Sequence record: MK373782.1 | Strand: one strand, 5' to 3' | Length of the DNA stretch: 64,000 bases | DNA from: Escherichia phage vB_EcoM_KAW3E185 | Part shown: piece by piece, positions 1 to 64,000 of the stretch | Position numbering within the stretch: position 1 is the stretch's first letter | How the letters are laid out: every line of letters starts with the position of its first letter | Made by a program: the position numbers and the translations under genes | The notes under the pieces: generated by a model | Told to the model about the DNA's origin: nothing | Seen by the model: only the letters and a program-made list of their open reading frames with translations | Databases searched by the model: none

Positions 1-2214
1 TTATTTGGCCGCTTCCACGGCCTTCATGAATTTAACGATTTGAGCGACCTGTTCTTTTGAAAGAGTACCACGTCGTCCCATGTATTCTGACACAATATGA
101 TAATTGGTTTCGAATTCAATAACCATTTTATCATCATTATCGTAAGCATTATCTTTAAGCTTATCGAAAATTTTAGCACACAATTCTAACTTCTTATTCA
201 GGTCTGTATTAGTAGCACCTGCGAATCGATTCCATCCCCAGCGATTATTTACTGTGGAGAGTTTTGCAAAATCTTTACTGATTTCTTTGTTCTTAGAGCT
301 AAAATACTTACTAAGGAAGTTAAGCTCTTCATTACGAGTAATATGGTTTAGATAGGGCTGTGCTCTACGACTTGGTGATACATACTCATCATAATCTACT
401 TTATCGATTAGCGTAATATAGTCATTAATTGATTTTTCGAACAAGCATTCTACTTCACCAAGTTTACGAACTTTCTTAGCAATCTGTGGACGGACTACAG
501 TGAACTCTTTAATATCTGACAAATCAGCAATACGGGTCAAGAAATTAGAGTCATAGTTCAACCAACCTTTATCTGCGTCAAGACATTCAGCATTAGAACG
601 ATTACGAACTATAGCATAACCTTGGATTTCACCAGCTTCACTCGCTGGAATAAAGAGATCTTCCGATACCCAAACATCGTTTTCATTCTTAAAGAACCGA
701 TGAGCACTTGGGGATTTAGGACGAGGCTGCGATGAACGTTCTTTAACTTCAATCCATGGTTTAACTAATGCAAGAATTTCAGAGGTCTTATAAAATTTAA
801 GGCTATCACCAGCGAAAATAACCTTTAATCGTTCCAGAAGTTTCATTGCAACTTCATCTTCCGGGTTAATGAATAATACGCTACTACCCCATCCGGAAGG
901 AACCTTATCAACGAGTGTTGATGCATCGGTGGAAGTCAAAGCATCGTTCAGAGCACGCATCATTGGTACGCGGCCTTTCACATCGTCAATAACGATATCA
1001 ATATGCTTACGACTAATACCTAGCAGGCTATTAATTGAAATAGTTGCAGACGAGCTTCCGCTTTCACGAATACGACGAAGTCGTGGGTCTGAAACGATAT
1101 CATATACAACGCCAAGGTTGCACCATTCGGGTCCCATTTTAAAACGTTTGTACAACTCGGAATAAGTTAGTTGTTCTTTAGAGTATTTCAGTGATTCAAT
1201 ATTAGACCCAGCCTTTTCCATGTATTTACGAGCGGTATAGCCAAGAGAATCAATTTCACGGAACACATGACGTGGGTATTTACAATCAATCCATTTCTTA
1301 GAATCTTCAGCGAACAATTTAGCATCGATTTCTGCAACGCGTTTATGGATATTTGCTACTGTACGTTTATCAAATGACAATGCTTCACGAGACGGGGCTA
1401 CATCTAGTTCACCCATAGGGAATTTAATATAAGCTGTAGTGCATCGCGTCATCATCCATGTTTGTTCTTTAATAACACTTCCGATTGGATATACAATACC
1501 ACCATAAACAGCCATGATATTACCACGTTCACCCCATGGAGCTTCCTTGGCCAAATATACATCGTCAAATTCTGGGAAGTATTTAATATCTTTAACACCA
1601 CGAACTTCTGCAATATCACCTAGAGGACGCATAACATATGCAATTTCGGATGCGAACTTTTCAAAATCTTCCGGGTTAACCGGTACAACTACTTCTACAC
1701 CCGTACGGTCATCAGGGCCCATCTTATCTACAAAGGTTGGCTTAATTTGTGGACCCGTATCATCTTGGTAGATTACGTAACCACGAACTTCACCGTTGTG
1801 ATAAGACGTAAGGTTAAACGTATCGGTATATGCTAGTGGAGCTTTAGAGCCGAGTCCGAATCCACCAATGAAATCATTACTCGATGTTTTAGTTGAAGCA
1901 AAATATGAGTTATAGATTCCTGGCTCTTCGTCATTACCTCGAATGGTGAAATCACTCATACCAGGACCAAAGTCTCGAACTACAAAACGTGGGTCTAAAC
2001 GACCTGGTGCCTGAACAATAAACTTATCAGTGCAACCATTAAGAATTTGCCCATCAATACAGTTTGTGATTAATTCACGTACACAAGCCAATTCTTTGTT
2101 TGTATAAAGGTCATTAGACAAAATCTTATAAACTTTGCTATTGCCTTGAATAGTGAATGCTGTGCTCTTACCGCCTGAACCAATAATCGTTTCTTTAGCC
2201 GTTTCAATAATCAT
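1..2214 (-). CDS. rIIA: rIIA protein (737 aa)
   Basis: Complete ORF whose stop codon is window bases 1-3; size and position directly before the gene 39 block as in T4-type genomes; GSGGKS motif near N-terminus. Confidence 0.8.
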   Translation of the reverse strand: MIIETAKETIIGSGGKSTAFTIQGNSKVYKILSNDLYTNKELACVRELITNCIDGQILNGCTDKFIVQAPGRLDPRFVVRDFGPGMSDFTIRGNDEEPGIYNSYFASTKTSSNDFIGGFGLGSKAPLAYTDTFNLTSYHNGEVRGYVIYQDDTGPQIKPTFVDKMGPDDRTGVEVVVPVNPEDFEKFASEIAYVMRPLGDIAEVRGVKDIKYFPEFDDVYLAKEAPWGERGNIMAVYGGIVYPIGSVIKEQTWMMTRCTTAYIKFPMGELDVAPSREALSFDKRTVANIHKRVAEIDAKLFAEDSKKWIDCKYPRHVFREIDSLGYTARKYMEKAGSNIESLKYSKEQLTYSELYKRFKMGPEWCNLGVVYDIVSDPRLRRIRESGSSSATISINSLLGISRKHIDIVIDDVKGRVPMMRALNDALTSTDASTLVDKVPSGWGSSVLFINPEDEVAMKLLERLKVIFAGDSLKFYKTSEILALVKPWIEVKERSSQPRPKSPSAHRFFKNENDVWVSEDLFIPASEAGEIQGYAIVRNRSNAECLDADKGWLNYDSNFLTRIADLSDIKEFTVVRPQIAKKVRKLGEVECLFEKSINDYITLIDKVDYDEYVSPSRRAQPYLNHITRNEELNFLSKYFSSKNKEISKDFAKLSTVNNRWGWNRFAGATNTDLNKKLELCAKIFDKLKDNAYDNDDKMVIEFETNYHIVSEYMGRRGTLSKEQVAQIVKFMKAVEAAK

Positions 2215-2226
2215 ATTTTTCTCTCA

Positions 2227-2427
2227 TCACAAGTTACGTTTAAAAATTTCTGCCACTTCGAGAAGTTCTTCTTTAGTAGCTGTATCGGTTTGTATTTTAT
2301 ATCGAATTTCTTTAAAGCGTTCTTTAAAGGACTCTGCTGACTCGATATCAAAAAATCTTTGGATAAGCCGGAATTCCCGGAGCACTGCTTTATCAAAAAG
2401 TTCCAAGTCCACGTTATATGTTCTCAT
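2227..2427 (-). CDS. small hypothetical protein (66 aa) at rIIA.1 position
   Basis: ORF 13 nt upstream of rIIA start, same strand; assignment positional only. Confidence 0.5.
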   Translation of the reverse strand: MRTYNVDLELFDKAVLREFRLIQRFFDIESAESFKERFKEIRYKIQTDTATKEELLEVAEIFKRNL

Positions 2428-2452
2428 AATATTCTCTTCAGTATATTCCTAG

Positions 2453-2503
2453 GGCACTATTACTAAAGACCATATAATCTATCATCTTATGTGTAATAGT
2501 GCC
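2453..2503. repeat. inverted repeat, about 11-bp arms (ggcactattac / gtaatagtgcc) with about 29-nt spacer
   Basis: Read directly in the intergenic region between the glycosyltransferase stop and rIIA.1 start; coordinates approximate. Confidence 0.45.
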
Positions 2504-2519
2504 TCAGGCTATTCAGGAT

Positions 2520-3620
2520 TTACGCTGTGAAGATTTTATCCCACATCGCAACAACTGCATCTCGGTTATACTTCTTCCATACTGCTTCAGCACGTTTAAC
2601 TCGAGCTTCGTATGTGTCAGTGAATTCTAATACAGCTTTTGTGTAAAGCGCAACTACTTCTTTCTTAGGAGTAGAGGAATCAATTTCTACACGCACAGTA
2701 TCTGGGTCGTATTCAAATGTCGCATGAGGATAATCCTTAAAAACTAACTGGATTACAGGGACACCTTTAGAGATGGCTTCAATAGAACTATTCTCTACCG
2801 TACCTGTGTCAGGACACGTATTAATAAGTGCTTTAGCTGTTTTAAGGCGTTCCATGATTTCACTGTGTGGAGCATCAATAATAACAGGATATTTAGCCGG
2901 TGGTGCCCATTTGCTTGGACAGTATCCTACACCATTTTCGCCTAGTGCTTTAATCGCTTCAAGAGCAACATCAGTACGACGCATTTTAGTGTCATAACGT
3001 TGTGCACTAATAATCAGATCAGTCGCCGGAAGAACTTCAGGTTTCTCATTCAAACAAATAACCGGATAATCTTCGGTTTCAAACAACGGATTTGCTCGCC
3101 AATAATCATAATCAATTTTGTCAGTCAGACCTGAAGTCATATAACAATATTTGCGTTCAAATTCACGGAAGGCTTTAGTAGGAGCATAACTCTTACCACC
3201 GTTCTTACGAATTTGAATAGTCTGGTCCCAAATTTGAACAATGCCACGAGATACTGGTTCAAATGGTGTTGCCATAAAATTCTTATGAACTTTAGAGAGA
3301 CCTGCGTCTTTAATTGCCTGAACGGTTAGTTTAGTCGGTTCCATAGTAACAACAAAATCGTATTCATGGATGCCGGCTAGTTCAACAATCTTACGAGCCA
3401 TAGTATAACTCATACCTAGACTGAATTTAGTCAGATGACCAACAGGATGATGATTAACCTTCCAATCACCAAATGTGTCATTATCAAAACCGATATAATC
3501 AATATCGGCACCGATGGACACAAGATATTTCAACACATTTAAATGTACTGCTTCAAGACCACCTTGTACACGTTCTGGGTTAAATGGGACTGCACGAGAT
3601 GGGATAAACATAACTTTCAT
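2520..3620 (-). CDS. putative GT-B fold (GT4-like) glycosyltransferase, 366 aa
   Basis: N-terminal MKVMFIPSRAVPF...GGLEAVHLNVLKYL and C-terminal ...TGTVENSSIEAISKGVPVI resemble GT4 donor-binding motifs; occupies the slot where T4 has gene 60/mobA. Confidence 0.5.
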   Translation of the reverse strand: MKVMFIPSRAVPFNPERVQGGLEAVHLNVLKYLVSIGADIDYIGFDNDTFGDWKVNHHPVGHLTKFSLGMSYTMARKIVELAGIHEYDFVVTMEPTKLTVQAIKDAGLSKVHKNFMATPFEPVSRGIVQIWDQTIQIRKNGGKSYAPTKAFREFERKYCYMTSGLTDKIDYDYWRANPLFETEDYPVICLNEKPEVLPATDLIISAQRYDTKMRRTDVALEAIKALGENGVGYCPSKWAPPAKYPVIIDAPHSEIMERLKTAKALINTCPDTGTVENSSIEAISKGVPVIQLVFKDYPHATFEYDPDTVRVEIDSSTPKKEVVALYTKAVLEFTDTYEARVKRAEAVWKKYNRDAVVAMWDKIFTA

Positions 3621-3640
3621 AATTAAGCCTTATTAAAATT

Positions 3641-3664
3641 AAAATGAAGCTCCCGAAGGAGCTT
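3641..3664 (-). terminator. hairpin aagctcc-UUCG-ggagctt followed by U-rich tract on minus transcript
   Basis: Perfect 7-bp stem with UUCG loop overlapping the gene 39 stop codon, followed by cattttaatttt; coordinates approximate. Confidence 0.5.
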
Positions 3665-5480
3665 AGGACATCCATTCTTTACGAAGTTCTGAATCATCAC
3701 CCATCAACATTTCAAAGAGTTCTTTCCAATTTTCAGGAAGTTTAACTACGTCGTACACAGGGTTCTGAATCATTTCACGATATTCTGACTTTTCAAGGGA
3801 GCCTAATCCCTTGATGTATCGAATACTATGCTTAGGCAGTGTATCTTTAACTTCTTCATACTCAGCTACAGTATAAAACCATTTTTGAGCTTTGCCAATT
3901 TGTGCAATAATTACAGGTGTTTTAACAAAGCGAATACGTCCTTGTTCAAACAATTCAGGCCAATTACTAAAGAAAGCAAGCAAAGCCGGATAGATACTTC
4001 CAAGACCGTCATGATCGGCATCAGTCATAATTGCAATATTACGATAGTTCGTATTCTCTGCCTTTTCACCAAGAATAAGACCCGTGATAGCACAGATATC
4101 AAAGAGCTCTTTGTTCTTCATCATATCAGCATATGACATACCCCAGCTATTCATCACCTTACCACGTAATGGGAATCCGCCGTGTAGTTCACGGTCACGA
4201 ACATCAATGAGATAACCAATTGCCGAATCACCTTCTGTTAAAAACAATGTCGTATCTGCATCTTTACCACATTGGTTAGCTTTAATATGCTTATGAACCT
4301 TAGCTTTAGTTGCCTTTTTAGCTGCTTTAGTTTCTGCAGCCTTTTCTGCTGCCAATTTACGAGCTAATGCTGCTTCAACAATAGGCATAATCAAGGCTTC
4401 GTTTTTAAGAAGTGCCTGAGCAATTTTCTTAGCATCTAATTGGATATGATTACGAATATCACCATACGTTGACGTTAAACGTTCTTTAGTCTGAGAATCA
4501 AAACGCATGTTGCTCATGTCTCTAATAAACATCAACATTGTGAGACATTCTTTAACACGAGCTTTAGTGACTTCAATACCCTTATATTTCTTTTTAATAC
4601 CAGGCAAAAGATGTTCACAGATATCATCCATTACACATTCAACATGATGACCACCATTTTTAGTATGGATGTTATTCACATAAGTTAAATGACGGAAGCC
4701 ATCTGGTGATGTTGTGAATGCTATAGAGACTTTATCATTTTCTTGAATGATGTTATCTTCGCCAAATTGTTTAGCAAATCGTTTAAAATTACCATCAACC
4801 TTTTTACCATTAAATGTGAACTTGATATCAGGATAAACGACTGCCAATGTTTGAAGTCTGTCTAAAGTAATATCTAAATAAATTTGAGATAAATTATGCT
4901 CTTCAAATGAAGAGAAATCAGGAGTGAAGATTACTTTAGTGCCTTTACATTTAGATTTCTTAGAAGACCATGATTTGTTTTCCATTCCGTTTGAACAGTT
5001 AACAGTGATTTCATTTTCGCCATCTGACGTGATGCCTGTAAACAACGTAGAGAAGATATTAGTTAAACTACTCCCGACGCCGTTCATACCACCAGTCTTG
5101 CGTTCAGAATCATCACCAAAGTTACCACCAGCCTTTGGAATAGTCCAGGCTGCTACAGGCCCAGGAATTTGTTCACCTGTTTGGTCGGTAACTAAACCTT
5201 GAGGAATACCACGTCCGTTATCTTCCACCGAAACTTGATTATTTTTAATTTGCACATCAATTTTATTTGCAAACTTAAATGATGTACGAATAGATTCATC
5301 AACCGAGTTGTCAATAATCTCATCGATTAATTTAACCAGACCAGGAACATATTCAACTTGTTGATATTTACCAAACAAAAAACGCTCATGTGCTTCTTTA
5401 GCAGAAGAACCAATATACATACCACTACGTTTCTTAATATGTTCTACATCTGACAATACCTTAATTTCATTTTTAATCAT
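3663..5480 (-). CDS. 39: DNA topoisomerase II large (ATPase) subunit, unsplit 605-aa form
   Basis: GHKL ATPase motifs (GLVKLIDEIIDNSVDE, GGMNGVGSS); length equals the fused gp39+gp60 form known from T2/T6-type phages. Confidence 0.9.
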   Translation of the reverse strand: MIKNEIKVLSDVEHIKKRSGMYIGSSAKEAHERFLFGKYQQVEYVPGLVKLIDEIIDNSVDESIRTSFKFANKIDVQIKNNQVSVEDNGRGIPQGLVTDQTGEQIPGPVAAWTIPKAGGNFGDDSERKTGGMNGVGSSLTNIFSTLFTGITSDGENEITVNCSNGMENKSWSSKKSKCKGTKVIFTPDFSSFEEHNLSQIYLDITLDRLQTLAVVYPDIKFTFNGKKVDGNFKRFAKQFGEDNIIQENDKVSIAFTTSPDGFRHLTYVNNIHTKNGGHHVECVMDDICEHLLPGIKKKYKGIEVTKARVKECLTMLMFIRDMSNMRFDSQTKERLTSTYGDIRNHIQLDAKKIAQALLKNEALIMPIVEAALARKLAAEKAAETKAAKKATKAKVHKHIKANQCGKDADTTLFLTEGDSAIGYLIDVRDRELHGGFPLRGKVMNSWGMSYADMMKNKELFDICAITGLILGEKAENTNYRNIAIMTDADHDGLGSIYPALLAFFSNWPELFEQGRIRFVKTPVIIAQIGKAQKWFYTVAEYEEVKDTLPKHSIRYIKGLGSLEKSEYREMIQNPVYDVVKLPENWKELFEMLMGDDSELRKEWMS

Positions 5481-5523
5481 GTTGTCTCCTCGTTATGAAG
5501 GTATTCTATCATCCGAAATCTAA

Positions 5524-5546
5524 AGCAAAAAGGGCCGAAGCCCTTA
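5524..5546 (-). terminator. hairpin gggc-UUCG-gccc followed by U5
   Basis: Stem-loop immediately after the stop of the 140-aa ORF, before gene 39 start; coordinates approximate. Confidence 0.5.
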
Positions 5547-5966
5547 TTTAAATTTAATTTTCTGAAGTGCATCAATTGCAGCCAAACGCCCTTGTTCACT
5601 TTTAACTGTAATGACCACATCACCTGATACGATCACCGAACCATCAACAAATTCTATAGAGCCTTTTTTGAAATCTACGGCTGTATCTGATTCAGGAACT
5701 TCTTCAAAGAATTTAAATTCTGCACCGTAAATTAGAATATCACCTTGCATACTAATGATTGTACGTCCAGGTCCATCGGTTTCAGCGGCAATCATTGAAA
5801 CACCATAACCAATCATCTCTTCTACAATAAAATCTCTTGATAATAAAACTGTATGCAGAGTAGTGTTAAGACGTTTACCAGTCGTATTAAGAATTCTCAA
5901 GAAATTATCTTCCTGTCCTTTAATAATACGATATTTCTTACCAACTTCAAAACCTTTAAAAGCCAT
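5544..5966 (-). CDS. hypothetical protein (140 aa)
   Basis: ORF on gene strand between gene 39 and the zinc-ribbon ORF; no recognisable motif. Confidence 0.5.
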   Translation of the reverse strand: MAFKGFEVGKKYRIIKGQEDNFLRILNTTGKRLNTTLHTVLLSRDFIVEEMIGYGVSMIAAETDGPGRTIISMQGDILIYGAEFKFFEEVPESDTAVDFKKGSIEFVDGSVIVSGDVVITVKSEQGRLAAIDALQKIKFK

Positions 5967-5968
5967 AA

Positions 5969-6148
5969 TTAACCCTTCTTAAGTAAGTCGTAAAAACCAC
6001 CGTTCACATGTTTAGGAGCAGAAACCCGACGAGTAGACAGACGATGACATTCAGGGCAAACATCGTTTTCTCGTTCAGAAATCCTTTTAATTTTTTCATA
6101 TTCATGGCCACAATCTTCAGATTGGCATTTATAGTCGTATAATGGCAT
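5969..6148 (-). CDS. FmdB-like zinc-ribbon protein (59 aa, CxxC...CxxC)
   Basis: Not in ORF track (under 60 aa); hand translation gives MPLYDYKCQSEDCGHEYEKIKRISERENDVCPECHRLSTRRVSAPKHVNGGFYDLLKKG; fills a 180-nt gap. Confidence 0.45.
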   Translation of the reverse strand: MPLYDYKCQSEDCGHEYEKIKRISERENDVCPECHRLSTRRVSAPKHVNGGFYDLLKKG

Positions 6149-6150
6149 TA

Positions 6151-6561
6151 TTATTCCTTAAAATGTGCTTTCAACATTTGATACAAAGACCATGCCTGGT
6201 CGTTATTTTTGATAGTAATCGTCATCACCGGAAATTCAGACAATTCGTCAAGTTCACCAGAATCTTGCTCTTCAGACTCTTGATATGGATTTCCAACTTC
6301 GTCAAAGAACTCTGCTTCATTCGTGGAGAGCCAGATAAAGTTTTCATCAAGGATATCACCGCCTGTTGCGTATCCAACCATGCCAGTAGATGTCACAATT
6401 TTAGTAGGACGCCCAAGATGGTCAACATCTAATACTTTAAATGGTTCCATGCCAAGACGTCGTGCGTAAATCCCATTATCAGTATGGTCTTTAATAAACT
6501 CTTCTTGGGCACGTTTATCTTTAAATTGGTACCATGAGTTAACGCGGAATTTATTAGCCAT
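6151..6561 (-). CDS. hypothetical protein (about 136 aa)
   Basis: Track ORF 6151-6579; start chosen at the ATG (MANKF...) that overlaps the upstream stop in a TAATG arrangement. Confidence 0.5.
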
Positions 6562-6788
6562 TAGTAAGTTTCCTTCCAATAAGTTGTACCGTTTTCAGTG
6601 ATTTCACGGAAGATACCATAGATAGGCATTTCATCACCGAGTTTTTCGTAAACGTAAACCACTTCAGTGTAGCATAAAAATTCAGTCCAGTTTTTCTGTA
6701 CAACAACTAAATCAGGATTAAACAGAACATCTTCAAACTCATCGATGTTTGAATCAGTAGTTACGTTTTTAATGATTTGACGTTTCAT
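6561..6788 (-). CDS. hypothetical protein (about 75 aa)
   Basis: Track ORF 6561-6833; start chosen at Met16 (MKRQ...), which has a GAGGAG Shine-Dalgarno. Confidence 0.45.
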
Positions 6789-6845
6789 AATATTCTCCTC
6801 TTGTTTTGATAGGTCTATAGTATCATAGACCATAGTTGTTGTACA

Positions 6846-7370
6846 TCATTTTAGCAAAATAAAATCAACTTGTTCTGCCAATGAACGTCTAAACATTAAT
6901 TGACAACTTCCGAGGATGAAATCAGGTGCTTCATAGACGGCGATGTAGTATCCTTTAGCTTTCAAGAGTTCAACATCCACCTGGTCATCAAACCATGCAT
7001 AAACCGCGTCAACACTTTCAAATCCAAAATAGAACCCTTGAGCCCAATCTTCACTCAATTCAAATGTGTGCTCAATTCTATAGTATCTTAAGATATTTTG
7101 TTCAAGGAGTTTGTCTTCATTTACTGTAGGACGATTAGGGACATTATAGTTGTCGCCATGATGGTAGAAGTTACCCGAGAGTATTCCATGCTTATCAAGG
7201 AACTCCCATGTTTCTTCAGAGTTGTCGGTGCCTGACCAACCGTATGGTGAGCGAGGTTCTTTATTCCAAGAGGTTTCCCAAATTCTGATGGCTTTACCGT
7301 CTTCGATAGCAATTCCTGGTAATGATTCACGTTGAGTACAAAAACTACGTTCTACGCGGTAAACTATCAT
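6846..7370 (-). CDS. hypothetical protein (174 aa)
   Basis: ORF with GGAG Shine-Dalgarno and upstream early promoter. Confidence 0.5.
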   Translation of the reverse strand: MIVYRVERSFCTQRESLPGIAIEDGKAIRIWETSWNKEPRSPYGWSGTDNSEETWEFLDKHGILSGNFYHHGDNYNVPNRPTVNEDKLLEQNILRYYRIEHTFELSEDWAQGFYFGFESVDAVYAWFDDQVDVELLKAKGYYIAVYEAPDFILGSCQLMFRRSLAEQVDFILLK

Positions 7371-7396
7371 ATTATTCTCCTCTGGTTGATATGGTT

Positions 7397-7425
7397 ATAA
7401 TATCAAAACCGGAGGAGAAGTAAAC
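7397..7425 (-). promoter_or_regulatory. sigma70-type early promoter (-35 GTTTAC, 17-nt spacer, -10 TATTAT)
   Basis: Consensus hexamers read on minus strand upstream of ORF 6846-7370; coordinates approximate. Confidence 0.45.
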
Positions 7426-7429
7426 AACT

Positions 7430-7849
7430 TTATGCAAAAGATGCTGGACAATATTTTTTGATTTGGAACTCAGGAACTACCATGAACTGACCAGCGAAAA
7501 CGATGTTATAAAGCTTAACACCATCTTCAACCCATTGGTCTGAAATAAAACCAGCGACTTGATTCGTTGTCCATGGAGACCCATCAGTTGCGGCAGCAAT
7601 AGTAAATTCATGGTCTTTTACAACTAAAACTGACCTGCACAGTTTCCATTTGAACGCTTTTTCTTCTGGTTCAATGAACTGGCTTGAGACGTAACCAATG
7701 TTACCATTAACATCTCGAACTTTAACTTCGTTACATCCAAAAACCGGATCACTCACAGAAAGAACTTCAACCAACTTCCCGGCAACTTTAGAGCGAGAAG
7801 CAACAGATACATATACGTAATCACCTGTAGAGAGATTTACAATATTCAT
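7430..7849 (-). CDS. hypothetical protein, paralog A of a three-member family (139 aa)
   Basis: Shares N-terminal (ASRSKxAGKLVEV) and C-terminal (GFISDQWVEDGxKLYNIVF) blocks with the next ORF. Confidence 0.55.
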   Translation of the reverse strand: MNIVNLSTGDYVYVSVASRSKVAGKLVEVLSVSDPVFGCNEVKVRDVNGNIGYVSSQFIEPEEKAFKWKLCRSVLVVKDHEFTIAAATDGSPWTTNQVAGFISDQWVEDGVKLYNIVFAGQFMVVPEFQIKKYCPASFA

Positions 7850-7858
7850 AATAATTCC

Positions 7859-8323
7859 TTAAGCTTTACGAGGAGACACATAGCGAGTGATTTCAGATTC
7901 TTTAACAACTCGGAAGTCACCTAAGAATACGATATTGTATAACTTTTCACCATCTTCAACCCATTGGTCGCTAATGAAGCCACACATAGTATCAGTTTTG
8001 CTTGGATAACCATATTCATCGATGAAGTCAAATTCTTTATCAGTCTGGAATTCAACACCTTTACACAAGGCCCATTTGAACTGTGTAGTAGGCTCAACGA
8101 TATCGCTTGAAGCAAAGTGGGCACTTACACGAGTTTCCAAGAATTTAGGACTTACATAGGCGAACTGAGTTTCAGTTTTTCCAGAACTAGGAATGATTCG
8201 AACTTTAACTTCTTTAATACGGCCCATGCCATTAGTACGAAGTCCTACTACTTCAACCAGCTTTCCTGCAGCTTTAGAACGAGACGCTGTCGATACACGC
8301 TTAATTTCACCAATAGTAATCAT
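7859..8323 (-). CDS. hypothetical protein, paralog B (154 aa)
   Basis: See paralog A; same conserved blocks. Confidence 0.55.
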   Translation of the reverse strand: MITIGEIKRVSTASRSKAAGKLVEVVGLRTNGMGRIKEVKVRIIPSSGKTETQFAYVSPKFLETRVSAHFASSDIVEPTTQFKWALCKGVEFQTDKEFDFIDEYGYPSKTDTMCGFISDQWVEDGEKLYNIVFLGDFRVVKESEITRYVSPRKA

Positions 8324-8351
8324 AATTTCTCTCTTTGTTTAAGTTGAATTC

Positions 8352-8381
8352 ATTATACTCCATCCATCCTTGGATGTACAA
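8352..8381 (-). promoter_or_regulatory. early promoter (-10 TATAAT; -35 TTGTAC-like) with ccaaggatgg-type spacer
   Basis: Near-copy of the promoter cassette at 8910, 52881 and 53901; coordinates approximate. Confidence 0.4.
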
Positions 8382-8383
8382 CA

Positions 8384-8878
8384 TTAATTAAGGATATTAA
8401 CCACAGCACTACGCGGAACTACACTAAAATCACCTGCATGAACTACGTTCAGAAGTTCAACACCGTCTTCAATCCACTGATCAGTTGCCCATCCATTTAC
8501 TGGACCAGCGAATGGGCGTCGAATTGAAACATATTTACACAACAAATCAGTAGGCTCAATAGGCTTAATCAGAGTACCGTACATACAAGCGATATCCATA
8601 TCAATACAGATGTCTTTAACGGGTTCTACTTCTTCAATCAACAATTCAAAGTCAGTGCTTGGAAGGGCGGTAGTAGAAATTGTACCGTGTGAATTTTTAA
8701 TTTCTAAGAATAACCAAGGGCCTTCAGCTTGTTTGATGAAGTTAACAATAGTGAAACTATTACCTTGAGTGGCACCTAAAATTTCACAAAACTTTTCATA
8801 AGCTCGCACTGAAGCACCGTACCAGTTGATTTGTTTTTCGTCTTTCAGGATGTAAGTAGCCGTAGTATTGATATTCAT
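8384..8878 (-). CDS. hypothetical protein, paralog C (164 aa; shares only the C-terminal module)
   Basis: C-terminus WATDQWIEDGVELLNVVHAGDFSVVP aligns with the paralog A/B C-termini. Confidence 0.5.
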   Translation of the reverse strand: MNINTTATYILKDEKQINWYGASVRAYEKFCEILGATQGNSFTIVNFIKQAEGPWLFLEIKNSHGTISTTALPSTDFELLIEEVEPVKDICIDMDIACMYGTLIKPIEPTDLLCKYVSIRRPFAGPVNGWATDQWIEDGVELLNVVHAGDFSVVPRSAVVNILN

Positions 8879-8909
8879 AATGTTTTTCCTGTTTGGTTAA
8901 GATAGAAAG

Positions 8910-8939
8910 ATTATACTCCAACCATCCTTGGTTGTAAAC
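8910..8939 (-). promoter_or_regulatory. early promoter (-35 GTTTAC, 18 nt, -10 TATAAT), cassette family A
   Basis: Minus strand reads GTTTACaaccaaggatggttggagTATAAT; coordinates approximate. Confidence 0.5.
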
Positions 8940-8944
8940 AGGTT

Positions 8945-9622
8945 TTATCGCTGTTTTACACTTAACGGGTCAGGATTCTCAGGGACATCTTCAAGGCCAA
9001 GCGCATAACGCTGAGCATATTTTAACATCAAAATATCTTTAGCACAATCATGAATACTATCATGGGCAACGAATCCTTTTAGCGTACCCATCGGTAATGG
9101 ACACATACTTAATCCTCGTGTCAACGAGTAAGCTTCGATTGCCGTACGAATATCGCGTTGAGCCCAGAATTTAACCGGTTCTAATTTATCAGTATCAATA
9201 TCTGGTTCAAGAACACCTTCATCACGATAGAGGTCACGAATCAAATCGACCAAGATCGGGAAGTCAAAGCTCATACCACGGCACCACATCTGTGATTTCC
9301 ATTGGTCAACTTTATTAGCTCGGCAATAGTCTAAAAAGATTTTAATGCCTTCAAGCGTAGTGACATCGTCTTCAGACGGAGCCAGGTTTTTACGCGCTTC
9401 TGCTGACTGTTCTTTCCACCATTTCATAGTGGATTTAGCGAAAACTCGCTTCCCTTTCTGAGAAGCTAAATTAAATTTAATTCGCTTACCTCGTTGAACA
9501 AGTTCTTCAAATGATTCAACAACTTCAGGGTCGGAATTATATGCAATAACCGCAAGGTCAATAACAGCCGCTTTTGATGTATTGCCGAATGTTTCAAAAT
9601 CTATAATAACATCAGTGCTCAT
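8945..9622 (-). CDS. dexA: exonuclease A (DnaQ-like 3'-5' exonuclease), 225 aa
   Basis: N-terminal IIDFETFG DEDD exonuclease motif; position next to dda as in T4. Confidence 0.75.
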   Translation of the reverse strand: MSTDVIIDFETFGNTSKAAVIDLAVIAYNSDPEVVESFEELVQRGKRIKFNLASQKGKRVFAKSTMKWWKEQSAEARKNLAPSEDDVTTLEGIKIFLDYCRANKVDQWKSQMWCRGMSFDFPILVDLIRDLYRDEGVLEPDIDTDKLEPVKFWAQRDIRTAIEAYSLTRGLSMCPLPMGTLKGFVAHDSIHDCAKDILMLKYAQRYALGLEDVPENPDPLSVKQR

Positions 9623-9631
9623 AATTTTCTC

Positions 9632-10945
9632 TCAAATAAAATGGACGTCAAAACGACCACGAGTTGTGCCGACATACAATAACTGTTTAGCTAATTCTGA
9701 ATCGGCATAATGGATACACGGTGTATAAACAAAGGCTGTGTCAACAGACATACCCTGGGCCTTATGGAAGGTTGATACAGGTAGTGCCTTCACCTTAGTG
9801 AACATACGTTTAGCATCCCAGAATTCGCTCCATGGAGCTTTACCGCCTTTATTCCAGAATTTGTATGTTTCTGCGGTCTTAGCCAAAAACAAATTGAATT
9901 TATAAAGCTCTTCTTCAGAAGAAATAACCTTTATATCTTCGCGGATGTATTCTTCATCATCCCCATATGTTTCTACTGTAAGATTCCAGTATCGTATCAT
10001 ATATTCGCCTGAAACACCACGTGCTTTAACGAATGTAGACGTTTCTACAGCATCTCGAATACGAACGAATTGCCCGTTATTGAAAAGCATTTCGGTCATA
10101 TTTTTGCCATCTAGTTTATATGTCTTAGTAAATGGCTCTTGTAGAACAATGACTTCGTCTTTAATAAATGGTTTTTCTGTTTCAAGAAGTTTTCGGCGAA
10201 TAATTGAATTCAACTTGTCCACCGACTTATTTGTGAATGCCATCATTCGATTTTCGAAAAGGTCTTCAGGAGTTTTAACGACATTAAAATAGTTCGTCAT
10301 ATACGATTTAAGGTCTGTATATCCGTGAACACCGTGTCCATCAACTACTTTATCGTAAATCCATTTGCCATTACGAATATCAGTCGCAACATCAATAATT
10401 GGTGCATTGCTACGTTTAACTTCTGTAAGGTTGCATTGCACGAAGTCTTTGTGAGTGAAGAAAGGACTTAGATACGCAGTTGATTCGCCTGGGTCTACCG
10501 GACGAATCTGGCATCGGTCGCCGATGCCAATTACTGTACACCATTTAGGGATACTAGCTAACATTATTTTAAACAGAGAACGGTCGCACATTGACGCTTC
10601 ATCAAATAACAGTACACGACACAAGGCTAAGTCGGGAACCTTTTTCTGTTCAAACAATACGTTTTCTTCGTATGTAGTTGGGTTGATTTTAAGAATGCTA
10701 TGAATAGTCGATGCTTCTTGGCCCGCAAGTTTGCTTAGAACCTTTTTAGCAGCATGTGTAGGGGCTGCTAAAATAATACCTGATTCTCCAGAAGAAATAA
10801 GGGCTTCAACGATGAATCTAGTAAGGGTTGTTTTACCTGTACCAGCGGGCCCGTTAATAGTTACGTGATGTTTCTTTTCTTTAATAGCGTTCATAACAAC
10901 GTTGAAGGCGTTTTTCTGGCCTTCAGTCAAATCATCAAATGTCAT
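9632..10945 (-). CDS. dda: Dda DNA helicase (SF1), 437 aa
   Basis: Walker A GPAGTGKTT; N-terminus MTFDDLTEGQKNAF matches T4 Dda as I recall it. Confidence 0.9.
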   Translation of the reverse strand: MTFDDLTEGQKNAFNVVMNAIKEKKHHVTINGPAGTGKTTLTRFIVEALISSGESGIILAAPTHAAKKVLSKLAGQEASTIHSILKINPTTYEENVLFEQKKVPDLALCRVLLFDEASMCDRSLFKIMLASIPKWCTVIGIGDRCQIRPVDPGESTAYLSPFFTHKDFVQCNLTEVKRSNAPIIDVATDIRNGKWIYDKVVDGHGVHGYTDLKSYMTNYFNVVKTPEDLFENRMMAFTNKSVDKLNSIIRRKLLETEKPFIKDEVIVLQEPFTKTYKLDGKNMTEMLFNNGQFVRIRDAVETSTFVKARGVSGEYMIRYWNLTVETYGDDEEYIREDIKVISSEEELYKFNLFLAKTAETYKFWNKGGKAPWSEFWDAKRMFTKVKALPVSTFHKAQGMSVDTAFVYTPCIHYADSELAKQLLYVGTTRGRFDVHFI

Positions 10946-10969
10946 CGTAAAGTCCCTGCAATTGGAATA

Positions 10970-11308
10970 CTAACAATACGGCCTGTGTCTAGGATTCGTT
11001 GATACAATCTTTGCGTCTCCGCATCTAGCAATACGGCCTGTGTCTAGGATTCGTTGATACAATCTTTGCGTCTCCGCATCTAGTTTAATGTGTTTCATTT
11101 CAAGCTTATTAAACCAGAACTTACGCGGAGTTTCGACCATTCTTAGAACTCCCATTTTTAAATCTGTTTTATACTGTGTTTTCAAAGTATCGAAAACTTT
11201 ATCTGCAATATCCTTTCTAAAAAATACTGCAGGACGATGCTCATCAAGTGGAACCGGGACAGTAAATCCTTCCATATCTCGATAAACTATTGCATATACA
11301 TAAACCAT
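10970..11308 (-). CDS. hypothetical protein (112 aa) with C-terminus altered by a 55-bp tandem duplication
   Basis: ORF upstream of dda; the last 20 codons are read from the second repeat copy in a shifted frame. Confidence 0.45.
   Translation of the reverse strand: MVYVYAIVYRDMEGFTVPVPLDEHRPAVFFRKDIADKVFDTLKTQYKTDLKMGVLRMVETPRKFWFNKLEMKHIKLDAETQRLYQRILDTGRIARCGDAKIVSTNPRHRPYC
10974..11083. repeat. perfect direct tandem repeat, 2 x 55 bp
   Basis: caatacggcctgtgtctaggattcgttgatacaatctttgcgtctccgcatctag occurs twice back to back. Confidence 0.9.
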
Positions 11309-11310
11309 AA

Positions 11311-12057
11311 TTAACCTTTAATCAGTTGGAATAATGATGCGCTAAGTGGTAAGCCACGTTTCAATTTTAATTTACCAATGAAACCAATCTTTTCAAAACG
11401 TTGCAGACCTTGGATAACTTTATCATATGTATCGAAAAGCGATTCAGCGTCAGTTAATTTAGTTTTAGTTTTCCAGTCAGAGCCTTTAAGAAGAACGTTG
11501 AGTTTAGTAAGTTCATGGCCTTCTGCTTGATGTGAGCCATTAATGCGTGCTTTCAAAGCAACAATTCTAAGTTTAGATTCGTTAGATAAAGGTTGATTTT
11601 TCATCATGTTCGCCATATGCTTAACACGATTTTCACGTTTTGCTCGGATTTTTAAAATAGTACCATAAACCTTTTTAATTTGGGCCCATTTCTTCTCGTC
11701 GAGATTAAGTTTCTCTACTTTACAGACAGAAGGATTAGCGATACGTCTTGCAATGGCATCACGTTTCTCAATAAGTTCTTCTAATGTTAAATCAGAACGA
11801 GCCGTGTTATATTTTTTCTTAACTGGGATAACATTACCTTTAATGTAGCCTATATCATTATTAAAACGTTCTAAGGATAATTTCTCACATTCAACAGAGT
11901 TATTAAAAGATTCACCTGAGTAAGCGCAGACCTTTTGATCAAGAATGTTTTTAAGGTAATTAAAGTCTAAGTTAAAATCCTTAGAGCGTCTCTTCGCAGA
12001 AGCTCTGGTGTGGTCAAGACGACGATTGATTTTGTTAATTTTATTATTTGATAACAT
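11311..12057 (-). CDS. hypothetical basic protein (248 aa) at the srd position
   Basis: ORF between the dda-upstream gene and modA; assignment positional only. Confidence 0.45.
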   Translation of the reverse strand: MLSNNKINKINRRLDHTRASAKRRSKDFNLDFNYLKNILDQKVCAYSGESFNNSVECEKLSLERFNNDIGYIKGNVIPVKKKYNTARSDLTLEELIEKRDAIARRIANPSVCKVEKLNLDEKKWAQIKKVYGTILKIRAKRENRVKHMANMMKNQPLSNESKLRIVALKARINGSHQAEGHELTKLNVLLKGSDWKTKTKLTDAESLFDTYDKVIQGLQRFEKIGFIGKLKLKRGLPLSASLFQLIKG

Positions 12058-12209
12058 AATATTTTCCTCTGTCTTACGGACGTTAGGTCATTTAGCTGAT
12101 AAGCTTATAATATCATGCCCTCAGGTAGTGTACACTCTTTTTTCGTAAAATGCTTTAATTTTTTATGTGTTATAATGGTTCTGAGTTCCATCCGGTTATT
12201 CCAATTCAG

Positions 12210-12818
12210 TCAGTAACTGACAATAGACAGATTCCAGATTGTATAACGTCCATCTTGAATAATAGAATCTACACGCAGTGTAGTCCCTATAGGGAGCATA
12301 AATTCACATTCGTCGGATATAAGTCTAGCATTAGACCGTCTTGTCGCTTCAGGGAAAGCTCCATTGAACTCACAAGATGGCGCAGCCAGAATCATGTTAA
12401 GCATATGTTCACGGAAGTTGAAAGCAAATGGTGCATCTTTGATGCAGAACATATTAAATGTTCCGTAAAAATTATACGAAGCAAAGTTACGTGCTACACC
12501 GAACACTGGGCTGAAGCTCATTACTCTGTCAAATTTAATAATACTACCAATGCCTTTATCATCAAGTGTGGCCATAGTTTTCTTAGAGATTCCACGATAC
12601 ATTGTCTCAGGAACAGAAGACGTCCAATTTCTACGAACGATTGAACTTAACTCCTGTTGAATACAGTCTGGCTTGTTTTCCATACACTGCCACAGGACAC
12701 TTTGTTCGTTATCGTTGAATTGACTATCAATTTCATACTGCAATTCATCTTGATATTCAGGGTTTTGAGCACGACGAACCATTTCTTCGATTTCACAGTC
12801 ATTATATGGCATGAACAT
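12210..12818 (-). CDS. modA: ADP-ribosyltransferase, ModA-like
   Basis: Paralog of the next ORF; Arg/Ser-Thr/ExE-type ART features; start chosen at Met6 with GAGGAG Shine-Dalgarno. Confidence 0.6.
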   Translation of the reverse strand: MFMPYNDCEIEEMVRRAQNPEYQDELQYEIDSQFNDNEQSVLWQCMENKPDCIQQELSSIVRRNWTSSVPETMYRGISKKTMATLDDKGIGSIIKFDRVMSFSPVFGVARNFASYNFYGTFNMFCIKDAPFAFNFREHMLNMILAAPSCEFNGAFPEATRRSNARLISDECEFMLPIGTTLRVDSIIQDGRYTIWNLSIVSY

Positions 12819-12847
12819 TTTATTTCTCCTCACGTTTCGATAAAGTA

Positions 12848-12877
12848 ATCATAACACCGTCCGTGGTGGTTGTAAAC
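12848..12877 (-). promoter_or_regulatory. early promoter (-35 GTTTAC, about 18 nt, -10 TATGAT)
   Basis: Hexamers upstream of modA, overlapping the modB stop; coordinates approximate. Confidence 0.4.
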
Positions 12878-13458
12878 TAAAAATTCAACATTTTCAAATG
12901 AATGATTTTGTATAATCGAGATAAAGGGTCATATTCTAAGTCTTCAATTTCCACAATCTCAAATCTAGAGATACCTGAAACCATGTACTCTTGTTCAGAT
13001 TCAATCATATCTAGGACGTCAACACGCTTTTCTTCCATAACATGCTTAGGGTTCTTTCCGGCGAGTACAATGTTAATCATGTTTTGGTAGTAATCAAAAA
13101 TGAATGGAGCATTCCTGAGACTAAGAATAGTGTACGTCTGATATTCCCATCTCCCAGAGAATTGACAAGCTGTACTGAAATCAGTTGTGAACGATGTTAC
13201 TCGTCCAGGAGACCAATGGCATCCAACAGAAAGAAGGGAAAGACGTTCTACTTCTTCTGGAGTTACACCACGGTAGAGTTCTACTGGTACTGTAGAAGTC
13301 ATATGCTTACGAACAAGATGGTCTAATTCATAGTGGAAATCCGGGTCTTCCTTAGAATCGGTGCAAGCCCAGAGAATGTTTTGTTCTTGGCGGGTGAATT
13401 TGCTATCAATCAGATTTGTTAGGTATTCACGTTCTTGAAGTTCAGATTGACATGTCAT
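12877..13458 (-). CDS. modB: ADP-ribosyltransferase, ModB-like
   Basis: LYRG...TSFT...EQEYMV (R-S-ExE ART motifs); start chosen at Met14 with GGAGG Shine-Dalgarno. Confidence 0.6.
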   Translation of the reverse strand: MTCQSELQEREYLTNLIDSKFTRQEQNILWACTDSKEDPDFHYELDHLVRKHMTSTVPVELYRGVTPEEVERLSLLSVGCHWSPGRVTSFTTDFSTACQFSGRWEYQTYTILSLRNAPFIFDYYQNMINIVLAGKNPKHVMEEKRVDVLDMIESEQEYMVSGISRFEIVEIEDLEYDPLSRLYKIIHLKMLNF

Positions 13459-13485
13459 GATAGACCTCCATTTAAAGATAAGCCT

Positions 13486-13514
13486 ATCATAACACAAGAG
13501 GAGGGAATGTAAAC
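13486..13514 (-). promoter_or_regulatory. early promoter (-35 GTTTAC, 17 nt, -10 TATGAT), cassette family B
   Basis: Minus strand reads GTTTACattccctcctcttgtgtTATGAT upstream of modB; coordinates approximate. Confidence 0.45.
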
Positions 13515-13678
13515 TACTTTTTAAGCTTTCCTACTAAAGGTCCATCAGGGCCAGGTTGTTCTAACATGAATAAGGATGCTTTAAAAAGCAATGTCAACCC
13601 TTTCACCATTCGATACCATGTCTCAAAGTCTTTTTCCTTGATTTCTAGTAAGAATTTCTCTTTCAATTTATCTTTCAT
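13514..13678 (-). CDS. small hypothetical protein (54 aa)
   Basis: Not in ORF track; hand translation MKDKLKEKFLLEIKEKDFETWYRMVKGLTLLFKASLFMLEQPGPDGPLVGKLKK; ATG overlaps upstream stop as ATGA. Confidence 0.35.
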   Translation of the reverse strand: MKDKLKEKFLLEIKEKDFETWYRMVKGLTLLFKASLFMLEQPGPDGPLVGKLKK

Positions 13679-13863
13679 TTCCAAGGACTCCATGGTGGAG
13701 GGTCGTCATAATAAGAGGCAAGGTCTTTCAGGGCTTCGACAGGTAAACTAAAGCCGTGTCGTTGTATAATACTATCTAGTTCATCAACAAGTTCACTACG
13801 ATGCACTTTAGGAGCCTCAACTTCAGGCTCGTCAAACATACTCATAAGGTCCATATTATTCAC
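13675..13863 (-). CDS. small acidic hypothetical protein (62 aa)
   Basis: ORF on gene strand, overlaps neighbours by a few nt. Confidence 0.45.
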   Translation of the reverse strand: MNNMDLMSMFDEPEVEAPKVHRSELVDELDSIIQRHGFSLPVEALKDLASYYDDPPPWSPWK

Positions 13864-14320
13864 CGAGATAAAAACTAACAGGTTCAGAGAATGTTTCTAG
13901 CGCTACACCTTTTGTCTTAAAAAATTTCCAAATAGCTCGTTGCAAATGGATTAAATCTGCTAATGATGTAATAAAGTATTTTTTGGCAAAATACTTATGG
14001 TCTCGCGTTTCAAACAAGTCTAAACGCTTTTCAGGATTCACATAAACGGCATTTTCCGTAGATTCATAACCTAAGTCCTTTATGCCTTCTTCAAGACTAA
14101 ACGGAGAATTTTTAGAATGAGTAATAGCTCCAACTCGCTCTACACGAATTTTGTAACCTTTAGGAATCTGCAATTTGCAGAATTCTTCTACGATATATTG
14201 CGGATTATTTAGACTTTTGTTAATGAGAATAGCTATTTCTAGTGGAGTCTTATCTTCCACTGGTATATGTTTAAATGACTTGGCTTCAAGCAAATACATT
14301 TTAAATAGCATAGCATCCAT
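13856..14320 (-). CDS. hypothetical protein (154 aa)
   Basis: ORF on gene strand; ATG at 14320 overlaps upstream TAA. Confidence 0.5.
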   Translation of the reverse strand: MDAMLFKMYLLEAKSFKHIPVEDKTPLEIAILINKSLNNPQYIVEEFCKLQIPKGYKIRVERVGAITHSKNSPFSLEEGIKDLGYESTENAVYVNPEKRLDLFETRDHKYFAKKYFITSLADLIHLQRAIWKFFKTKGVALETFSEPVSFYLGE

Positions 14321-14499
14321 TATAATTTCCTCGATGGTTCACCCATATAAAGTTTTACAATACGTTCGCCTTCATCTTCGACGAGCTTTTCTTCATGTTT
14401 CTGGAATTCTTTAGCCATATTCTCTTCAAGAACATCCAGCCAATCTTCTGGACCGACACCATCGTCCCAGCTTTTAAACCATTTAACTATCTTGTTCAT
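14320..14499 (-). CDS. small hypothetical protein (about 59 aa)
   Basis: Track ORF 14320-14526; start chosen at Met10, which overlaps the upstream stop as ATGA. Confidence 0.4.
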   Translation of the reverse strand: MNKIVKWFKSWDDGVGPEDWLDVLEENMAKEFQKHEEKLVEDEGERIVKLYMGEPSRKL

Positions 14500-14696
14500 T
14501 CGCAGCTCCCTGAGCTTGAACCACAATCAGAATAACTTGACCCAGAATCACCAGGCCAAGACGATACGTATGAATGATTATAACTTGAAGAGCTTGAAGC
14601 ATTAACCTGTTTTGTTTTTGGACGAATAACTTCTTCCATCATTCCGTCACCAATATATTCCCAACTTTTTTCATGTGTATCAGGAATAGGCATCAT
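14496..14696 (-). CDS. small protein with Ser-rich C-terminal tail (about 66 aa)
   Basis: Track ORF 14496-14819; start chosen at Met42 just below the upstream stop; C-terminus ...NASSSSSYNHSYVSSWPGDSGSSYSDCGSSSGSCE. Confidence 0.4.
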   Translation of the reverse strand: MMPIPDTHEKSWEYIGDGMMEEVIRPKTKQVNASSSSSYNHSYVSSWPGDSGSSYSDCGSSSGSCE

Positions 14697-14709
14697 ACCT
14701 TCGCCTGGT

Positions 14710-14937
14710 TTAACAGCAAAAAACTTCTTCAGCATCGTAAGCATTAATTGTTCCTCGAACAAAACGAACACCACCATCATCCCAACGGATTTCGGCATTA
14801 AATTTGACGTCTTCACCATCCATCATGAATGAGTGTACGACTACATCATCGTAATATCCAAGACCGTATTTCAACGAAACTTCTTGAGCAATCAAAGCAC
14901 CTAATGTGTTATTAGGTTTAATCCAACGATTTAACAT
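14710..14937 (-). CDS. hypothetical protein (about 75 aa)
   Basis: Track ORF 14710-15006; start chosen at Met24 with GGAG Shine-Dalgarno below the promoter. Confidence 0.45.
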   Translation of the reverse strand: MLNRWIKPNNTLGALIAQEVSLKYGLGYYDDVVVHSFMMDGEDVKFNAEIRWDDGGVRFVRGTINAYDAEEVFCC

Positions 14938-14965
14938 ATTGTTCTCCTCTTGAGTAAGTAAGAAT

Positions 14966-14995
14966 ATCTTAACACAGTTTTTAGTGGTTGTAAAC
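14966..14995 (-). promoter_or_regulatory. early promoter (-35 GTTTAC, -10 TAAGAT)
   Basis: Hexamers on minus strand upstream of ORF 14710-14937; coordinates approximate. Confidence 0.4.
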
Positions 14996-15001
14996 TGTAG
15001 A

Positions 15002-15030
15002 AACAAAAAAAGGAATCCCGAAGGATTCCT
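15002..15030 (-). terminator. rho-independent terminator after soc (aaggaatcc-UUCG-ggattcctt + U7)
   Basis: Perfect 9-bp stem, UUCG loop, U-run on minus transcript just after the soc stop. Confidence 0.65.
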
Positions 15031-15038
15031 TAAATTAT

Positions 15039-15275
15039 TTAACCACTTACTGGTGTAGGGGTAAACATTGCAGCGTTCTTAGTTTTCCAGTCAGCTGCAT
15101 CAGAAACTACAGTAGAATAAGCTGCCTTTTCTGATGGAAAGATTTGGTAATGAGAATCTGCAATCCGATGTTCGTTTGAATAAATCTCAAACGGCACAGA
15201 AACTTCCATACCTTTAACTTCTTTACCTTCACCAGCAGGATGCGTAAAGGTTTTGATGTTTACATAACCACCCAT
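15039..15275 (-). CDS. soc: small outer capsid protein Soc (78 aa)
   Basis: GYVNIKTF...HYQIFPSEKAAYSTV matches T4 Soc as I recall it; late promoter upstream. Confidence 0.8.
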   Translation of the reverse strand: MGGYVNIKTFTHPAGEGKEVKGMEVSVPFEIYSNEHRIADSHYQIFPSEKAAYSTVVSDAADWKTKNAAMFTPTPVSG

Positions 15276-15277
15276 AA

Positions 15278-15616
15278 TTAACTCCTTTGTTGTTTAATTA
15301 CAGGTGTATTTATAATGAATTTCTTCGGGGCAATAAAATATCCGAATTTAGCTAATATAACAACATCACCGTTAATTATTACCGGAGAATAATCATCTGG
15401 AGTATTAAATTTCCAGTGGAGTCTAGTATTATATCCATCAGAGCCGAATGCTTTATTAGCCGGTCTCCCGGCTTTTTGCCATGCATAAAAATCAAGTTTC
15501 ATTCGCAACCTAATCAACCATATGTAGATGGTCTGATAATTGACTAACATGCTGAAGCTGATTAGACAGGAGCTTACAAATAAGCTCACTGTTATCATTT
15601 TTAAATAGTTGGTCAA
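15278..15616 (-). CDS. hypothetical protein with hydrophobic N-terminus (112 aa)
   Basis: ORF between soc and gene 56; start uncertain. Confidence 0.4.
   Translation of the reverse strand: MTNYLKMITVSLFVSSCLISFSMLVNYQTIYIWLIRLRMKLDFYAWQKAGRPANKAFGSDGYNTRLHWKFNTPDDYSPVIINGDVVILAKFGYFIAPKKFIINTPVIKQQRS
15307..15314 (-). promoter_or_regulatory. T4-type late promoter TATAAATA for soc
   Basis: Exact TATAAATA on minus strand about 30 nt upstream of the soc ATG. Confidence 0.6.
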
Positions 15617-15664
15617 TACGTTTCTTATGAGCTTTCTTAAGCTGACGTTTATTTAAACGAGCCA

Positions 15665-16186
15665 TTAATAACCTCGGTCTTGACGAGCAAAGTTTTCAGC
15701 ATTCTTCAGATAATACAGTTTAAAGATTTCTTCAGCAGAAAGACCCAGACCTTGGAACATGTTCAGAACGAAGTGCAGAATATCAATCATTTCGAATTTA
15801 ATTTCGAGCTGGTCTTCAGGAGACAGTTCATCAATACGACGATTACGATATTCAGCATGTTGTGCTTTCCATGGCTTCCACACAGAGCTGGCAGCTTTTT
15901 CACCGTTGGACATACCACCAAGTGAAGTCAGCAGTTCACGGAATTCATCATCAATATAATCTTTCTGATTACGCAGCCAATCAACAACATCGCCAGCAGT
16001 AGCCAATTCATCAGGATGTTTGTTATGTTCAGGCTTGTCATTTGCCAGACGAACCTGTAAAGATTTCTGCATATCAAGCATTACCTGCAGTGGGTCTTTA
16101 TCTTCGTGAATCAGAGCATTAAAATAAGCTTCTTCTGCTTTATCAACACCAGAAATAAGTTGTGAACATTCGTTAAAGTGTGCCAT
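15665..16186 (-). CDS. 56: dCTP pyrophosphatase (MazG-like), gp56
   Basis: MAHFNEC...DPLQVMLDMQ...LYYLKNAENFARQDRGY matches T4 gp56 as I recall it; start chosen at Met6. Confidence 0.85.
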   Translation of the reverse strand: MAHFNECSQLISGVDKAEEAYFNALIHEDKDPLQVMLDMQKSLQVRLANDKPEHNKHPDELATAGDVVDWLRNQKDYIDDEFRELLTSLGGMSNGEKAASSVWKPWKAQHAEYRNRRIDELSPEDQLEIKFEMIDILHFVLNMFQGLGLSAEEIFKLYYLKNAENFARQDRGY

Positions 16187-16274
16187 TATTTTTCCTTTCA
16201 ATTCAGTATAAGAGAGTTAATTCTAACATTAATTTTATAAAGCGTAATAAATAATAGGTAACTAAGGAGATATT

Positions 16275-16472
16275 ATGTTTAAACTTCCATCGTTAATCAA
16301 CGCTATTAAAGGCAATAAAAAGAAAACTGCTATCGCCGCAATAGTTGTAGGTGGCATTATTTCATGGAACTTCGGGATTGCACCATTGTTAGTTGCCCAT
16401 GGTATTATAGTTCCTTCTGTTCCATTGGATACTGTAGTTGATTTGGCCTTTGCTATTATAGGACTTGTTTAA
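16275..16472 (+). CDS. small two-helix hydrophobic peptide (65 aa), only plus-strand gene candidate
   Basis: AAGGAGA Shine-Dalgarno 4-5 nt before ATG; sits in the 56-61 intergenic region; 3' end overlaps the primase stop. Confidence 0.4.
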   Translation: MFKLPSLINAIKGNKKKTAIAAIVVGGIISWNFGIAPLLVAHGIIVPSVPLDTVVDLAFAIIGLV

Positions 16473-17491
16473 ATCTTCGAATAACGAGATAATCTCATTT
16501 TAGCATGCAACCCACTTGAAATATTCTGTTTCATATATTCTAAAATTTCTTGTGGTGTTGCATTTTCTTTCATTACCATATCATTCACATCCTTTGAACT
16601 CCATGGAGCTCTATCCCAGAACATGACACGTTCGCCTGCATCAACTAATCGCTTCATGCGAGCTATAGTATCCGGATGCCTAGGTTCATTATCCATTACC
16701 CATACCCGACGTTCTTTAAATGGTACCACATCTAAATCTATCGAGCCGCCTGTAATAGCGATTGCATTGGGTATGAATAAACTATCAATAGGGCCTTCCA
16801 TTACCCAGACGTCTCCTTCCTTAACACGTTCAACGCCATAAATTTTTGTTGCAGACTCAAACGCTTTAATAGTGATATATTTCTGAGGAGCATCTTTACG
16901 AAGTGCACGTCCTTGGAATGACTCGGCCTTCCCATCTTTATTAAAAATAGGAATCACTAAACGTGGTTCGGGGATCTCTTTCTTATACGTACCAGGTTGA
17001 ATCTTGTTGACCAATTTGGGCCATTCTAATGTGAACCATAATCTGTTCCATGATTCTTTAGGAATGCATCTAGACTTAACATATTTAACAATAGGATGCT
17101 CTTCAGGCAACTTGTCCAGACGAGAACAAGACGGCAAAGAATTTATAGTCTTTTTCTCCGGTTCTGGTTTATGTTCAGGAACCTTTTCAATCTTTGGTTC
17201 CATTCTAGCTTTTTCTTTACGGACTTCCATTAGATATTCGCGATAAAGCTCTTCATCATACTCTTTTAAGTATCCGGAAATTGTATTGTGGTATTGACAG
17301 TTATAGCAATGTACATTACCAGGAGTACCGCCATAATACCAACCGCGAGCTTTCATTGCATCTGTCTGAGAGTCGCCACAAACTGGACAACGAAACGTTA
17401 ATTTAAATGTGCTTGAATTATTGATTTGTCTAAAACGAGGGAGGTGAGAAAACGCACGATAAGCAAATTCATTATCTATCCATTCAGCCAT
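16469..17491 (-). CDS. 61: DNA primase gp61 (340 aa)
   Basis: N-terminal zinc ribbon CPVCGD...CYNC; size and position as T4 gp61. Confidence 0.85.
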   Translation of the reverse strand: MAEWIDNEFAYRAFSHLPRFRQINNSSTFKLTFRCPVCGDSQTDAMKARGWYYGGTPGNVHCYNCQYHNTISGYLKEYDEELYREYLMEVRKEKARMEPKIEKVPEHKPEPEKKTINSLPSCSRLDKLPEEHPIVKYVKSRCIPKESWNRLWFTLEWPKLVNKIQPGTYKKEIPEPRLVIPIFNKDGKAESFQGRALRKDAPQKYITIKAFESATKIYGVERVKEGDVWVMEGPIDSLFIPNAIAITGGSIDLDVVPFKERRVWVMDNEPRHPDTIARMKRLVDAGERVMFWDRAPWSSKDVNDMVMKENATPQEILEYMKQNISSGLHAKMRLSRYSKI

Positions 17492-17530
17492 AGTATTCTC
17501 CAGAGGCCTTAAATTAATAAGGCCATCTTA

Positions 17531-17998
17531 TCACAACTTATTAATATTTACTTTAATTCGCTTTCTTTTCTTGGAAGGAATTTGTTCGGGACCTTTATTT
17601 ACGACTGCACCTGTAGTTGTTCCTGATGCAATAGCTTGAGGATTGCCGTCTGAATCACCAGCAACCATATCCTCAAATAAAGGGAGTTCTTTAAATATTT
17701 CTTTCTGTTGTTCTTCCGTAATGTTATAGCGTGAAGCTACAGCACTCCAGGCAGACATCATTGAGGCCATTCCATTAAGACCTGGAACAGTGTTCATCAT
17801 TCGCTTCATTGAACGAACTGAAGCATGAAAAGGTGTATAAGCCGCTTTCTCTTCAGGAGTGGAAGGACGTTTAAGAACACTTCCACGTTCATCGATGATT
17901 TTGGCTTCGTATGCTTTCCATTCGGTAAAAGGTTTTTGCATTAGTCGAATAAACTTATATGCGTAAACAGAATCTATTGCAGTGTTAATAATACCCAT
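17531..17998 (-). CDS. hypothetical protein (about 155 aa)
   Basis: Track ORF 17531-18025; start chosen at Met10 with AGGAGG Shine-Dalgarno. Confidence 0.5.
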   Translation of the reverse strand: MGIINTAIDSVYAYKFIRLMQKPFTEWKAYEAKIIDERGSVLKRPSTPEEKAAYTPFHASVRSMKRMMNTVPGLNGMASMMSAWSAVASRYNITEEQQKEIFKELPLFEDMVAGDSDGNPQAIASGTTTGAVVNKGPEQIPSKKRKRIKVNINKL

Positions 17999-18017
17999 AG
18001 GTACCTCCTGAGTATAT

Positions 18018-18215
18018 TTAATCAATTACAAAGATTGCTTTGTCACCATTTATATCTGTGACTTCATATGTAGTGCCTTCATACTGTGGAATATTCCAAA
18101 TTACACCATCATTAGCTTTTACGCTAATATGGCATTGGTGTTTTGAAACAACTTCATAATCTTCAAAACTTGTAAAAACACTAATTTTAGAACCAGTGCA
18201 AATTGCAGTAGTCAT
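18018..18215 (-). CDS. small hypothetical protein (65 aa)
   Basis: ORF on gene strand. Confidence 0.4.
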   Translation of the reverse strand: MTTAICTGSKISVFTSFEDYEVVSKHQCHISVKANDGVIWNIPQYEGTTYEVTDINGDKAIFVID

Positions 18216-18216
18216 T

Positions 18217-18876
18217 TTAACCTCGATTCATAAATGCATTAAATATTTGGTCATCAACAGAAATTTCTAATTCGACTTCAATTGTTTCAGCCTTTTCTTC
18301 AGGTGGTAATTCGTATCCACACACTACAATTTTTTCATCGATATCAAAATATACAGAAGCAATACGATTAATGTTACTTTCAGTTAAGTCTAAATCAACA
18401 TCAACATCTTTTTGGCCTACACTTAGAGGATAACTAATACGGGTTATTTTATTATCTTTAACAAAGAGTCCACCAACATACTCTGTACTACGTTTGAAGT
18501 TTACACGTTTCCGAATTGAAAGATATGATACATCTTTACCGTGAGCTCGGCTCATAGGACATAATGAATAGCTAGAATAAGAGATGTCAAATCCTACACC
18601 TTCAATATGAGCCAACGTGTCATGATTAAACCAATTATAATCATATGCCAAATCCATTATATTGTAATATGTGAAAGGCACAGGATTAACATCATATGTT
18701 GTACCTTTAAAATCTGCCCAGGCAACGATTTCGTTATCTTTAACAATTACAAAAATTACACCAATATGATATCCGTTGTTATTTTCGTTCGGCGTTATAT
18801 TATAACATTGTGCATTAGGAAATTTACCATATTTAAATGGTGCGTTTTTGTGCATATAATAAATCATATTATTCAC
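18217..18876 (-). CDS. hypothetical protein (219 aa)
   Basis: ORF on gene strand; no recognisable motif. Confidence 0.5.
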   Translation of the reverse strand: MNNMIYYMHKNAPFKYGKFPNAQCYNITPNENNNGYHIGVIFVIVKDNEIVAWADFKGTTYDVNPVPFTYYNIMDLAYDYNWFNHDTLAHIEGVGFDISYSSYSLCPMSRAHGKDVSYLSIRKRVNFKRSTEYVGGLFVKDNKITRISYPLSVGQKDVDVDLDLTESNINRIASVYFDIDEKIVVCGYELPPEEKAETIEVELEISVDDQIFNAFMNRG

Positions 18877-19162
18877 CTGTGATTTCGGTTACGATATCTT
18901 TGTTATCGAAATTAGGGTCACAATACAAAACATAGTTGTACTGCATGATACCGCCAGACTTAAGTTGTTCAACAACTTTATTAACCATATTAGGACGGTC
19001 TCGTTTAGTGATGTTCATGATATCAGAGAAGATTTGTTGTTCAACATCTTCTTGATTTGCAGTCATTGACCACTCACAGAGGTCTTTATCATAACCTGCC
19101 GTAACTGGAGCCGGTGCACATGATACTGCAAGTAAGATTGCTGCCAATGATAACTTTTTCAT
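18869..19162 (-). CDS. sp: spackle periplasmic protein (97 aa)
   Basis: Signal peptide; GYDKDLCEWSMTA...SGGIMQYNYVLYCD matches T4 Sp as I recall it. Confidence 0.7.
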   Translation of the reverse strand: MKKLSLAAILLAVSCAPAPVTAGYDKDLCEWSMTANQEDVEQQIFSDIMNITKRDRPNMVNKVVEQLKSGGIMQYNYVLYCDPNFDNKDIVTEITGE

Positions 19163-19225
19163 TTTAACTCCTTAGTTGATTTGATAGGACTACTATACTA
19201 TAGTCCATCTATAATGTAAACAAGT

Positions 19226-19474
19226 TTATTCTTTTTCGCGAATAATAATTACTTGTTGAGGCTGCTGAGCTGATTTCTTTTCGGCAACGATAGACCAAAT
19301 TAAAGTTCCAATCCAACCAACCATCGTCCAGTTAAAGAGTAAAGATACAAAGAAGATTGCTGTTGTGCTTTTTGTGCCACGAATAAGTGCGATTACCCAA
19401 GGCAACATGTAAATGATGATTGAACCAATACCTGCGATTAAAACTGCTACTGAACTAGCTACGAATAATTCCAT
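19226..19474 (-). CDS. small membrane protein (82 aa, two hydrophobic segments)
   Basis: Hydrophobic composition; ORF on gene strand. Confidence 0.45.
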   Translation of the reverse strand: MELFVASSVAVLIAGIGSIIIYMLPWVIALIRGTKSTTAIFFVSLLFNWTMVGWIGTLIWSIVAEKKSAQQPQQVIIIREKE

Positions 19475-19535
19475 GTTAATTTCCTCTTGATTTGTTATGT
19501 TTATAGTATCTTATTTTAACTTTGGTGTAAACCAA

Positions 19536-19904
19536 TTAATTAAATTTGTTTAAACGTTCAATACACTGGACGTAGTTATTCGCGATTTGTTTCTGGGTAG
19601 GCTCTTTACCAGTTGTTTCAACATAGCGAATGAATGCGATTTCAGTAGCCTGTAGACAATGTTCTTTAACGCGTTGTTCTTTTGACAATGCTACGGTATC
19701 AGAGTCACGATAACGTTGAGCATGGGCATCAGCTTGAATCATTCGATTACCTACAGTAACCGGGTCTTCCACTTCAACTTTAGGTTGGTCGTACTGTTTA
19801 ACATTCGGATTGTAAATCAATTGGCCGACGTTATTAGGGATAAAGCCATGGGCACCACATCCGGTTAATCCAAATACCATTGCTAAAGCGATTAATTTTT
19901 TCAT
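19536..19904 (-). CDS. putative lipoprotein (122 aa)
   Basis: Signal peptide with lipobox LTGC. Confidence 0.5.
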   Translation of the reverse strand: MKKLIALAMVFGLTGCGAHGFIPNNVGQLIYNPNVKQYDQPKVEVEDPVTVGNRMIQADAHAQRYRDSDTVALSKEQRVKEHCLQATEIAFIRYVETTGKEPTQKQIANNYVQCIERLNKFN

Positions 19905-19932
19905 TTCAATTTCCTCTGTAGTTGATAGAAAG

Positions 19933-19962
19933 ATAGTAACACAGTATGTGGTGCTTGTAAAC
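19933..19962 (-). promoter_or_regulatory. early promoter (-35 GTTTAC, -10 TACTAT)
   Basis: Hexamers upstream of the lipoprotein ORF; coordinates approximate. Confidence 0.35.
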
Positions 19963-19964
19963 AG

Positions 19965-20177
19965 CTATTTTAAACTTTTTCGAAATTTGCGTTTTTCTTG
20001 ACGAATCTGTCGTTTAGTCGGACGTACAGCAAATTTAACGAAGCCCACTTTGCCGTGTGGAAACTTTTCAGATGCTTCGCAGTCCATCATTAGTTCCCAT
20101 CCTTCCAGAATAAGAGCTTTCCATTGTGTAGTTGATGCAAATTCGTATGTTGACGGTTTAAACACAGTTGAATACAT
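19965..20177 (-). CDS. small protein with basic RPTKRQIR tail (about 70 aa)
   Basis: Track ORF 19965-20216; start chosen at Met14 with GAGGA Shine-Dalgarno; tail motif shared with ORF 50276-50473. Confidence 0.45.
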   Translation of the reverse strand: MYSTVFKPSTYEFASTTQWKALILEGWELMMDCEASEKFPHGKVGFVKFAVRPTKRQIRQEKRKFRKSLK

Positions 20178-20178
20178 A

Positions 20179-20370
20179 TTATCCTCTGAAATCAGCTTCA
20201 AAAACTTTCTCGTCATTAATAAATGCTTTAACTAATGCATTGTTCACTTCAGCAAGTTGTACCGTAACCCACTCGATTTCTTCGCGATCACCTGATAACA
20301 TGATATCTTTAGTGAACATCTCACCGCTTTTAAACCAACCGATAAAAGTAACTTTAGTTAATTTGCTCAT
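20179..20370 (-). CDS. dmd: Dmd-like antitoxin (inhibitor of RnlA/LsoA RNase toxins)
   Basis: KVTFIGWFKSGEMFTKDI...AEVNNALVKAFINDEKV resembles T4 Dmd as I recall it; start chosen at Met8. Confidence 0.65.
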   Translation of the reverse strand: MSKLTKVTFIGWFKSGEMFTKDIMLSGDREEIEWVTVQLAEVNNALVKAFINDEKVFEADFRG

Positions 20371-20684
20371 ATTTCCTCGCAAAATGCCCATTCAGCGTGA
20401 TAAACTGTAGCGCCTTTAGTATCATTCATTTGAACTACATCTACCGGAGAAATTACTCGATAGAGACGTGGTTCACCTCCATAAGAGCGTGCTGCTCGTC
20501 CTGCATAAATCTTTGCTAAACCGATATCTTCAGTAAAGAATACACGATCCAAGTTTTTCTTACGTCCAGTTTCAGACAGAACTCCTGTTTCTTCAGGAGG
20601 ACAAAGCATGTTTTCGATGTTAGCTGAACTACTTGAACCGTGATAAAAAATCTTAAATTCTGCTTTACAATCGATGGTTTTCAT
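20367..20684 (-). CDS. hypothetical protein (105 aa)
   Basis: ORF on gene strand with upstream early promoter. Confidence 0.45.
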   Translation of the reverse strand: MKTIDCKAEFKIFYHGSSSSANIENMLCPPEETGVLSETGRKKNLDRVFFTEDIGLAKIYAGRAARSYGGEPRLYRVISPVDVVQMNDTKGATVYHAEWAFCEEI

Positions 20685-20710
20685 TTTGTTCTCCAGTAGT
20701 TGATAGGTCT

Positions 20711-20739
20711 ATAATAACACAACTACTGGAGAAGTAAAC
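20711..20739 (-). promoter_or_regulatory. early promoter (-35 GTTTAC, 17 nt, -10 TATTAT), cassette family B
   Basis: Minus strand reads GTTTACttctccagtagttgtgtTATTAT; coordinates approximate. Confidence 0.5.
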
Positions 20740-21114
20740 TTAAAAATGTAATTTAGATATATCTGCGTTGATTTCGTTTTGGTTTGCGTCATATGCAATT
20801 AAACGAACCGCTTTAGATGGGTCATTCAATGCATAGAAATGATGGAACATTGCTCGAACGATATCACCATTTACGAGTTCTACCTGGATAGGAGAACCTT
20901 TTTCGAGTTGGAAATGTTCGTAAGCTTTGATGGTTCGTAGATAATCAAGTTTTTGATTTCCAGCTCCAACTATTTGTACGATACGTTTGCCTGTGTTTTC
21001 CATACGAGATACAATAGTTTTAGGAGCAAGAATAACGTAGGTTGCCAGCGGAGAAACTACTTCAACAGTTGTGTTTTCGGTGATTGCAGTAAAAATTGCT
21101 TGAGACATATTCAT
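20740..21114 (-). CDS. hypothetical protein (124 aa)
   Basis: ORF on gene strand. Confidence 0.5.
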   Translation of the reverse strand: MNMSQAIFTAITENTTVEVVSPLATYVILAPKTIVSRMENTGKRIVQIVGAGNQKLDYLRTIKAYEHFQLEKGSPIQVELVNGDIVRAMFHHFYALNDPSKAVRLIAYDANQNEINADISKLHF

Positions 21115-21143
21115 AATGTTTTCCTCTTTGTTGGTGTAAATAC

Positions 21144-21173
21144 ATCATATCATGCCTAGAGGAAGATGTAAAC
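21144..21173 (-). promoter_or_regulatory. early promoter (-35 GTTTAC, 18 nt, -10 TATGAT)
   Basis: Hexamers upstream of ORF 20740-21114; coordinates approximate. Confidence 0.4.
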
Positions 21174-21177
21174 CCCG

Positions 21178-21199
21178 AAAGGAGACCGAAGTCTCCTTT
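21178..21199 (-). terminator. hairpin aaaggagac-UUCG-gtctccttt after gene 41
   Basis: 9-bp stem with UUCG loop directly after the gene 41 stop; weak U-tract, so could be a stability element rather than a terminator. Confidence 0.45.
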
Positions 21200-21202
21200 T
21201 TA

Positions 21203-22645
21203 TTAAAATTTTAACTCGTTGGCTAAGCTATCTAGGTCAGCACGTGTTGCTTTGGCTTTACCTACGCGTTCCGTGCGATTCACCTCTGCCTGACGCATCT
21301 GAGCACCTGCGTTTTCATTTACTGTGTTAGGTGTGTTCATGCCTTCTTGCTCAATCTCAATCCATTTCTGGTTGCCTTTACGTACACCCATCAGGAATTT
21401 ATTCCACTTATTCTTATCACCATATCGTGATTTGATTTGTTTGATAAGTTGTTGTTCAGCTTGTGCAAGTTCTTCGGTTTCAATTACAGCCAACATGAAA
21501 TCTGCCGTTGCTGGTAAACCTGCTGATTCTGCGATATCACTCATGTTCATGTCTGAAGCATCCCATGCTGCACGCCCTACTTGAGCTGCAGTCCATAGAA
21601 CTGTTTCAGATTCTACTGCTAATGCACGAAGTTCTTCTGCGATAGCTTTAACTAATGTGTAGCTATTTTCAGTGTAAACTCTGATACGACACGACCCACA
21701 AATACCTAAGTAATCAACCATGATTACAGATGGCACAAAGTTCTTCTTAAGTTTTAACTCATTAAGCAATGCACGGAATGTATTAGCATTAGCTCCGCCA
21801 GTAGGATACTGTTTAACTACTAAACGTCCTAATGTTGTTTTTGAACGCCATTTTTCCATCTTGGCTTTATATTCAGCATAAGATACGTTACCATCATCGA
21901 TATCATCGAGTGATACGTCAAGCATGTTTGCATCTATACGCTTAGCACAAACTTCTTCAGCCATTTCCATGGAAATATAAAGAACATTATGACCTGTTTG
22001 AAGATAATCTGCAGCAAGTGAACAAAGACCTAAAGATTTACCAACGTTAACACCGGCCATTAAAACATTCAGTGTACCTGTTTCTGCACCGCCTTTGGTG
22101 ATTTTATTCAAAATGTTTAATTTGAACGGGACCTTACGTGCTTTATTTAGATAAGAAAGCCAGCGTGCTTCGTAGTCTTCCATCCAGTCATGTCCAACAT
22201 AACTATCGAACGAAATTGAAAGTGCTTGACGCATAATATCAGGAATAGCTCCTACGTCAGGCATTTTCTTGTTACGTTGTTCTGGAGGTAGTTCAGCATT
22301 AGACTGAATCTCAATGATTTTGGATGTAGCATTATACATCGCTTTTTGCTGGACATATTTCTCAGTTTCTTTAACCAACCATTCGTGGTCTTCAGGAGTA
22401 TCAGCCAATTTTTCAATTAGGTCTGAAGTTCCTTTATATTCGGCTTCAGTTAAAGAACTGTTATCTAAAGCCACCTTTAACGCATTGATAGATGGCATTG
22501 CATTATATTCGTTAACGTGGCTCTTTATAATTTTAAAGACATTTTTTGCCGGTCCACGCTCAAAATACTCAGAATCCATATAAGGCCAGACCTTAGAAAA
22601 ATAAGCCTGGTCATATACTAGATGAGACAAAATAATTTCTACCAC
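21203..22645 (-). CDS. 41: replicative DNA helicase gp41 (DnaB-like), 480 aa
   Basis: N-terminus MVEIILSHLVYDQAYFSKVWPYMDSEYFE and Walker A GVNVGKS match T4 gp41 as I recall it. Confidence 0.9.
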   Translation of the reverse strand: MVEIILSHLVYDQAYFSKVWPYMDSEYFERGPAKNVFKIIKSHVNEYNAMPSINALKVALDNSSLTEAEYKGTSDLIEKLADTPEDHEWLVKETEKYVQQKAMYNATSKIIEIQSNAELPPEQRNKKMPDVGAIPDIMRQALSISFDSYVGHDWMEDYEARWLSYLNKARKVPFKLNILNKITKGGAETGTLNVLMAGVNVGKSLGLCSLAADYLQTGHNVLYISMEMAEEVCAKRIDANMLDVSLDDIDDGNVSYAEYKAKMEKWRSKTTLGRLVVKQYPTGGANANTFRALLNELKLKKNFVPSVIMVDYLGICGSCRIRVYTENSYTLVKAIAEELRALAVESETVLWTAAQVGRAAWDASDMNMSDIAESAGLPATADFMLAVIETEELAQAEQQLIKQIKSRYGDKNKWNKFLMGVRKGNQKWIEIEQEGMNTPNTVNENAGAQMRQAEVNRTERVGKAKATRADLDSLANELKF

Positions 22646-22654
22646 GATAACTCC

Positions 22655-23017
22655 TTAAAAGAATTTAAATTTTTTCTTGGTTCGTTCATTAAAAGCTTGT
22701 TGTACTTGCATTGTAACACATTTTTCAACATGTGGTGCAAGTTCTGCTTTTCTGTCCTGGTCAAGAACTGCAAAGTCCATTACGATTTTACCATCAACCC
22801 AGTCTAGTTTTGTAATATAGACTATATGATGGGAACCGTCTTCAAGTGTAATCAGAATCTCTTGAATGACATTTTCCATTGCTGAACGGACAATTTTAAG
22901 AGATTCATTAAACACTCGTTCTTTGCGAATGTCCTCCCCTTCCGAAGAAGGGGATTCATCAACGATTTCTAGATTTAAATCATCGAGATTATTCATCGAA
23001 ATCTTCCATTTCGTCAA
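22655..23017 (-). CDS. 40: gp40-position protein (120 aa)
   Basis: Position between 41 and uvsX and size as T4 gp40; no motif evidence. Confidence 0.5.
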   Translation of the reverse strand: MTKWKISMNNLDDLNLEIVDESPSSEGEDIRKERVFNESLKIVRSAMENVIQEILITLEDGSHHIVYITKLDWVDGKIVMDFAVLDQDRKAELAPHVEKCVTMQVQQAFNERTKKKFKFF

Positions 23018-24161
23018 GGTCGTTTTCTATATCTGCTGCAGACGGAGCATCAGAAGTTTTAACCGGAACTTTAGTTGTTGCTTTGCAATTAATAAGGTCG
23101 TTAACAGCGTCATCAACTTCTTTAATAGAAGAGATAGCACCTAGTTTATATTTAGTTTCAATTGCATCTCGGAAAGGTTTGTGTTTAAACAACGGACCCC
23201 AGAATTCTACACAATCAGTAGCTTTAGCACGCCACGATTTCTCTTCACGAATCATTTCACCTGTTTCTTCGTCAAGGAATTCACGAGCATACCAACCAGC
23301 TTTAGGCTTAACAACAAATCCAATTTCAGTTGCCATTTCTAACAAGCCACTGAATGGGTCGATACCACCATCAAAATTAACTGTGATTGGGAAAGTAGAT
23401 TTCTCTTTAACTGTACGAGATTTTTCTGCTTTCAGTGTGAAATCGTACCCAGTCAATTCTGTACCTTCTTTAACCTGACGTTTAGAGATAAAAAATACAG
23501 TGTTAGCAGAATAAAGAATACCTGTACCACCACCCATAATCTCTTTAGGATACAATCCGCCAATTTCCATTGCGGTATGGTTGATTGCAACACACGGAAT
23601 ATCTTTAATAGTCAGATACGGTGTCACAATACGGAAAAGAGATTTAAGTGCTTTAGCACGAGACATATCACCTACAACTTTCTCGTTCAACGCATCTTCG
23701 GTTTCTTTCTTAGATGCAGTATTACCGATTGAATCGATAAAGATAATAACTTTATCACCGCGTTCAATAGCGTCAAGCTGATTAGTCATATCAACTTTAA
23801 GTTGTTCGACAGATTGAATCGGAGTATGAACTACACGGTCTAAATCAACACCCATCGAACGGAAGTAAGATTCTGAAGCACCGAATTCTGAGTCATAAAA
23901 CAAACAAATTGCATCTTTATATTTCTTCATATATGCTGCAACCATGGTCAGCCCAAACAATGTTTTAAAGTGTTTAGAAGGAGCAGCAAAAATAGTTAAG
24001 CCTGATTGCAACCCGGCATTCAGTGCACCACCTAGTGCAATATTCAACATCGGAATACGAGTAGGGACTTCATCACGATTATTAAACAGCTTAGACTTAG
24101 TCAAGTCTGCAGTCATTTTAGAAGTAGAAGCTTTAATCAGACGAGATTTTAAATCAGACAT
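22989..24161 (-). CDS. uvsX: UvsX recombinase (RecA-like), 390 aa
   Basis: N-terminus MSDLKSRLIKASTSK and RecA core motifs match T4 UvsX as I recall it. Confidence 0.9.
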   Translation of the reverse strand: MSDLKSRLIKASTSKMTADLTKSKLFNNRDEVPTRIPMLNIALGGALNAGLQSGLTIFAAPSKHFKTLFGLTMVAAYMKKYKDAICLFYDSEFGASESYFRSMGVDLDRVVHTPIQSVEQLKVDMTNQLDAIERGDKVIIFIDSIGNTASKKETEDALNEKVVGDMSRAKALKSLFRIVTPYLTIKDIPCVAINHTAMEIGGLYPKEIMGGGTGILYSANTVFFISKRQVKEGTELTGYDFTLKAEKSRTVKEKSTFPITVNFDGGIDPFSGLLEMATEIGFVVKPKAGWYAREFLDEETGEMIREEKSWRAKATDCVEFWGPLFKHKPFRDAIETKYKLGAISSIKEVDDAVNDLINCKATTKVPVKTSDAPSAADIENDLDEMEDFDE

Positions 24162-24259
24162 TGTATTTTTCCATAGGCATCATTATATTTTACTCATGTT
24201 TAAAAGATAAGATGATTATATACTAAGGGTTATACAGCATTTAAAACTTTAAATGGCTC

Positions 24260-24808
24260 TTAACGAGCCCATTTGATAATTTCTGTAATCAAATAATTAC
24301 GTTCGCTTGCATTAAATCCTATAACTTTGTTAGCACCATCATGATTAAGTAATTGATACGTTTGGATTTTGTTATGAATTGCAAACTCTTCAAAATGTGA
24401 AATGACTGTATTAAAACCGAATGAAGACAAAGTAATAAGGTCGTCTTCAAAACTTTCAGTCATTTCGTTACGTGTTAAAATAATTGTGAACACATCATGG
24501 TTTTGGCAAAGACGAATATAATCCTGTTCATAAACGTCAAGAACCGAGTCCGCATCTTGTCGAATACGTCCATAAACCCAGTTACTAATATATCCACGGT
24601 CTAACAGATAAATCTTAGTAGGGTCTAAATAATTCAACATCGTTTCGAAACAACCAACTTCATTTCGAGACTTAACATCGAAACGTCCATCAACTGTTCG
24701 TTTAGGGAAATCAATCTTTACATATCTTTCACTAATTTCCATTATGTCATTAATGAAAGTTGTTTTACCAGCATTATCCGGGCCATCTACTAAAATAATT
24801 TTAGCCAT
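24260..24808 (-). CDS. P-loop nucleoside/nucleotide kinase-like protein (182 aa)
   Basis: Walker A GPDNAGKTT and LLDRGY motif typical of dNK/TMPK-family kinases; sits in the T4 beta-gt slot. Confidence 0.5.
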   Translation of the reverse strand: MAKIILVDGPDNAGKTTFINDIMEISERYVKIDFPKRTVDGRFDVKSRNEVGCFETMLNYLDPTKIYLLDRGYISNWVYGRIRQDADSVLDVYEQDYIRLCQNHDVFTIILTRNEMTESFEDDLITLSSFGFNTVISHFEEFAIHNKIQTYQLLNHDGANKVIGFNASERNYLITEIIKWAR

Positions 24809-24809
24809 T

Positions 24810-25709
24810 TTATTCCTCGATTACGACATCTTCATATTTAGGTATATTATACGGTGAAGAAATTAAAGCATTAAAATAGATGAACTCACCAAGACCTGGA
24901 TGAAATACTTCTTCAGGATTTTCGAAATATTGAATCTTCGGACGTCCTTTAAGAATTTGATAGTACTCAGTTTTAGTTGGTTTAAAAATTCGAATTAGCG
25001 CTTCTTCAGGATACTTATTTCTGTCAAAGCTATTATTTGGATCGGTTATATAAAGCGGTTGACCTAATTGAATTGCGCATTCAACAACTTGTTCAAAACG
25101 ATAGCATGGGTCACTAATTCGAAATGGATGAAAAATACCATCTAGATGAATAGGAGCCAAATCACCTACAAGACGCTGCATGATGGAAGGACGTATAACT
25201 TTCTGCGTTACGATAATCTTATTACCATCTGCACCAGCGTTAACCAGCACTTCTTTTTGACGTTCATTCAACACAGTAGTTTGAAGTGAACGATTAACCG
25301 ACAACATATCGGTTTTTAAGAATTCGTCAATATAAAAACGTGGTTTATTAGGGTCTGCAGTGATATTGAAATTGAATTCCACATCAAAAGCGCCGTCATA
25401 TCCAGTGATATCTGTGATTAGAAAATCACAATCATAATAAGCAATTAATGAATCAACCACAAATTCATTTTCAGACCAGAAATATTTACGAGTGTTATAC
25501 GCGTTATCTTTATACCATAATGGAACAAACTTAAATTCTGGAAAAAGACGTTCGCATTCTTTAATATCAGATGCATTACGTGGATATGTAATCACATCAC
25601 CCGGATTAGCACGGTGCAAATGAAGTTGGAAGTTGCCATCCTTAAGGATAGCATACTGTCCAGTTTCATAAGACCTCATACTCAAGATAGGTACGCGGAA
25701 AATAGCCAT
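24810..25709 (-). CDS. hypothetical protein (299 aa), candidate DNA-modification enzyme
   Basis: Occupies the beta-gt position between uvsX and 42; stop overlaps the gene 42 start; no recognisable motif. Confidence 0.5.
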   Translation of the reverse strand: MAIFRVPILSMRSYETGQYAILKDGNFQLHLHRANPGDVITYPRNASDIKECERLFPEFKFVPLWYKDNAYNTRKYFWSENEFVVDSLIAYYDCDFLITDITGYDGAFDVEFNFNITADPNKPRFYIDEFLKTDMLSVNRSLQTTVLNERQKEVLVNAGADGNKIIVTQKVIRPSIMQRLVGDLAPIHLDGIFHPFRISDPCYRFEQVVECAIQLGQPLYITDPNNSFDRNKYPEEALIRIFKPTKTEYYQILKGRPKIQYFENPEEVFHPGLGEFIYFNALISSPYNIPKYEDVVIEE

Positions 25710-26425
25710 TAGTCAAGGAATCCTTTAACATAATCAAAATCACGTTCAAACACATGGGCACTTACCATGGTATGAGTATAATCACCAACTTCTACACCGC
25801 ATTCGTTAGCGATATAATGAAGTAATTTTCCTTGGAGATAAAAATCCAACTGCATAACAACAGCGCAGTTCTGAGAACGCATATGACAGTGGGTATAAAG
25901 CTTACCATCACGGATATAATAAGTCACTGAGTCAGTACATGGATATTCAAGCGTTTCGTCTGAATCAAGCAAAGCCTGATCAGAACTTTCTAGAATTTGG
26001 AACACAACTCTTCGAGAGTTAGGCTTCTCTTTAAGTTCTTTTAGAAGAGCTGGTAATTGGGCCGCAATGCGAGGACCATAGAAAGTGTTGAAGTTCGCCG
26101 GCAAAACATCTGATTTTGGTTTAGAAATAAATTTAGCGACACTAGGATATGCCTTAAACGCTTCTTCTGCGTTGGTACCACCAGAAATCATAAACTTCCA
26201 GAAGTCTTCGGCGTATTCATAAGAGATGCGGTTAATACGCGGGTCGGTCATTTTGAATGATGATGGAGTGTCAACAACTACTGTCATAGACCCAATTTCA
26301 TTACAACGTCCAATACGAGAATCAGTTACGAATTCCGGGTTTTCTAAAATTTCACGATTGACTGCTTTAAATGCGGTTTGAAAATCTGCGGCTTTGATAT
26401 ATTTCATTGTGTTATGTTTTCCCAT
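25709..26425 (-). CDS. 42: ThyA-family deoxypyrimidylate hydroxymethylase (gp42-like, divergent), 238 aa
   Basis: ThyA-fold motifs PNSRR..., YPCTDSVTYYIRDGKL...HMRSQNCAVV, HVFERDF; gene 42 position and size. Confidence 0.7.
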   Translation of the reverse strand: MGKHNTMKYIKAADFQTAFKAVNREILENPEFVTDSRIGRCNEIGSMTVVVDTPSSFKMTDPRINRISYEYAEDFWKFMISGGTNAEEAFKAYPSVAKFISKPKSDVLPANFNTFYGPRIAAQLPALLKELKEKPNSRRVVFQILESSDQALLDSDETLEYPCTDSVTYYIRDGKLYTHCHMRSQNCAVVMQLDFYLQGKLLHYIANECGVEVGDYTHTMVSAHVFERDFDYVKGFLD

Positions 26426-26467
26426 GTTTACCTCAATACAATTTATTATATACTCAATTCGTAAAGC

Positions 26468-26707
26468 TTATTTGAATTTCTTGACAATGTTGATATAACG
26501 TAAAGCTTCAGCACCGATACTTCCAAGAACACTATGAAGAAATGCATCAGCGTAGTATTCCAATTGAACAGGTTCTTTAATCACTTTAGCCGCTTTAGTT
26601 TCAAACAGGCCCATCAGGGCCCTTTTAAGAATTTGTTCGTTAGTGTTCAGTTTCATAGTCAAAATCTCTTCATTAAGTTGGTGGTTAAAAGTTTTTCTAG
26701 AAATCAT
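26468..26707 (-). CDS. small hypothetical protein (79 aa)
   Basis: ORF on gene strand, overlaps next gene by 4 nt. Confidence 0.45.
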   Translation of the reverse strand: MISRKTFNHQLNEEILTMKLNTNEQILKRALMGLFETKAAKVIKEPVQLEYYADAFLHSVLGSIGAEALRYINIVKKFK

Positions 26708-27876
26708 TCCGGGTACCTCAAAGCGTCATCAGAGTTAGTTATATCAATAATAGATATAGAGTTTTCTGCTAACCCGTTTTTAGATAATTGACGTTTATAA
26801 TATCTTTCACAATATGTACACGTCGTCCCGCAGATTTCATTAGCACAATCGAAATCTGGATGTCTGAACCACCTTTTTTCTAAAAAGCCATCTAACAAAG
26901 AGGTTTCAATATTTACTGTATGTGAAAACTCAGTTTCGTTTTCAAGAGTGAAAATAGTCTCTAAAGGCTTCCACAGTTCTAACAAATTACCTTCAAACTT
27001 TTCAGAAGCGTATGCTTCAAGAACTTTCAAAATGTAGTCTGTGCTACCTGTACGTCCTGAAACTTTGAATTGAGTGATACCAATATCATTATAAAGTTTC
27101 AAATCTTGAGGACGAACAAAACGAGTTCTCAACCAGTTAAATGGGTCTGTATCACGAGCTTTAATACAGTGCTGCATAGGATATCCGTTTAAGGATTTAG
27201 CATCATCAGCTGTAACATCAGTACTATGGAAAATATAGCAAGAGTCACGATAGCTACAATGTGTTGTATACCCTTTACCAGCATTAGAACAGAACTCATT
27301 TACAAGAACTTCAAATATTATATTGTTCTTATTGCAAAACTCTGCTGCACGCTTCAGGAAAGAAACTGAACGGTTCTTATGAATTCCGCAACAGACCTTT
27401 TTGATGTTATATTGGTCATGCAAGTATTTGATTTGAGTTACAGCATCGACATGTAGAATTGTTGAAACTTCAATCTCAATATCTTTATTGACTTCACGAA
27501 CAATTTCCATAACAACAGGGTTAGCGATAGTAATACGCCATACGCCTATTGACCAAAGATACTGAACATAATCCTGAATAGCTTTCTTCTTCCACTCAAC
27601 TAGTTCTCTTTTTGAACCAGGATTTATCGTGTTGAGTGTATAGTTAAAGCAAATACCTAATTCGTTACAACGTTTAACGTAGTCTTCTAACATTTTTTTG
27701 TCAACGTCAGGAAGCCTAAAATCAGGTCTGGCTGCTACAAAAGCCATTTCTCTTGTAGAGCCGTATACTTCATTTATCAAGCTATTAGGATAAGTTTTAT
27801 TGAGCTCTACGATTTTATCAAGAAGAGCTAAATCAAAATTCGTTCCGATTTTAAAAGTATTCATTTTTTTTTGCAT
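26704..27876 (-). CDS. Cys-rich enzyme-like protein of unknown function (390 aa)
   Basis: Clustered Cys (CSYRDSC, CANEICGTTCTYC); part of the cassette between genes 42 and 43. Confidence 0.5.
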   Translation of the reverse strand: MQKKMNTFKIGTNFDLALLDKIVELNKTYPNSLINEVYGSTREMAFVAARPDFRLPDVDKKMLEDYVKRCNELGICFNYTLNTINPGSKRELVEWKKKAIQDYVQYLWSIGVWRITIANPVVMEIVREVNKDIEIEVSTILHVDAVTQIKYLHDQYNIKKVCCGIHKNRSVSFLKRAAEFCNKNNIIFEVLVNEFCSNAGKGYTTHCSYRDSCYIFHSTDVTADDAKSLNGYPMQHCIKARDTDPFNWLRTRFVRPQDLKLYNDIGITQFKVSGRTGSTDYILKVLEAYASEKFEGNLLELWKPLETIFTLENETEFSHTVNIETSLLDGFLEKRWFRHPDFDCANEICGTTCTYCERYYKRQLSKNGLAENSISIIDITNSDDALRYPE

Positions 27877-27922
27877 CTCACGTTAATTGATGCGATGGTT
27901 TTTGCAGGTCTTACTTAAATTA

Positions 27923-28324
27923 TTATAGATTCGGTTTATATGATTTAAATGTTTCGAATTCGCCTTTATTCATAAGAGCTTTGAATTCGTCAGGACGCAT
28001 AGCTTTGTCGTCGATAATCCAATCATATACTGGTTTATGTGTTAGCAAATTATGGTACTTCAAGCCAATGTTTGCCAAGTTCTGAATCAGACTTGGGAGA
28101 ATGTCAATTGCTATACGACCAGGACCTACTGACTTCATACCACGAGCAGTGTAAAGCGTTATGGTATGCCCTGCATCATACAGGGCATTAATGGCAGACA
28201 CCATTTCGACGTCTGGTTTGAAGTTCACGTAATCACGATTGTTATTCCATTCCGTGATGCAATCATCGACATCAAAACAAAGATTAAGCATGTTTTCTAC
28301 ACGGTGCATTAGATTCGTTCCCAT
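27923..28324 (-). CDS. small DxD-motif protein, possibly HAD-like phosphatase (133 aa)
   Basis: N-terminal LCFDVDDCIT resembles HAD motif I; assignment tentative because the protein is short for a HAD core. Confidence 0.35.
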   Translation of the reverse strand: MGTNLMHRVENMLNLCFDVDDCITEWNNNRDYVNFKPDVEMVSAINALYDAGHTITLYTARGMKSVGPGRIAIDILPSLIQNLANIGLKYHNLLTHKPVYDWIIDDKAMRPDEFKALMNKGEFETFKSYKPNL

Positions 28325-29994
28325 TGATGAGTGATATCGCCACCGATTGGACGATAAGAAACACCAGTTTCTTTATCAGTTAGTACCCATTTACCAGGAT
28401 TTTTTGTAATCAGAGTAGCCGTTACAGGTTCTGCTACGTCATAACTAATAGAGCCGTCCTGAAGTACACGGCCCATGTTACGTAATTGCTTAGTCAGAAG
28501 TTCCATACCTTTATAATATGCGGCTACCGCTTTAAGTGGATTATTCTTGAAATAACCACCTAATGCAATCCAGATAATTGCCACTGCCAAATGATGATAC
28601 TCGTTAAACGAACTCATCTTTCCATATTTGTAAACTAATGGATTGATGTTAATAGTCACATTACAAGTTGTTTCATCAATAGTAAACTGTCCCCAGGTCG
28701 GATTAGCATTGAATTCATCATAACCTGAAACAGCGTAAAGCACTTTAGCTTCATCATACAATTTTGGCCCGTAAATCTTGGTTTCGCCAAAATATCCACG
28801 AGGGTCGATAAACTTGACTTCGCCGTTATCAGTAATCATAGTATTACTGAAGTTCGGGTCGCCATGAATAACAGAGTACTGTCCCTGAGAACGGTTATGA
28901 TAACGAATAAGGTGTTCTAAAGCTTGTTTCAGCATTGGCTTCAGACGTCCAATCTTAGTGTAGTTCACATGTGTGATTTTACCAAATGAATCAATCAATG
29001 GTTGAATGCTTTCACAACGATCAATAACTTTCGTATAGAATTCTTTAGTGAAATCACGACGAACAGTTTCAGGACTTACAAAATAAGTGTCTGTGCTGAA
29101 TTTCAGTGCATCTAAAATTGCATCAACAATTTGTGGACGAGCAAGACTTGATTTGGATTTAATATATTCAAATGCCGGCTTACCTTTAATGCGTTCCATT
29201 TCAAAGTTATTTTCATTAACAGAAACTAACTGAGGAACTGAATCCGATTTCACTTTAAGATACCATGAAATCTCATCTTTCTGAAGAGCTCGACCCTGTT
29301 CGGTTAATGCGAATTTAGTTACAGTTTCTTCACCAATTTCAACTGCATTAAAACTACGATTAAGTTCACGAACTTCATGAGCCTTTTCAAGTTTAGGCAT
29401 ATCACCTAAATCAATTAGATTCATAAGCTCTGATTTATTGAATGCGCTGCCGTAAAGGAATTCTACGAAATCACGTCCTTTGCAGTATTCATGAATTTCC
29501 TCATCAGTAGAACCCATGTAGAATTCCCAGTCTTTGAACTGGTAAATTCCCACAACATTACCGCCTGTTTCACCTACATTAGTGATATTTTCACCATCGA
29601 AATTATACCGACATTCATCACCCTTAACATAGATTGCGTTAACATTCCAAGACCATGAACCAAAATCGGGAATAATATCACACCAGTTAACAATTACGTT
29701 ATGGCCGTCTAAATCTTTGTGTAATTTAGCAAGAGCATAAGCAGAACCGTATGCTTCATCAACTGTACGAATAGTCACATTGAACCCTTCTTGCTCACAA
29801 TAAGCTCGAACAGTTTCAGCAAATTTTGAATGAACTACTACGATAATTTCATCTGCGCCAAGGTCAGAATAAATTGTATACAAATTGCTCAGAATAGTGT
29901 CTTGTTTATAGTTAACAAGCACCTTAGGAATATGATGCGTTATTGGATATAAACGAGTTGCCAGTCCAGCACCAAGAATAACAGCTTTTTTCAT
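28309..29994 (-). CDS. bifunctional sugar-1-phosphate nucleotidylyltransferase / APH-fold sugar kinase (561 aa)
   Basis: N-terminal KKAVILGAGLATRLYPIT...PKVL nucleotidyltransferase signature; C-terminal HGDPNFSN...FIDPRG kinase motifs. Confidence 0.6.
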   Translation of the reverse strand: MKKAVILGAGLATRLYPITHHIPKVLVNYKQDTILSNLYTIYSDLGADEIIVVVHSKFAETVRAYCEQEGFNVTIRTVDEAYGSAYALAKLHKDLDGHNVIVNWCDIIPDFGSWSWNVNAIYVKGDECRYNFDGENITNVGETGGNVVGIYQFKDWEFYMGSTDEEIHEYCKGRDFVEFLYGSAFNKSELMNLIDLGDMPKLEKAHEVRELNRSFNAVEIGEETVTKFALTEQGRALQKDEISWYLKVKSDSVPQLVSVNENNFEMERIKGKPAFEYIKSKSSLARPQIVDAILDALKFSTDTYFVSPETVRRDFTKEFYTKVIDRCESIQPLIDSFGKITHVNYTKIGRLKPMLKQALEHLIRYHNRSQGQYSVIHGDPNFSNTMITDNGEVKFIDPRGYFGETKIYGPKLYDEAKVLYAVSGYDEFNANPTWGQFTIDETTCNVTININPLVYKYGKMSSFNEYHHLAVAIIWIALGGYFKNNPLKAVAAYYKGMELLTKQLRNMGRVLQDGSISYDVAEPVTATLITKNPGKWVLTDKETGVSYRPIGGDITHQWERI

Positions 29995-30035
29995 GTTGAA
30001 GTCCTCATTGGTAAGTAGGAGTATTGTACACTATT

Positions 30036-30179
30036 CTAGTTAAAGCATTCATACTTTGCTTGTAGTCCAATCATAATCCATCCAATTACAAGTGTTGGAA
30101 TCATTACCGGAGCCGTTAAGCTCCAGTAGATAGTCATGACAAGCATCAATAGTAAAAGTCCTATTGTTATTGCTTTCAT
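30036..30179 (-). CDS. small hydrophobic protein (47 aa)
   Basis: Not in ORF track; hand translation MKAITIGLLLLMLVMTIYWSLTAPVMIPTLVIGWIMIGLQAKYECFN; ATG overlaps the SIS gene stop as ATGA. Confidence 0.35.
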   Translation of the reverse strand: MKAITIGLLLLMLVMTIYWSLTAPVMIPTLVIGWIMIGLQAKYECFN

Positions 30180-30811
30180 TGTTCGCCTCGTAACATGGCA
30201 CCTAGTGCACCGCCTGGATGGAACTTAAGGAAGTCATTAGAGGTAAATCCACGTTCAGACGAAAGGTTGATAGCAAACGTATCGATAAGCGCTAACAACA
30301 ATGTAGTGGACATAGTCGGAGCCAGAGAATTCTCATCAACCTCTACCGCGATGCCGGTGCAGAACGTATAATCAAAAAGAGCTTCGTATTCTTGTGGAAT
30401 GTCAGGGTTACAATGTAACAGAATCTGTTTAACCTGAGGACGAATCATACGAAGATGTTTAGCAACACCTATCATTTCTTCAGTCTTACCAGAACGACTG
30501 ATGTGGACTAATACATCATTAGGTGCAATAAATCCTGCGTCACCATGAGAATAATGCCCGGTATTCAAATACATGCTAGGAATACCTAGTGAAGCAAAAG
30601 TCTCGGAAGCTTTAGTTGCGATATTAGCATTCTTACCAACACCTGTAATAATTACCCGGCTTTCATAATTACTAAGTCCAGGGCGTCGAAGAGTTTCTAG
30701 AATAGCATTATAACGAGCAGGGTTTTGACTAATTACTTTAGCCATAGTGGCAAGAGATGAAGCTTGTTTTACGATTGCGTCAATAGCGATAGTGATTGGT
30801 GTAGTTTTCAT
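30176..30811 (-). CDS. SIS-domain sugar-phosphate isomerase, KdsD-like (arabinose-5-phosphate isomerase-like), 211 aa
   Basis: ITGVGKNANIATK...HGDAGF...HISRSGKTEE...FHPGGALG parallel KdsD/GutQ SIS motifs; no CBS domains. Confidence 0.65.
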   Translation of the reverse strand: MKTTPITIAIDAIVKQASSLATMAKVISQNPARYNAILETLRRPGLSNYESRVIITGVGKNANIATKASETFASLGIPSMYLNTGHYSHGDAGFIAPNDVLVHISRSGKTEEMIGVAKHLRMIRPQVKQILLHCNPDIPQEYEALFDYTFCTGIAVEVDENSLAPTMSTTLLLALIDTFAINLSSERGFTSNDFLKFHPGGALGAMLRGEQ

Positions 30812-30851
30812 ATTTCTCTCATTTAATTAGTTGGCCGTCCTTGGCATTATA

Positions 30852-33563
30852 TCAAAAATCAAACATATCGAACAGAGATGCTTTCTTCTCGTAATCGAGT
30901 TTAGCTGCTGATGTGAATCCTTCAAGTGGTTTAATAAATGTCTTCTCAAGGAGAACAGTGTAGTCCATCCAATGAAGTACATCGTCTTTAATTAAATCTG
31001 TGATTTCAGTACCAGAAGGCCATGCGATACATTTATCACCGAATGGGTTTCCTTCACGTAAAGGCAGAACATATACTTTTTCACCTTCTACAACTTGTGG
31101 TGCATCAATATTACCTTTGATAGCTCGGTTATATGTCAGAATTCCACGAATATGGAACGGACATTTAGGACCAGGGAATCCACCTACGTCATATTTAGCA
31201 ATGTTATTCGCAGAAGATACCGACGCGATGCTAATATAATTCAATTGACGGAATTCTTTTTCAAACTCTTTAAAATATTCTTGTAATGATTCTTCACCTT
31301 CTTGAAGCATACGACGAATACATTCTTTAAGAGCTTTCTGTACTGCTTTAGGAGTCGAAGATTTCTGAGTCTCTAGACCCATGATTTTGAGTTTAGGCTC
31401 AGCGTAACGAGTACCTTCCATATCCCACACGTTTAATGCATAACGTTTCTTACCAGTCCAAAATCCGCCAATACCTTTAGAACCAAGCGGAGGCCCAGCG
31501 ATAGCTTCTCGGTCCATGAACATTAAGTGTTGTTTATTGTTCATGTATTCACACATTTCACGGAAACCTCTATCAATAGCAGGTTCCATACGTTCACGAG
31601 CGAACTTATCTAAGAAGTCTACCCAATGGTTGGTATCACGGAATTTAGATTCACCAACCTTATCGATAATTTTATCAGCAGATACGTAAATAGAGTCTGT
31701 ATCACCATAAAGAACGAAAGCTTCACCTTCTGTACCACAAACTTCATTCAGGTATTCATTAACTTTACGTTCAATCCACTGTAAAGCCATTTGCCCGAAT
31801 GTTGTGATTGCAGTAGCATTACGCAAATCATAATAACGGAACCAAACGTTTCCAAGTGCACCATAAAGTGAGTTGATAAGCAATTTACGGTTAATTTGGG
31901 CAGTCATACCTGCAACTTCAGTACGTTGAGCTCTAAACAACATTTCATTAAGAGATTTAGCAGACAACTTTTTAATCTTTTCTTTAATCTCGTCAGTGAA
32001 GTCAAAACGATAATCAACATCTAATGGTTCGTCAACAGAAAGATTAGGATTATGCAATGCCTCTTTAATTATTTCACCATTACGTTGAGCTGCAAGCATA
32101 TAACCTTTATGTTCTTTACGTTGATTAAAGACCTTAGTGATTTCAGTTGGAACTACACCATCACGGTCTTTATAATACATCATGCCGTTAGGAGAACAAC
32201 TGTACACATCTGAAGGACGTTCAGCGATTGCGTTAATATAATCATGCAATGGAGCTACTTTAAACGTTCCTGCTATTGTTTCCGGGCTAATATTCACTTG
32301 GCGAATAATACTTGGATACAGAGATGTAAGGTCGAAACTCATTACATATTTGTATCGATTTGGAATAGGTTCCTTAACAAAAGCGCCAGGATAAGGTTGA
32401 ACCGGGTGAGAACGACCTTGTGGAATCACCTTGTTTTGTTCTTTAAGGCTATTAAAAATAATAGCATCCCAAGTTTTAATTGGACTGAACACAGATTGAA
32501 TCTGAATTTTAGCATAATAACCCATGTCCAAACTCAAGTTGATGAACTGACGCTTAGCATCAATTTGCAATACACGATACACGTCGATAATGTTATAAGA
32601 AATATATCGTTGGTGATTGCTTTCACGAAGCTTAGAAATAGGGCCGTCATATTTCAGTTTACCAACGTTCAATTCAAATTCTGAAATGTAATCCAGAGAA
32701 TACGACGGTTGGTTCGTGAAAGAGAACTTTTTGTAAAGGTCAATGTAATCAAGAACAGAGATACCGAACAATGTAATGATTTCACGAGAACCATACATGT
32801 TTTCGATAACTTTAACACGAGTTTTACGATGTGGTGATAAACGTTTCGCAGTAGATTCGCCAAAAATATTCTTGATTCGGTTATACACATATGGAATATC
32901 AAATGACTCAACGTTCCATCCAGTCAAAATGACAGGAGTTTTCTGTTGCCAGAAGTTGAGATATTCCATCAACAATTCTTTTTCGTTATCGAACGGCATA
33001 TAAATGATTTTATCGATAATTTCGGATGGAACTTCATCACCACCTTGTTCTTGAAGCTTAGCCGCAATTTCGATAGACCATTCTTCTACATTACCATATG
33101 GAGAATTCAATAGATCAAATACGTAGAACCTGTCGTCAATTGAGTCATAATGGGTGATAGCATCAATCGGATGTTTTGCTTGTGACGGCTCAGGGAACCC
33201 ATCCGGAGATGTTACTTCGATGTCGAAGTTAGCCACACGAATTTTTGTATGGTCGTATTTGATTTCATAGTTATAAGTGTCAGACAAATACGCCAATTTG
33301 AAATCGTCCATGCCAAGTGCTTCAAGTCCGATATCTTCCATGCGTTTAATCCATTGGGAGGCATCACGCATATTAGCGAACAACTTACGAGTACACGGCT
33401 TACCGTAGATATCGAAATATTTCGTAGCCTGACTTTCTGGACAATGAGCAAACAGTGATGGTTTATATTCTACTTCACGAGTACGTTCACGGCCATTAGA
33501 ATCGATGTAACGTTCAAAAATTGAATCACCAATCTGTTCAACCGTTAAGTAAAATTCTTTCAT
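30852..33563 (-). CDS. 43: DNA polymerase gp43 (family B), 903 aa
   Basis: N-terminus MKEFYLTVEQIGDSIFERYIDSNGRERTREVEYKPSLFAHCPESQ matches RB69 gp43 as I recall it; exo and pol motifs present. Confidence 0.95.
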   Translation of the reverse strand: MKEFYLTVEQIGDSIFERYIDSNGRERTREVEYKPSLFAHCPESQATKYFDIYGKPCTRKLFANMRDASQWIKRMEDIGLEALGMDDFKLAYLSDTYNYEIKYDHTKIRVANFDIEVTSPDGFPEPSQAKHPIDAITHYDSIDDRFYVFDLLNSPYGNVEEWSIEIAAKLQEQGGDEVPSEIIDKIIYMPFDNEKELLMEYLNFWQQKTPVILTGWNVESFDIPYVYNRIKNIFGESTAKRLSPHRKTRVKVIENMYGSREIITLFGISVLDYIDLYKKFSFTNQPSYSLDYISEFELNVGKLKYDGPISKLRESNHQRYISYNIIDVYRVLQIDAKRQFINLSLDMGYYAKIQIQSVFSPIKTWDAIIFNSLKEQNKVIPQGRSHPVQPYPGAFVKEPIPNRYKYVMSFDLTSLYPSIIRQVNISPETIAGTFKVAPLHDYINAIAERPSDVYSCSPNGMMYYKDRDGVVPTEITKVFNQRKEHKGYMLAAQRNGEIIKEALHNPNLSVDEPLDVDYRFDFTDEIKEKIKKLSAKSLNEMLFRAQRTEVAGMTAQINRKLLINSLYGALGNVWFRYYDLRNATAITTFGQMALQWIERKVNEYLNEVCGTEGEAFVLYGDTDSIYVSADKIIDKVGESKFRDTNHWVDFLDKFARERMEPAIDRGFREMCEYMNNKQHLMFMDREAIAGPPLGSKGIGGFWTGKKRYALNVWDMEGTRYAEPKLKIMGLETQKSSTPKAVQKALKECIRRMLQEGEESLQEYFKEFEKEFRQLNYISIASVSSANNIAKYDVGGFPGPKCPFHIRGILTYNRAIKGNIDAPQVVEGEKVYVLPLREGNPFGDKCIAWPSGTEITDLIKDDVLHWMDYTVLLEKTFIKPLEGFTSAAKLDYEKKASLFDMFDF

Positions 33564-33591
33564 TTAATTTCCTTTAGACGAGTTATTGTCT
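33564..33591 (-). promoter_or_regulatory. gene 43 translational operator: hairpin AGAC-AAUAACUC-GUCU next to Shine-Dalgarno AAGGAAA
   Basis: Hairpin with AAUAACUC loop directly 5' of the gene 43 RBS, as described for T4/RB69 gp43 autoregulation. Confidence 0.55.
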
Positions 33592-33622
33592 TTTGTTTGT
33601 TGATGAACTTATTATACTCCAA

Positions 33623-33640
33623 ATGGGACCGAAGTCCCAT
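33623..33640 (-). other. RNA hairpin atgggac-UUCG-gtcccat after regA
   Basis: Perfect 7-bp stem with UUCG loop a few nt after the regA stop; coordinates approximate. Confidence 0.45.
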
Positions 33641-33644
33641 TGCT

Positions 33645-34013
33645 TTAATTACCAATTGTATATTTTGCTTTCAAAGTCCAGTCATCTTTCTGTTTAAAAG
33701 AGATAACACGGAAGTTATTAGTCAGGCCAAACAGATCTTCACGAGCAGAGTCTTCAATAACAATCAATCCCCAGTCTTCAAGCAACTGGGCAATCGAATC
33801 ACGTCGCTGATAGTCTTCACCGTTAATATCAACCTGACGTCCATCCATACGCAACATTTCTTTAAAGTGGACGATGTAGTATTTACCTTGCTTTTGGAGG
33901 ATATGACAGGACTGATAAAGAACTTTATCCTTGTTATTAGCGATGCCCATACGGGTCAAAGTCTCTTTGACTTTCAGAAAATCTTCGGGGTTCTTCAATT
34001 TAATTTCAATCAT
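33645..34013 (-). CDS. regA: translational repressor RegA
   Basis: MIEIKLKNPEDFLKVKETLTRMGIANNKDKVLYQSCHIL matches T4 RegA as I recall it; start chosen at Met4. Confidence 0.85.
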   Translation of the reverse strand: MIEIKLKNPEDFLKVKETLTRMGIANNKDKVLYQSCHILQKQGKYYIVHFKEMLRMDGRQVDINGEDYQRRDSIAQLLEDWGLIVIEDSAREDLFGLTNNFRVISFKQKDDWTLKAKYTIGN

Positions 34014-34015
34014 TT

Positions 34016-34579
34016 TTACCATTCCAATGCTAATTTTTTAAATTGTTTTTGTTCTTTTACATTTTTTGTAACTTCTTTGAGAAACTCATCAGTGACCATG
34101 GCCTTCAGTTCTTTAAGGACTATTGGCAACTTGTTATTTTTTTCAAGGAGCCGCTTATACTCGGTAGCATCATTCATGTTGATTGTGTAACGTTTCATCA
34201 ACAGTTTGATAACTAGTAACTCTGAAGTGTCTTCGACTAGTTTAGCCCATTTAGAGAATCGACGACCACGTGGAATTGCCGCCATCATATAGTTGAAGTG
34301 CGCTTCATCACTTAATTCAGAACCGACTAAGTTCATCATGTAAACAGCTGGCATACATTCCGGGAACTGGGATAATGAGTTCTCAACCATAAATTTTGAG
34401 TAGTCGACCTGAGCAATTGACATAGATTTCTTTTCATTAATAGCATTAATGATTTTAAAGAATTCATTCTCAGGTTTTTCTTTAAACATGTCAGCACATT
34501 TTTGAATCGCATCAGCGTCATTAGACTTCCATGCAATTTGGTGCTCGTTAAGTTGGACGTCATCATCAAATAAGTTCAT
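34016..34579 (-). CDS. 62: clamp loader small subunit gp62 (187 aa)
   Basis: Position between regA and 44; size as T4 gp62. Confidence 0.75.
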
Positions 34580-34580
34580 A

Positions 34581-35543
34581 TTATTTCCAAGACAGTTCGC
34601 AGGTCAGTTGAAGAAGCATATACATAACATGTAATTCAATATTACTTGCTAATCCATGAAACTTATTATTTTCGCCTGCAATTTCATAAAGCGAAATAAT
34701 ACTTTTACCTGGCGCAACTTTGTCATAACACTCAGAAACTAATTTATCGATGAACCATGAATAATCTGCGGCATATTTTGGAGCTAATGCACGAAGCTGT
34801 TTGATATCTTTGTTCTTCATTGCTTCGATAACATCATCTACCGTGCCACGATCATTGGTTACAATCGACAAAATACCTGCATCAAGAACACCTTTAGACG
34901 AGTACTGGTCTAATTGACCAATTGTACGTCGAAAGTCTGGGAAGTTCTTTTTAACCAGAGCTGCAACAACTTTCATATCAGCGATTTCGATATTTTCGTT
35001 CTTACAGATTTCAACCATGCGATGAATCATTTTCTTCATCATTGAGATTTTATCTTCTTCGGTTGGACGTCCGAATTCGATAACTCGACAACGACTACGT
35101 AACGGTTCGATAATTCCATCGATGTTGTTGGCAGTAATAATAATAGAACAGTTACTAGAGAATTCTTCCATGAATGTACGAAGGTGACGTTGTGATTCAG
35201 CGAGGCCACTACGGTCAAATTCATCAATAACAATAACTTTAGGCTTGCCTTCCATTGAGACTGAACGAGCGAATGCAGTTAATGGACCACGCACAAAATC
35301 AATCTTACAATCAGAACCGTTGACGAACATCATTTCGGCATTGATATCATTACATAATGCTTTTGCTACGGTTGTTTTACCGGTACCAGGAGATGGAGAG
35401 TGTAAAATAATATGAGGAAGTTTTCCTTTAGATACTAAAGACTTGAATGTTTCATGGTCATACGCAGGCAGAATACATTCGTCAATGGAAGAAGGACGAT
35501 ATTTCTGTTCTAGAATGTGTTCTTTGGAATTGATAGTAATCAT
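34581..35543 (-). CDS. 44: clamp loader ATPase subunit gp44 (320 aa)
   Basis: AAA+ motifs [10 protein letters not shown] and VIVIDEFDR; position. Confidence 0.85.
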
Positions 35544-35568
35544 GTAATTTTCCTCATTATCATTAAAC

Positions 35569-35586
35569 TGGAGGATTTCTCCTCCA
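35569..35586 (-). other. RNA hairpin tggagga-GAAA-tcctcca between genes 45 and 44
   Basis: 7-bp stem with GNRA loop on minus transcript in the 45-44 intergenic region; coordinates approximate. Confidence 0.4.
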
Positions 35587-35618
35587 TAATCGTATCACAA
35601 TAAACGTAAAGCTTTGAC

Positions 35619-36305
35619 TTAGAAGTCGTGAGTAGAATCGGCTTCCATCGCAATAACATAACTTACTTGAGAGCTTTCAAACTTGGCTGCAACTTTATCA
35701 CCAGCTCCCCACAACATTACTTTATAGTTACCTGGCTGGATTTTCATATTAGCCATATTGATTACGAAGTTAAAGTTGTTAGAACCATCATAATCGGTAA
35801 GAGTCAAAGAATACTTAGGACGAGTTAGTCCGGAATCTTCAACTTTATTATAGCCATTGATAACAATTTTACCATCTTTATTTGTAATAGCAATTGTATC
35901 AATCTGAAGACCACGTGAAACTCGAAGCAATTGTTGAAGGTCTTCAGCTTTAATTTCAGTAATCACAGAAGCCACTGGGAATTGAATTGGCTTATTAGGA
36001 AAAACAATGGTGCTCTTGTCGGCAGCAGGCCAATAAACTGTGGAACGTGTATCTGCAATTTTAATATTGCCATCAGTATGCATTGAAATTTCGGCATCAT
36101 CAGACACTAGACTCAAAATGCTTAAGAAGCTATTCAAATCATAAAGTGCTACGTCAAAATCAATTTCATCAGAGATATTTGCTTCCGCATAAGTGGTGCC
36201 ATTAACTGCACGAGTCATAATAAATTTACCTTGACTCAGCAGAATGCCAGAGTTAATAGAGGCAAAGTTTTTCAGAATAGCGATAGTATCTTTAGACAGT
36301 TTCAT
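35619..36305 (-). CDS. 45: sliding clamp gp45 (228 aa)
   Basis: MKLSKDTIAILKNFASINSGI...EADSTHDF matches T4 gp45 as I recall it; start chosen at Met6. Confidence 0.85.
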   Translation of the reverse strand: MKLSKDTIAILKNFASINSGILLSQGKFIMTRAVNGTTYAEANISDEIDFDVALYDLNSFLSILSLVSDDAEISMHTDGNIKIADTRSTVYWPAADKSTIVFPNKPIQFPVASVITEIKAEDLQQLLRVSRGLQIDTIAITNKDGKIVINGYNKVEDSGLTRPKYSLTLTDYDGSNNFNFVINMANMKIQPGNYKVMLWGAGDKVAAKFESSQVSYVIAMEADSTHDF

Positions 36306-36347
36306 TTTATTTCCTTTCAAGACAATTCAAAGTTTATAACAAATTTA

Positions 36348-36764
36348 TTATGCAGCAACCATCTGCTTTTTAATAGCTTCAGGCAGTGATTCAATATATT
36401 CTGGAATTTTAGAAGCAACAATTTCGCCAGCTGCAATTAGTTGTTCGTCGGCATCAACACAGTAAAAATCTTCAAGGCGTTCAGAACCGTCTTTATCAAG
36501 AACGATTTTAGCACCTGCTTCGATAGAATCTTTATAGTGCTTACGCATCAAATGAATCCACATATCAGACACATCGTTATCAATAAAACCATAAATCATA
36601 AAACGAGTTTCTTGTGGCAAAGATTGGAGTTTTTTAGCACTTGCGTCATCACAATGCAGGACCCATGCTTTACGAACACGATTATGGTTATGCGGGTTAG
36701 CGTCAGTACGGATAGAAGTAACTTTCAGATCAGCAGCGGTAAAACCTTTAGCAGTAGTAAACAT
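36348..36764 (-). CDS. hypothetical protein (138 aa) at the rpbA position
   Basis: Positional only. Confidence 0.45.
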   Translation of the reverse strand: MFTTAKGFTAADLKVTSIRTDANPHNHNRVRKAWVLHCDDASAKKLQSLPQETRFMIYGFIDNDVSDMWIHLMRKHYKDSIEAGAKIVLDKDGSERLEDFYCVDADEQLIAAGEIVASKIPEYIESLPEAIKKQMVAA

Positions 36765-36776
36765 ATTATTTCTCTC

Positions 36777-36977
36777 TTATTCGTAGAAGTCGGTAACTGT
36801 CCATGCGGAATTGCGATTAGACATTATTTTATTATACTCATCTTTAAAAGCAGATTTGAGCATTTGTTCAGTGACAATATGTTCTTCACCTGAAAACGTA
36901 TTGGTCAAAACATATTTTTTAATTTCAGGGACAACGAGAAGATGTTGTCCAGTTGAATACTCCATGTTGTTCTCCAT
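36777..36977 (-). CDS. small hypothetical protein (66 aa)
   Basis: ORF on gene strand between the clamp gene and gene 46. Confidence 0.4.
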   Translation of the reverse strand: MENNMEYSTGQHLLVVPEIKKYVLTNTFSGEEHIVTEQMLKSAFKDEYNKIMSNRNSAWTVTDFYE

Positions 36978-37019
36978 TTAATTTGATGTGGTCATTATAA
37001 CCACATCGTGTTAAAGCGT

Positions 37020-38708
37020 TTATGAAACAGTCATTACCGTAAATCGTCCAACTTTGCTCATTTGAAGATGTTGTCCATAAGCTTGTGGGTCATGGTCTCT
37101 GTGACTAATTATAAACACGTTTGCATCGGTTAGAGAGTTAAGAATTGTTGAAATGGCTTTAATACCTTCGGAATCAGTCGCGGAATCCATGACTTCGTCC
37201 ATAATTAATGTATTGATTCTAACACCAGAGACCTTTTCAGCAATATCTCGCCATGTAAACAACAATGCGATATCGATACGTGCCTTTTCACCTTGACTAA
37301 ATGAAGCATAACTGAACTCTTCACGACCGCGTGATTTTATAGATTCATTGAATTCTTCGTCAATAGAAAACACGTAATCAGCTTCCATGATTTTAAGATA
37401 ATGGTTAATCTGCTTGTTGAACAGAGGCACATATTTTTTAATGATAGCACCTTTAATACCAGAATCTTTTAACATATCTGTGATAATACCACGATGGTAT
37501 TTTTCAAGAACGATATCTGATTTTGTTTTAATGATTTTATCAAGTTCTTTTTGAAGCAAAGCTATCTCATCGGCATGGTCGATAAATTCTGCTGAGGCTT
37601 GCTCTATTGCAGCTTTAACTTTCTTAGCTTTATCAATAGTGGCAATCATTGCTTGTTTCTTGGTACGAATATCAGATGCAAGGTCCTGTTTAGTCTTAAC
37701 ATTAGCTCTATATTCATCAACTAGGACACTCAGATTATCTCTGTGACAGGTAAGTTGCTCGAATGAGTGATTACATTCATGAAGCTTATCGGTAATCTTA
37801 GAGACAATAGGGTCACCCTGGTGCAATTGTGATGCACAAGTAGGACATGTGCCACCGTCATGATACATCTTAATAACTTTGTTATATGAGTCGATTTTAG
37901 ATTTAATCAAGAATGCTTCTTGTCCTATCTTGTTGAATGCCTCAGTAGGGTCTTCATCAAGAACGATATTAAGTAGTCGCTCATTAGCTTCTTCGATTTC
38001 TGCTTTTAATGAACGAGCTTCTTTGGCTAGGTCGTCATACATATTCTGTAGACGCGCTACATTATCACCAGATAATTTCTTTTGACGTTCGATATTCTCA
38101 TTATAAATCTTAATTTGTTGGATAACACCATCTTTCTTGGCATCGAGAACTTGTCCCTGGGAATTAAGTTCTCGAACTTGAGACTTATTGATTTTATCCA
38201 TTTCAGCGAGTGTGCCGACTTCTAAAAGGTCTTCGACAAGTTTTCTACGAGCAGGGGTGCTAAGAGCCATGAAAGGGGTATACCCTGCCGTCCCAAGCAC
38301 AACGATCTGTTTAAAAGACGCGTATGACATTCCGATGCTACGTTCAAATTCTTCTTGGAAGTCACGACTGCTGGCAGATTCATCGAGACGAACACCGTCA
38401 ACGGAGATTTCGAAAATATTGGGCTTTTGGCCGCGTCTAATGAAGTATTTTTTATCATCGAATTCCATCCAAAGCTCAACTAAGAGCTCTTTCTTGTTCG
38501 TGCTATTAATGATTTGTCCTTTCTTAACATCACGAAATGGTTTACCGAAAAGTCCGAAAGTAATGGCTTCTAACATCGTAGATTTACCACCGCCATTTTT
38601 ACCAGTGATTAATGTCTTTTGGACTTTATCTAATTGGATATCAATAGGATTCCCACCTACCGACATGATGTTTTGATAACGAACACGATTTAATTTAAAT
38701 GATTTCAT
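37020..38708 (-). CDS. 46: recombination nuclease subunit gp46 (Rad50/SbcC-like ATPase), 562 aa
   Basis: Walker A GKNGGGKST, long coiled-coil middle, zinc hook CPTC, C-terminal ABC signature region. Confidence 0.85.
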   Translation of the reverse strand: MKSFKLNRVRYQNIMSVGGNPIDIQLDKVQKTLITGKNGGGKSTMLEAITFGLFGKPFRDVKKGQIINSTNKKELLVELWMEFDDKKYFIRRGQKPNIFEISVDGVRLDESASSRDFQEEFERSIGMSYASFKQIVVLGTAGYTPFMALSTPARRKLVEDLLEVGTLAEMDKINKSQVRELNSQGQVLDAKKDGVIQQIKIYNENIERQKKLSGDNVARLQNMYDDLAKEARSLKAEIEEANERLLNIVLDEDPTEAFNKIGQEAFLIKSKIDSYNKVIKMYHDGGTCPTCASQLHQGDPIVSKITDKLHECNHSFEQLTCHRDNLSVLVDEYRANVKTKQDLASDIRTKKQAMIATIDKAKKVKAAIEQASAEFIDHADEIALLQKELDKIIKTKSDIVLEKYHRGIITDMLKDSGIKGAIIKKYVPLFNKQINHYLKIMEADYVFSIDEEFNESIKSRGREEFSYASFSQGEKARIDIALLFTWRDIAEKVSGVRINTLIMDEVMDSATDSEGIKAISTILNSLTDANVFIISHRDHDPQAYGQHLQMSKVGRFTVMTVS

Positions 38709-38953
38709 ATGTATTCTCTTCGAATGAAGTCCTCTACATATTTTAACATGTCATCTCTATCAGCAAAATATTCATCTAGTTCCGCATACATAACAACACC
38801 TGGTGCATACTCGCAAGTAACATACATTGTTCCAAAGAAACGAGGAGTTGATTCCTCGTAATTCTCAGTCCATTCAACGATGCCAATATAACCGTCACCA
38901 ATACTAAATTCATGACGATGGATTTCATAATCAGTCTTCGTCATTATACGCAT
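38705..38953 (-). CDS. small hypothetical protein (about 82 aa)
   Basis: Track ORF 38705-38959; first listed Met is probably a non-ATG codon, start chosen at Met3. Confidence 0.4.
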   Translation of the reverse strand: MRIMTKTDYEIHRHEFSIGDGYIGIVEWTENYEESTPRFFGTMYVTCEYAPGVVMYAELDEYFADRDDMLKYVEDFIRREYI

Positions 38954-39188
38954 CCTCAATACACGCTTCAGCCATTTTAAGAATAGAGCCGGGAGTATCG
39001 TTGTCCATTATATTAAAGCTAAATTCAATAGCCCAGTCGGTGCAGACATGAACTGCTTTAACTTCATTGCCTTCAACGCGTAATGGCTCAATCCAATACT
39101 TGATAGTGTTCTCGAATCCATCATCGTCTTTAACGTCCATTTCAACTTCAAGTCCAAGCCCAGCATTATTAAATTCATCTAAAGTCAT
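38931..39188 (-). CDS. small acidic hypothetical protein (85 aa)
   Basis: ORF on gene strand. Confidence 0.4.
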   Translation of the reverse strand: MTLDEFNNAGLGLEVEMDVKDDDGFENTIKYWIEPLRVEGNEVKAVHVCTDWAIEFSFNIMDNDTPGSILKMAEACIEDAYNDED

Positions 39189-40204
39189 TGTGTTGCCTCA
39201 ATATAAAGTTCGTTGGAATATTTGACCAGCGCTTCTCTGTCTTCGTCTGAGATATCTGGAATCGCGTCAATATATTCTTTAATGATATCTTGAAGTGATT
39301 TAATCTCGATTTCCTGGTCATCATCAGATTCAACACTGTTATCAACTTTAGAAACCATACGAAGAGAGTGAACTACTTTTTCAAGTTCAGATTCAAACTT
39401 AGTCAACTCTGAATCAATTTCTGATACTATAACACGTACGGCTAGATTAGTATAATCAGAATAATTGATTTTGCCTTTAAACGGATAAGTGATTCGTCGA
39501 TGCCATGTTGTTTCATTAGGAATAAATTCCATACGTTCAACATCAGTGTCAAATACCCAGAATCCGCGCGGGTCGTTCTCATCGCCTGCAGTAAGGGTCC
39601 ATGGTGTCCCAATATATTTGACGTTAGCAGCTTCAGAGATTGTGTGGAAGTGGCCGGACCAGACTTGTTTATAGGTCTTTAAGAAATCAGGTTCAAGCCC
39701 ATGAGACTTCATTCCTTTATAGAAATAAAAGCCATTCAGTTCCCAGTGCCCAACACAATACGCTGCGGAAGAAGTCTTGATGTGCTCTAAGATTTCACCT
39801 GTATTTTCTTCACACATCCATGGAACGATATCAATCAGACATCCGTCAAAATCTACAGTAGTTGGATGTTCGTAAATAGTAAAGTTTTCAAATTGAGTTA
39901 ACAATTCAGAAACAGTGTTAGGTGTTATTGTATTCTTAAACGCCATGTCATGGTTTCCTATCGTGACATGAACGTGAATGCCTGCTTTAGAAATCATATC
40001 AACGATTTCACGATTGAATTCCATTGTACGATGTGTTATTGCTTTACGGACGTCAAACCAATCACCATACTGAATCCAAGTTTTAATCCCGTGTTTCTTA
40101 GAGTATTCAATTGCTTGACGAATACCATCACGTTGAATATCTTGAACCCATGGGTCGTCTTGTTTGACTCCGATATGGAAGTCGCCTAAGTGCAAAATTT
40201 TCAT
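39185..40204 (-). CDS. 47: recombination nuclease subunit gp47 (Mre11/SbcD-like phosphoesterase), 339 aa
   Basis: Calcineurin-like phosphoesterase motifs (LHLGDFH, GDWFD, GNHD, GHxH). Confidence 0.85.
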   Translation of the reverse strand: MKILHLGDFHIGVKQDDPWVQDIQRDGIRQAIEYSKKHGIKTWIQYGDWFDVRKAITHRTMEFNREIVDMISKAGIHVHVTIGNHDMAFKNTITPNTVSELLTQFENFTIYEHPTTVDFDGCLIDIVPWMCEENTGEILEHIKTSSAAYCVGHWELNGFYFYKGMKSHGLEPDFLKTYKQVWSGHFHTISEAANVKYIGTPWTLTAGDENDPRGFWVFDTDVERMEFIPNETTWHRRITYPFKGKINYSDYTNLAVRVIVSEIDSELTKFESELEKVVHSLRMVSKVDNSVESDDDQEIEIKSLQDIIKEYIDAIPDISDEDREALVKYSNELYIEATQ

Positions 40205-40250
40205 ATTATTTCCTCATTAGTTAATTCATTTTATCATCCGTTTATAAAGC

Positions 40251-40275
40251 AAAAAAGGAACTCCGAAGAGTTCCT
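40251..40275 (-). terminator. terminator hairpin aggaactc-UUCG-gagttcct + U5
   Basis: 8-bp stem, UUCG loop, U-run on minus transcript; coordinates approximate. Confidence 0.55.
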
Positions 40276-40447
40276 ATCCACATAGTACACCGTACAGAGG
40301 CTCATTTGAACTTTTAAATCGAATGGGCTTGTATGTAATAGTTCCTTCGGCTTTAGCTTTATCATAAGACTCTTTAAAACGTCTCATTCTTTCTGCTTTG
40401 CCTTTACGGATTTTATCGAAATTTTCAGAAGTCGGGATGTTCGTCAT
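40274..40447 (-). CDS. small basic hypothetical protein (57 aa)
   Basis: Not in ORF track; hand translation MTNIPTSENFDKIRKGKAERMRRFKESYDKAKAEGTITYKPIRFKSSNEPLYGVLCG. Confidence 0.3.
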   Translation of the reverse strand: MTNIPTSENFDKIRKGKAERMRRFKESYDKAKAEGTITYKPIRFKSSNEPLYGVLCG

Positions 40448-40486
40448 GCATAAGCACCTCTCAGAAAATGCCTAAATCAATTTCTC

Positions 40487-40693
40487 TCATCGTTTCCACC
40501 ATTTCTTAACTTGAAATGAATCGACCCACACGAGTTGTTTTGGGTCTGCCTTTACAATAGGCGGACAAATTTCTGTAATAGAACCGTCGTGATATTCCTT
40601 TTCAGAAATTTTAACACAAAGAGGACCTCCCAATTTAAGGGTGAACCCTGCGTTCAGCTTCAGACGTTTAAACTTTGTTTGAACTAGCGCCAT
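40487..40693 (-). CDS. small hypothetical protein (about 68 aa)
   Basis: Track ORF 40487-40708; start chosen at Met6. Confidence 0.4.
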   Translation of the reverse strand: MALVQTKFKRLKLNAGFTLKLGGPLCVKISEKEYHDGSITEICPPIVKADPKQLVWVDSFQVKKWWKR

Positions 40694-40991
40694 TAATGAT
40701 GTCCTCAATAGCCTGACGAGTAGTAACCCACTGGATTTTAATTAACTTGTCATTATATGGTTGTCGTAGAATATCCCGAGATTTCTTAATAGCATATTCG
40801 TAAGCTTCGAAGTTGTTTTGAATTGCTGCTTCTTGAGCATGAGCATAAAGGCGGTTTAGTTCAAAACGATTCTTTTTAAGAATCTTTTCGGATTTTTTAC
40901 GTGCTTCAGCTTCATTTTTCTTTTGGATTTCTTGTAGCATTTTAGCTACTGCATCTTCTGTTTCTTTATTTTCAATAATCTCGGTAGTCAT
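40668..40991 (-). CDS. hypothetical protein (107 aa)
   Basis: ORF on gene strand. Confidence 0.45.
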   Translation of the reverse strand: MTTEIIENKETEDAVAKMLQEIQKKNEAEARKKSEKILKKNRFELNRLYAHAQEAAIQNNFEAYEYAIKKSRDILRQPYNDKLIKIQWVTTRQAIEDIINGASSNKV

Positions 40992-40992
40992 A

Positions 40993-41202
40993 TTATCTCA
41001 TTAAATTAAAATAAAAACGTCCATCCTCTTCAATACAGAACTCATACTCAACCGGAGTCCCATTTATCGAAAATGACACGTCATGTGGGTTCAAAGGGTC
41101 GATGTCAAAATTAATTTTAAATTCACGACCCAACAGTTTTACTAAATAAGGGATTGCTTCGTCAAAAGGTTCTTCTAAGTAGTTAGAGATGTCAATTGTC
41201 AT
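40993..41202 (-). CDS. small hypothetical protein (about 69 aa)
   Basis: Track ORF 40993-41286 overlaps gene 55; start chosen at an internal Met, uncertain. Confidence 0.3.
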
Positions 41203-41749
41203 CCTCATATAAAAAATCCAAACTAGGCGAATCGCTAACAACTTCCTTCTTTTCAGCCCCAGGAGCTTTATAAGCGGATTCTTCATAATGCGTCATTTTA
41301 TCGTAGATGTCTTGAATAAACGTTTCATCTACCAACGCTACCATATCATCGTCATGACTGTCGTAGACATTATGAACGAAGTAACTATATTTCTTTGCAA
41401 CTTCCTTACGTTCTTTTTTGATACGTTGGACAAAAGCATTAAAACAAGCTCGAGTTATGTATGCATGTGGGTTATTGTACTTAGTTTCGTCGAAATTATG
41501 AAGTCCCTTAATAGAGGCTTCAATCCCATCTGCAATCATCTCCTGCTTCCAAGACTGGGTATATCCTGAAAAGTTGAAACGTTTAGACAGGCCTTCGGCA
41601 ATAAGCATAATTGCTAAACCGATGGTATCATTCTGACGAATAATTTTGTTTGGGTCTTTATTATTTAAGAGCTCCTTTTTCCACTCGATTATAGCGGCGA
41701 GAAGCTCTTTATTATTCACATAGTTATTTTTAGGTTTTTGTTCAGTCAT
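41192..41749 (-). CDS. 55: late-transcription sigma factor gp55
   Basis: [21 protein letters not shown]...[36 protein letters not shown] matches T4 gp55 as I recall it; start chosen at Met7. Confidence 0.85.
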
Positions 41750-41770
41750 AAGTACCTCTTGGCTCAATTC

Positions 41771-41804
41771 ATAGGTCTATTATATCATAATATTTAGAGA
41801 CCTA
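41771..41804. repeat. inverted repeat ataggtct ... agacctat (8-bp arms, about 18-nt AT-rich spacer)
   Basis: Read directly just upstream of the gene 55 start; coordinates approximate. Confidence 0.4.
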
Positions 41805-41821
41805 TCTTAAAGCACGAGATA

Positions 41822-42091
41822 CTATCGGAGCAAACAATAAGCCTGAAACACCTTTTTCATTAAACGTTTGAACTCATAGATATCGATATAAAGCTCAGTA
41901 AGACCGGCGTTATAAAGAAAATCTAAAAAGTTCTCATGCGTTTCGTTATAGTCGCCTTCATTTAATTGAGATACATGAGTTTCCCAAAAACCAACACCTT
42001 TAACGAATGGAAAATACGTGACTTTCATGTATTCGTCAACATAAAATTCGCCCAGATTTTCTTCAGTTATACTGATTCGAGTTAATTTCAT
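41822..42091 (-). CDS. hypothetical protein (89 aa)
   Basis: ORF on gene strand, translationally coupled chain. Confidence 0.45.
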   Translation of the reverse strand: MKLTRISITEENLGEFYVDEYMKVTYFPFVKGVGFWETHVSQLNEGDYNETHENFLDFLYNAGLTELYIDIYEFKRLMKKVFQAYCLLR

Positions 42092-42315
42092 TCTAGTTCC
42101 TTTGCTGCTTCAAGAGCAGCATCCAGTGAATCAAATTGGTCAACGAAATCAATATTCAACGCATCGTCAGCCGTAGCATATAACCACCATTGTTTGAATT
42201 CGTATTCTAGGATAAATCCGGGCCCTTCAATCTGAGGAAGACCTAGGCTATTTGTACCAACTTCGTAACCAGCTAGACGCAGATCATTAATCAAAGTTTC
42301 TGTTAATACGCTCAT
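42088..42315 (-). CDS. hypothetical acidic protein (75 aa)
   Basis: ORF on gene strand. Confidence 0.45.
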   Translation of the reverse strand: MSVLTETLINDLRLAGYEVGTNSLGLPQIEGPGFILEYEFKQWWLYATADDALNIDFVDQFDSLDAALEAAKELE

Positions 42316-42644
42316 TTTACCGCCTTAACAATTTTTAAGTCAACGAATTTTTTCTTACGTTGATTTTTCATACGACGGATAGTCTTTTCAGAGATTTCAT
42401 GTTTCTGATAAGCTTTAGATTCAACACCAAATGCAGCAACGTCAAATTCAGAAAGAATATATTGTACTAGAATTTCACGAATAGAATTACGTCCAATTTT
42501 CTGGTCGTGTTTTTGCATGATTTCATAAAGACGGAATTCCAACGCATCAAGAACTTGAGGAGTAACAATATTGCCAGATTCCAGAAGAGCAACAACTTTA
42601 TCGAAAGCGAAAGAATTAACTACGTTTTTGATTTTAGTAGACAT
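42312..42644 (-). CDS. hypothetical protein (about 110 aa)
   Basis: Track ORF 42312-42674; start chosen at Met11 with GAGGAAA Shine-Dalgarno. Confidence 0.45.
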   Translation of the reverse strand: MSTKIKNVVNSFAFDKVVALLESGNIVTPQVLDALEFRLYEIMQKHDQKIGRNSIREILVQYILSEFDVAAFGVESKAYQKHEISEKTIRRMKNQRKKKFVDLKIVKAVK

Positions 42645-42710
42645 ATTATTTTCCTCGGTTATTTTATTATCCAACGAGAGAATTATACTCTGCTCTCAAG
42701 AGTTTGTATA

Positions 42711-42950
42711 CTATTTTTTAAGCATGAAAAGCAAGTAATTTGTATCGCGTGGAGTAATATCAACACCCATATCAAAGATGCCTTTATAGATTGGGTATTT
42801 GTTTTCGGTTGTATCGAAGCTGAAACTATTTCCATCACAACTAACAGTAATAGCATCTGTTAAAATGTCATACTCAATCCTAACAATTGAATCCCCAATT
42901 TTAACGTCGAGGTGTTTTTTGAATTTGATAAAATCTAATTCTTGGGCCAT
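42711..42950 (-). CDS. hypothetical protein (79 aa)
   Basis: ORF on gene strand. Confidence 0.45.
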   Translation of the reverse strand: MAQELDFIKFKKHLDVKIGDSIVRIEYDILTDAITVSCDGNSFSFDTTENKYPIYKGIFDMGVDITPRDTNYLLFMLKK

Positions 42951-43013
42951 GATATTTTCCTCATTTTAAGACGATAGGAAGATAATAACATGTCTTCCTA
43001 TCGTTGTACATTA

Positions 43014-43214
43014 TTAACCGAACTTTTTAGCGCCTTTCCAGCCTTCGTACATAACTGCACAAGTCAGTAGTACAGCGTGCTGGCATTCTTTGTATTTGTA
43101 AATCCAGAACCAGCGTAAGAAGTCTTCATCCTCAACGCCGTTGAGTTTCATATTGGCAAAGAATTCGGCACGTTCTTCACGAAGCTTTTGCGATAACATA
43201 GATTCAGGATTCAT
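43014..43214 (-). CDS. small hypothetical protein (66 aa)
   Basis: ORF on gene strand. Confidence 0.4.
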   Translation of the reverse strand: MNPESMLSQKLREERAEFFANMKLNGVEDEDFLRWFWIYKYKECQHAVLLTCAVMYEGWKGAKKFG

Positions 43215-43345
43215 TTTGTGTTCCAGGCCCCATTTTCATCGATGAACTTAATCCAGTCATTTACAGACCATTTAGTTGTATCACCCTTTGGATTAACATT
43301 TAAAGTATATAATCCCTGCTTAAAAAGCATTCGTTTGATATTCAT
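43211..43345 (-). CDS. small hypothetical protein (about 44 aa)
   Basis: Track ORF 43211-43438 overlaps its neighbour; start chosen at Met32 with GAGGA Shine-Dalgarno; uncertain. Confidence 0.3.
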   Translation of the reverse strand: MNIKRMLFKQGLYTLNVNPKGDTTKWSVNDWIKFIDENGAWNTK

Positions 43346-43352
43346 AATTTCC

Positions 43353-43646
43353 TCAACTGTAACGATAACATTCGTTAGCTTTACGTTTGGCTTCAGTATG
43401 AGAAGTATTATAATCATACTCTTCTTTACTGTAAACATCTTTTTTCAACTTACGAACTTCTTTGCGGAGTTGTCGATTCATTTCATTCTTGACTTCAGAA
43501 TCAACGCCTTTCATACGTTTCCATTTATCTGAGCGGAAGATGTTTTCAACCATGTCTTTGTGGCTAACACCGTCAGGAGCTTTACGCTTACCAAAATAGT
43601 CGTAATCGCGAACTTTCAAATCTTTACGACGATACGTTTTACCCAT
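43353..43646 (-). CDS. basic hypothetical protein (about 97 aa)
   Basis: Track ORF 43353-43673; start chosen at Met10 with GAGGT Shine-Dalgarno. Confidence 0.4.
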   Translation of the reverse strand: MGKTYRRKDLKVRDYDYFGKRKAPDGVSHKDMVENIFRSDKWKRMKGVDSEVKNEMNRQLRKEVRKLKKDVYSKEEYDYNTSHTEAKRKANECYRYS

Positions 43647-43653
43647 AAGTACC

Positions 43654-43902
43654 TCAGAGGTTGATTGATACAACGCGTTTGATAAAATTCACTTCACTTA
43701 CTGAAAGGTCTTTAAGACCGATTGATTCTAAACGCTGAGTAAGCGTCAACATCGGGATATAATCCCAATGAGTTTTAGTTGCTTGATAAGTACGAACTCC
43801 ATTAGCAATTTCAACGTTCAAATCGGAAATGGTAATGAATATCGGACGCTCGTCATTAACTTTAAGGGTTAGAACAACTTTCTTTGAATCTAAACTAATC
43901 AT
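43654..43902 (-). CDS. hypothetical protein (82 aa)
   Basis: ORF on gene strand. Confidence 0.45.
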   Translation of the reverse strand: MISLDSKKVVLTLKVNDERPIFITISDLNVEIANGVRTYQATKTHWDYIPMLTLTQRLESIGLKDLSVSEVNFIKRVVSINL

Positions 43903-44081
43903 GACTTAATTTCCTTCGCAATTGAACAGAAGATACCACGGTCACAAAGCATTTCACCAATTTCTGGATATTTGATTGAATGGTACCAAACATCCAGGCT
44001 TGAAACTCTGGTTATCTGTACTGCATTACCGTTGACAGAATAGTACTGGTCAACCTTAATTTCTTTATCTTCAATTGTCAT
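43899..44081 (-). CDS. small hypothetical protein (about 60 aa)
   Basis: Track ORF 43899-44243; start chosen at Met55 with GAGGAAA Shine-Dalgarno below the promoter. Confidence 0.4.
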   Translation of the reverse strand: MTIEDKEIKVDQYYSVNGNAVQITRVSSLDVWYHSIKYPEIGEMLCDRGIFCSIAKEIKS

Positions 44082-44109
44082 TTTATTTTCCTCTATAGTA
44101 GATGGTTTA

Positions 44110-44138
44110 ATCTTAACACATTTATTGAGGATGTAAAC
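44110..44138 (-). promoter_or_regulatory. early promoter (-35 GTTTAC, 17 nt, -10 TAAGAT)
   Basis: Hexamers on minus strand; coordinates approximate. Confidence 0.4.
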
Positions 44139-44247
44139 TGTTTTATGAAAATATTTTTTGATTTGAGAGGGGCACAAGGAGATAGTGAAGTGAAGATTCC
44201 AATGGATTATATTAGAAATGAGATAAAGAAGACCAGGCGGCACCTGG

Positions 44248-44700
44248 TCAATCTTCTATGATATCAGAGTCATATCCTAATGAAATCAAGGACTTTTTAA
44301 ACTCTGCAATATTCTTTTGTTTCTTATCATTTAAAAATATGACAGGATAACGAATATTAAGTGAAGTGAATCCTGCACGTTTAGCAAGAGATACGATTAA
44401 AGGACGGTCATATTCAATCTTACCATTATTAGTGAGGACTTTATAAAATGTATAAGGAGCATTGAGCTCCTTTAAAAGTTTTGTAACAGTATAACATCCT
44501 GGACAACGTCCAACTTCTTCAGGGATGCCATAAATTTCAATCTTGTTCTTTAAGTTCGAGTTTTGTTCCACGAGAAATAATTCCTTGGTAAGCCCAATAA
44601 GGAGGATTAACAGAATCCTCACCAGAGTTTTCTTCAGGAAAATAAACCTGGATAACGAAGCCGGATTCATCAAAGGTAAAATAAACCGTAGGCAATTCAC
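44248..44700 (-). CDS. glutaredoxin/NrdH-like redoxin (CPGC active site); true start probably internal
   Basis: EIYGIPEEVGRCPGCYTV thioredoxin-fold motif; 5' third of the track ORF overlaps the upstream gene and has no in-frame ATG near the expected start. Confidence 0.45.
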   Translation of the reverse strand: MNCLRFILPLMNPASLSRFIFLKKTLVRILLILLIGLTKELFLVEQNSNLKNKIEIYGIPEEVGRCPGCYTVTKLLKELNAPYTFYKVLTNNGKIEYDRPLIVSLAKRAGFTSLNIRYPVIFLNDKKQKNIAEFKKSLISLGYDSDIIED

Positions 44701-44854
44701 CTAACAATTCGGCACGAGCATTAATTTCTTCTAGATCTCGTTCACGTCCAGCCCAAAAACTAGGATTTAGATTACATTCGTAAAAATAATAGTCATTACC
44801 GAACATATCAAAACCCTTCCAACTCTCTACCACATACCGCTCAAAACTAATCAT
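44537..44854 (-). CDS. hypothetical protein (105 aa)
   Basis: ORF on gene strand. Confidence 0.45.
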   Translation of the reverse strand: MISFERYVVESWKGFDMFGNDYYFYECNLNPSFWAGRERDLEEINARAELLGELPTVYFTFDESGFVIQVYFPEENSGEDSVNPPYWAYQGIISRGTKLELKEQD

Positions 44855-44856
44855 AA

Positions 44857-45072
44857 TTAAGCCTTTTTATCAAGAACAGAATTCAGTTTATTAGTAATTT
44901 TGTCCAAACGTTCATTGAATTCGCTGGAGGATAAACCCTTTTCTGGAGAAATTAAACTAATCACGAAAAATACACCAGTAAAAGGAATAAGAAAAATAGC
45001 TCCAACTGCCATAAACAGAAAGAATGTTACAGTTGTAAGAAAATCAGCTAAACCTTTACGAAATTTATACAT
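44857..45072 (-). CDS. small membrane protein (71 aa)
   Basis: Hydrophobic segments FFLFMAVGAIFLIPFTGVFFVISLI. Confidence 0.45.
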   Translation of the reverse strand: MYKFRKGLADFLTTVTFFLFMAVGAIFLIPFTGVFFVISLISPEKGLSSSEFNERLDKITNKLNSVLDKKA

Positions 45073-45084
45073 TTACATTTACCT

Positions 45085-45198
45085 TTAATTGATTAACCAA
45101 GCATTGATAATCATTAAACTATATTGCGAATAAAATTCTGGACCAAAACGAAAAATCATATCATTTATAGTATCCATAATGTAATTCAATTTAATCAT
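45085..45198 (-). CDS. small hypothetical protein (about 37 aa)
   Basis: Track ORF 45085-45309 overlaps nrdG; start chosen at the Met overlapping the nrdG stop; uncertain. Confidence 0.25.
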   Translation of the reverse strand: MIKLNYIMDTINDMIFRFGPEFYSQYSLMIINAWLIN

Positions 45199-45661
45199 GT
45201 TTCCACACCCCATCGGTATTTGACCAAAGTCGCTGATTATCTGATCCTCGCCACAGCTTTTTAGTCGGAAGATTTTTCTCATACTTCCCATCAATAATAA
45301 CATCAACATATTTAAGCATTTCTAGTTGTTTAATATCTTCAAACTTATATCCTGTCCACAACCAAATGCTTTTATTGGGATAAAGATTTTTTACTGTTTG
45401 AGCAATGCGATGAATAACATCTCGGTTATCAGGATAGAGAGGGTCTCCTCCGGTTATAGTTAATCCTTCTATATAATCATTATTCAAACATTCAATCAAT
45501 TGTTCTAGTGTCTCTCCAGTGAATGGAATACCATTTCTAGCATTCCATGTTGATTTATTATAACACCCTTCACATTTATGCAAACAACCTGTAACGAAAA
45601 GAACGACCCTGCATCCAGGGCCATTCACAAAGCAGCACGGGTATATTCTGTCATAATTCAT
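45191..45661 (-). CDS. nrdG: anaerobic ribonucleotide reductase activating protein NrdG (radical SAM)
   Basis: CxxxCxxC cluster motif CLHKCEGC; start chosen at Met8 because the first listed codon is not ATG. Confidence 0.8.
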   Translation of the reverse strand: MNYDRIYPCCFVNGPGCRVVLFVTGCLHKCEGCYNKSTWNARNGIPFTGETLEQLIECLNNDYIEGLTITGGDPLYPDNRDVIHRIAQTVKNLYPNKSIWLWTGYKFEDIKQLEMLKYVDVIIDGKYEKNLPTKKLWRGSDNQRLWSNTDGVWKHD

Positions 45662-46488
45662 AATAATATCCAATTTTTCCAAGCTTCATCAGTAGAATTA
45701 CAGCGTTTTAGTATAAGATGTCTAGAAACTTTTATGGCATTTGAGCACTTTTTAATTGAATCATACTTAATACCGTCAACTGAAACGGTTTTGCTAGTTG
45801 GAGAAATTTTTCCATACATTGGATTTTTTGAACCAACTTGAAGTCCTTTTAAAGCTTTTGAAAGCTTTTGTCTAGATTCCAATGACATGGGAGAATTCTT
45901 TTTACCTTCAATAATTCGCTTGCGATGAAGTTCGCGTTCTTCTTCACTCAAAGAATTGTAATATTTTTTAACACCGTTTGATATAGATAATTTATCTTTC
46001 TCAGACCGCTCTCCAGCTAATTTACTTCTAACATCTTTTCGCTTCATAGCTATGCTTACGGCTTTATTTAAATTTGCTTGATGCTCTGGCGTACGTTTAT
46101 ATTTCTTTAAAGCACGTGAAATAGCTATTTTAGTTTCTTCTGTTCTCTTTTTACCTTTATTTGCTAAACTATTTTTGCGGCGATGTTCAAGTGTCTGTTC
46201 ATAGGCAGTTCCACCTTTTCCACCAGGTTTAATATTATATGTATTTTCTTTTAGACAATACTCTTCGGTTACGAGTTCAGCTTCTTTATCATACATTTGC
46301 TTTTCATTATCAAAAACATATAAAATTTCTTTATAAAAATTTTTTCTACCATATTTTAATAAAGCAGCACGAATCAATGTTCCTGATCCCATATAACCGT
46401 CATTTATGTTATCGGTGCTATGCGCACCGATATATTCCTTTGAATTAATTATATTTGTTATTTTATAAATTATATAATACCTATGCAT
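45658..46488 (-). CDS. free-standing GIY-YIG homing endonuclease (Seg/Mob-like), 276 aa
   Basis: N-terminal YIIYKITN...KEYIGAHS GIY-YIG motif; repeated basic helix (NUMOD-like) modules; stop overlaps the nrdG start. Confidence 0.7.
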   Translation of the reverse strand: MHRYYIIYKITNIINSKEYIGAHSTDNINDGYMGSGTLIRAALLKYGRKNFYKEILYVFDNEKQMYDKEAELVTEEYCLKENTYNIKPGGKGGTAYEQTLEHRRKNSLANKGKKRTEETKIAISRALKKYKRTPEHQANLNKAVSIAMKRKDVRSKLAGERSEKDKLSISNGVKKYYNSLSEEERELHRKRIIEGKKNSPMSLESRQKLSKALKGLQVGSKNPMYGKISPTSKTVSVDGIKYDSIKKCSNAIKVSRHLILKRCNSTDEAWKNWILL

Positions 46489-47760
46489 GTTTTACTCGTT
46501 TTACCATTTCTTTCATTTTACCTAAATTCCATGGGACAACGCTAGGAGTTCCAAGATATCCGCATGTTCTTCTTATGGTATTCATCTTTTTAGGATCAGT
46601 TTCTCCACAAATAGAACAAACAAATCCGTTTTCAGTAGGAGTCATTTCATGGGTACTTCCACATGTAAAACATTTATCCACTGGCATATTAACACCAAAA
46701 TAATCTAAATGTTGTGCAGCATAATCCCAGACGGCCTCAAGCCCCTTTAAATTGTTTTTCATATCTGGAAGTTCAACATAAGAAATGTGACCGCCTGTCG
46801 CAATGAAATGATATGGGGCTTCGCGAGAAATCTTTTCAAACGGAGTGATATTTTCTTCTACTGAAACATGGAAACTGTTAGTGTACCATCCTTTATCGGT
46901 AACATCTTTTACACTTCCATATTTTTCAGTATCAAGTTTACAGAAGCGATAGCAAAGGTTTTCAGCAGGAGTAGAATACAAGCTAAAAGCAAAACCGGTT
47001 CTTTCGGTCCACTGCTTAAGACGAGCATTCATTTTAGTTAAAATTTCTTGTCCAATATCACGACCGACAAGAATATTCAATTCGTGAATACCGATGTATC
47101 CTAGGGACACTGAACTTCTACCGTTTTTAAATAACTCAATTATATCATCATCAGGTTTAAGACGGACCCCAAATGCACCTTCTTGGTAAAGAATAGGAGC
47201 AACAGTAGCTTTAACTCCTTTTAAGGAACTAATTCTACACATCAAGGCTTCAAAGCACAGATCCATTCGTTCATTAAATAACTCAACAAATTTCTGTTCA
47301 TTGAACTGTGTTCCAATATAAGAATCTAACGCGATGCGAGGAAGATTCAGTGTTACAACGCCAAGATTATTACGTCCATCAAGAATTTCATTACCAGTCG
47401 AATCTTTCCATACACTCAAGAAACTACGGCAGCCCATTGGAGAAACAGGAACTGAAGAACCGGTAATAGCTTTATTATTCTTAACCGAAATAATGTCAGG
47501 ATACATTCTTTTGCTTGCACATTCTAACGCAAGTTGTTTAATATCATAGTTCGGATCATCTTTATAAAGATTAACACCTTCTTCAACAAACATAACAAGT
47601 TTAGGAAAAATAGGAGTTATTCCATCACGACCAAGACCTTTAATGCGGTTTTTAAGAATTGCCTTCTGAATCATTCGTTCAGTCCAGTCAGTTCCCGTAC
47701 CAAATGTAATTGTTACAAAAGGCGTTTGTCCGTTTGAACTAAAGAGAGTATTTACTTCAT
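46481..47760 (-). CDS. nrdD: anaerobic ribonucleoside-triphosphate reductase NrdD, exon 2
   Basis: C-terminal glycyl-radical motif RRTCGYLG and Cys cluster CFTCGS...CSICG; exon boundary placed so that the spliced product is 605 aa. Confidence 0.8.
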
Positions 47761-48805
47761 CATTATATTCAGCATGAGTCGCAAATTCATGCTCGTTTAT
47801 ATGAAACAACAAAATTTGGATAGTCCATAGATATGCAACGTTCTTTTATAGTGCTAGGATGAAAATTTAGCGCTTTAGCTGCTTCTATATAAGACGTATA
47901 CTTAATACCGTCAACAACCACATATTCAGGAACTTTATGAATAGTAGTCTTAATACTCAAAACAAGAGGATGAGTTTCGACTTCACTTTCAGTGCAATTT
48001 AAATATTCCGCTGCTTTTTTAAAACTTCTAAAAGTTTTATTTTTAAGCTTTATCGATACTTGTTTTTTACTTTTTCGACTATTGATATTATTTTGCACAT
48101 GTTCCTTAGATCTTCCGTTTTTAGCATAATATTCAGCTACAGAAGATTTTATATTGTTTTTATGAGATTCGGATAACACTTTACCCTTATGAGCATCTCT
48201 TAATTTTTGAATATGTTCTTCAGTATCCGGATGCTTATAAAACTTTTTACCGCCTATGGATTTATTTAAACATTTTTTGCTATAAAAATATTTACGTATG
48301 ACCTCTTCTTCATGTTTTAATGCATCTTTATAACTATCAAATGTTTTTAAAATTATCCATTTAGTAGGTGTATCAGTTTTTAAGCGTTCATTTATATACT
48401 TAGATGACGTTGTGTAAGTTTTCCAGTTTGTGGGCTTATTTTTAATTGTTCTAAATTTTTTATAACCGATATAAATGTCGCCATTAGAAAACTTAACTAA
48501 GTATGTAAATGCGTCTTTATCTTTTATTTTAGTACAACGTCTTTTTATCCATTTCATTGTTTCACCTCGTATTCATAAGATAATCTTATTTATACAAGAT
48601 GACTGCTGCATGTCGCCATGCAGATTAGACTATATCTTCATCTTTCGATGCCGGCCGTTTCGAATAGCATTAGCTTCTATTCTACACCGCTACATTCATC
48701 ACGGTTAGTCGTTAGGCATTTAGTTCAAAAGAACATTTAGCACGGGATTGTCTACTAGAGAGGTTCCCCGTTTAGACCGGTTTTACATGAGCCTGAATTA
48801 AATTA
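47761..48805 (-). mobile_element. group I intron in nrdD (about 1045 nt) carrying a homing-endonuclease ORF
   Basis: nrdD reading frame is interrupted; exon 1 ends in U and the intron ends in G; GC-rich conserved core CUAAACGGGGAACCUCUCUAGUAGACAAUCCCGUGCUAAAU; splicing restores ...AFQAYE-YEVNTLF... Confidence 0.65.
47787..48557 (-). CDS. intron-encoded GIY-YIG homing endonuclease (I-TevII-like), 256 aa
   Basis: FTYLVKFSNGDIYIGYKKF GIY-YIG motif; located entirely within the nrdD intron. Confidence 0.7.
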   Translation of the reverse strand: MKWIKRRCTKIKDKDAFTYLVKFSNGDIYIGYKKFRTIKNKPTNWKTYTTSSKYINERLKTDTPTKWIILKTFDSYKDALKHEEEVIRKYFYSKKCLNKSIGGKKFYKHPDTEEHIQKLRDAHKGKVLSESHKNNIKSSVAEYYAKNGRSKEHVQNNINSRKSKKQVSIKLKNKTFRSFKKAAEYLNCTESEVETHPLVLSIKTTIHKVPEYVVVDGIKYTSYIEAAKALNFHPSTIKERCISMDYPNFVVSYKRA

Positions 48806-49343
48806 ACTCATACGCCTGGAATGCGTCATAGACATCTTTTTCTGTTTTAGATTGAGCATAATTCAACGCATCAGCGATTTGCCATTTTTCTGCATCCTCA
48901 ATATGTTTTGCATAGGTGCGTTTAACATAAGGAGAAAGTACTTTATCTACATTAGCAAAAGTCGTTCCGCCGTATTGATGGGAAGCAACTTGTGCAGTAA
49001 TTTGTGCCATAATTGCAGTAGCAACACCAATAGATTTAGGCGTTTCAATTTGAGCATTGCCTAATTTAAATCCATTCTCAAGCATCCCCTTTAAATCGAC
49101 TAAACAGCAATTGGTAAACGGAAGAGCAGGAGAATAATCAATATCATGCATGTGAATGATTCCGCGTTCATGCGCATTCATAATAAAAGACGGGACCATA
49201 TTTTTGGCAATGTGTTTAGACACAATACCAGCCATAAGGTCCCGTTGAGTTGGAAAAACACGAGAATCTTTATTAGCATTCTCGTTCAAAAGATCTTTAT
49301 TAGTTTTATAAATTAATCCTTCAATTTCTTTTTCAATTTTCAT
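48806..49343 (-). CDS. nrdD: anaerobic ribonucleoside-triphosphate reductase NrdD, exon 1
   Basis: N-terminal NrdD sequence MKIEKEIEGLIYKTNKDLL...; the track ORF runs 3 codons into the intron before a stop. Confidence 0.8.
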
Positions 49344-49813
49344 TTTAAACTCTTTCTAAGCTGCTTTTTGAATGAAGCTATTAATTGTGTTTTAGTATCG
49401 GATTCATTATATTCAAATCCTCTTTGAAGCATCTCGGACATCATTTCCTCTTTACCTAGTCTTGAGAACTCTTTAGTTTTGTCTGGAACAAAATTAGGAT
49501 GGATATTATTATCAGAATAATCTTGTTTCAAATAAGCAAGAAGAGATTCAAGCCATTCGAGGTAATCAACGTTTTGACCTTTAAGACCAGAACGGTTGAA
49601 CTTATGCTTCATTTGACCTTCTGCTGTGTTGCACAGATTACAGAGTAACCCACGAACTCTACCGGCTTTTGGCCCGTTTAATTCGTGGTCGTGGTCAAGA
49701 TGGTTACCTTGAACATCAGGGTCTAATTCACGGTGGCAAATAGGACACTTACCGTTCTGTGCATCATAAAATTTTTGTTTTTCTTCTTTATATTTTGCGC
49801 CTGATAATAACAT
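49340..49813 (-). CDS. 49: endonuclease VII (Holliday junction resolvase) gp49, 157 aa
   Basis: Zinc-binding CPICHRE...HLDHDHELNG...CNLCN matches T4 endo VII as I recall it. Confidence 0.9.
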   Translation of the reverse strand: MLLSGAKYKEEKQKFYDAQNGKCPICHRELDPDVQGNHLDHDHELNGPKAGRVRGLLCNLCNTAEGQMKHKFNRSGLKGQNVDYLEWLESLLAYLKQDYSDNNIHPNFVPDKTKEFSRLGKEEMMSEMLQRGFEYNESDTKTQLIASFKKQLRKSLK

Positions 49814-49848
49814 GATAAACCCTTACCTTAAATAGATAAGGGTATTTA

Positions 49849-50274
49849 TTAACTTAAACGTCTTTCTAAATATTCAATGTATTCTGCGGCTGCTTGCATC
49901 AGGTTACCTTCATAGCCGTCGTTATTTTCTTGTCCGGCTAATTTAGCTAATGCATAAGAAATTCGTTCACCTTCGAATTCGCCAAGTTTACTACCTAGCA
50001 CATCCGCAATATCAGCCGAATCAATTTCTTCGAGTTCATCTATTGAATGTGATTCCCAGAAGCACCAAAGAGAAGTATCACGGTCATAGATGCAAAGTTT
50101 CTCACCAGTGTTCAACATCACTTCAATAATGCCATGGTCGCCATAACCATCTTCGGTCGTAGTACCAATTACCTTGATGATTGTTCCTTTCTTTAATTCA
50201 GGAAACTTGACTTGTAGTTCTTCATCTTCTTTAACAATCTTGAACCATTTACCACGTGTGTCAGAAATATTCAT
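49849..50274 (-). CDS. hypothetical acidic protein (141 aa) at the pin position
   Basis: Positional only. Confidence 0.4.
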   Translation of the reverse strand: MNISDTRGKWFKIVKEDEELQVKFPELKKGTIIKVIGTTTEDGYGDHGIIEVMLNTGEKLCIYDRDTSLWCFWESHSIDELEEIDSADIADVLGSKLGEFEGERISYALAKLAGQENNDGYEGNLMQAAAEYIEYLERRLS

Positions 50275-50275
50275 A

Positions 50276-50473
50276 TCAATATCCTCTATAAAAGTTGCGA
50301 TGCGTGCGTTTCGCTTTGCGAAGCTGACGTTTAGTTGGTCGAACCGTAAATGGTCGTCCGGAGAAAAAATTTGGTTCAGTTTTAATCAACACATACCAAT
50401 CGTGTTCGCCACTTTTTAATAAACGGTATAACAATTTAACTTGCATAATAATCTCTTCCCATTTCCAAATCAA
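50276..50473 (-). CDS. small protein with basic RPTKRQLR tail (65 aa)
   Basis: Tail motif FTVRPTKRQLRKAKR shared with ORF 19965-20177. Confidence 0.45.
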   Translation of the reverse strand: MIWKWEEIIMQVKLLYRLLKSGEHDWYVLIKTEPNFFSGRPFTVRPTKRQLRKAKRTHRNFYRGY

Positions 50474-50574
50474 TCATATCGTTTACTGTAGGTTCATCAT
50501 AACACGTTTCTTCGTCGTTGTAAACTGTTTCGACGTCTGGCTCGACAGTTTCCCATCGAGCCGAATACCATGGC

Positions 50575-50931
50575 TTAACCCCGGAGTTTATTGAGCTCTT
50601 CATAATCAATCCAGGATTCTAGCCCTGACGGCAGGTCACATTCAATGTTCCACAGAAGCTCTTCAATGGCTTGCAGGCGATTATATTCTTCAACGGTAAT
50701 GGTAACCATTGGTGCAACCGGTTCTGCCTTTTTAACCATCATGTCGTTCATCAGGACGTAAAGGTCATCACGAACGACAGTGTCGTTCCAACCCCATGAT
50801 TTGGCTTCGTAAGCTAATGATGAAGGGAGCACATTTAAAACTTCAATAATAGTTGGAGCATCAGGACCAAGTTCATTGGCACAAACTTCGTATACATCTT
50901 GGAAATCTTTAAGATTTAATGAATATGTCAT
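50575..50931 (-). CDS. hypothetical protein (118 aa)
   Basis: ORF on gene strand; stop overlaps the nrdC start region. Confidence 0.45.
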   Translation of the reverse strand: MTYSLNLKDFQDVYEVCANELGPDAPTIIEVLNVLPSSLAYEAKSWGWNDTVVRDDLYVLMNDMMVKKAEPVAPMVTITVEEYNRLQAIEELLWNIECDLPSGLESWIDYEELNKLRG

Positions 50932-51191
50932 TTAAAATATTCTCGCAGTTGGTCAAATCCACCAATATGACTTCCATCAGGAGCAAATACCTGAGGCATA
51001 GTCAATCCAACTTGTGATTCACGTCCTAGTTTATTCAGAAGCTCGTCAATTTTTTCTTCATCAAATACACCTTTCTCTGGCATCACGTTAATGAATTCGA
51101 ACGGCTGTTTCTTAACAGTCAGCAATCGTTTCGCATTATCACAATAAATGCATTTATGAATAGTAGAGTCATACCCGTACACTTTAAACAT
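50928..51191 (-). CDS. nrdC: thioredoxin NrdC
   Basis: MFKVYGYDSTIHKCIYCDNAKRLL (CxYC active site) matches T4 NrdC as I recall it; start chosen at Met7. Confidence 0.85.
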   Translation of the reverse strand: MFKVYGYDSTIHKCIYCDNAKRLLTVKKQPFEFINVMPEKGVFDEEKIDELLNKLGRESQVGLTMPQVFAPDGSHIGGFDQLREYFK

Positions 51192-51597
51192 TATTTTTCC
51201 TTTCATCAATTAAATATGCAATGCCAAATACAATACATGTAATAAAACCTGTGATACAGATAGAAACCAACAACACTGTACCAAAGAACCAAATCAAGTT
51301 ATCTTTAGTAGTTTGTTTGATATCCATCTCACGAATTTCTATAGCTATCGTATCACCTTTATTCAGAAGCGTATAAAACGATGGCGATACACGCCTGTCA
51401 AAAACTCGTCCTTGCTCATCTTTATAGACTGCAATAAATTCTAATTTAGAATATTTTCCTGTAGATTGACCTGAGATTAGCTCTACTACCTCCACAGGAA
51501 TTACTTTAGTTTCCATGTAAGTATTTTGGCTGTTCCAAATGAATGGAATAATAGCAAAAACTAAAGCTGCGATAAAACAACGAAGGCTATATCTCAT
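51184..51597 (-). CDS. membrane protein (137 aa, N- and C-terminal hydrophobic helices)
   Basis: Hydrophobic segments at both ends. Confidence 0.45.
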   Translation of the reverse strand: MRYSLRCFIAALVFAIIPFIWNSQNTYMETKVIPVEVVELISGQSTGKYSKLEFIAVYKDEQGRVFDRRVSPSFYTLLNKGDTIAIEIREMDIKQTTKDNLIWFFGTVLLVSICITGFITCIVFGIAYLIDERKNNV

Positions 51598-51902
51598 TAT
51601 AATGTTCTCTCAAATTTGTGGAAGCATTTACGGCATTTCAATTTCAAGTTATCAGTGGTCCAGTTAACCAGTTGGACTTGGATAGTTCCACATTCCGGGC
51701 ATGGATGTTTTGCTGCCGATTTGGCAGCATTTTCACGTCGTTCAACCATTTTCATTATTTCGTTCCATGCCGGAGGAACGAACTCTTCTTCACCGTGGAT
51801 TTTATCTCGCTGAACAAATTCAATCTTTGAACTATCGTCAATAAACTTAACCAAGCGGTGATTAGTGCTCATATCAATATCCTCTAAAAGGCGTAGTTTC
51901 AT
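51597..51902 (-). CDS. zinc-ribbon protein (101 aa)
   Basis: CPECG...CRKC motif pair. Confidence 0.45.
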   Translation of the reverse strand: MKLRLLEDIDMSTNHRLVKFIDDSSKIEFVQRDKIHGEEEFVPPAWNEIMKMVERRENAAKSAAKHPCPECGTIQVQLVNWTTDNLKLKCRKCFHKFERTL

Positions 51903-52852
51903 TATAACACCTCAATGGCATTTCGTAAACCATCCGCTTTCGCATTCAGAGCTTTTAACGATTTAGTTTGTTCTGCAATCTGGGCTTCGACTTCTTTCAG
52001 ACGAGATTTGAGATATTCGCGTTCTTCTCTTAAGTTATCAACTTTTTCTGCTTTAGGCTCTTTAATAGACTTAGGCTTATACTCGTTAGGGTTCTTCAAC
52101 TTAATTTGAATGCGAGAACTGTATAACATTGAACCATTATCTTCGGTTTCATCATACATTTCTACCACGTCCATGATTCTTAACATCATGCGAAGTTTAT
52201 AAGACAGCGAACGAATGGTTTTATTGTGCTTCTTAATTTCTTCAACTTTCATGGTGCCGAGATTACGTGAGTAATAATAAGGAACCTGAATATCAATTGA
52301 TAATGATGCGGTACCATTACCGGTTGGTTTGAACACTGCAGTAACCCAATCTTTAGCATGAACTGTATTTGTACGATCATCGCCGCCTGTGAATAATTTA
52401 CGAGAATGTTTAAAAAGCATATTCACTTGGTTATTGAATTCACAAGCAAATTTATCAGCAAATTTAGTTTCAGGAATGGTAGTTAACCAATCAGCCAAAT
52501 GAGTCTTTTTAACATCATTAACAATAGTGAATTCAACCAAATCGGTTTTAGATGTCACAGATTTAATAAAGCTCGGCTTCATAAAGTTTTTAATGTTATC
52601 GCGAGCTACAGTAGAAGATAATAAACGAGAACGTTTGAACCATTGAAGCAGTGTCCCTAATGAATGAGAATATGCATTTTGAGTATCTTTACAGATATGA
52701 TTTTCTTGGCCTATGTATGTACCAAAATCTCGAAGAATACCACTTACTACATCTCGGTGTGGAACATCAAATCCTAGTACACCAGAAGCACGTTGGGCAT
52801 GAACGTTAGCGATAAGACCTGCAAAGTATTCAATGTAATGTGAACGTGTCAT
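51902..52852 (-). CDS. hypothetical protein with C-terminal coiled coil (316 aa)
   Basis: Heptad-like C-terminus; own early promoter. Confidence 0.5.
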   Translation of the reverse strand: MTRSHYIEYFAGLIANVHAQRASGVLGFDVPHRDVVSGILRDFGTYIGQENHICKDTQNAYSHSLGTLLQWFKRSRLLSSTVARDNIKNFMKPSFIKSVTSKTDLVEFTIVNDVKKTHLADWLTTIPETKFADKFACEFNNQVNMLFKHSRKLFTGGDDRTNTVHAKDWVTAVFKPTGNGTASLSIDIQVPYYYSRNLGTMKVEEIKKHNKTIRSLSYKLRMMLRIMDVVEMYDETEDNGSMLYSSRIQIKLKNPNEYKPKSIKEPKAEKVDNLREEREYLKSRLKEVEAQIAEQTKSLKALNAKADGLRNAIEVL

Positions 52853-52880
52853 AATATTTTCCTCTCGTTAAGATAAATTC

Positions 52881-52910
52881 ATTATACTCCAACCATCCTT
52901 GGTTGTAAAC
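52881..52910 (-). promoter_or_regulatory. early promoter (-35 GTTTAC, 18 nt, -10 TATAAT), cassette family A
   Basis: Same 30-bp cassette as at 8910-8939; coordinates approximate. Confidence 0.5.
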
Positions 52911-52914
52911 TGAT

Positions 52915-53874
52915 TTATGATTTTAACGCATTCATTGCGTTAAAAAGTTTAGAATACTGCAACTGGAGATTCGTTACAACACTTTGAGCATCACGAAGCT
53001 TAGCTTGTGCTTTGTCAAGTTCAACAGACAGTTGGTCCATAGTGGCCTTGATTTGATTGTAATGGTAATCTTCGGCCGGAAGAAGGTCATTAGAAACATT
53101 TAGTTTTACTGCAGACAGTTTGCACACATTTGGCAAACCTTTAAACATTGATTTACCCGAAGTAGAATAAGCACTTAGGACTTCGGCCTGTTCAATTGGG
53201 GTCCCAGTAAGCGATGCTTCAAACAATGCATTTTCCTTTTTAAGATTTTGATAGTATTCAGAGTCTTTGTGCCACCATGGCGCAGGAACCTTTTTACCAA
53301 TAGATACACGAGCCTGGATAGCGATATTGCCCTTATTCTTGATAGGGTCGATAATATTAAGCTCACGAGAATAAATTGCTTTAATCTGGTGAATATTATC
53401 ACCTAACACTTCCAACGCTTGGTGGAATACACGAGCAACGTTATCATTCTTAGGTTTATACGTAAGAGTGAACTCGTTCTCACTGATAACCATGATTTCC
53501 AACTTATCGTAAGTATATTTCAAATGTTTCATGTTAATTGCTTGAGGACGAATACGAGAAGCAATGGCCATCAGATTGTTAAGGTTATTCCGGAACTGCT
53601 TAGCGAAATATTGTCCTTCACCGCCAATACAAAAATTACGAAGTTTCTGTTTGGCCAATAAACGGCTGAACTCGCCATTTTTAATGAACTCTTTAACGGG
53701 TGTGTTAGTAACGCATTCAAATTGAGTAAACTTACGAGAATTAATCCCATAATACGAACAGATTTCCTCAATCTCTTCAGGAGTCTTTACAGGCATACGG
53801 ATAGGATTAGGTCCTGGAGTATATGCGTTCGAGGTAAATTCTTTGATAAGTTCTCTACGTGTAATAAAAGCCAT
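52915..53874 (-). CDS. hypothetical protein with C-terminal coiled coil (319 aa)
   Basis: Heptad-like C-terminus; own early promoter. Confidence 0.5.
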   Translation of the reverse strand: MAFITRRELIKEFTSNAYTPGPNPIRMPVKTPEEIEEICSYYGINSRKFTQFECVTNTPVKEFIKNGEFSRLLAKQKLRNFCIGGEGQYFAKQFRNNLNNLMAIASRIRPQAINMKHLKYTYDKLEIMVISENEFTLTYKPKNDNVARVFHQALEVLGDNIHQIKAIYSRELNIIDPIKNKGNIAIQARVSIGKKVPAPWWHKDSEYYQNLKKENALFEASLTGTPIEQAEVLSAYSTSGKSMFKGLPNVCKLSAVKLNVSNDLLPAEDYHYNQIKATMDQLSVELDKAQAKLRDAQSVVTNLQLQYSKLFNAMNALKS

Positions 53875-53900
53875 TTTATATTCCTCATGTTGAAAAATTT

Positions 53901-53930
53901 ATTATACTCCAACCATCCTTGGTTGTACAT
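53901..53930 (-). promoter_or_regulatory. early promoter (-10 TATAAT; -35 GTACA-like), cassette family A
   Basis: Near-copy of the 8910/52881 cassette; coordinates approximate. Confidence 0.45.
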
Positions 53931-54925
53931 CATTCCTTAAGAAGTTTTACTACTTGAATAAGATTAGCTCGTTCTGTTTTATTTTTACCGTTTAAGCCTG
54001 CTAATCGTGAGATTTCATCGTCAGTCTGTTGAATAGTTACATTAAGTTCGTTAATCAAAGCTTCAAAGTATTTGATTTGCTCAGCATGTTTTGATTCAAA
54101 TTTCTGAACCGGAATAACGTCTTGGTTCAGTTCATCAATAAGGTCTTTAAGAGCATCTTCTTGGTTGATATCATATTCAACTTCTTTTATTTCTTCAACG
54201 AGCTCGTCTTTATATCTAACGTCTTTTAGTCCTGGAGCTGGTCCTGAAATCTCTTCTTTAAGAGTACAAACATACCCAATACGGTATCCAACGCCGTCTC
54301 GCTTGATATCAACTTCGTCGATAAATCCACAATGTTTAAGTCCAGAGCCGATTATGTCAAAATATCCTTGACGTCGTCCTTCAAACGTTACACGAACTAC
54401 TAAGACGGTTTTGCCACCGACCTTTTGAAGCTCACATTTATAAAAGTTTGTTGAACCTGAATAACATGGATGAGTTTTAAAGTTCATCTGACGATCTAGG
54501 CCCATTTGTAAACGTGCTGTTACGGCCATAAAACGTGTTTGGTTCTCGTTAAGATGAGCAACAATCCATTTCAAAGGCATTTTACCCTGTTCACGGCCGA
54601 ACAAATCAGTACGTCCTAGATTACGCAGGATGTTGTTAGAGTTAATCATCGACAGAACGTTAAGTTTATTCAGCGCGCTGAAGATTCCATCAGCCATTGA
54701 TTTTCCATAACCTTTACACGCTTTAATAAGTGCTCGCGGCAGATTAGTATAGATTTCAGACGGCATATGAAAATCAAATTTACTAACCAGTAATTGATGA
54801 ACTTGGATAGCAATTTGTTCATAATTAAGTGCTCTGCGATCGTTATGGTCTTTAAACCACACTTTAATCTGTGAAGCACATAAACCGTTAATTTCATGTT
54901 TTACCGCATCAGATGTAATGCTCAT
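53930..54925 (-). CDS. hypothetical protein with C-terminal coiled coil (331 aa)
   Basis: Heptad-like C-terminus. Confidence 0.5.
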   Translation of the reverse strand: MSITSDAVKHEINGLCASQIKVWFKDHNDRRALNYEQIAIQVHQLLVSKFDFHMPSEIYTNLPRALIKACKGYGKSMADGIFSALNKLNVLSMINSNNILRNLGRTDLFGREQGKMPLKWIVAHLNENQTRFMAVTARLQMGLDRQMNFKTHPCYSGSTNFYKCELQKVGGKTVLVVRVTFEGRRQGYFDIIGSGLKHCGFIDEVDIKRDGVGYRIGYVCTLKEEISGPAPGLKDVRYKDELVEEIKEVEYDINQEDALKDLIDELNQDVIPVQKFESKHAEQIKYFEALINELNVTIQQTDDEISRLAGLNGKNKTERANLIQVVKLLKE

Positions 54926-54987
54926 AACTATTTCCTCAGATTGAATTGGAACTCAAAACCATTATAACCCGTCCTTGGGTAAAGCGT

Positions 54988-55515
54988 TTATGCGTGAACC
55001 GTCTTTAAACGTTCTTCAAATTTCCGAAGAGTACTAATACGTTCTGCTTTCTGTTTTGTATAGTTTGCAATACGTTCTGAAGTGAGAGCGTATCGTTCGT
55101 TTACTGATTCTTTCATGAAGTCAGGGATTTCACGAGAAGCTTTAATTTCATCAAACTTATCGAGTACTGCCTGGTCTTCAGCGATTAAATTTTCGTACAT
55201 CTCGATATCTTTCTTGATAAACTCGATATCTTCCTGGGTTACTTTGGATAAACGAGATGCTTTATCCTTTTTGTACTGCTCGTTAGTTTCACGAGACCAG
55301 AATAATGTACGTTTTTTGTTAGTGTTTTTGTAGACTTCCACAATTCCAACTGAATCGATGATAACAATCCAATTCCAGCGAGATTTGAAAATCTGACCTC
55401 CGTCCACGGTAATCTCGTTACCATAAGCAACGTCATTAAAGAACTTGCTTTGTGCTTCAGATTTAAATTTACCGTCGTTATAATTTACCAGGTTGAAAAT
55501 ATCTTTAGCGTTCAT
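54988..55515 (-). CDS. hypothetical protein with C-terminal coiled coil (175 aa)
   Basis: ORF with upstream early promoter. Confidence 0.5.
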   Translation of the reverse strand: MNAKDIFNLVNYNDGKFKSEAQSKFFNDVAYGNEITVDGGQIFKSRWNWIVIIDSVGIVEVYKNTNKKRTLFWSRETNEQYKKDKASRLSKVTQEDIEFIKKDIEMYENLIAEDQAVLDKFDEIKASREIPDFMKESVNERYALTSERIANYTKQKAERISTLRKFEERLKTVHA

Positions 55516-55542
55516 GTTTTACCTCCAGTAGTTGATAGGTCT

Positions 55543-55571
55543 ATAATAACATAACCATAGACCTTGTAAAC
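55543..55571 (-). promoter_or_regulatory. early promoter (-35 GTTTAC, 17 nt, -10 TATTAT), cassette family B
   Basis: Hexamers followed by AGACCTATCAACTACTGGAGG leader; coordinates approximate. Confidence 0.5.
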
Positions 55572-55573
55572 AA

Positions 55574-55861
55574 CTAAAAGAAACTTTTTTCGGTATTTTT
55601 TCCACTGAACCAAACAGACTTCGGGATTTTTTGTAATTTTTCAGATTTAAGTTTCTCTTCCTGTTCTTTCTTATATACACCCTTGTCGTACTGGAGCACC
55701 TCTATGGCATTCTTTTGCAAACGATCTAAGGTAATTAAGGCTTTAGTTTTTCCTTTCAAGGAAGAGTCCTGGCGAACCTCCTCGCTATATTGCATTGTAG
55801 AACTAACCATACGATGAGCATACAGTTCTACTGCGGCTTTAATTTTTTGCATAAAATCCAT
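55574..55861 (-). CDS. hypothetical protein (95 aa)
   Basis: ORF on gene strand with AGAGGA Shine-Dalgarno. Confidence 0.45.
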   Translation of the reverse strand: MDFMQKIKAAVELYAHRMVSSTMQYSEEVRQDSSLKGKTKALITLDRLQKNAIEVLQYDKGVYKKEQEEKLKSEKLQKIPKSVWFSGKNTEKSFF

Positions 55862-55962
55862 AACATATCCTCTTTGATTTGTACATCATTATTTTTAAAT
55901 ATTTCTATGCCCTCAGTAGGTTCCTGGTGTCCTTCTTTGAGGTAAGCCATATGATTATTCAT
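55828..55962 (-). CDS. small hypothetical protein (about 44 aa), doubtful
   Basis: Track ORF 55828-56037 overlaps both neighbours; start chosen at an internal Met. Confidence 0.25.
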   Translation of the reverse strand: MNNHMAYLKEGHQEPTEGIEIFKNNDVQIKEDMLWILCKKLKPQ

Positions 55963-56000
55963 CTTTATAGCTTTTGTTACCTCAGAACTTCCTATAAAGC

Positions 56001-56468
56001 TTATTTCAGTAAAGTAACTTCCGAGATTTCTTCCCAACCATCTTTATCAGTTGAAATAAAATCTGCTACATAAAGAGCCGTACGTAATGATACATTGCGA
56101 AGACGAGATACGTTAGCCTTCATCCAGGACAATGCTTTATACGTTTCTGCATCAGTCAGACCACGTTTCTGCATCATGTCAGTAGATAATATTACATCTT
56201 CAACTCGAACCATAATCTCTTCATTAGAGTGTACTCCAAGGTCGAGATACACTGAACGAGATACTAAAGCTTGAAGGTGTGGAGCAAGTTTAGAACCGCG
56301 TTCTAACTCTTTATCGATATCAACGTTTGTAATGAAAACGATAGTACCTTCAAACTCAAATTCTTTATCAATACCCTTATCCTCGAGATAAGATGACGCA
56401 GTGCTCCAACAAACTTTGCGTTTATCGCCGGTATCTAATGCTGCTTTAAGAAGGTTCAAGATGTCCAT
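56001..56468 (-). CDS. AAA+-like ATPase C-terminal fragment (155 aa); gene possibly frameshifted
   Basis: Sensor-1-like TIVFITNVD and Arg-finger-like LVSRSVYL; in-frame upstream codons continue ...LLIDDVDVFSD (Walker B-like) with no start codon. Confidence 0.4.
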   Translation of the reverse strand: MDILNLLKAALDTGDKRKVCWSTASSYLEDKGIDKEFEFEGTIVFITNVDIDKELERGSKLAPHLQALVSRSVYLDLGVHSNEEIMVRVEDVILSTDMMQKRGLTDAETYKALSWMKANVSRLRNVSLRTALYVADFISTDKDGWEEISEVTLLK

Positions 56469-56694
56469 ATCTGAGAATACGTCAACGTCGTCGATTAAGA
56501 GAACGCTGTCTGCATCACGGTTGAGCCAAAGTTGTTCGTAAAGGCCAATACCGGAGATTTTACCATACTCGCTTCAATAAGATTCACTATGCCGTTTACC
56601 ATGTTATAGGTAAACATCGGATAATTGTATTGTACTACAACATAAGCGATAAGCAAAAGTTTCATTTTGTTCTCCGTTCGTTTTGATAGGACTA

Positions 56695-56723
56695 CTATAA
56701 TATAGTCCTACCAAGATGTAAAC
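56695..56723 (-). promoter_or_regulatory. early promoter (-35 GTTTAC) with GGACTA...TAGTCC near-palindrome
   Basis: Upstream of the 56-codon ORF starting about 56663; coordinates approximate. Confidence 0.35.
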
Positions 56724-56956
56724 TACCGATTGTGTTTTAAATGTTGATAAAGTTCTTCAACTTGTTTAGGGTCCAAAACAATTAAGTCATTTTCTTGACG
56801 AAGATAAATCCATCCCTTATCCCCAGGGCCATTTTTACAAAACATCACCACCATATCATCATCTTCAGCGCTTTCAGGTAAAAGTTCAAGTACACCGTCT
56901 TCAGATTTTCCAGTATAATCGTAAAGCATAATGTCCTCACATAATCTCGTTAACAT
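56723..56956 (-). CDS. hypothetical acidic protein (77 aa)
   Basis: ORF on gene strand. Confidence 0.45.
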   Translation of the reverse strand: MLTRLCEDIMLYDYTGKSEDGVLELLPESAEDDDMVVMFCKNGPGDKGWIYLRQENDLIVLDPKQVEELYQHLKHNR

Positions 56957-57116
56957 ACATTTGCAATTCGGTGTGGGCTTCGGCCATCTTTTTCATAGCT
57001 CTGTTAATGTCGATGTCTCCATCTTCGCAACCATGAGCATTTTCCCAATCGGATACCGCATTAGCGTACTCTTCAATCAAAAACATCAACTTAGAAATCT
57101 TTTCTTTACGTGACAT
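56937..57116 (-). CDS. small hypothetical protein (about 59 aa)
   Basis: Track ORF 56937-57185; start chosen at Met24 with GAGGAG Shine-Dalgarno below the promoter. Confidence 0.4.
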   Translation of the reverse strand: MSRKEKISKLMFLIEEYANAVSDWENAHGCEDGDIDINRAMKKMAEAHTELQMYVNEIM

Positions 57117-57143
57117 AACGTTCTCCTCTAGTAAGTAAGGTTT

Positions 57144-57172
57144 ACTATAACACAACCTGAGGAGAAGTAAAC
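57144..57172 (-). promoter_or_regulatory. early promoter (-35 GTTTAC, 17 nt, -10 TATAGT), cassette family B
   Basis: Minus strand reads GTTTACttctcctcaggttgtgtTATAGT; coordinates approximate. Confidence 0.45.
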
Positions 57173-57187
57173 TGATAGATGCCAAAA

Positions 57188-57211
57188 AGCCCCAACCTTT
57201 CGGAAGGGGCT
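57188..57211 (-). terminator. terminator hairpin (agcccc..ggggct stem, GAAA loop) + U5
   Basis: Stem-loop followed by UUUUU on minus transcript after ORF 57218-57520; coordinates approximate. Confidence 0.5.
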
Positions 57212-57217
57212 AGTAAA

Positions 57218-57520
57218 TTAGATAGATGTAGGCTCTAATTTTATTTTCATGAACTCGGCAAATTGTCTGGCAGTTTTTATGCCTTGTTCATGACATTCAA
57301 ATGCATCATCACAGGGACTATTTTTGTAATGCTTTGCCATATACTTATAGAATTTTTCAGAATTCTCGACATTTTGAATTTCAAACAAAGTATATACGTT
57401 TTTAATCCCTGATTCCATAAAGTTATCAAAATATGGGTCGATATGTGCAGTACCAACGATAGGAGTTGTTGCTGCAAAAAACCCCAGCATCGCTATGACA
57501 GCTATCGCTCTTAAGGCCAT
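57218..57520 (-). CDS. secreted/periplasmic protein with signal peptide (100 aa)
   Basis: N-terminal MALRAIAVIAMLGFFAATTPIVGTA signal-like sequence. Confidence 0.5.
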   Translation of the reverse strand: MALRAIAVIAMLGFFAATTPIVGTAHIDPYFDNFMESGIKNVYTLFEIQNVENSEKFYKYMAKHYKNSPCDDAFECHEQGIKTARQFAEFMKIKLEPTSI

Positions 57521-57532
57521 ATAGGCCTCCTG

Positions 57533-57745
57533 TTAATTTTGGCCAGTATTTATTTTTCGCCTTTGGACGGCCTTAACATCTGCGAGGTATTTTTCCAGCT
57601 TGCGCTTGCGTGTATAATCAGCTTTAGAACCAGTTTGACGGATATCCTCGTTTAAATGAGAAATAGAATGTCCTAATTCTCTTCGGATTTCATCCAATTG
57701 GGTTACAGTAAGATTACGAAGTTGTCTTTCGTTTAATTGCTGCAT
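57533..57745 (-). CDS. small basic protein (70 aa)
   Basis: ORF with late promoter upstream. Confidence 0.45.
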
Positions 57746-57769
57746 ATATACCTCTTGGTTAGATATTAG

Positions 57770-57777
57770 TATTTATA
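57770..57777 (-). promoter_or_regulatory. T4-type late promoter TATAAATA
   Basis: Exact TATAAATA on minus strand overlapping the tk stop, about 25 nt upstream of ORF 57533-57745. Confidence 0.5.
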
Positions 57778-58354
57778 ACAACCCTGTCAAATCATTCCAA
57801 TGCTTCCGGCATAATGACACGTATCTATCGGTATCACCAATTTCAATTTGACTGCCATCTGTAATTGGAAGTCCGTCTTCCGTGACTCTAGCTACCATTG
57901 TGGCCTTTTTACCACAATGACAGACACCTTTAAGTTCAACAAGCTTATCGGCAATAGCCATTAATGCTTGAGAACCTTCAAATAGATTACCTTTAAAATC
58001 TGTTCGTAGTCCATATGCCATTACCGGCACATTGTACACGTCAACAATACGACTAAGTTGATACACCTTTTCAGTAGTTAAGAACTGAGCTTCGTCAACA
58101 AATACGCAGTGAATATCCTTTTGTGCTGCAGCCCATTTATAAAATTCAAAGATATCCATGTCTTTTGTAATTATATTGGCGTCCTGACGAATACCAATAC
58201 GAGAGACTATTTCACCTTTTGAATCGCGAGTATCAATAGCCGGTTTAAGAACTAATACACCCATGCCACGTTCTTTATAGTTATGTGCGGCAGTAAGTAA
58301 TGAAGCAGACTTACCAGCGTTCATAGCGGCATAGGTAAAAATTAAACTAGCCAT
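57773..58354 (-). CDS. tk: thymidine kinase (193 aa)
   Basis: Walker A YAAMNAGKS, zinc ribbon CHCG...CRKH; matches T4 Tk as I recall it. Confidence 0.9.
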   Translation of the reverse strand: MASLIFTYAAMNAGKSASLLTAAHNYKERGMGVLVLKPAIDTRDSKGEIVSRIGIRQDANIITKDMDIFEFYKWAAAQKDIHCVFVDEAQFLTTEKVYQLSRIVDVYNVPVMAYGLRTDFKGNLFEGSQALMAIADKLVELKGVCHCGKKATMVARVTEDGLPITDGSQIEIGDTDRYVSLCRKHWNDLTGLL

Positions 58355-58363
58355 AAGAGTCCC

Positions 58364-58546
58364 TTATAGTGAATTCACGTAGTCAATGAGTTCTTGTTCT
58401 TTCCTGTCAAATGATTCCAACAATGCTTGATATTCTTCGTCCGTCAAAGGAGCATATTCATCATACGCATTGGTGGCTGCTTGCTCATCCAATAGGTCAT
58501 GGATAAGTTCGAACAGTTTAGCTTTCTCTTCTTTAGTTAATTTCAT
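58364..58546 (-). CDS. small acidic hypothetical protein (60 aa)
   Basis: ORF on gene strand. Confidence 0.4.
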   Translation of the reverse strand: MKLTKEEKAKLFELIHDLLDEQAATNAYDEYAPLTDEEYQALLESFDRKEQELIDYVNSL

Positions 58547-58770
58547 TTAGGTTCACCTTCTTTAACGAAATCTGGGTAAGGGTAAAATCCTGAGTAAAAC
58601 CCTTCACCTTTATGATTGCTACAACCTTTGTTCGAACAGTAACACCAATAATCAAAATCACAAGCCATTTCGTCATTGCATAAAGCAAAAACTACAGGCC
58701 ATTCGCATTTTTCGCATTTAGCACCTGTAAGAATTTTTGTTTGACTCATAGCCATGTCACCTTTAAGCAA
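58543..58770 (-). CDS. small Cys-rich protein (75 aa)
   Basis: CEKCEW...CSNKGCSNHKGEG. Confidence 0.45.
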   Translation of the reverse strand: MLKGDMAMSQTKILTGAKCEKCEWPVVFALCNDEMACDFDYWCYCSNKGCSNHKGEGFYSGFYPYPDFVKEGEPK

Positions 58771-58973
58771 TATTCTTCTACATGTTGTTTACGGCCTTTC
58801 TTATCAATAAAGGTATATTCAACGAATGTTCCGATGTAGTCTTTATCTACATCATGTGGACTATTAATTGGACATTTGGTACGGCAAATGCGTTCCCATT
58901 GACGAATAATTACTGCCTTATTCTTTGGGTCATATGGATGTGGATAATGTATATTCATAATAACGGTTCCCAA
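58746..58973 (-). CDS. hypothetical protein (75 aa)
   Basis: ORF on gene strand. Confidence 0.4.
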   Translation of the reverse strand: MGTVIMNIHYPHPYDPKNKAVIIRQWERICRTKCPINSPHDVDKDYIGTFVEYTFIDKKGRKQHVEEYCLKVTWL

Positions 58974-59452
58974 TCAACAATCACAATTTCTAGTTTAGTA
59001 GAATACGTATCTAAAATCTCTTCGATGACATCCCAGTTTCCACCACCAATACCTGCACCAATTCTTGGCATATAAATTACAGGCTTTATTATCTTATTCT
59101 TTCCGAATTCATTTAATTCTATTATACAATTCATTAAAGCAGAGTACTCAAAATTAGGTCCCGGCTCAAACTGTGTATAAAGATTAAAGCAATAAGCTTT
59201 ATGGGTCTTAAAATATTTTTCATAAACCGAATAAGTCCCGAGTTTAGACTCGTCTCCGAATTCGGTTTGAAGTTTATCGGCTTCCAGAATTTTTGGATAA
59301 GCCTTTGCTAATTGGCCTGCTACACCGGCGCCCATTGTATGAAAACAATTACACCCATGAGCAATATTATTACCTTTAGAAAACAGGGCGACAATATCGC
59401 CCTTGATATAGTTTTTAATCACTTGCTGCAAGTCCTCTATTATAAGAGTCAA
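58955..59452 (-). CDS. macro-domain protein (ADP-ribose binding/processing), 165 aa
   Basis: NIAHGCNCFHTMGAGVAGQL and IGAGIGGGNW glycine-rich motifs typical of macro domains. Confidence 0.55.
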   Translation of the reverse strand: MTLIIEDLQQVIKNYIKGDIVALFSKGNNIAHGCNCFHTMGAGVAGQLAKAYPKILEADKLQTEFGDESKLGTYSVYEKYFKTHKAYCFNLYTQFEPGPNFEYSALMNCIIELNEFGKNKIIKPVIYMPRIGAGIGGGNWDVIEEILDTYSTKLEIVIVDWEPLL

Positions 59453-59762
59453 CTAGACGGTCCACCATAGAATTGCATGCTGCCTTATCTTTAGGTTCCG
59501 CCACCGAGCATTCTAATATTTGCCATTTTTTATAGTATCTTTTAATTAAGGTAGACGCCTTGAACCTACTAGACGCCCCGTCTTTTTCTCCGTCTTTATA
59601 CGCATATAACAATTTTTGTGAAAAATCTACTTTACACTCTTGACTTTTACCACAGTAATCAGACGCCGTTCTGTTTGTATACTCCGTTACATCAGTATAT
59701 GTAGTATTAGCAAGAGCGTTAAATGAAACCAAGCCAACTATTAAAGCCAACATTTTGGTCAT
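59415..59762 (-). CDS. secreted Cys-containing protein with signal peptide (115 aa)
   Basis: N-terminal MTKMLALIVGLVSFNALA signal-like sequence. Confidence 0.45.
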   Translation of the reverse strand: MTKMLALIVGLVSFNALANTTYTDVTEYTNRTASDYCGKSQECKVDFSQKLLYAYKDGEKDGASSRFKASTLIKRYYKKWQILECSVAEPKDKAACNSMVDRLVDSYNRGLAASD

Positions 59763-60301
59763 TCTTTTATTTCCAGTAGTTTATTTGATTTAAGGTAATT
59801 AGCCTTTTCTAGGACTTCAGAAGCATATTTACTTCCGGCACTTGTCTTCCATCCCGCATTATATGAGGATATAGCTTTTCTTATATCCCCGTTATGTATA
59901 TTTAACCAATAAGAAAATTCGATATAAGCCCATCTGGCTGAATTAGACCGCTTAGATAGCATTTTCTTAATTTGGGCATCAGTCATATTATAACCAAGCT
60001 GGTTAATTCTTGCCCTCATTGTCGGTAGATAATTTTGGAACATTCCATACGCATGGTGACCTTTCTTATCTTTAAGATTAATACCGGCAGATGATTCCTG
60101 CCATAGTATTGCGGCCATTATGTATCCAAGTCCTTTCTTATGCATATTTTCATGCGTTTTAAATTTTCCATCCTTAGAAAACTGTTCCCCAAACTGATAA
60201 GCATAATTCAAGTTATCGAGTTGGACATTACTAAAAGTATGCTCGGAGCTATGTGCTGATAACGAAAGAGCAAATAGACCAGCGAGTAGTGCTTTTCTCA
60301 T
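59759..60301 (-). CDS. secreted lytic transglycosylase-like protein (SLT domain), 180 aa
   Basis: Signal peptide; WQESS, AYGMFQ and SYNAGW motifs typical of SLT/goose-lysozyme fold. Confidence 0.55.
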   Translation of the reverse strand: MRKALLAGLFALSLSAHSSEHTFSNVQLDNLNYAYQFGEQFSKDGKFKTHENMHKKGLGYIMAAILWQESSAGINLKDKKGHHAYGMFQNYLPTMRARINQLGYNMTDAQIKKMLSKRSNSARWAYIEFSYWLNIHNGDIRKAISSYNAGWKTSAGSKYASEVLEKANYLKSNKLLEIKE

Positions 60302-60309
60302 GTTTACCT

Positions 60310-60768
60310 CTAGATTTTAATCACTGCTTTAGAAGCTTTTCCTGGTAGTCGTTTACTGTTAATAATAGCCATTCTGCATTGAAGAGTCTTCATTTTGAAT
60401 GCTGGATTTTCGCGACAAACTGTAAGTCCTAACCAAAGATTTCCGTCAGTTATTTCTAAACGGCCTGGGCGATATTCGACACCTTCGACAAAATCTTCAT
60501 CAACATCTGGACGGGCCGGCATTGATAAAAATTCTGCAACTTCTTTAACATGATTTTTTACTTTATGAAATAATTCAAAAACGTAATTCTCATCTATTTC
60601 TCTCTGGATGGCACGATCTAAGAGATGTTGAGAATACTTGATATGAAAGCCTGGTAGTCCAAGAGACTTTGCAGCATCTTTTATACCGGCATTTATTTTG
60701 CGGAACTCCGTTTCAAAGATTCGACGGAGTTTATTACGGCGGATAAAAACGTCTGAATTGATAGTCAT
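60310..60768 (-). CDS. regB: RegB endoribonuclease (152 aa)
   Basis: MTINSDVFIRRNKLRR...YSQHLLDRAIQREIDE...GRLEITDGNLWLG matches T4 RegB as I recall it. Confidence 0.85.
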   Translation of the reverse strand: MTINSDVFIRRNKLRRIFETEFRKINAGIKDAAKSLGLPGFHIKYSQHLLDRAIQREIDENYVFELFHKVKNHVKEVAEFLSMPARPDVDEDFVEGVEYRPGRLEITDGNLWLGLTVCRENPAFKMKTLQCRMAIINSKRLPGKASKAVIKI

Positions 60769-60796
60769 TTTGATTTCTCCTCTAGTTGACAGGTCT

Positions 60797-60825
60797 ATAG
60801 TAACACAACTAGAGGAGAAGTAAAC
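60797..60825 (-). promoter_or_regulatory. early promoter (-35 GTTTAC, 17 nt, -10 TACTAT), cassette family B
   Basis: Minus strand reads GTTTACttctcctctagttgtgtTACTAT upstream of regB; coordinates approximate. Confidence 0.5.
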
Positions 60826-60829
60826 TACT

Positions 60830-61045
60830 TTATTGATAAAATGGAGTTAAAGCCCAAGATTCTTTAGATACCATATTGGCGAAATGCCTCATCTCTTCGA
60901 TTTGGCGTCGACGCTGGTCAGCATAGTCTTCTTCGCCTTCTTCCTTACAATCTTCAAGGTCTTCTTCAAGATACTTTAAGTATTCACTACAAATTTTGTT
61001 GACCTTTTCTTGAAAGTCCAATAACCCAGTAATAGTAGAAGCCAT
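60830..61045 (-). CDS. small acidic hypothetical protein (71 aa)
   Basis: ORF on gene strand. Confidence 0.4.
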   Translation of the reverse strand: MASTITGLLDFQEKVNKICSEYLKYLEEDLEDCKEEGEEDYADQRRRQIEEMRHFANMVSKESWALTPFYQ

Positions 61046-61311
61046 TAGTATTTTTCCTCAGGTCGAAATACTGCACGACACGCCCACATGCTGGCTTCTT
61101 TTAGATGTTGCTTAGCATACTTAAGAGCCTGCACTGCATCCATATCTTCTTTGGTTTGTTGCTCTGTTTCATTTTCTTTCAAGATATATGCTTCTTCAAT
61201 CAGAGCATCAAACAACAATCCAAGACGGACTTCTGCATCTTTAATAGCGTTCACTTTACCGATTTTATCATCGGTATGCGGCTTGTAGCCTTTGATGTCT
61301 TCAATCGACAT
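61045..61311 (-). CDS. hypothetical protein (about 88 aa)
   Basis: Track ORF 61045-61479; start chosen at Met57 with GAGGAAA Shine-Dalgarno. Confidence 0.4.
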   Translation of the reverse strand: MSIEDIKGYKPHTDDKIGKVNAIKDAEVRLGLLFDALIEEAYILKENETEQQTKEDMDAVQALKYAKQHLKEASMWACRAVFRPEEKY

Positions 61312-61525
61312 AAGGAATTTCCTCATCAGTGGCAAGGTCATATTCGACCAATTGGATAGGCTCATTAATACCATATCCACGTACAGTGATATCAGTTGTC
61401 GGATAGTTTCCGGTAATATCACCCATTCTAAATGCTTCAGTGAATGATTGCTCGCCTGAGCAACTAAACCAGGCGGCAAAACATTTTAAAACATCTTCAG
61501 ACCCTTCTATAATCAATTTAGCCAT
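61301..61525 (-). CDS. hypothetical protein (74 aa)
   Basis: ORF on gene strand; ATG overlaps the upstream stop. Confidence 0.45.
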   Translation of the reverse strand: MAKLIIEGSEDVLKCFAAWFSCSGEQSFTEAFRMGDITGNYPTTDITVRGYGINEPIQLVEYDLATDEEIPYVD

Positions 61526-61887
61526 TATAGACTCTCAGTAAAGGTGCGAGCGATAACGTCGCGCTGCTGTTCCGGAGTCAGGGAGTTAAAGCGAACTGCA
61601 TAACCAGATACACGGATGGTCAGCTGCGGATATTTTTCTGGATGCTTAACTGCATCTTCTAGAGTTTCACGACGCAGAACGTTAACGTTCAGATGTTGAC
61701 CACCTTCAATTTTAACTTTAGGGTAATGTTCAATTTCAATTTCACGGGCATGCAAACCGTAGAAAATTTCCGGGTCTACAATAGCGTCTTCTTTAAAAGT
61801 CTTAGAGACAATAATCCGGGCTTGAGTACCGTCTTCAAAATAAATAGTGCCTTTGTGTGTGCCTTCAAGAATTTGATATGCTTTCAT
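61525..61887 (-). CDS. GrcA/YfiD-like autonomous glycyl-radical cofactor protein (120 aa)
   Basis: C-terminal ...[59 protein letters not shown], i.e. the PFL-type glycyl radical motif RVSGYAV. Confidence 0.8.
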
Positions 61888-61893
61888 ATAACC

Positions 61894-62202
61894 TCAATTA
61901 GAAAATAAATTTATCCAAGTTTTTTCTTTAATCAAAAATGGGTCGGAATTAAACGCCATTAAACTTTGAGTGATTAATCCCTTAAATGGCCCGTCAATAA
62001 ATTCCATTTTGAAATGTGGAATACTAGTCATCAACCGTGCATTAGGAGCAGTACAAAGAACCTGCTGCCCTGCGAACGGGCCTTTAGTCAAACGGTATCG
62101 TTTAGGTTTAAAATGGTAAATCTCGTAATTTTCTACAAGGGCCCTTTTATTGCATACTGGGCTGTTATAACAATATTCAAAAACTTCAATAGTGGTCATC
62201 AT
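61894..62202 (-). CDS. hypothetical protein (102 aa)
   Basis: ORF on gene strand. Confidence 0.45.
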   Translation of the reverse strand: MMTTIEVFEYCYNSPVCNKRALVENYEIYHFKPKRYRLTKGPFAGQQVLCTAPNARLMTSIPHFKMEFIDGPFKGLITQSLMAFNSDPFLIKEKTWINLFSN

Positions 62203-62738
62203 TGCATTCCAATCACAAAAAATTGAGGACGAGCATTACCGCCGATGCAATATTTGCTTTTGCAACAGTGTTGGACTGTTTTAATATGTACATTGTAAAT
62301 CTTATCCATATCAGGAGCTTTAATAGGCTCGTCAATTATATACAGAATACGAGAAAGCGTTAATCCACGGAATTTAGAACCTTCATTGCCAATAAAACTA
62401 CGAACAGAATCAGTAAATAAACGGAATCGAATATCGTCGCTAGAATAACGAGAAAATTCTTTTTCAATGTTGCCAGCAGAAATTTTAGCATAAGCTGAAG
62501 TATTAGAAAGAACAATAACCGTTCCACCATCATACAGCCAATTAGCAGCAAAGTTAGTCACAGCAATTGATTTACCTGATTGTCGGCCGCCGTCTAAACG
62601 AAGTGTACAGTACTGCTTGAGTACGTCTTCAAATGGTGGGACATAACCGTTCTTACAAATTTCTTCTACTCTAGCATCAGAATGGTGTGTAAAAGCATTC
62701 ATCAGGGATAGATAAGGTCCAGTTAAAAATGTTCTCAT
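62199..62738 (-). CDS. P-loop NTPase-like protein (about 179 aa)
   Basis: Walker A GGRQSGKS and Walker B-like ILYIIDEP; start chosen at Met13. Confidence 0.45.
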   Translation of the reverse strand: MRTFLTGPYLSLMNAFTHHSDARVEEICKNGYVPPFEDVLKQYCTLRLDGGRQSGKSIAVTNFAANWLYDGGTVIVLSNTSAYAKISAGNIEKEFSRYSSDDIRFRLFTDSVRSFIGNEGSKFRGLTLSRILYIIDEPIKAPDMDKIYNVHIKTVQHCCKSKYCIGGNARPQFFVIGMQ

Positions 62739-62914
62739 ATTATTTCTCTTAAGGTTTGGGCCATTCCGTGGCACATGTTAGGTCCTTCGACTCGCTATGT
62801 AAACCCATTACCGCATTGCGCTCGACCTTATTACAGGTTGGAAAAGGTACATCACTCAGAGGACTCGACGTTCATAAGGAGAGGTTGCGTTTCCCTTTAT
62901 TAGACAGGAATTAT

Positions 62915-63175
62915 TTAAGCTTTACCACCAGAAACAATTCCAAAGTTATCAAAATCGTATTCAATATCATCAACATCCACTTTAGGTCCCGCTACGATGT
63001 ATGCGATTTCGCGGCGCTTTGCATAGGTATTGATTTCTTTACCGTCACCACCTAAGAAAGAATATCCATTACGTTTTAATGAGCCAAAGTCTTCAGCATC
63101 ACCTGCGAATGCTTTAACTTTAAATTTAGGGCCTTTAACGACTGCTTCTGTGATAAATTCTTGATACGTTTTCAT
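62915..63175 (-). CDS. internal (capsid-injected) protein with N-terminal capsid targeting sequence
   Basis: MKTYQEFITEA is the T4 internal-protein targeting/protease-site motif; start chosen at Met5. Confidence 0.6.
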   Translation of the reverse strand: MKTYQEFITEAVVKGPKFKVKAFAGDAEDFGSLKRNGYSFLGGDGKEINTYAKRREIAYIVAGPKVDVDDIEYDFDNFGIVSGGKA

Positions 63176-63190
63176 TTTTATGTCCATTAG

Positions 63191-63604
63191 TTAGTAAATT
63201 GATTTGCCATAATATTTGTACCAAGACGGCCGTTGAGCAATTTTTTCATCTAAGCGTGCTTGACTTATCGCAATGGACGCTTCGGACGGGTCATAATTAT
63301 TACGAAATTCGGCAGGGATGTCGGAAATATCCTGGACTGTCGTGTCCTTGATTTTGAAACCACGTTTCAAGCATTCAGCGATTAGCTCGATTTGACGTAA
63401 ACGTAAAAATTCGAGTTTGTCGTAAAAGAATGTTACGTGACCTGTGCCTAAGATAAATGTTGGAGAGATTTTAAAATCCTTTACACGTTTACCGTTTTGA
63501 ACATGTTTACGGACTGCACCAAATACGCGTGGTAATTCACGATACTCAGCCATAAGATGTTGGTCGGCCAGTTCAGAAACAAGTGTTAAATTGATACGAG
63601 TCAT
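63191..63604 (-). CDS. denV: endonuclease V (pyrimidine dimer DNA glycosylase) DenV
   Basis: [35 protein letters not shown] matches T4 DenV as I recall it; start chosen at Met5 with GGAGGA Shine-Dalgarno. Confidence 0.9.
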
Positions 63605-63631
63605 AATTTCCTCCAAGTAGTTGATGAATGT

Positions 63632-63661
63632 ATAGTATCAAAGTCCTTGGAGGAAGTAAAC
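63632..63661 (-). promoter_or_regulatory. early promoter (-35 GTTTAC, 18 nt, -10 TACTAT) upstream of denV
   Basis: Hexamers on minus strand; coordinates approximate. Confidence 0.4.
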
Positions 63662-63662
63662 A

Positions 63663-63944
63663 CTATTTTTCTGAAGCGCCTGAAATATATTTTTCAAGAC
63701 GTTGTTTCATTAGCGAGCCGTTCTTAGCGATTTCTTCCGGTTTATCGCACATACGTAACAAGGCTTCAAGCTTAGCGATATCGCTGGTACGTTCAAATTT
63801 GCGAGTATCTATCTTACTAGCAAGTTCAGAAATACGTGCTAATAGACTTTCGGCTTCAACCAAAGCTGCACCTAGCTTAGTTGCAAATGTGTCAGTAGCT
63901 TCGTTAAGAATAGATTCTGATAAAAATTCACTATATGTTTTCAT
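63663..63944 (-). CDS. internal-protein-like protein with capsid targeting sequence (about 93 aa)
   Basis: MKTYSEFLSE targeting-sequence-like N-terminus; start chosen at Met6. Confidence 0.5.
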   Translation of the reverse strand: MKTYSEFLSESILNEATDTFATKLGAALVEAESLLARISELASKIDTRKFERTSDIAKLEALLRMCDKPEEIAKNGSLMKQRLEKYISGASEK

Positions 63945-64000
63945 ATATACGCTTTCCAAGTTCCTGTTTTAAATGTTGAGATTACGCGTTTCGCGCGATT

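What the first reader, a model, noticed from the sequence alone, without database searches (positions are those of the whole stretch)
46481..49343. nrdD is interrupted by a group I intron carrying a GIY-YIG homing endonuclease
The NrdD reading frame breaks after ...DAFQAYE and resumes about 1045 nt later at ...EVNTLFSS. Exon 1 ends in U and the intron ends in G. Joining the exons recreates the codon TAT and a 605-aa product with the glycyl-radical motif. The intervening sequence contains a GC-rich conserved group I core and a 256-aa GIY-YIG endonuclease ORF (47787-48557). This is a mobile intron like the T4 nrdD/sunY intron.
Basis: partly seen in the sequence, partly recalled or inferred. Interest (0 to 1): 0.5.

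Follow-up and report, generated by a model that had tools for sequence, protein, structure and literature searches.

The report
Mobile group I intron in phage nrdD

Summary
On the minus strand, nrdD exon 1 is 49343..48806, the intron is 48805..47761 (1045 nt) and exon 2 is 47760..46481. Joining the exons gives a stop-free 605-aa NrdD.

A targeted Rfam scan finds the group I model above its gathering score (68.2 bits against 50). Whole-window scans miss it. Pairing in P3-P9 holds across seven related phage introns (99.5% of cells paired, 10 of 29 pairs with compensatory changes).

The 256-aa ORF is a full-length homologue of T4 I-TevII (56% identity). The intron sits at the T4 insertion site, with the T4-like late promoter, an RBS-hiding hairpin and a terminal hairpin.

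It is not the T4 allele. The intron is about 68% identical to T4's while the exons are 92-93% identical. The same allele occurs at 99-100% identity in about 44 GenBank phages of two genera. An intronless relative (NicPhage) differs from the spliced gene at only four bases beside the insertion site, which is a homing footprint.

A 42-nt core segment is identical to the T4 td intron, which hints at exchange between introns.

Verdict: interpretation supported. This is a known kind of element already present in databases, so interest is low. Splicing and cleavage are inferred, not shown.

The parts
48806..49343 (-). nrdD exon 1 (538 nt: 179 codons plus the first base of Tyr180)
   Evidence: ORF list. 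Pfam NRDD at 138.7 bits, profile positions 1-141. Same length as T4 exon 1.
47761..48805 (-). Group I intron, 1045 nt, phase 1, TAATTT...ATAATG
   Evidence: Sequence. Joining the exons gives an open 605-aa frame. 620 of 689 phage records have an uninterrupted junction at exactly this point.
48606..48805 (-). Ribozyme core, P1 (3' strand) through P9
   Evidence: RF00028 at 68.2 bits against a gathering score of 50 over 48829..48606. Helix-by-helix parse in 7 related introns. Covariation count.
48787..48793 (-). Internal guide sequence GGCUCAU. It pairs with exon-1 AUGAGU, giving U.G at the splice site. UUCA just 5' of it (48794..48797) can pair with exon-2 UGAA (P10).
   Evidence: Read from the sequence. 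All 6 intron-bearing alleles examined have G at exon position -2, which pairs with the C of the guide. All 7 intronless alleles have A there.
48735..48776 (-). 42-nt segment (P3 3' end, J3/4, P4, P5, P4', P6 5' strand) that is 100% identical to nt 43-84 of the T4 td intron
   Evidence: The T4 nrdD intron differs in this stretch (alignment).
48562..48602 (-). P9.1 hairpin that sequesters the endonuclease's Shine-Dalgarno sequence (GAGG)
   Evidence: Fold at -17.8 kcal/mol, z -4.45, 0 of 200 shuffles as good. The T4 counterpart folds at -16.3 kcal/mol. Coordinates.
48587..48594 (-). T4-type late promoter motif TATAAATA, inside the 5' half of the hairpin
   Evidence: Sequence. Same motif at the same place in T4. 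Its role is described for I-TevII in PMC2988022.
47787..48557 (-). Homing endonuclease gene, 256 aa, an I-TevII homologue (GIY-YIG N-terminal domain, NUMOD1 C-terminal module)
   Evidence: Pfam SegE_GIY-YIG at 26.6 bits (cut-off 25) and NUMOD1 at 25.3 bits (cut-off 22.8). 56% identity to T4 I-TevII over 257 aa. PHROG 314 'homing endonuclease'.
47771..47793 (-). Terminal hairpin (P9.2-like), AGCAUGA/UCAUGCU with loop AUUUGCGAC. Its 5' strand contains the endonuclease stop codon.
   Evidence: Fold. T4 has a hairpin at the same place with a completely different stem and a similar GCGA-containing loop.
47761..47770 (-). 3' tail GAAUAUAAUG ending in the terminal G (omega-G)
   Evidence: Sequence. 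Similar tails are GAACAUAAUG in the td and Vequintavirus introns and GAACACAUUG in T4 nrdD.
46481..47760 (-). nrdD exon 2 (425 codons plus stop). It carries the glycyl-radical domain and the motif RRTCGYLG.
   Evidence: Pfam NRDD at 411.9 bits (profile positions 145-562) and Gly_radical at 88.4 bits. Translation.

Best explanation
This is a mobile, self-splicing group I intron (phage IA2-type architecture with P7.1 and P7.2). It is inserted in phase 1 of Tyr180 of the anaerobic ribonucleotide reductase gene nrdD of a T4-like (Mosigvirus-like) phage. It sits at the same site as the T4 nrdD/sunY intron but is a distinct, diverged allele.

Splicing (inferred from the anatomy and from the T4 homologue). 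The nrdD pre-mRNA folds so that exon-1 AUGAGU pairs with the guide GGCUCAU, giving a U.G pair at the splice site. A free guanosine bound at P7 (GACUA/UAGUC) attacks after U48806. The freed exon-1 3'-OH then attacks after the terminal G at 47761, helped by P10 (UGAA/UUCA). The result is an mRNA for a 605-aa NrdD.

Endonuclease expression (inferred). The 256-aa I-TevII-like endonuclease gene lies between P9.1 and the terminal hairpin. On early transcripts its ribosome-binding site is buried in P9.1. A late promoter (TATAAATA) inside that hairpin yields a shorter RNA with the site exposed, so the enzyme is made late.

Homing. The enzyme is inferred to cut intronless nrdD alleles of co-infecting phages near the insertion site. 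Double-strand-break repair then copies the intron plus a few flanking exon bases.

What is shown here: the anatomy, the covariation, homology to the characterised T4 element, and the population footprint of spread. What is inferred: splicing, timing of expression and cleavage.
For: Ribozyme:
- RF00028 matches at 68.2 bits against a gathering score of 50.
- In 7 related phage introns, P3, P4, P5, P6a, P7.1, P7.2 and P8 all keep pairing with different sequences, while P7 and P9 are conserved.
- On 29 pairs, 99.5% of cells are paired and 10 pairs change on both sides. The covariation score is 0.369 against 0.140 in shuffles (0 of 500 reach it). Slid controls pair at 29-40%.

Splice sites:
- The joined frame is open and collinear with the 605-aa uninterrupted NrdD of NicPhage (593 of 605 residues identical) and of T4.

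Endonuclease:
- 56% identity to I-TevII over its full length.
- Pfam SegE_GIY-YIG and NUMOD1 are both above their cut-offs.
- The protein is 99.6-100% conserved in 40 phage records.

Regulation:
- The RBS hairpin folds at -17.8 kcal/mol with z -4.45, and TATAAATA lies inside it, as in T4 (PMC2988022).

Mobility:
- 620 of 689 records lack the intron.
- The intron is 99-100% identical in the window, in G2285 (Mosigvirus) and in LH2 (Tequatrovirus), while the adjoining exons are 85-98% identical.
- Against intronless NicPhage, the spliced CDS differs at only 42 of 1818 nt. Four of these lie at -11, -8, -2 and +2 around the insertion site. The other 38 lie in the last 262 nt, next to the segH insertion.
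- G at -2, which pairs with the guide, is found in all 6 intron-bearing alleles and in none of the 7 intronless alleles.
Against: - No experiment was done, so neither splicing nor endonuclease activity is shown for this allele.
- T4 nrdD is dispensable under aerobic laboratory growth (my own knowledge), so a splicing defect could in principle persist.
- P5 is only 3 bp in this allele and does not fold on its own.
- The GIY-YIG Pfam score is only just above its cut-off (26.6 against 25). No solved structure is detectable by sequence.
- The co-conversion tract is very short. Exon 2 from +3 onward is identical to the intronless alleles, so the footprint rests on four bases plus the allele-wide pattern.
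- Default Rfam scans miss the element.
Confidence: 0.93

Rival explanations
1. nrdD is a genuinely split gene. A homing endonuclease cassette inserted into it, and the two halves are translated separately (as in Aeromonas phage Aeh1 nrdA split by mobE), with no RNA splicing.
For: Most GenBank records with this allele annotate two separate nrdD CDSs plus a 'homing endonuclease'. The exon-2 ORF can be extended upstream to a TTG at 47812. Split, intron-less RNR genes do exist in phages (PMC3653736).
Against: A 200-nt ribozyme core scores above the Rfam gathering threshold, and its helices covary. The boundaries restore one codon exactly and carry U.G at the 5' splice site and G at the intron end. 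The exon base at -2 tracks intron presence in the way P1 pairing requires. The homologous T4 element at the same site is a proven self-splicing intron (PMC2988022). The TTG extension lies inside the endonuclease ORF and encodes no NrdD sequence.
Confidence: 0.03
2. The element is a decaying relic. The intron still splices but the endonuclease is inactive, or the reverse, so it is no longer mobile and persists only by descent.
For: Degenerate copies exist. The ORF is broken into two pieces in phages F1 and FN. The T4-type ORF is truncated in U5. T4's own nrdB intron carries a defective endonuclease (PMC1865063).
Against: In this window the ORF is intact, and it is 100% identical at the protein level to at least 15 other phages. 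The intron is 99-100% identical across two genera whose flanking DNA differs by 5-30%. It sits in a backbone that is otherwise almost identical to an intronless phage. Both facts point to recent lateral spread rather than vertical decay.
Confidence: 0.06
3. It is simply the T4 nrdD intron and I-TevII, the same allele as in phage T4.
For: The gene, insertion site, ORF position, ORF family and regulatory motifs are all the same.
Against: This was tested and not met. The intron is about 68% identical to T4's while the exons are 92-93% identical, and it is 1045 nt against 1033 nt. The protein is only 56% identical. tblastn splits the family into two clean groups, 44 records at 95% or more and about two dozen T4-type records at about 56%, with nothing between.
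Confidence: 0.01

Closest known systems
Phage T4 nrdD (sunY) group I intron with I-TevII
   Same: - Same host gene and the same insertion point (after nt 538, phase 1 of Tyr180).
- Same P1 guide core (GCUCAU) with U.G at the splice site.
- No P2, and P7.1/P7.2 are present.
- The ORF lies after P9, between an RBS-sequestering hairpin that carries a TATAAATA late promoter and a terminal hairpin with a GCGA-containing loop.
- The ORF products are homologous end to end.
   Different: - The intron is about 68% identical overall, and about 74% in the core.
- The protein is 56% identical.
- P3, P4, P6a, P7.1, P7.2, P8 and the terminal hairpin all have different sequences, with compensatory changes.
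- P7.2 is longer, with an AAGCUAAUG loop like that of the Vequintavirus, Vibrio and Aeromonas phage introns.
- There is an 11-nt insertion in the RBS hairpin loop.
- The co-travelling exon markers differ. This allele carries G at -11 and -8, whereas the T4 type carries six changes at +8..+20.
Phage T4 td group I intron with I-TevI
   Same: It belongs to the same phage intron family, with the same P7 and P9 sequences. A 42-nt stretch (P4-P5 and flanks) is 100% identical to the window's intron. Its endonuclease is also of the GIY-YIG family.
   Different: - The host gene differs (thymidylate synthase).
- It has a P2.
- The ORF sits in the P6 loop, not after P9.
- I-TevI shares only the catalytic-domain motifs (19% identity in the N-terminal alignment).
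nrdD introns of Vequintavirus (EPFV3) and Vibrio phages (1.084.O, F96)
   Same: The ribozyme cores are 71-78% identical to the window's, about as close as the T4 nrdD intron is. The P7.1 sequence is identical and P7.2 has the same loop type. They also interrupt nrdD.
   Different: They are inserted at other positions in nrdD (exon 1 is 389 aa in EPFV3). The ORF sits in the P6 loop and encodes unrelated proteins (winged-helix or HNH).
Free-standing homing endonuclease splitting an RNR gene (Aeh1 mobE in nrdA)
   Same: An RNR gene is annotated as two CDSs with an endonuclease gene between them (PMC3653736).
   Different: That case has no ribozyme and the halves are translated separately. Here a complete, covarying group I core flanks the ORF.

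Membership tests
Group I intron (Rfam RF00028) | Match to the family covariance model at or above the curated gathering score | tested here: met
   68.2 bits against a gathering score of 50, E 1.6e-17, model positions 1-253 of 253, window 48829..48606. The match appears only when 291 nt are scanned. Scans of 64 kb at the gathering threshold and of 3.2 kb at E-value 10 found nothing.
Group I intron (Rfam RF00028) | P1 formed by the exon-1 end and an internal guide sequence, with U.G at the 5' splice site, and a terminal G at the 3' end | tested here: met
   Exon AUGAGU pairs with intron GGCUCAU (13-19). The last intron base is G at 47761. Exon position -2 is G in all 6 intron-bearing alleles and A in all 7 intronless alleles.
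Group I intron (Rfam RF00028) | Conserved core helices P3-P8, including the P3/P7 pseudoknot, supported by covariation | tested here: met
   29 pairs in P3, P4, P5, P6, P7 and P9 were counted over 7 introns. 99.5% of cells are paired and 10 pairs change on both sides. 0 of 500 shuffles reach the score, and slid controls pair at 29-40%. P6a, P7.1, P7.2 and P8 form hairpins in every sequence despite different sequences. There are only 7 sequences, and the structure was drawn from the window's own sequence.
Group I intron (Rfam RF00028) | Guanosine-dependent self-splicing | not testable with these tools
   This needs an in-vitro splicing or RT-PCR experiment. It is shown for the T4 homologue in the literature (PMC2988022).
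T4 nrdD/sunY intron lineage | Same insertion site in nrdD | tested here: met
   Exon 1 is 538 nt and exon 2 is 1280 nt in both. The junction is GAGT|ATGAAG in both.
T4 nrdD/sunY intron lineage | ORF placed 3' of the core, between the P9.1 RBS hairpin and a terminal hairpin, and encoding an I-TevII homologue | tested here: met
T4 nrdD/sunY intron lineage | Same allele as T4 (near-identical sequence) | tested here: not met
   About 68% nucleotide identity across the intron against 92-93% in the exons. The protein is 56% identical. There are two discrete groups in GenBank phages.
GIY-YIG homing endonuclease | N-terminal GIY-YIG-type catalytic domain recognised by a curated profile | tested here: met
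   Pfam PF19835 SegE_GIY-YIG at 26.6 bits against a cut-off of 25, residues 9-86. This is marginal. In a 5-protein alignment with I-TevII, I-TevI, SegH and SegF, the Y-x-G of the second motif and an Asn (N98) are invariant. The alignment of the first motif and of the Arg is unreliable.
GIY-YIG homing endonuclease | Homology to an experimentally characterised family member | tested here: met
   56% identity to T4 I-TevII over 257 aa, E 1e-101. I-TevII is listed as an active GIY-YIG enzyme in PMC2988022, Table 1.
GIY-YIG homing endonuclease | Separate C-terminal DNA-binding modules | tested here: met
   NUMOD1 at 25.3 bits against a cut-off of 22.8, residues 171-193.
GIY-YIG homing endonuclease | GIY-YIG fold and site-specific cleavage of the intronless allele | not tested
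   No PDB relative is detectable by sequence. I did not run a structure prediction, and cleavage needs an experiment.
Mobile (homing) element | Sporadic presence, identity far higher than in the flanking DNA, and co-conversion of flanking markers | tested here: met
   620 of 689 records are intronless. The intron is 99-100% identical against 85-98% in the exons, across two genera. Four substitutions lie within 11 nt of the site against NicPhage, in an otherwise identical 1.5-kb stretch.
Class III ribonucleotide reductase NrdD | NRDD and glycyl-radical domains in a single collinear product after exon joining | tested here: met
   Pfam NRDD covers profile positions 1-141 and 145-562, and Gly_radical scores 88.4 bits. 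593 of 605 residues are identical to the uninterrupted NicPhage NrdD.

The most novel reading that the evidence does not exclude
The allele in this window is a second, so far uncharacterised lineage of the nrdD intron, and it is a natural mosaic.

- Its endonuclease and ORF-flanking hairpins are of the I-TevII type.
- Its P4-P5 module is identical to the td intron.
- Its P7.1/P7.2 domain is of the type seen in Vequintavirus, Vibrio and Aeromonas phage introns.

Under this reading it would be direct natural evidence that phage group I introns exchange ribozyme modules. It would also give a 56%-identical I-TevII variant, possibly with altered target preference, that is now spreading across Tequatrovirus and Mosigvirus more successfully than the T4 allele (44 records against about 24).
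Probability: 0.4. Interest if true: 0.3.

Novelty: already known. Interest (0 to 1): 0.15.

Why it matters
The finding matters mainly for annotation. Most GenBank records with this allele list nrdD as two separate genes. A default Rfam scan of the window finds no intron, so such elements are easily missed or misread as pseudogenes.

Biologically it is a clean natural example of homing. The same intron occurs at 99-100% identity in two phage genera. Here it sits in a backbone nearly identical to an intronless phage, with a four-base co-conversion footprint and an exon base that tracks the intron's guide sequence.

The 42-nt identity with the td intron and the mosaic core are a modest lead on module exchange between introns. 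None of this changes what is known about how such elements work.

Tried and rejected
- Rfam on the whole window at the gathering threshold, and on 46300..49500 at E-value up to 10, found no group I hit. I traced this to the speed filters, because a 291-nt scan scores 68.2 bits.
- phmmer of the endonuclease against PDB sequences found nothing, even at E-value 10.
- The MAFFT alignment of seven intron cores (A1) misaligns P6a, P7.1, P7.2 and P8. I therefore restricted the formal pair count to helices aligned without gaps. The others were assessed by anchored parsing and per-sequence folding. A first version of the parser mis-parsed one Vibrio sequence and split P7.1, and I corrected it.
- I tested similarity between the homing site and the region upstream of the ORF, the putative autorepression operator proposed for I-TevII in PMC2988022. 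It is 13 of 17 bases here and 14 of 17 in T4, at the same place. On its own it is not significant for this allele (59 of 500 shuffles score as well). I note it but do not rely on it.
- I first thought the +2 exon base (T here, C in NicPhage) was intron-linked through P10. The wider table shows other intronless alleles also have T, so only -2 is intron-linked.
- The two key papers on T-even intron distribution (J Biol Chem 2004) and on SegH (Nucleic Acids Res 2005) are not in the held library. What I say about them rests on my own knowledge and on their citation in PMC2988022 and PMC2993671. Searches for a description of this particular allele found none.
- A search for papers on sunY structure and intron domain shuffling returned noise.
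- I did not run a structure prediction or the large protein-database searches. The 56% full-length match to I-TevII already settles the family, and they would not have changed the verdict.
- Motif searches for a second group I core in the window (GATATAGTCT, AACGACTA) found only this one co-occurrence.
Full report
**What is there**

The region lies in a block of T4-type genes on the minus strand. In order these are endonuclease VII (49813..49340), nrdD, a small endonuclease gene, and nrdG.

The NrdD frame opens at 49343 and runs into a stop just after ...DAFQAYE. NrdD sequence resumes at ...EVNTLFSS in the ORF that ends at 46481. A 256-aa ORF (48557..47787) lies between them.

Reading the DNA and joining it fixes the following coordinates:
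- Exon 1 is 49343..48806 (538 nt, ending in T).
- The intron is 48805..47761 (1045 nt, TAATTT...ATAATG).
- Exon 2 is 47760..46481.

The joined CDS is 1818 nt and encodes 605 aa with no internal stop. Codon 180 is rebuilt as TAT. Pfam places NRDD profile positions 1-141 on exon 1 and 145-562 on exon 2, together with the glycyl-radical domain.

The junction is also defined without any model. A 400-nt query of joined exons aligns uninterrupted in 620 of 689 phage records. In intron-bearing records it breaks exactly at position 200/201.

**Is it a group I intron?**

The obvious test nearly fails. Rfam on the whole window at gathering thresholds returns nothing. A 3.2-kb scan at E-value up to 10 returns only a spurious snoRNA hit.

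Scanning 291 nt around the 5' part of the insert gives RF00028 (Intron_gpI) at 68.2 bits against a gathering score of 50. The E-value is 1.6e-17, the match covers the full model, and it lies at 48829..48606 on the minus strand. The misses are filter artefacts.

I then collected related cores found by BLAST:
- the T4 nrdD and td introns;
- nrdD introns of a Vequintavirus and of two Vibrio phages;

Parsing each sequence between invariant junctions gives a consistent picture. P3, P4, P5, P6a, P7.1, P7.2 and P8 all form in every sequence, although their sequences differ. For example, P3 is CCGGUC/GGCCGG here and UCUGCC/GGCAGA in T4 nrdD. P8 is CAUC/GAUG here and CAACUC/GAGUUG in T4 nrdD. P7 (GACUA/UAGUC) and P9 are conserved.

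A formal count on the 29 pairs that MAFFT aligned cleanly gives these results:
- 99.5% of cells are paired.
- 10 pairs have changes on both sides.
- The covariation score is 0.369 against 0.140 in shuffles, and 0 of 500 shuffles reach it.
- Only 29-40% of cells pair when the 3' partners are slid by 1-3 columns.

Two caveats apply. There are only seven sequences, and the structure was drawn from the window's own sequence.

P1 pairs exon AUGAGU with intron GGCUCAU, giving U.G at the splice site. The intron ends in G. UUCA next to the guide can pair with exon-2 UGAA (P10).

**The ORF**

The 256-aa product aligns end to end with T4 I-TevII at 56% identity and E 1e-101. It passes Pfam's SegE_GIY-YIG cut-off (26.6 bits against 25) and its NUMOD1 cut-off (25.3 against 22.8). 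It falls in PHROG 314 'homing endonuclease', together with I-TevII.

An alignment with I-TevII, I-TevI, SegH and SegF keeps the Y-x-G of the second motif and an Asn invariant. It does not align the first motif reliably. No solved structure is detectable by sequence.

I-TevII is listed as an active GIY-YIG enzyme that mobilises the T4 nrdD intron (PMC2988022).

**Regulatory anatomy matches T4**

Immediately after P9 lies a 41-nt hairpin (48602..48562). It folds at -17.8 kcal/mol with z -4.45 and buries the GAGG ribosome-binding site. A T4 late-promoter motif, TATAAATA (48594..48587), sits in its 5' half. T4 has the same arrangement at -16.3 kcal/mol.

The ORF's stop codon lies in the 5' strand of a terminal hairpin (47793..47771). 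Its stem is entirely different from T4's, but the GCGA-containing loop is retained. The ORF therefore lies after the core, between P9.1 and a P9.2-like hairpin, as in T4. In the Vequintavirus, Vibrio and td introns the ORF sits in the P6 loop instead.

**It is not the T4 allele**

Against T4, the exons are 93.5% and 91.6% identical, but the intron is only about 68% identical. The intron is 1045 nt here against 1033 nt in T4.

tblastn with the endonuclease splits GenBank phages into two discrete groups:
- 44 records at 95% or more, all inside nrdD;
- about two dozen at about 56%. These are the T4 strains, RB55, RB59, PST, fPS-2 and G8, plus a truncated copy in U5.

The ribozyme core is about as far from T4's nrdD core (74%) as from nrdD introns at other sites in Vequintavirus and Vibrio phages (71-78%).

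Within the core, intron nt 30-71 (48776..48735) are 42 of 42 identical to nt 43-84 of the T4 td intron. This stretch includes the unpaired P5 loop. The T4 nrdD intron differs from both there.

Laboratory recombination between T4 introns at shared core elements has been reported (Bryk and Belfort, Nature 1990; cited from my own knowledge). A natural exchange between td and nrdD introns in a phage carrying both is a reasonable reading of this patch, but I have not demonstrated it.

I found no paper in the held library that describes this allele. The sequence itself is in many GenBank genomes, usually annotated as two nrdD CDSs plus a 'homing endonuclease'.

**Evidence that it moves**

The window's flanks match the Mosigvirus G2285 at 95-97%. 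They match the Tequatroviruses LH2 and T4 at only 70-85%. Yet the intron is 99-100% identical in the window, in G2285 and in LH2, while the adjoining exons are a mosaic of 85-98% identity.

The intronless Mosigvirus NicPhage has an uninterrupted 605-aa nrdD followed directly by nrdG. The window's spliced CDS differs from it at 42 of 1818 nt. Four of these lie at -11, -8, -2 and +2 relative to the insertion site. The remaining 38 all lie in the last 262 nt, next to a second inserted gene. These look like two short co-conversion tracts in a NicPhage-like backbone.

A table of 13 alleles shows the following:
- G at -2, which pairs with the C of the guide, occurs in all six intron-bearing alleles of both types. 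None of the seven intronless alleles has it; they all have A. The change is synonymous (GAA to GAG).
- G at -11 and -8 travels only with this allele. G at -8 could extend P1 by a G.U pair.
- The T4-type alleles share six changes at +8..+20.
- The window's exon 2 from +3 onward is identical to the intronless alleles, so its 3' tract is at most a dozen bases.

Degenerate copies also exist. The ORF is broken in phages F1 and FN and truncated in U5. This fits the usual cycle of invasion and decay.

**Mechanism and confidence**

The best explanation, at about 0.93, has three parts:
- a late-expressed I-TevII-type endonuclease cuts intronless alleles in co-infecting phages;
- repair of the break then copies the intron in.

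The anatomy, the covariation, the homology and the population footprint are shown here. Splicing, expression timing and cleavage are inferred from the T4 homologue.

The rivals are weak:
- A non-spliced split gene (0.03) is contradicted by the ribozyme and the exact codon restoration.
- A decaying, immobile relic (0.06) is contradicted by the intact, widely identical ORF and the cross-genus identity.
- 'The T4 allele itself' is refuted by the alignments.

**Comparison and novelty**

This is the same kind of element as the T4 nrdD/sunY intron with I-TevII, at the same site. It is a sister allele that is already present, though poorly annotated, in about 44 public phage genomes.

I rate it 'already known' as a kind, with low interest (0.15).

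The most novel reading still open is that this allele is a natural mosaic of intron modules and carries an I-TevII variant of possibly different specificity. I put that at about 0.4 probability and modest interest.

Noticed in passing
window 45658..46488 (minus strand): A 276-aa free-standing GIY-YIG-type endonuclease gene lies between nrdD and nrdG. It overlaps the nrdD stop by 8 nt and the nrdG start in an ATGA overlap. It is 99.3% identical to the protein annotated 'segH' in phage PP01. It carries NUMOD3 and an I-TevI-type DNA-binding domain. T4 has the HNH gene mobC at this position, while NicPhage and G2285 have nothing there.
   Followed up: yes
window 46481..46742 (3' end of nrdD exon 2): 38 of the 42 differences between the window's spliced nrdD and that of intronless NicPhage are packed into the last 262 nt, next to segH. 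This region is 93-98% identical to the segH-bearing phage LH2. It looks like the co-conversion tract of a separate segH homing event.
   Followed up: partly
window 1..64000 (method): Rfam cmscan with default filters misses this intron in a 64-kb scan and in a 3.2-kb scan. The same sequence scores 68.2 bits (gathering score 50) when 291 nt are scanned. Negative whole-window Rfam results for group I introns should not be trusted.
   Followed up: yes
window 48735..48776: A 42-nt stretch of the nrdD intron core is 100% identical to the td intron of T4, RB3, T6 and many other phages. The T4 nrdD intron differs there. This may be a gene-conversion patch between introns.
   Followed up: partly
window 41761..54805 against L003, L004 and L002: The window's backbone is Mosigvirus-like: 95-97% identical to G2285 and near-identical in nrdD to NicPhage. 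It is only 70-85% identical to Tequatrovirus LH2 and T4. The intron and segH region, however, is shared with Tequatroviruses, so there is local mosaicism around two homing elements.
   Followed up: partly
L010 about 1990..2372 (Aeromonas phage 2L372D); L009 about 1999..2748 (Vequintavirus EPFV3); L007 and L008 (Vibrio phages): Homologous group I cores interrupt other phage genes that are annotated as split CDSs. One is an ORF-less intron in the large terminase gene of 2L372D. Others are nrdD introns at other sites, carrying winged-helix or HNH ORFs in the P6 loop. Vibrio phage F96 nrdD appears to hold two such insertions.
   Followed up: partly
window 45601..45626 (minus strand): A terminator-like hairpin (11 pairs, followed by UUUUCGUU) lies inside the first 60 nt of the nrdG coding sequence, just downstream of segH. 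I did not check whether it is conserved in segH-less phages.
   Followed up: no
window 48555..48575 against the exon junction: The sequence around the endonuclease RBS (TATGAATACGAGGTGAA) resembles the intronless homing site (TATGAGT|ATGAAGTAAA) at 13 of 17 positions. T4 shows 14 of 17 at the same place. This is the putative autorepression operator proposed for I-TevII. For this allele it is not significant on its own (59 of 500 shuffles).
   Followed up: partly
public records (L012, L014): There are annotation oddities in the comparison records. The T6 genome AP018814.1 labels its nrdD 'RNA ligase 1 and tail fiber attachment catalyst'. The 171-kb T4-like phage ST2 is filed under Kagunavirus.
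   Followed up: no

What the first reader, a model, noticed from the sequence alone, without database searches (positions are those of the whole stretch)
51902..54925. Three consecutive 320-aa proteins with C-terminal coiled coils
ORFs 51902-52852, 52915-53874 and 53930-54925 are similar in size and each ends in a heptad-rich segment of about 60 aa, but their globular parts are not obviously alike. The first two have near-identical family A promoter cassettes. This may be a set of structurally related effectors that has diverged beyond easy sequence recognition.
Basis: seen in the sequence. Interest (0 to 1): 0.4.

Follow-up and report, generated by a model that had tools for sequence, protein, structure and literature searches.

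The report
Diverged paralog array of phage anti-defence candidates
Three neighbouring early genes of an RB69-like T4-type phage are very diverged copies of one protein family (T4 NrdC.3, NrdC.5 and NrdC.6), each ending in a coiled coil; the T4 version of one copy is known to disarm the bacterial immune protein Dsr1, so the others are good candidates for further immune inhibitors.

Summary
Three minus-strand genes of 316, 319 and 331 aa end in a 45-55 aa heptad segment. The first two sit behind an identical 26-nt promoter cassette, and the third has a shortened variant of it.

The window comes from a Mosigvirus (RB69-like). The genes are orthologues of T4 nrdC.3, nrdC.5 and nrdC.6, not nrdC.10/11.

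BLASTP finds no similarity among them. Profile-profile comparison joins them, together with T4 NrdC.4 and a single-copy bridging family from Enterobacter, Klebsiella and Edwardsiella phages, into one superfamily. E-values are 1e-6 to 1e-12, against at best 0.02-0.13 for 26 unrelated control families. The signal survives removal of the coiled coil.

Both structure predictions had low confidence, so the fold was not shown directly.

T4 nrdC.5 was shown experimentally to overcome Dsr1 (eLife 2022). All four T4 genes are non-essential, and nearby genes counter OLD and Septu.

Best reading: a fast-evolving tandem array of coiled-coil anti-defence proteins with variable copy number. The genes and families were already catalogued. 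The superfamily link and the covarying promoter hairpin are modest new points.

The parts
51902..52852 (-). ORF1, 316 aa: orthologue of T4 NrdC.3 (56% identity); family phrog_1435 / PF26897; paralogue of T4 NrdC.4
51905..52045 (-). ORF1 C-terminal coiled-coil segment (aa 270-316), ending ...GLRNAIEVL
   Evidence: AF2 helix 275-315 with pLDDT 75-84
52881..52909 (-). Early-promoter cassette of ORF1: TTTACA-N17-TATAAT, with the hairpin CAACC-AAGGAT-GGTTG and a GGAG inside the spacer
52915..53874 (-). ORF2, 319 aa: NrdC.5 family (Pfam DUF7235, full length, E 3.7e-123). It is only 25% identical to T4 NrdC.5, the published anti-Dsr1 protein
52918..53079 (-). ORF2 C-terminal coiled-coil segment (aa 266-319), ending ...KLFNAMNALKS
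   Evidence: AF2 helix 266-318
53901..53929 (-). Early-promoter cassette of ORF2: TGTACA-N17-TATAAT; its 26 nt are identical to the ORF1 cassette
53930..54925 (-). ORF3, 331 aa: orthologue of T4 NrdC.6 (30-37% identity); phrog_2257 / PF26899
53933..54091 (-). ORF3 C-terminal heptad segment (aa 279-331) with a GLNGKN break, ending ...NLIQVVKLLKE
   Evidence: weak coiled-coil-type matches
54961..54985 (-). Shortened variant of the same cassette upstream of ORF3: TTTAC-ACCC-AAGGAC-GGGT-TATAAT. The -35/-10 spacing is too short for the consensus scan. It is homologous to the cassette after nrdC.8 in T4
   Evidence: (not listed as a promoter)
8352..8377 (-). Same cassette family elsewhere in the window, with compensatory stem changes (CATCC...GGATG)
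8910..8935 (-). Third exact copy of the 26-nt cassette

Best explanation
The three genes are tandem paralogues of one fast-evolving protein superfamily of T4-type phages: NrdC.3/NrdC.4, NrdC.5, NrdC.6 and a single-copy form in Enterobacter, Klebsiella and Edwardsiella phages.

Shared plan (shown by alignment and secondary-structure prediction):
- an N-terminal helical part carrying two conserved motifs, roughly F-K-x-x-R-L-L-S...L-x-N-F and F-x-x-N...A-S/R-R-L-x-x-G;
- a central alpha/beta domain with the order beta3-alpha-beta2;
- a variable linker;
- a P-V/A-E..H motif followed by a 45-55 aa C-terminal coiled coil ending L-x-N-A-x-x-x-L.

Expression. The genes carry sigma-70-type early-promoter consensus sequences (shown as consensus matches only).

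Function. These are accessory anti-defence proteins. ORF2 belongs to the family of T4 NrdC.5, which by itself restores infection of Dsr1-carrying E. coli (shown for T4 only).

Inferred mechanism. The coiled coil makes a dimer or higher oligomer. The diversified globular domains bind a host immune protein (the Dsr1 SIR2-TPR sensor in the case of NrdC.5) and prevent its activation. The paralogues have diverged to cover different targets or variants. Copies are gained, lost and moved by recombination at the repeated hairpin-promoter cassettes that flank them.
For: Identity. The window is 99.6% identical to Mosigvirus records. RB69 and T4 annotation plus PHROG and Pfam matches name the genes nrdC.3, nrdC.5 and nrdC.6.

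Homology.
- hhalign gives C3-C4 97.7%, E 2.4e-12; X-C5 96.1%, E 2.9e-9; X-C6 95.6%, E 1.1e-8; C5X-C34 95.6%, E 1.2e-8; C5X-C6 93.8%, E 1.7e-7.
- An HMM of family X, searched against 1010 ORFs, ranks only C6, then C5, then C4 and C3 members at the top.
- 26 control families reach at best E 0.13 for the C5X query.
- With the coiled coil removed: C5-C34 E 5.6e-7, X-C6 7e-6, X-C5 5e-5; best controls 0.02-0.09.
- Pfam's own DUF7235 model hits family X just above its gathering score.
- The motifs are colinear in the MAFFT alignment.
- The two AlphaFold2 models show the same order of secondary-structure elements.

Function.
- T4 nrdC.5 alone counteracts Dsr1 (PMC9391042).
- T4 nrdC.3 to nrdC.6 are all non-essential in the HIDEN-SEQ supplement.
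- Neighbouring genes are anti-defence genes: gp49.2 against OLD and nrdC.1 against Septu.

Arms-race signature.
- Window-to-T4 identity is 56%, 25% and 30-37% for the three genes, against 84% for NrdC.8 and 90% for NrdC.
- Copy number varies from 1 to 4.
- Decayed and rearranged copies occur: a split gene, a frameshift and a chimera.
Against: - No confident 3D model was obtained (pLDDT 40 and 51), so a common fold is inferred, not seen. Foldseek found nothing convincing beyond ORF1's own orthologue.
- Direct C5-C6 and C34-C6 comparisons are not significant on their own. Including C6 depends on the bridging family X, which has five sequences.
- ORF2 is only 25% identical to T4 NrdC.5, so anti-Dsr1 specificity may not be conserved.
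- No anti-defence phenotype has been reported for NrdC.3, NrdC.4 or NrdC.6.
- Direct binding of Dsr1 by NrdC.5 has not been shown.
- The oligomeric state is unknown.
- The ORF3 cassette lacks a proper -35/-10 spacing, so ORF3 may be read through from the nrdC.8 promoter.
Confidence: 0.55

Rival explanations
1. The proteins are homologous, but only the NrdC.5 lineage is an immune inhibitor. The other paralogues (ORF1/NrdC.3 and ORF3/NrdC.6) have other early host-takeover or regulatory roles.
For: Only nrdC.5 has a published phenotype. HIDEN-SEQ screens on defence-carrying and clinical strains picked out nrdC.1, alt and others in the text that was read, but not nrdC.3, nrdC.4 or nrdC.6.
Against: The context and evolutionary behaviour are those of anti-defence genes: non-essential, fast-diverging, variable in copy number, and embedded among proven anti-defence genes. 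The screens covered few defence systems.
Confidence: 0.25
2. The paralogues act together as one hetero-oligomeric complex, assembled through their similar C-terminal coiled coils, rather than as independent effectors.
For: The C-terminal helices are the most similar parts and share the ending L-x-N-A-x-x-x-L. The genes are adjacent, and each has early-promoter-like sites directly upstream or nearby.
Against: T4 nrdC.5 alone, expressed from a plasmid, rescued a deletion phage on Dsr1 cells. The array ranges from one to four members in related phages. Individual copies decay independently.
Confidence: 0.12
3. The three proteins are unrelated, share only a convergent coiled-coil tail, and their similar size is a coincidence.
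For: BLASTP finds nothing. Direct C5-C6 hhalign is not significant. There is no confident structure.
Against: With the coiled coil removed, the profile matches are colinear and 2-5 orders of magnitude better than any of the 26 control families. A bridging family matches both C5 and C6 through non-coil motifs. The N-terminal and internal motifs are shared.
Confidence: 0.06

Closest known systems
T4 NrdC.5 (Pfam DUF7235), the anti-Dsr1 protein of Srikant, Guegler and Laub 2022
   Same: ORF2 matches the same Pfam model over its full length (E 3.7e-123, against 5.3e-126 for T4). It has the same position in the array, the same size and the same C-terminal coiled coil. It is an early gene.
   Different: Only 25% pairwise identity to the T4 protein. 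tblastn with ORF2 does not reach T4 at all. Activity against Dsr1 has not been tested for the Mosigvirus form.
T4 NrdC.3, NrdC.4 and NrdC.6 (hypothetical proteins; phrog_1435 and phrog_2257)
   Same: ORF1 and ORF3 are their orthologues, with full-length PHROG matches and conserved gene order. They are non-essential in T4.
   Different: Mosigviruses lack the NrdC.4 copy. No function is known. PHROGs and the separate Pfam accessions list three families; here they are linked into one superfamily.
DSAD1, the anti-DSR2 protein of SPbeta-like phages
   Same: A functional analogue: a phage protein that neutralises a defence-associated sirtuin.
   Different: No detectable sequence similarity. Profile searches of all PDB chains, which should include the DSAD1 complexes (see the DSR2-DSAD1 structure papers), found nothing at E up to 1 apart from two weak coiled-coil-type matches for ORF3 (E 0.18 and 0.33). 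The host group and target (DSR2, not Dsr1) also differ.
T-even internal protein loci (ipI/ipII/ipIII) and other diversified anti-defence gene arrays
   Same: Small clusters of fast-evolving, non-essential paralogues that counter strain-specific defences, flanked by promoter plus stem-loop elements thought to promote shuffling (discussion of PMC2839356).
   Different: Internal proteins are packaged in the head and injected. The NrdC.3-6 proteins are ordinary early gene products, are larger, and carry a coiled coil.
PeSL cassettes (promoter-early stem-loops; Arbiol 2010, Comeau 2014)
   Same: A repeated intergenic module combining an early promoter with a small hairpin. It lies in a plastic region, at the boundaries of genes that differ between related phages.
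   Different: Here the hairpin (4-5 bp stem, invariant AAGGAT loop) sits inside the -35/-10 spacer and has no U-tract. Classical PeSLs have an adjacent G/C-rich terminator stem-loop.

Membership tests
NrdC.5 family (Pfam PF23882 DUF7235), for ORF2 | Full-length match to the family model above the curated cut-off | tested here: met
   411 bits against a cut-off of 30; residues 15-318 on profile positions 1-307. T4 NrdC.5 scores 421 bits.
NrdC.5 family (Pfam PF23882 DUF7235), for ORF2 | Conserved position between nrdC.6 and nrdC.4/nrdC.3 | tested here: met
NrdC.5 family (Pfam PF23882 DUF7235), for ORF2 | Counteracts Dsr1 (the published activity of the T4 member) | not testable with these tools
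   Known only for T4 nrdC.5. ORF2 is 25% identical.
NrdC.3/NrdC.4 family (phrog_1435, PF26897), for ORF1 | Full-length profile match and orthologous position | tested here: met
   phrog_1435 E 9.6e-105, residues 1-316. PF26897 is recorded on all homologues. RB69 nrdC.3 is 94% identical.
NrdC.6 family (phrog_2257, PF26899), for ORF3 | Full-length profile match and orthologous position | tested here: met
   phrog_2257 E 5.6e-127. RB69 nrdC.6 is 97% identical.
Single NrdC.3-6 superfamily (proposed here) | Significant colinear profile-profile similarity of the globular parts, above unrelated controls | tested here: met
   C6 is joined only through the bridging family X.
Single NrdC.3-6 superfamily (proposed here) | Same three-dimensional fold | tested here: inconclusive
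   AF2 pLDDT 40 and 51. The order of helices and strands is the same, but no reliable superposition is possible.
Coiled coil | Unbroken heptad register with hydrophobic a/d positions over at least 4 heptads, without proline | tested here: met
   This is an ad hoc score, not COILS or Marcoil. ORF3 has one Gly-rich break.
Coiled coil | Forms an oligomer | not testable with these tools
   No multimer prediction or experiment was available.
PeSL regulatory cassette | Sigma-70-like early promoter plus stem-loop, repeated, at boundaries of variable genes | tested here: met
   The presence or absence of NrdC.4 and the relocation of nrdC.7 both coincide with cassettes.
PeSL regulatory cassette | The stem-loop is adjacent to the promoter and acts as a terminator | tested here: not met
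   The hairpin lies within the -35/-10 spacer, is weak (-4.9 to -7.3 kcal/mol) and has no T-run.
Secretion-chaperone-like / YbjN fold (central domain) | alpha-beta3-alpha-beta2-alpha topology with a significant structural match | tested here: inconclusive
   The predicted element order fits. Foldseek matches to YbjN, AmyR and type III secretion chaperones have E of 0.02 or worse and TM below 0.35, from a low-confidence model.
DSAD1 (anti-DSR2) | Sequence similarity to solved DSAD1 chains | tested here: not met
   No PDB chain matched at E up to 1 for ORF1 or ORF2. ORF3 gave only two weak coiled-coil-type matches, YjgA and troponin T, at E 0.18 and 0.33.

The most novel reading that the evidence does not exclude
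NrdC.3, NrdC.4, NrdC.5, NrdC.6 and the single-copy form in other enterobacterial T4-type phages make up one unrecognised superfamily of coiled-coil-oligomerised immune inhibitors. Its tandem copies have each specialised on a different host sensor, for example different Dsr1/Avs7-type TPR sensors of capsid protein. Its copy number is reshuffled by recombination at a covarying AAGGAT-loop hairpin built into early promoters.
Probability: 0.3. Interest if true: 0.6.

Novelty: new member of a known kind. Interest (0 to 1): 0.4.

Why it matters
T4-type phages are the main model for phage-host arms races and are candidates for phage therapy, yet most of their early accessory genes have no assigned function. 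Linking three (four in T4) large orphan genes to the one member with a proven anti-Dsr1 role turns them into specific, testable candidates for new immune inhibitors. It also suggests how such inhibitors diversify: by tandem duplication, fast divergence of a binding domain on a constant coiled-coil stalk, and cassette-mediated gain and loss. This is an incremental result. The genes, their Pfam and PHROG families and the NrdC.5 phenotype were already known.

Tried and rejected
- BLASTP among the three proteins found nothing.
- The first hhalign round, with shallow alignments, detected only C3-C4.
- A first NrdC.3 HMM seemed to hit T4 NrdC.5 at E 1e-15. This was an artefact: a natural NrdC.5/NrdC.3 chimera (P0033) was in the alignment. 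It was removed.
- AlphaFold2 of ORF2 (18 sequences) and ORF1 (29 sequences) gave pLDDT 40 and 51.
- Foldseek of the ORF1 model against BFVD found only its own orthologue convincingly, plus weak hits to proteins of 216-370 aa, several of them from other T4-like phages (Acj9, PS2, Melville; TM about 0.2). These are a lead only. Against the PDB nothing fell below E 0.017.
- PDB sequence searches, PADLOC and NCBIfam gave nothing informative.
- tblastn with ORF2 reaches only Mosigviruses.
- MAFFT alignments mixing the families misalign motif 1. For that reason a mixed profile was not sent to the representative-protein search, and that tool was left unused: cross-family hits of 25-45 bits could not be significant in 1.8 billion sequences.
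- Two of my promoter patterns had the wrong spacing and found nothing; they carry no information.
- NrdC.8, the next gene, has a helical C-terminal half but weaker heptads (45 of 2000 shuffles) and no profile similarity. It was excluded from the family.
Full report
**What is there.** The window is a T4-type phage of the genus Mosigvirus (RB69-like). The 4.1 kb around the finding is 99.6% identical to Escherichia phage vB_Eco_NicPhage and more than 97% identical to many mar005P1, JK42 and APCEc01-type records (taxonomy). All genes in the region run on the minus strand. Each has a GAGG Shine-Dalgarno 8-9 nt before its ATG.

**Which T4 genes they are.** The RB69 and T4 annotations and the family matches identify them as orthologues of nrdC.3, nrdC.5 and nrdC.6.
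- ORF1: phrog_1435, E 9.6e-105; PF26897 on all homologues.
- ORF2: Pfam DUF7235 (PF23882), E 3.7e-123, and phrog_2351.
- ORF3: phrog_2257, E 5.6e-127; PF26899.
- T4 carries a fourth gene of the same size, nrdC.4, between nrdC.3 and nrdC.5.
- Many GenBank records label these ORFs 'thioredoxin'. This is an annotation carried over from nrdC and has no support.

**Checking the observation: the coiled coils.** A simple heptad score ranks the three ORFs 2nd, 3rd and 5th among the 74 minus-strand ORFs of at least 100 aa. The best window is always in the last ~50 residues. Shuffling the C-terminal 63 residues reaches the observed score in 0, 1 and 2 of 2000 trials. One unbroken register places L/I/V/M at 11 of 14 a/d positions in ORF1 (aa 270-316) and 10 of 15 in ORF2 (aa 266-319). 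In ORF3 (aa 256-331) it is 14 of 22, with a GLNGKN interruption. AlphaFold2 draws one long terminal helix in ORF2 (266-318) and ORF1 (275-315), the best-scored parts of otherwise poor models. The coiled coils are real but span about 45-55 residues.

**Checking the observation: the promoter cassettes.** The 26-mer ACAACCAAGGATGGTTGGAGTATAAT is identical upstream of ORF1 and ORF2. It occurs a third time at 8910-8935 and, with two compensatory changes, at 8352-8377; none is expected by chance. It forms TTTACA/TGTACA-N17-TATAAT promoters. ORF3 has a shortened version, TTTAC-ACCC-AAGGAC-GGGT-TATAAT. Its spacing does not fit a -35/-10 pair, so ORF3 may be transcribed from the nrdC.8 promoter at 55570-55543.

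Three lines of evidence show homology.

(i) T4 NrdC.3 and NrdC.4 fall in the same PHROG and align at 97.7% probability, E 2.4e-12.

(ii) I fetched the nrdC neighbourhood of 39 IMG/VR T4-like contigs. At the same position, phages of Enterobacter, Kosakonia, Klebsiella, Edwardsiella and Pectobacterium carry a single gene of 309-338 aa, here called family X. Both the NrdC.5 and the NrdC.6 HMMs hit it. The NrdC.6 match runs through the non-coil motif N-x-R-x-x-L-A-L-G-x-R-L..G....F-K-T. The NrdC.5 match runs through the motif 1-2 region and the P-V-E..H pre-coil motif. By hhalign, X-NrdC.5 gives 96.1%, E 2.9e-9 over 226 columns, and X-NrdC.6 gives 95.6%, E 1.1e-8. An HMM of X searched against all 1010 non-redundant ORFs of these loci returns, after itself, only NrdC.6, then NrdC.5, one further divergent copy at the same position (L036, 393 aa), and then NrdC.4 and NrdC.3 members, before the first unrelated ORF at E 0.77. 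Pfam's own DUF7235 model also hits X just above its gathering score.

(iii) (NrdC.5+X) against (NrdC.3+NrdC.4) gives 95.6%, E 1.2e-8, and against NrdC.6 gives 93.8%, E 1.7e-7.

**Controls.** Against 32 gene-family alignments built from the same loci, the NrdC.5+X query scores the NrdC.6, NrdC.4 and NrdC.3 families at E 2e-6 to 1.5e-5, while the best unrelated family scores 0.13. After removing the last 65 residues (the coiled coil) from every sequence, the results are:
- NrdC.3-NrdC.4: E 6.6e-13
- NrdC.5-(NrdC.3+4): 92.3%, E 5.6e-7 over 162 columns
- X-NrdC.6: E 7e-6
- X-NrdC.5: E 5e-5
- best of 26 controls: E 0.02-0.09

All these alignments are colinear and in the register of the motifs seen in a plain MAFFT alignment:
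- N-terminal M-x-T-R-x-x-Y/L-I-x-x-F;
- motif 1, F-K..R-L-L-S......L-x-N-F;
- motif 2, F..N.......A-S/R-R-L..G;
- a beta region;
- P-V/A-E..H..I;
- the C-terminal L-x-N-A...L.

Weak points. Direct NrdC.5-NrdC.6 and (NrdC.3+4)-NrdC.6 comparisons are not significant alone, so NrdC.6 is joined through family X, which has only five sequences.

**Structure.** The two models share the same order of elements: N-terminal helices, three strands, a long helix, one or two further strands, a linker, and the terminal helix. This is supportive but not decisive. Foldseek with the ORF1 model found its own orthologue (E 2e-19) and only weak hits to proteins of 216-370 aa, several of them from other T4-like phages. 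Against the PDB nothing fell below E 0.017; the hits to YbjN and type III secretion chaperones fit the alpha-beta3-alpha-beta2-alpha order but are not reliable. PDB sequence searches, PADLOC and NCBIfam gave nothing useful.

**Function.** The eLife 2022 study of T4 evolution (PMC9391042) showed that a T4 clone carrying a deletion cannot plate on ECOR17, or on MG1655 carrying ECOR17 dsr1. [quoted passage not shown] Dsr1 is a SIR2 NADase with a TPR sensor, reported in a 2026 preprint to recognise major capsid protein.

Supporting context:
- T4 nrdC.3.4.5 and .6 are all scored non-essential by transposon saturation.
- The same gene block holds gp49.2 (anti-OLD), nrdC.1 (anti-Septu) and pin, annotated as an inhibitor of host Lon protease.
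- Between T4 and this window, NrdC is 90% and NrdC.8 84% identical, but NrdC.3 is 56%, NrdC.5 25% and NrdC.6 30-37%.
- Copy number ranges from one (X only) through three (C6-C5-C3 here; C6-C5-C4 in a third group of contigs) to four in T4.
- Copies decay or rearrange: nrdC.4 is split in one contig, the RB69 reference NrdC.5 loses its coiled coil by frameshift, and there is a natural NrdC.5/NrdC.3 fusion (P0033).

**Most likely mechanism.**
- Shown: homology, the coiled-coil signature, early-type promoter consensus, non-essentiality of the T4 homologues, and the anti-Dsr1 activity of T4 NrdC.5.
- Inferred: each protein oligomerises through its coiled coil and uses its diverged globular domain to bind and block a host immune protein; ORF2 acts on a Dsr1-type sensor; the paralogues cover different targets; recombination at the repeated cassettes adds, removes and moves copies.

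The cassette inference has some support. The NrdC.4 presence/absence boundary lies at a cassette. The cassette that follows nrdC.8 precedes nrdC.7 in T4 but nrdC.6 here, while the nrdC.7 homologue sits next to nrdC.

**Comparison and novelty.** The sequences, their Pfam and PHROG families and the NrdC.5 phenotype are already known, and the window proteins are 99-100% identical to deposited ones. Two points appear to be unreported in the searched literature: NrdC.3/4, NrdC.5 and NrdC.6 form one superfamily, and they share a covarying promoter hairpin. I therefore rate this a new member of a known kind, of moderate interest. It gives specific candidates for new anti-defence functions rather than a new kind of system.

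Noticed in passing
window 56557-56566 (junction); 56001-56468 truncated gene: Relative to RB69 and all close relatives, the window lacks about 3 kb: the 5' half of nrdC.10, RB69ORF102c, nrdC.11, a membrane-protein gene, mobD.1 and the start of tk.1. A 155-aa C-terminal fragment of NrdC.10 is left. The two flanks overlap by about 10 nt. None of 155 matching phage records carries this junction contiguously.
   Followed up: partly
window 54967-54980, 53911-53924, 52891-52904, 8920-8933, 8362-8375 (minus strand); T4 L003 upstream of nrdC.7, nrdC.4, nrdC.3; L031 upstream of C6 and C4: The early-promoter cassettes contain a hairpin with an invariant AAGGA(T/C) loop, located between the -35 and -10 elements. 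The stem arms covary: CAACC/GGTTG, CATCC/GGATG, ACCC/GGGT, TACC/GGTA, CCAC/GTGG and AGCC/GGCT. 93% of cells are paired, 4 of 5 pairs show changes on both sides, and 0 of 500 shuffles reach the covariation score. There are five such hairpins in the window, all on the coding strand, against 0.4 expected. Most are followed by GGAG, the RegB recognition motif. The role is unknown: RNA element in read-through transcripts, protein binding site, or recombination site. Caveat: the window copies were selected by requiring complementarity, and there are only six distinct sequences.
   Followed up: partly
protein P0033 (from a 167-kb contig): A natural chimera. Residues 146-272 of a T4-type NrdC.5 are fused to residues 141-316 of NrdC.3 at the shared KFNKVN/FNNQVN microhomology. 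This deletes the NrdC.5 coiled coil, all of nrdC.4 and the NrdC.3 N-terminus. It contaminated my first NrdC.3 profile.
   Followed up: yes
L004 (RB69 NC_004928) 7071-7973; L027 7463-8495: Decayed copies. The RB69 reference NrdC.5 is 95% identical to ORF2 up to residue 237, then shifts frame and loses the coiled coil (300 aa). In one Tequatrovirus contig nrdC.4 is split into ORFs of 193 and 158 aa.
   Followed up: no
window 51184-51597 (minus): The NrdC.7 homologue, a predicted membrane protein (phrog_2547), lies next to nrdC here and in RB69. In T4 it lies between nrdC.8 and nrdC.6. The cassette downstream of nrdC.8 is conserved in both arrangements.
   Followed up: partly
window 51902-54925 and GenBank records: Several deposited genomes label these three ORFs, and up to seven neighbours, 'thioredoxin' or 'Thioredoxin, phage-associated'. 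One neighbour is labelled 'Mur ligase domain-containing protein'. No family search supports either label.
   Followed up: yes
window 54988-55515 (minus): NrdC.8 (175 aa, 84% identical to T4) has a helical, charged C-terminal half with a weaker heptad signal (45 of 2000 shuffles). It shows no profile similarity to the NrdC.3-6 superfamily. A 2026 paper lists nrdC.8 as down-regulated in DRT1-expressing cells.
   Followed up: partly
window 37020-38708 and 39185-40204 (minus): Two other ORFs (562 and 339 aa) have heptad scores as high as the three studied here, but at internal rather than terminal positions. They were not identified.
   Followed up: no
L036 7608-8789; L041 8648-9772: Further ORFs of 374-393 aa at the same position in more distant T4-like contigs also end in a heptad-rich helix. 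The L036 ORF hits family X weakly (E 1e-4). They are probably more divergent members of the superfamily.
   Followed up: partly

What the first reader, a model, noticed from the sequence alone, without database searches (positions are those of the whole stretch)
52881..53930. Reiterated 30-bp early-promoter cassette (family A) with a palindromic spacer
Near-identical copies of attatactccaaccatccttggttgtaaac occur at about 8910, 52881 and 53901, with a variant at about 8352. On the minus strand each reads GTTTAC, an 18-nt spacer and TATAAT. The spacer contains the palindrome caacca/tggttg, a possible operator. Such identical cassettes provide homology for recombination and mark independently regulated modules: two of the tandem paralogs and two of the large coiled-coil proteins.
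Basis: seen in the sequence. Interest (0 to 1): 0.4.

Follow-up and report, generated by a model that had tools for sequence, protein, structure and literature searches.

The report
Repeated early-promoter/stem-loop cassette in T4-like phage
A ~60-base promoter cassette with a small built-in hairpin is repeated four times in this RB69-like (T4-family) phage, and related phages have lost exactly the gene lying between two copies, so it is a new example of the already described "PeSL" shuffling cassettes rather than a new kind of element.

Summary
Four copies lie at 8352, 8910, 52881 and 53901, where chance predicts none. The window is the first 64 kb of a Mosigvirus (RB69-like T-even phage).

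On the minus strand each copy reads T(T/G)TACA, 17 nt, TATAAT, then a ~25-nt leader, a ribosome-binding site and an ATG. The genes driven are motB, motB.1, nrdC.3 and nrdC.5.

This is a PeSL, a "promoter-early stem-loop" cassette (Arbiol 2010; Comeau 2014). It belongs to the commonest subclass, with the stem-loop between -35 and -10.

The recombination idea is confirmed by natural variants:
- 21 public phage records lack exactly the 1020-bp nrdC.5 unit.
- At least 11 phages (13 records) lack the 558-bp motB.1 unit.
- The junctions are chimeric cassettes. One crossover (JK42) maps inside the hairpin loop.
- RB69 shows a patch exchange between copies 44 kb apart.

The operator idea is not supported. 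Across T4 and Mosigvirus promoters the asymmetric centre AAGGAY is conserved, while the arms differ and stay complementary. That is the signature of a hairpin, not of a dimer binding site.

One speculative extra: hairpin + GGAG + UAUAAU resembles the proven T4 motB RegB cleavage site, and regB is in the window.

Verdict: new member of a known kind, low to moderate interest.

The parts
52881..52909 (-). Family-A promoter core upstream of nrdC.3: -35 TTTACA (52904-52909), hairpin CAACCA-AGGA-TGGTTG (52890-52905), GGAG (52887-52890), -10 TATAAT (52881-52886). The leader and ribosome-binding site run down to the ATG at 52852.
   Evidence: annotated as 'promoter' in MH243438
53901..53929 (-). Family-A promoter core upstream of nrdC.5: -35 TGTACA (53924-53929), hairpin 53910-53925, -10 TATAAT (53901-53906). 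ATG at 53874.
8910..8938 (-). Family-A promoter core upstream of motB.1: -35 TTTACA (8933-8938), hairpin 8919-8934, -10 TATAAT (8910-8915). ATG at 8878.
8352..8380 (-). Variant family-A core upstream of motB: -35 TGTACA (8375-8380), hairpin CATCCA-AGGA-TGGATG (8361-8376; double change that keeps pairing), -10 TATAAT (8352-8357). ATG at 8323. Positional orthologue of the T4 motB promoter.
51902..52852 (-). nrdC.3 homologue (316 aa), driven by the 52881 copy.
52915..53874 (-). nrdC.5 homologue (319 aa, DUF7235). Together with one cassette it forms the 1020-bp unit missing from 21 related phage records.
8384..8878 (-). motB.1-like gene (164 aa). Together with one cassette it forms the 558-bp unit missing from JK42, phi25-307, AV114-118 and others.
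7859..8323 (-). motB homologue (154 aa), driven by the 8352 copy.
54961..54987 (-). Related element upstream of nrdC.6: MotA-box-like CGCTTTA, hairpin ACCC-AAGGAC-GGGT, TATAAT. It is the orthologue of the mapped T4 middle promoter PnrdC.7 and has the same conserved loop with different arms.
33611..33641 (-). Fifth 'hairpin + GGAGTATAAT' module, upstream of gene 43: AATGGGAC-TTCG-GTCCCATT, T, GGAGTATAAT, with no -35. It is the counterpart of the T4 middle promoter P43.
   Evidence: (D11)
60310..60768 (-). regB endoribonuclease gene. Relevant only to the speculative RNA-level reading.
   Evidence: PF10715, E = 6e-69

Best explanation
Each copy is a T-even early promoter cassette of the PeSL (promoter-early stem-loop) type.

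Inferred, not measured:
- Host sigma-70 RNA polymerase starts transcription about 7 nt downstream of TATAAT, using -35 TTTACA or TGTACA and a 17-bp spacer.
- The short leader carries the ribosome-binding site of the downstream non-essential gene.
- The 6-bp hairpin in the spacer acts as nucleic-acid structure, most likely in RNA that reads through from upstream promoters. It would separate or stabilise neighbouring messages. It is not a protein operator.

Shown by comparative sequence:
- The near-identical copies are substrates for the phage's homologous recombination.
- Exchange between the two neighbouring copies removes or adds exactly one gene plus one cassette.
- Exchange between distant copies homogenises them.
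For: Identity of the window. It is 99.6% identical to Mosigvirus NicPhage, with the gene order of RB69.

Promoter features.
- Sequence and placement.
- Existing promoter annotation in one record.
- Orthology to the T4 motB promoter.
- A related AAGGAT-hairpin element in T4 is the mapped promoter PnrdC.7, with its start at 53325, exactly 7 nt after the TATAAT.

PeSL definition. It comprises an AT-rich upstream region, -35/-10, a stem-loop (most often between -35 and -10), a ribosome-binding site and an ATG. The T4/PST consensus is TTTACW-N17-TAYWAT (PMC2839356; PMC4122927).

Recombination.
- The WFL6982 junction carries the nrdC.5-copy upstream half and the nrdC.3-copy downstream half, with 1020 bp missing.
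- The same junction is contiguous in 21 of 153 matching records.
- The motB.1-less junction is contiguous in 13 of the 30 best records, representing 11 phages.
- The JK42 junction has the chimeric stem CAACCA..TGGATG, which places the crossover in the loop. In phi25-307 the crossover lies upstream of the first arm. That implies at least two events.
- All four presence/absence combinations exist.
- The RB69 P_nrdC.3 leader equals the P_motB.1 leader, while the window's does not.

Hairpin.
- 12 of 23 predicted early promoters in the window have a perfect stem of 6 bp or more, against 20% of random windows. Mean folding energy is -13.2 versus -9.2 kcal/mol.
- Stem-AAGGAY-stem hairpins number 5 in the window and 4 in T4, against ~0.2 expected.
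- 4 of 6 pairs show changes on both sides, and 90% of cells are paired against 17-42% when the partner is slid.
Against: - There are no transcript data for this phage, so promoter activity and early timing are inferred.
- The cassettes lack the TGn extended -10 typical of T4 early promoters; they read GAG instead.
- Two copies have the weaker -35 TGTACA.
- RB69's motB copy reads TATAAA, with no T at -7.
- The hairpin is weak, -6.9 kcal/mol, and has no U-run, so it is not an intrinsic terminator. Its actual role is unknown.
- JK42 carries an A.A mismatch in the stem (-2.6 kcal/mol), so an intact stem is not essential.
- The A:T to T:A double change could arise by templated mutation in a quasi-palindrome rather than by selection.
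- The covariation set was chosen for having at least 3 flanking pairs, so one search is partly circular.
Confidence: 0.8

Rival explanations
1. Dual coding. The same 30 bp is a promoter in DNA. In RNA read through from upstream it would be a processing module: a hairpin followed at once by a RegB/S1 cleavage site (GGAG-UAUAAU). RegB would cut the polycistronic early RNA between the genes. The hairpin would be left 2 nt from the 3' end of the upstream fragment as protection. Transcripts started at the cassette itself would lack the GGAG and escape. This adds to the best explanation rather than replacing it.
For: - The RegB/S1 target is 11 nt of single-stranded RNA, GGAGRAYARAA. The proven T4 motB site is GGAGUAUAAAA (PMC1702504).
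- The cassettes read GGAGUAUAAU(G/A/C), 9 of 11 identical to that site.
- T4 carries its site 8 nt after the orthologous promoter's -10.
- All 5 GGAGTATAA in the window are on the coding strand, intergenic, and 0-1 nt after a hairpin, against 0.64 expected.
- T4 nrdC.3 and RB69 motB keep hairpin + GGAGTATAAAT where -35 or -10 quality is poor.
- regB is present at 60310-60768.
- GGAG is unpaired in the centroid folds.
Against: - Position 10 is U, which is rare among cleaved T4 sites (3 of 26). Position 11 is not A in three of the four copies.
- Most intergenic GGAG in T4 (42 of 68 tested) are not cut.
- GGAGTATAAT is also simply the -10 region of the mapped T4 middle promoters P39 and P43, so its recurrence can be explained at the DNA level.
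- The first G of GGAG is the last base of the stem.
- The T4 AAGGAT hairpins at rIIA.1, nrdC.4 and nrdC.7 have no GGAG.
Confidence: 0.25
2. The spacer palindrome is an operator. A dimeric phage or host DNA-binding protein would bind CAACCA-N4-TGGTTG and switch these four promoters off or on together.
For: - The half-sites are 10 bp apart centre to centre, and the spacer is identical in three copies.
- How T4 early promoters are shut off is still unexplained (PMC2988021).
Against: - Related promoters keep the asymmetric centre AAGGAY but have six different arm sequences, all complementary. This is the opposite of what a half-site-reading dimer predicts.
- The hairpin lies 0 to 6 nt from the -10 in different promoters, and in both early-type and MotA-type promoters.
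- The natural recombinant JK42 has mismatched half-sites.
- The only helix-turn-helix candidate nearby (56001-56468) scores below the Pfam cut-off and is conserved across 1297 T4-like records, including Vibrio and Acinetobacter phages. It is therefore not specific to these cassettes.
- From general knowledge: T-even DNA carries glucosylated hydroxymethyl-C, which hinders major-groove reading at the six C:G pairs.
Confidence: 0.07
3. The repeat is only a leftover of tandem gene duplication. The promoter was copied along with its gene, and the palindrome has no function of its own.
For: - motB and motB.1 are paralogues.
- A perfect 6-bp stem occurs in 20% of random 64-nt windows.
Against: - nrdC.3 and nrdC.5 show no detectable similarity, yet share a 26-nt identical core.
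- The 8910 and 52881 copies are 30/30 identical across 44 kb, in front of unrelated genes.
- Leaders have diverged to 64-81% identity while the spacer is invariant.
- The patchy leader exchange in RB69 shows ongoing exchange between copies.
Confidence: 0.08

Closest known systems
PeSL (promoter-early stem-loop) cassettes of T4-type phages (Arbiol et al. 2010, PMC2839356; Comeau et al. 2014, PMC4122927)
   Same: - Composite of an AT-rich upstream region, a sigma-70-type -35/-10 with a 17-bp spacer, a stem-loop between -35 and -10, a ribosome-binding site and an ATG.
- Repeated in hyperplastic regions of non-essential genes.
- Flanks genes that are present or absent between close relatives, with crossovers inside the cassette, including in the loop.
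   Different: - PeSLs were described for RB49/phi1, T4/PST and KVP40/nt-1. I found no description for the RB69-like Mosigvirus group.
- The stem is not the G-run/C-run of RB49 or the AGNA/TCNT of PST. It is a 4-7-bp stem around a conserved AAGGAY centre.
- The hairpin has no terminator-like U-run.
T4 early promoters (Hinton 2010 review, PMC2988021)
   Same: - -35 (G)TTTACA, perfect -10 TATAAT, AT-rich upstream region.
- Sits in front of early non-essential genes.
- The 8352 copy aligns position for position with the T4 motB promoter.
   Different: - No TGn extended -10.
- The spacer sequence is unrelated to that of T4 motB, where the stem GGGACC/GGTCCC spans the -10.
T4 middle promoters PnrdC.7, P39 and P43 (mapped start sites 53325, 5349 and 29933; PMC2988021 Table 1)
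   Same: - PnrdC.7 carries the same AAGGAT-centred hairpin directly before TATAAT.
- P39 and P43 carry hairpin + GGAGTATAAT.
   Different: They have a MotA box, or no -35 at all, instead of TTTACA, and depend on MotA/AsiA.
RegB/S1 cleavage site of the T4 motB leader, GGAGUAUAAAA (Durand et al. 2006, PMC1702504)
   Same: - The first 9 nt, GGAGUAUAA, are identical.
- The location is intergenic, in early RNA, in the motB region.
- regB is present in the window.
   Different: - In T4 the site lies downstream of the transcription start. Here it overlaps the -10 and would be present only in read-through RNA.
- Positions 10-11 deviate from the consensus.
- Cleavage is untested.

Membership tests
PeSL cassette | Sigma-70-like -35 and -10 hexamers with ~17-bp spacing | tested here: met
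   TTTACA or TGTACA, 17 nt, TATAAT in all four copies; 10-11 of 12 matches
PeSL cassette | Stem-loop within or next to the promoter | tested here: met
   6-bp stem with a 4-nt loop between -35 and -10, -6.9 to -7.3 kcal/mol. This position is the commonest PeSL subclass.
PeSL cassette | 3' end formed by the ribosome-binding site and start codon of the downstream gene; upstream gene's stop codon and an AT-rich stretch at the 5' end | tested here: met
   Alignments A1 and A6. The nrdC.5 stop codon lies 5 nt before the -35 of the 52881 copy.
PeSL cassette | Several copies in hyperplastic, non-essential regions | tested here: met
   Four copies, in the motB and nrdC clusters, and at most 4 places per related genome. 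Both regions are deletable in T4 (PMC1702504; PMC3014915).
PeSL cassette | Gene gains or losses between close relatives, with crossovers inside the cassettes | tested here: met
   nrdC.5 unit; motB.1 unit. The JK42 crossover lies in the loop.
PeSL cassette | Measured promoter and terminator activity; mini-circle formation | not testable with these tools
   Needs reporter fusions and inverse PCR on infected cells.
T4 early promoter class | -35 GTTTAC-type, -10 TATAAT, UP-like AT-rich upstream region | tested here: met
T4 early promoter class | TGn extended -10 | tested here: not met
   GAG precedes TATAAT in all four copies (column TG_before_second = no)
T4 early promoter class | Transcription start used immediately after infection by unmodified host polymerase | not testable with these tools
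   Support is indirect only: orthology with the T4 motB promoter.
Repressor operator | Conserved symmetric half-sites read by a dimer | tested here: not met
   The arms vary (CAACC, CATCC, CCAC, AGCC, TATACC, ACCC) while the asymmetric centre is conserved.
Repressor operator | A cognate DNA-binding protein | tested here: inconclusive
   Only a sub-threshold HTH_37 hit, in a gene conserved across T4-like phages generally.
Intrinsic terminator | G+C-rich stem followed by a U-run | tested here: not met
   The terminator scan does not call it; the tail reads GAGUAUAAUG.
RegB/S1 cleavage site | [quoted passage not shown] | tested here: inconclusive
   GGAGUAUAAU(G/A/C): positions 1-9 fit (U at position 5, as in T4 motB); positions 10-11 deviate. 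Unpaired in centroid folds, except the first G.
RegB/S1 cleavage site | RegB encoded by the phage | tested here: met
   PF10715, E = 6e-69, at 60310-60768
RegB/S1 cleavage site | RegB-dependent cut between GG and AG | not testable with these tools
   Needs primer extension in wild-type versus regB-mutant infection.

The most novel reading that the evidence does not exclude
The cassette is dual-coded. In DNA it is an early promoter. In read-through RNA the same bases form a hairpin plus a RegB/S1 cleavage site (GGAG-UAUAAU). Each mobile gene module would then carry both its own transcription start and a post-transcriptional insulator that cuts it free from the upstream message. The conserved AAGGAY loop with covarying stems, shared by early and middle promoters in T4 and Mosigvirus, would be part of that RNA-level signal.
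Probability: 0.22. Interest if true: 0.5.

Novelty: new member of a known kind. Interest (0 to 1): 0.3.

Why it matters
The cassettes give a clean natural example, in the RB69 group, of how short promoter/stem-loop repeats let T4-like phages add, drop and swap accessory genes without disturbing their neighbours.
- Two optional genes, motB.1 and nrdC.5, each have crossover points resolved to a few bases.
- All four presence/absence combinations are found among sequenced isolates.

This is useful for annotating Mosigvirus genomes, where these sites are almost never annotated. It also helps in choosing safe insertion or deletion points when engineering therapeutic T-even phages.

The AAGGAY-loop hairpin and the possible overlap with a RegB site are small new leads on how early messages are insulated. 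Neither changes the general picture.

Tried and rejected
1. IMG/VR scan with CAAGGATG-N(1-9)-TATAAT.
2. IMG/VR scan with TACA-N4-AGGA-N6-GAGTATAAT. It gave 22 loci. About half were true family-A copies and were used only to see stem variants. The rest were chance matches.
3. Terminator reading of the hairpin. Rejected: there is no U-run and the scan does not call it.
4. Candidate repressor. The ORF at 56001-56468 has a weak HTH_37 hit, but it is conserved in 1297 T4-like records of many genera. It therefore has no specific link to these cassettes.
5. Rfam, whole window, gathering thresholds: no family.
6. Tandem-duplication origin of the nrdC.3/nrdC.5 pair. All-against-all BLASTP finds no similarity between them.
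7. Middle-promoter reading. The four cassettes have no TGCTT MotA box. The neighbouring nrdC.6 element does have one.
8. Cruciform or supercoil switch. Considered, but 6-bp arms are too short to extrude readily (general knowledge). Not pursued.

Full report
**What is there**

The 30-mer ATTATACTCCAACCATCCTTGGTTGTAAAC occurs exactly at 8910 and 52881 and with two mismatches at 53901. None of 100 shuffles gave a match. A looser pattern adds the variant at 8352.

All genes in this part of the window run on the minus strand. On that strand each copy reads T(T/G)TACA, 17 nt, TATAAT. Similarity continues through a ~25-nt leader to a ribosome-binding site and ATG, about 59 nt in all (family D3; alignment A1).

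Only two of the four copies carry GTTTAC. The other two read TGTACA at -35. The palindrome CAACCA-AGGA-TGGTTG overlaps the last two bases of the -35 hexamer. The 8352 copy has CATCCA...TGGATG, a change on both arms that keeps pairing.

**Where the window comes from**

The region is 99.6% identical to Escherichia phage NicPhage and to other Mosigvirus isolates. Coordinates and gene order match the first 64 kb of RB69.

In RB69 names the four cassettes precede these genes:
- motB (7859-8323)
- motB.1 (8384-8878)
- nrdC.3 (51902-52852)
- nrdC.5 (52915-53874)

motB and motB.1 are paralogues. nrdC.3 and nrdC.5 show no detectable similarity to each other, and nrdC.5 is a DUF7235 protein. Both clusters are dispensable in T4 (PMC1702504; PMC3014915).

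**Promoter reading**

- The two copies in 51.5-55.2 kb are the best sigma-70 matches there, 11/12 and 10/12.
- One GenBank record (NBG1) already labels the 52881 copy "promoter".
- The 8352 copy aligns position for position with the T4 motB promoter, TTTACA-N17-TATAAT, with the upstream coding sequence conserved. Primer-extension stops at the T4 motB promoter are reported in PMC1702504.
- There is no MotA box, so these are early-type promoters.

No transcript data exist for this phage. Activity and timing are therefore inferred.

**Known kind**

The anatomy matches the PeSL (promoter-early stem-loop) cassette. A PeSL has an AT-rich upstream stretch, -35/-10, a stem-loop that is most often between -35 and -10, a ribosome-binding site and an ATG. 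PeSLs are repeated in hyperplastic regions and mediate gene gain and loss (PMC2839356; PMC4122927). The T4/PST consensus is TTTACW-N17-TAYWAT.

**Recombination, tested**

*The nrdC.5 unit.* Phage WFL6982 lacks exactly 1020 bp, which is nrdC.5 plus one cassette. Its junction has the upstream half of the nrdC.5 copy (TGTACA) and the leader of the nrdC.3 copy. That junction is contiguous in 21 of 153 matching records.

*The motB.1 unit.* A synthetic junction lacking the 558-bp unit was used as a query. It is contiguous in 13 of the 30 best records, representing 11 phages: JK42, JK45, phi25-307, AV114-118, JM17, PTE-Eco05, NHEP36 and RPN187.

*Crossover points.* The JK42 junction reads CAACCA..TGGATG, one arm from each parent, which places the crossover inside the 10-nt centre. 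In phi25-307 the crossover lies between the -35 and the first arm. That implies at least two events.

*Assortment and exchange between distant copies.* All four presence/absence combinations exist. In RB69 the P_nrdC.3 leader, CTTTCTATCTTAAC, is that of P_motB.1, which lies 44 kb away. The window's P_nrdC.3 leader reads GAATTTATCTTAAC. Distant copies therefore also exchange patches.

Related genomes hold at most four copies. A relative collinear with the window (MM02) has four, so the window most likely holds the whole family.

**What the palindrome is**

Hairpins are a general property of the predicted early promoters in this window. Twelve of 23 have a perfect stem of 6 bp or more, against 20% of random windows. 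Mean folding energy is -13.2 versus -9.2 kcal/mol. Their sequences are unrelated to one another.

A specific hairpin family emerges around the centre AAGGAY, with arms that differ between sites:

| Arm pair | Site |
|---|---|
| CAACC/GGTTG | window motB.1, nrdC.3, nrdC.5 |
| CATCC/GGATG | window motB |
| TACCAC/GTGGTA | T4 rIIA.1 |
| CCAC/GTGG | T4 nrdC.4 |
| AGCC/GGCT | T4 nrdC.3 |
| TTATACC/GGTATAA | T4 nrdC.7 |
| ACCC/GGGT | window nrdC.6 |

About 0.2 such hairpins with four or more flanking pairs are expected per ~60 kb. The window has 5 and T4 has 4.

On ten variants, four of six pairs show changes on both sides. Ninety per cent of cells pair, against 17-42% when the partner is slid. The set was selected for at least 3 pairs, so the enrichment is the cleaner test.

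The T4 nrdC.7 element is the mapped middle promoter PnrdC.7. Its start at 53325 is exactly 7 nt after the TATAAT.

A conserved asymmetric centre, variable complementary arms and a variable distance to the -10 (0-6 nt) are what a hairpin predicts. A dimer-bound operator predicts the opposite.

The hairpin is modest, -5 to -8 kcal/mol, and lacks a U-run, so it is not a classical terminator. JK42 tolerates a mismatch in it. What it does is not established.

**A further lead**

Every copy reads hairpin + GGAG + UAUAAU. The RegB/S1 target is GGAGRAYARAA, and the proven T4 motB site is GGAGUAUAAAA. T4 carries that site 8 nt after the orthologous -10.

All five GGAGTATAA in the window are on the coding strand, intergenic, and directly after a hairpin, against 0.64 expected. 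The fifth is upstream of gene 43 and has no -35. regB is at 60310-60768.

Against this, GGAGTATAAT is also the -10 region of the mapped T4 promoters P39 and P43. Positions 10-11 deviate from the RegB consensus. Most intergenic GGAG in T4 are not cut. I rate this reading at about 0.2-0.25.

**Verdict**

- The promoter and recombination interpretations are supported, the latter directly by natural variants.
- The operator interpretation is not supported.
- The element is a new member (Mosigvirus) of the known PeSL kind. Rfam has nothing here.
- Interest is low to moderate.

Noticed in passing
window 7375-7443, 20689-20757, 57135-57186, 60775-60843, ~63600-63660 (minus strand): A second promoter family (D1/D2/D4). 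Its spacer, TTCTCCTC..., is complementary to the downstream ribosome-binding site, GAGGAGAA, and the -10 and start site lie in the loop. Read-through RNA would hide the ribosome-binding site, while RNA started at the promoter would expose it. One copy precedes regB. This resembles the known T4 arrangement at the late promoters of e, soc and 49, but here with early-type promoters.
   Followed up: partly
window 6805-6846, 19180-19221, 56682-56723 (minus strand): A third promoter family (D6). It has a palindrome of the GGACTATA...TAGTCC type spanning the -10 hexamer (TATAGT).
   Followed up: no
window 33611-33641 (minus strand), upstream of gene 43 (903-aa ORF): A UUCG-tetraloop hairpin, AATGGGAC-TTCG-GTCCCATT, followed by T-GGAGTATAAT. 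It shares TTGGAGTATAAT with family A but has no -35. The T4 counterpart is the middle promoter P43 (start 29933). The gp43 translational-operator hairpin (AGAC-AAUAACUC-GUCU) lies just downstream.
   Followed up: partly
window 54961-54987 (minus strand), upstream of nrdC.6: A MotA-box-like CGCTTTA, then hairpin ACCC-AAGGAC-GGGT, then TATAAT. It is the orthologue of the mapped T4 middle promoter PnrdC.7. Here it precedes nrdC.6, because nrdC.7 sits elsewhere in Mosigvirus.
   Followed up: partly
window 10970-11079: A perfect-register tandem duplication of a 55-bp unit, 98% identical, just upstream of dda (9632-10945). Each unit ends in CAT, which is ATG on the minus strand (D9).
   Followed up: no
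window 52918-52945 (minus strand), 3' end of nrdC.5: A 10-bp hairpin, UUUUAACGCA-AUGAA-UGCGUUAAAA, inside the last codons of nrdC.5 and ending 12 nt before the -35 of the 52881 cassette. The 112-nt region folds better than shuffles (z = -2.6). It is a second stem-loop belonging to this cassette.
   Followed up: no
L026 2819-2890 (RB69 motB upstream) and L030 ~3392 (T4 nrdC.3 upstream): In these orthologous or related elements the box reads TATAAATC, not TATAAT. That is a poor sigma-70 -10 but a 7/8 match to the T4 late-promoter motif TATAAATA, and a better fit to the RegB consensus.
   Followed up: no
window 51906-52760 (nrdC.3 body): Many Tequatrovirus genomes match only nrdC.3, at ~85% identity (query positions 5-859). 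The similarity stops ~90 nt short of the gene's 5' end and does not reach the cassette. This suggests a module boundary inside the N-terminal coding region.
   Followed up: no
window 61045-61479 and 58955-59452 (minus strand): An ORF with an Acb2/Tad1 hairpin domain (anti-CBASS/anti-Thoeris sponge family; E = 1.5e-17) and an ORF with a Macro domain (E = 2e-6) lie in the tk-regB region.
   Followed up: no
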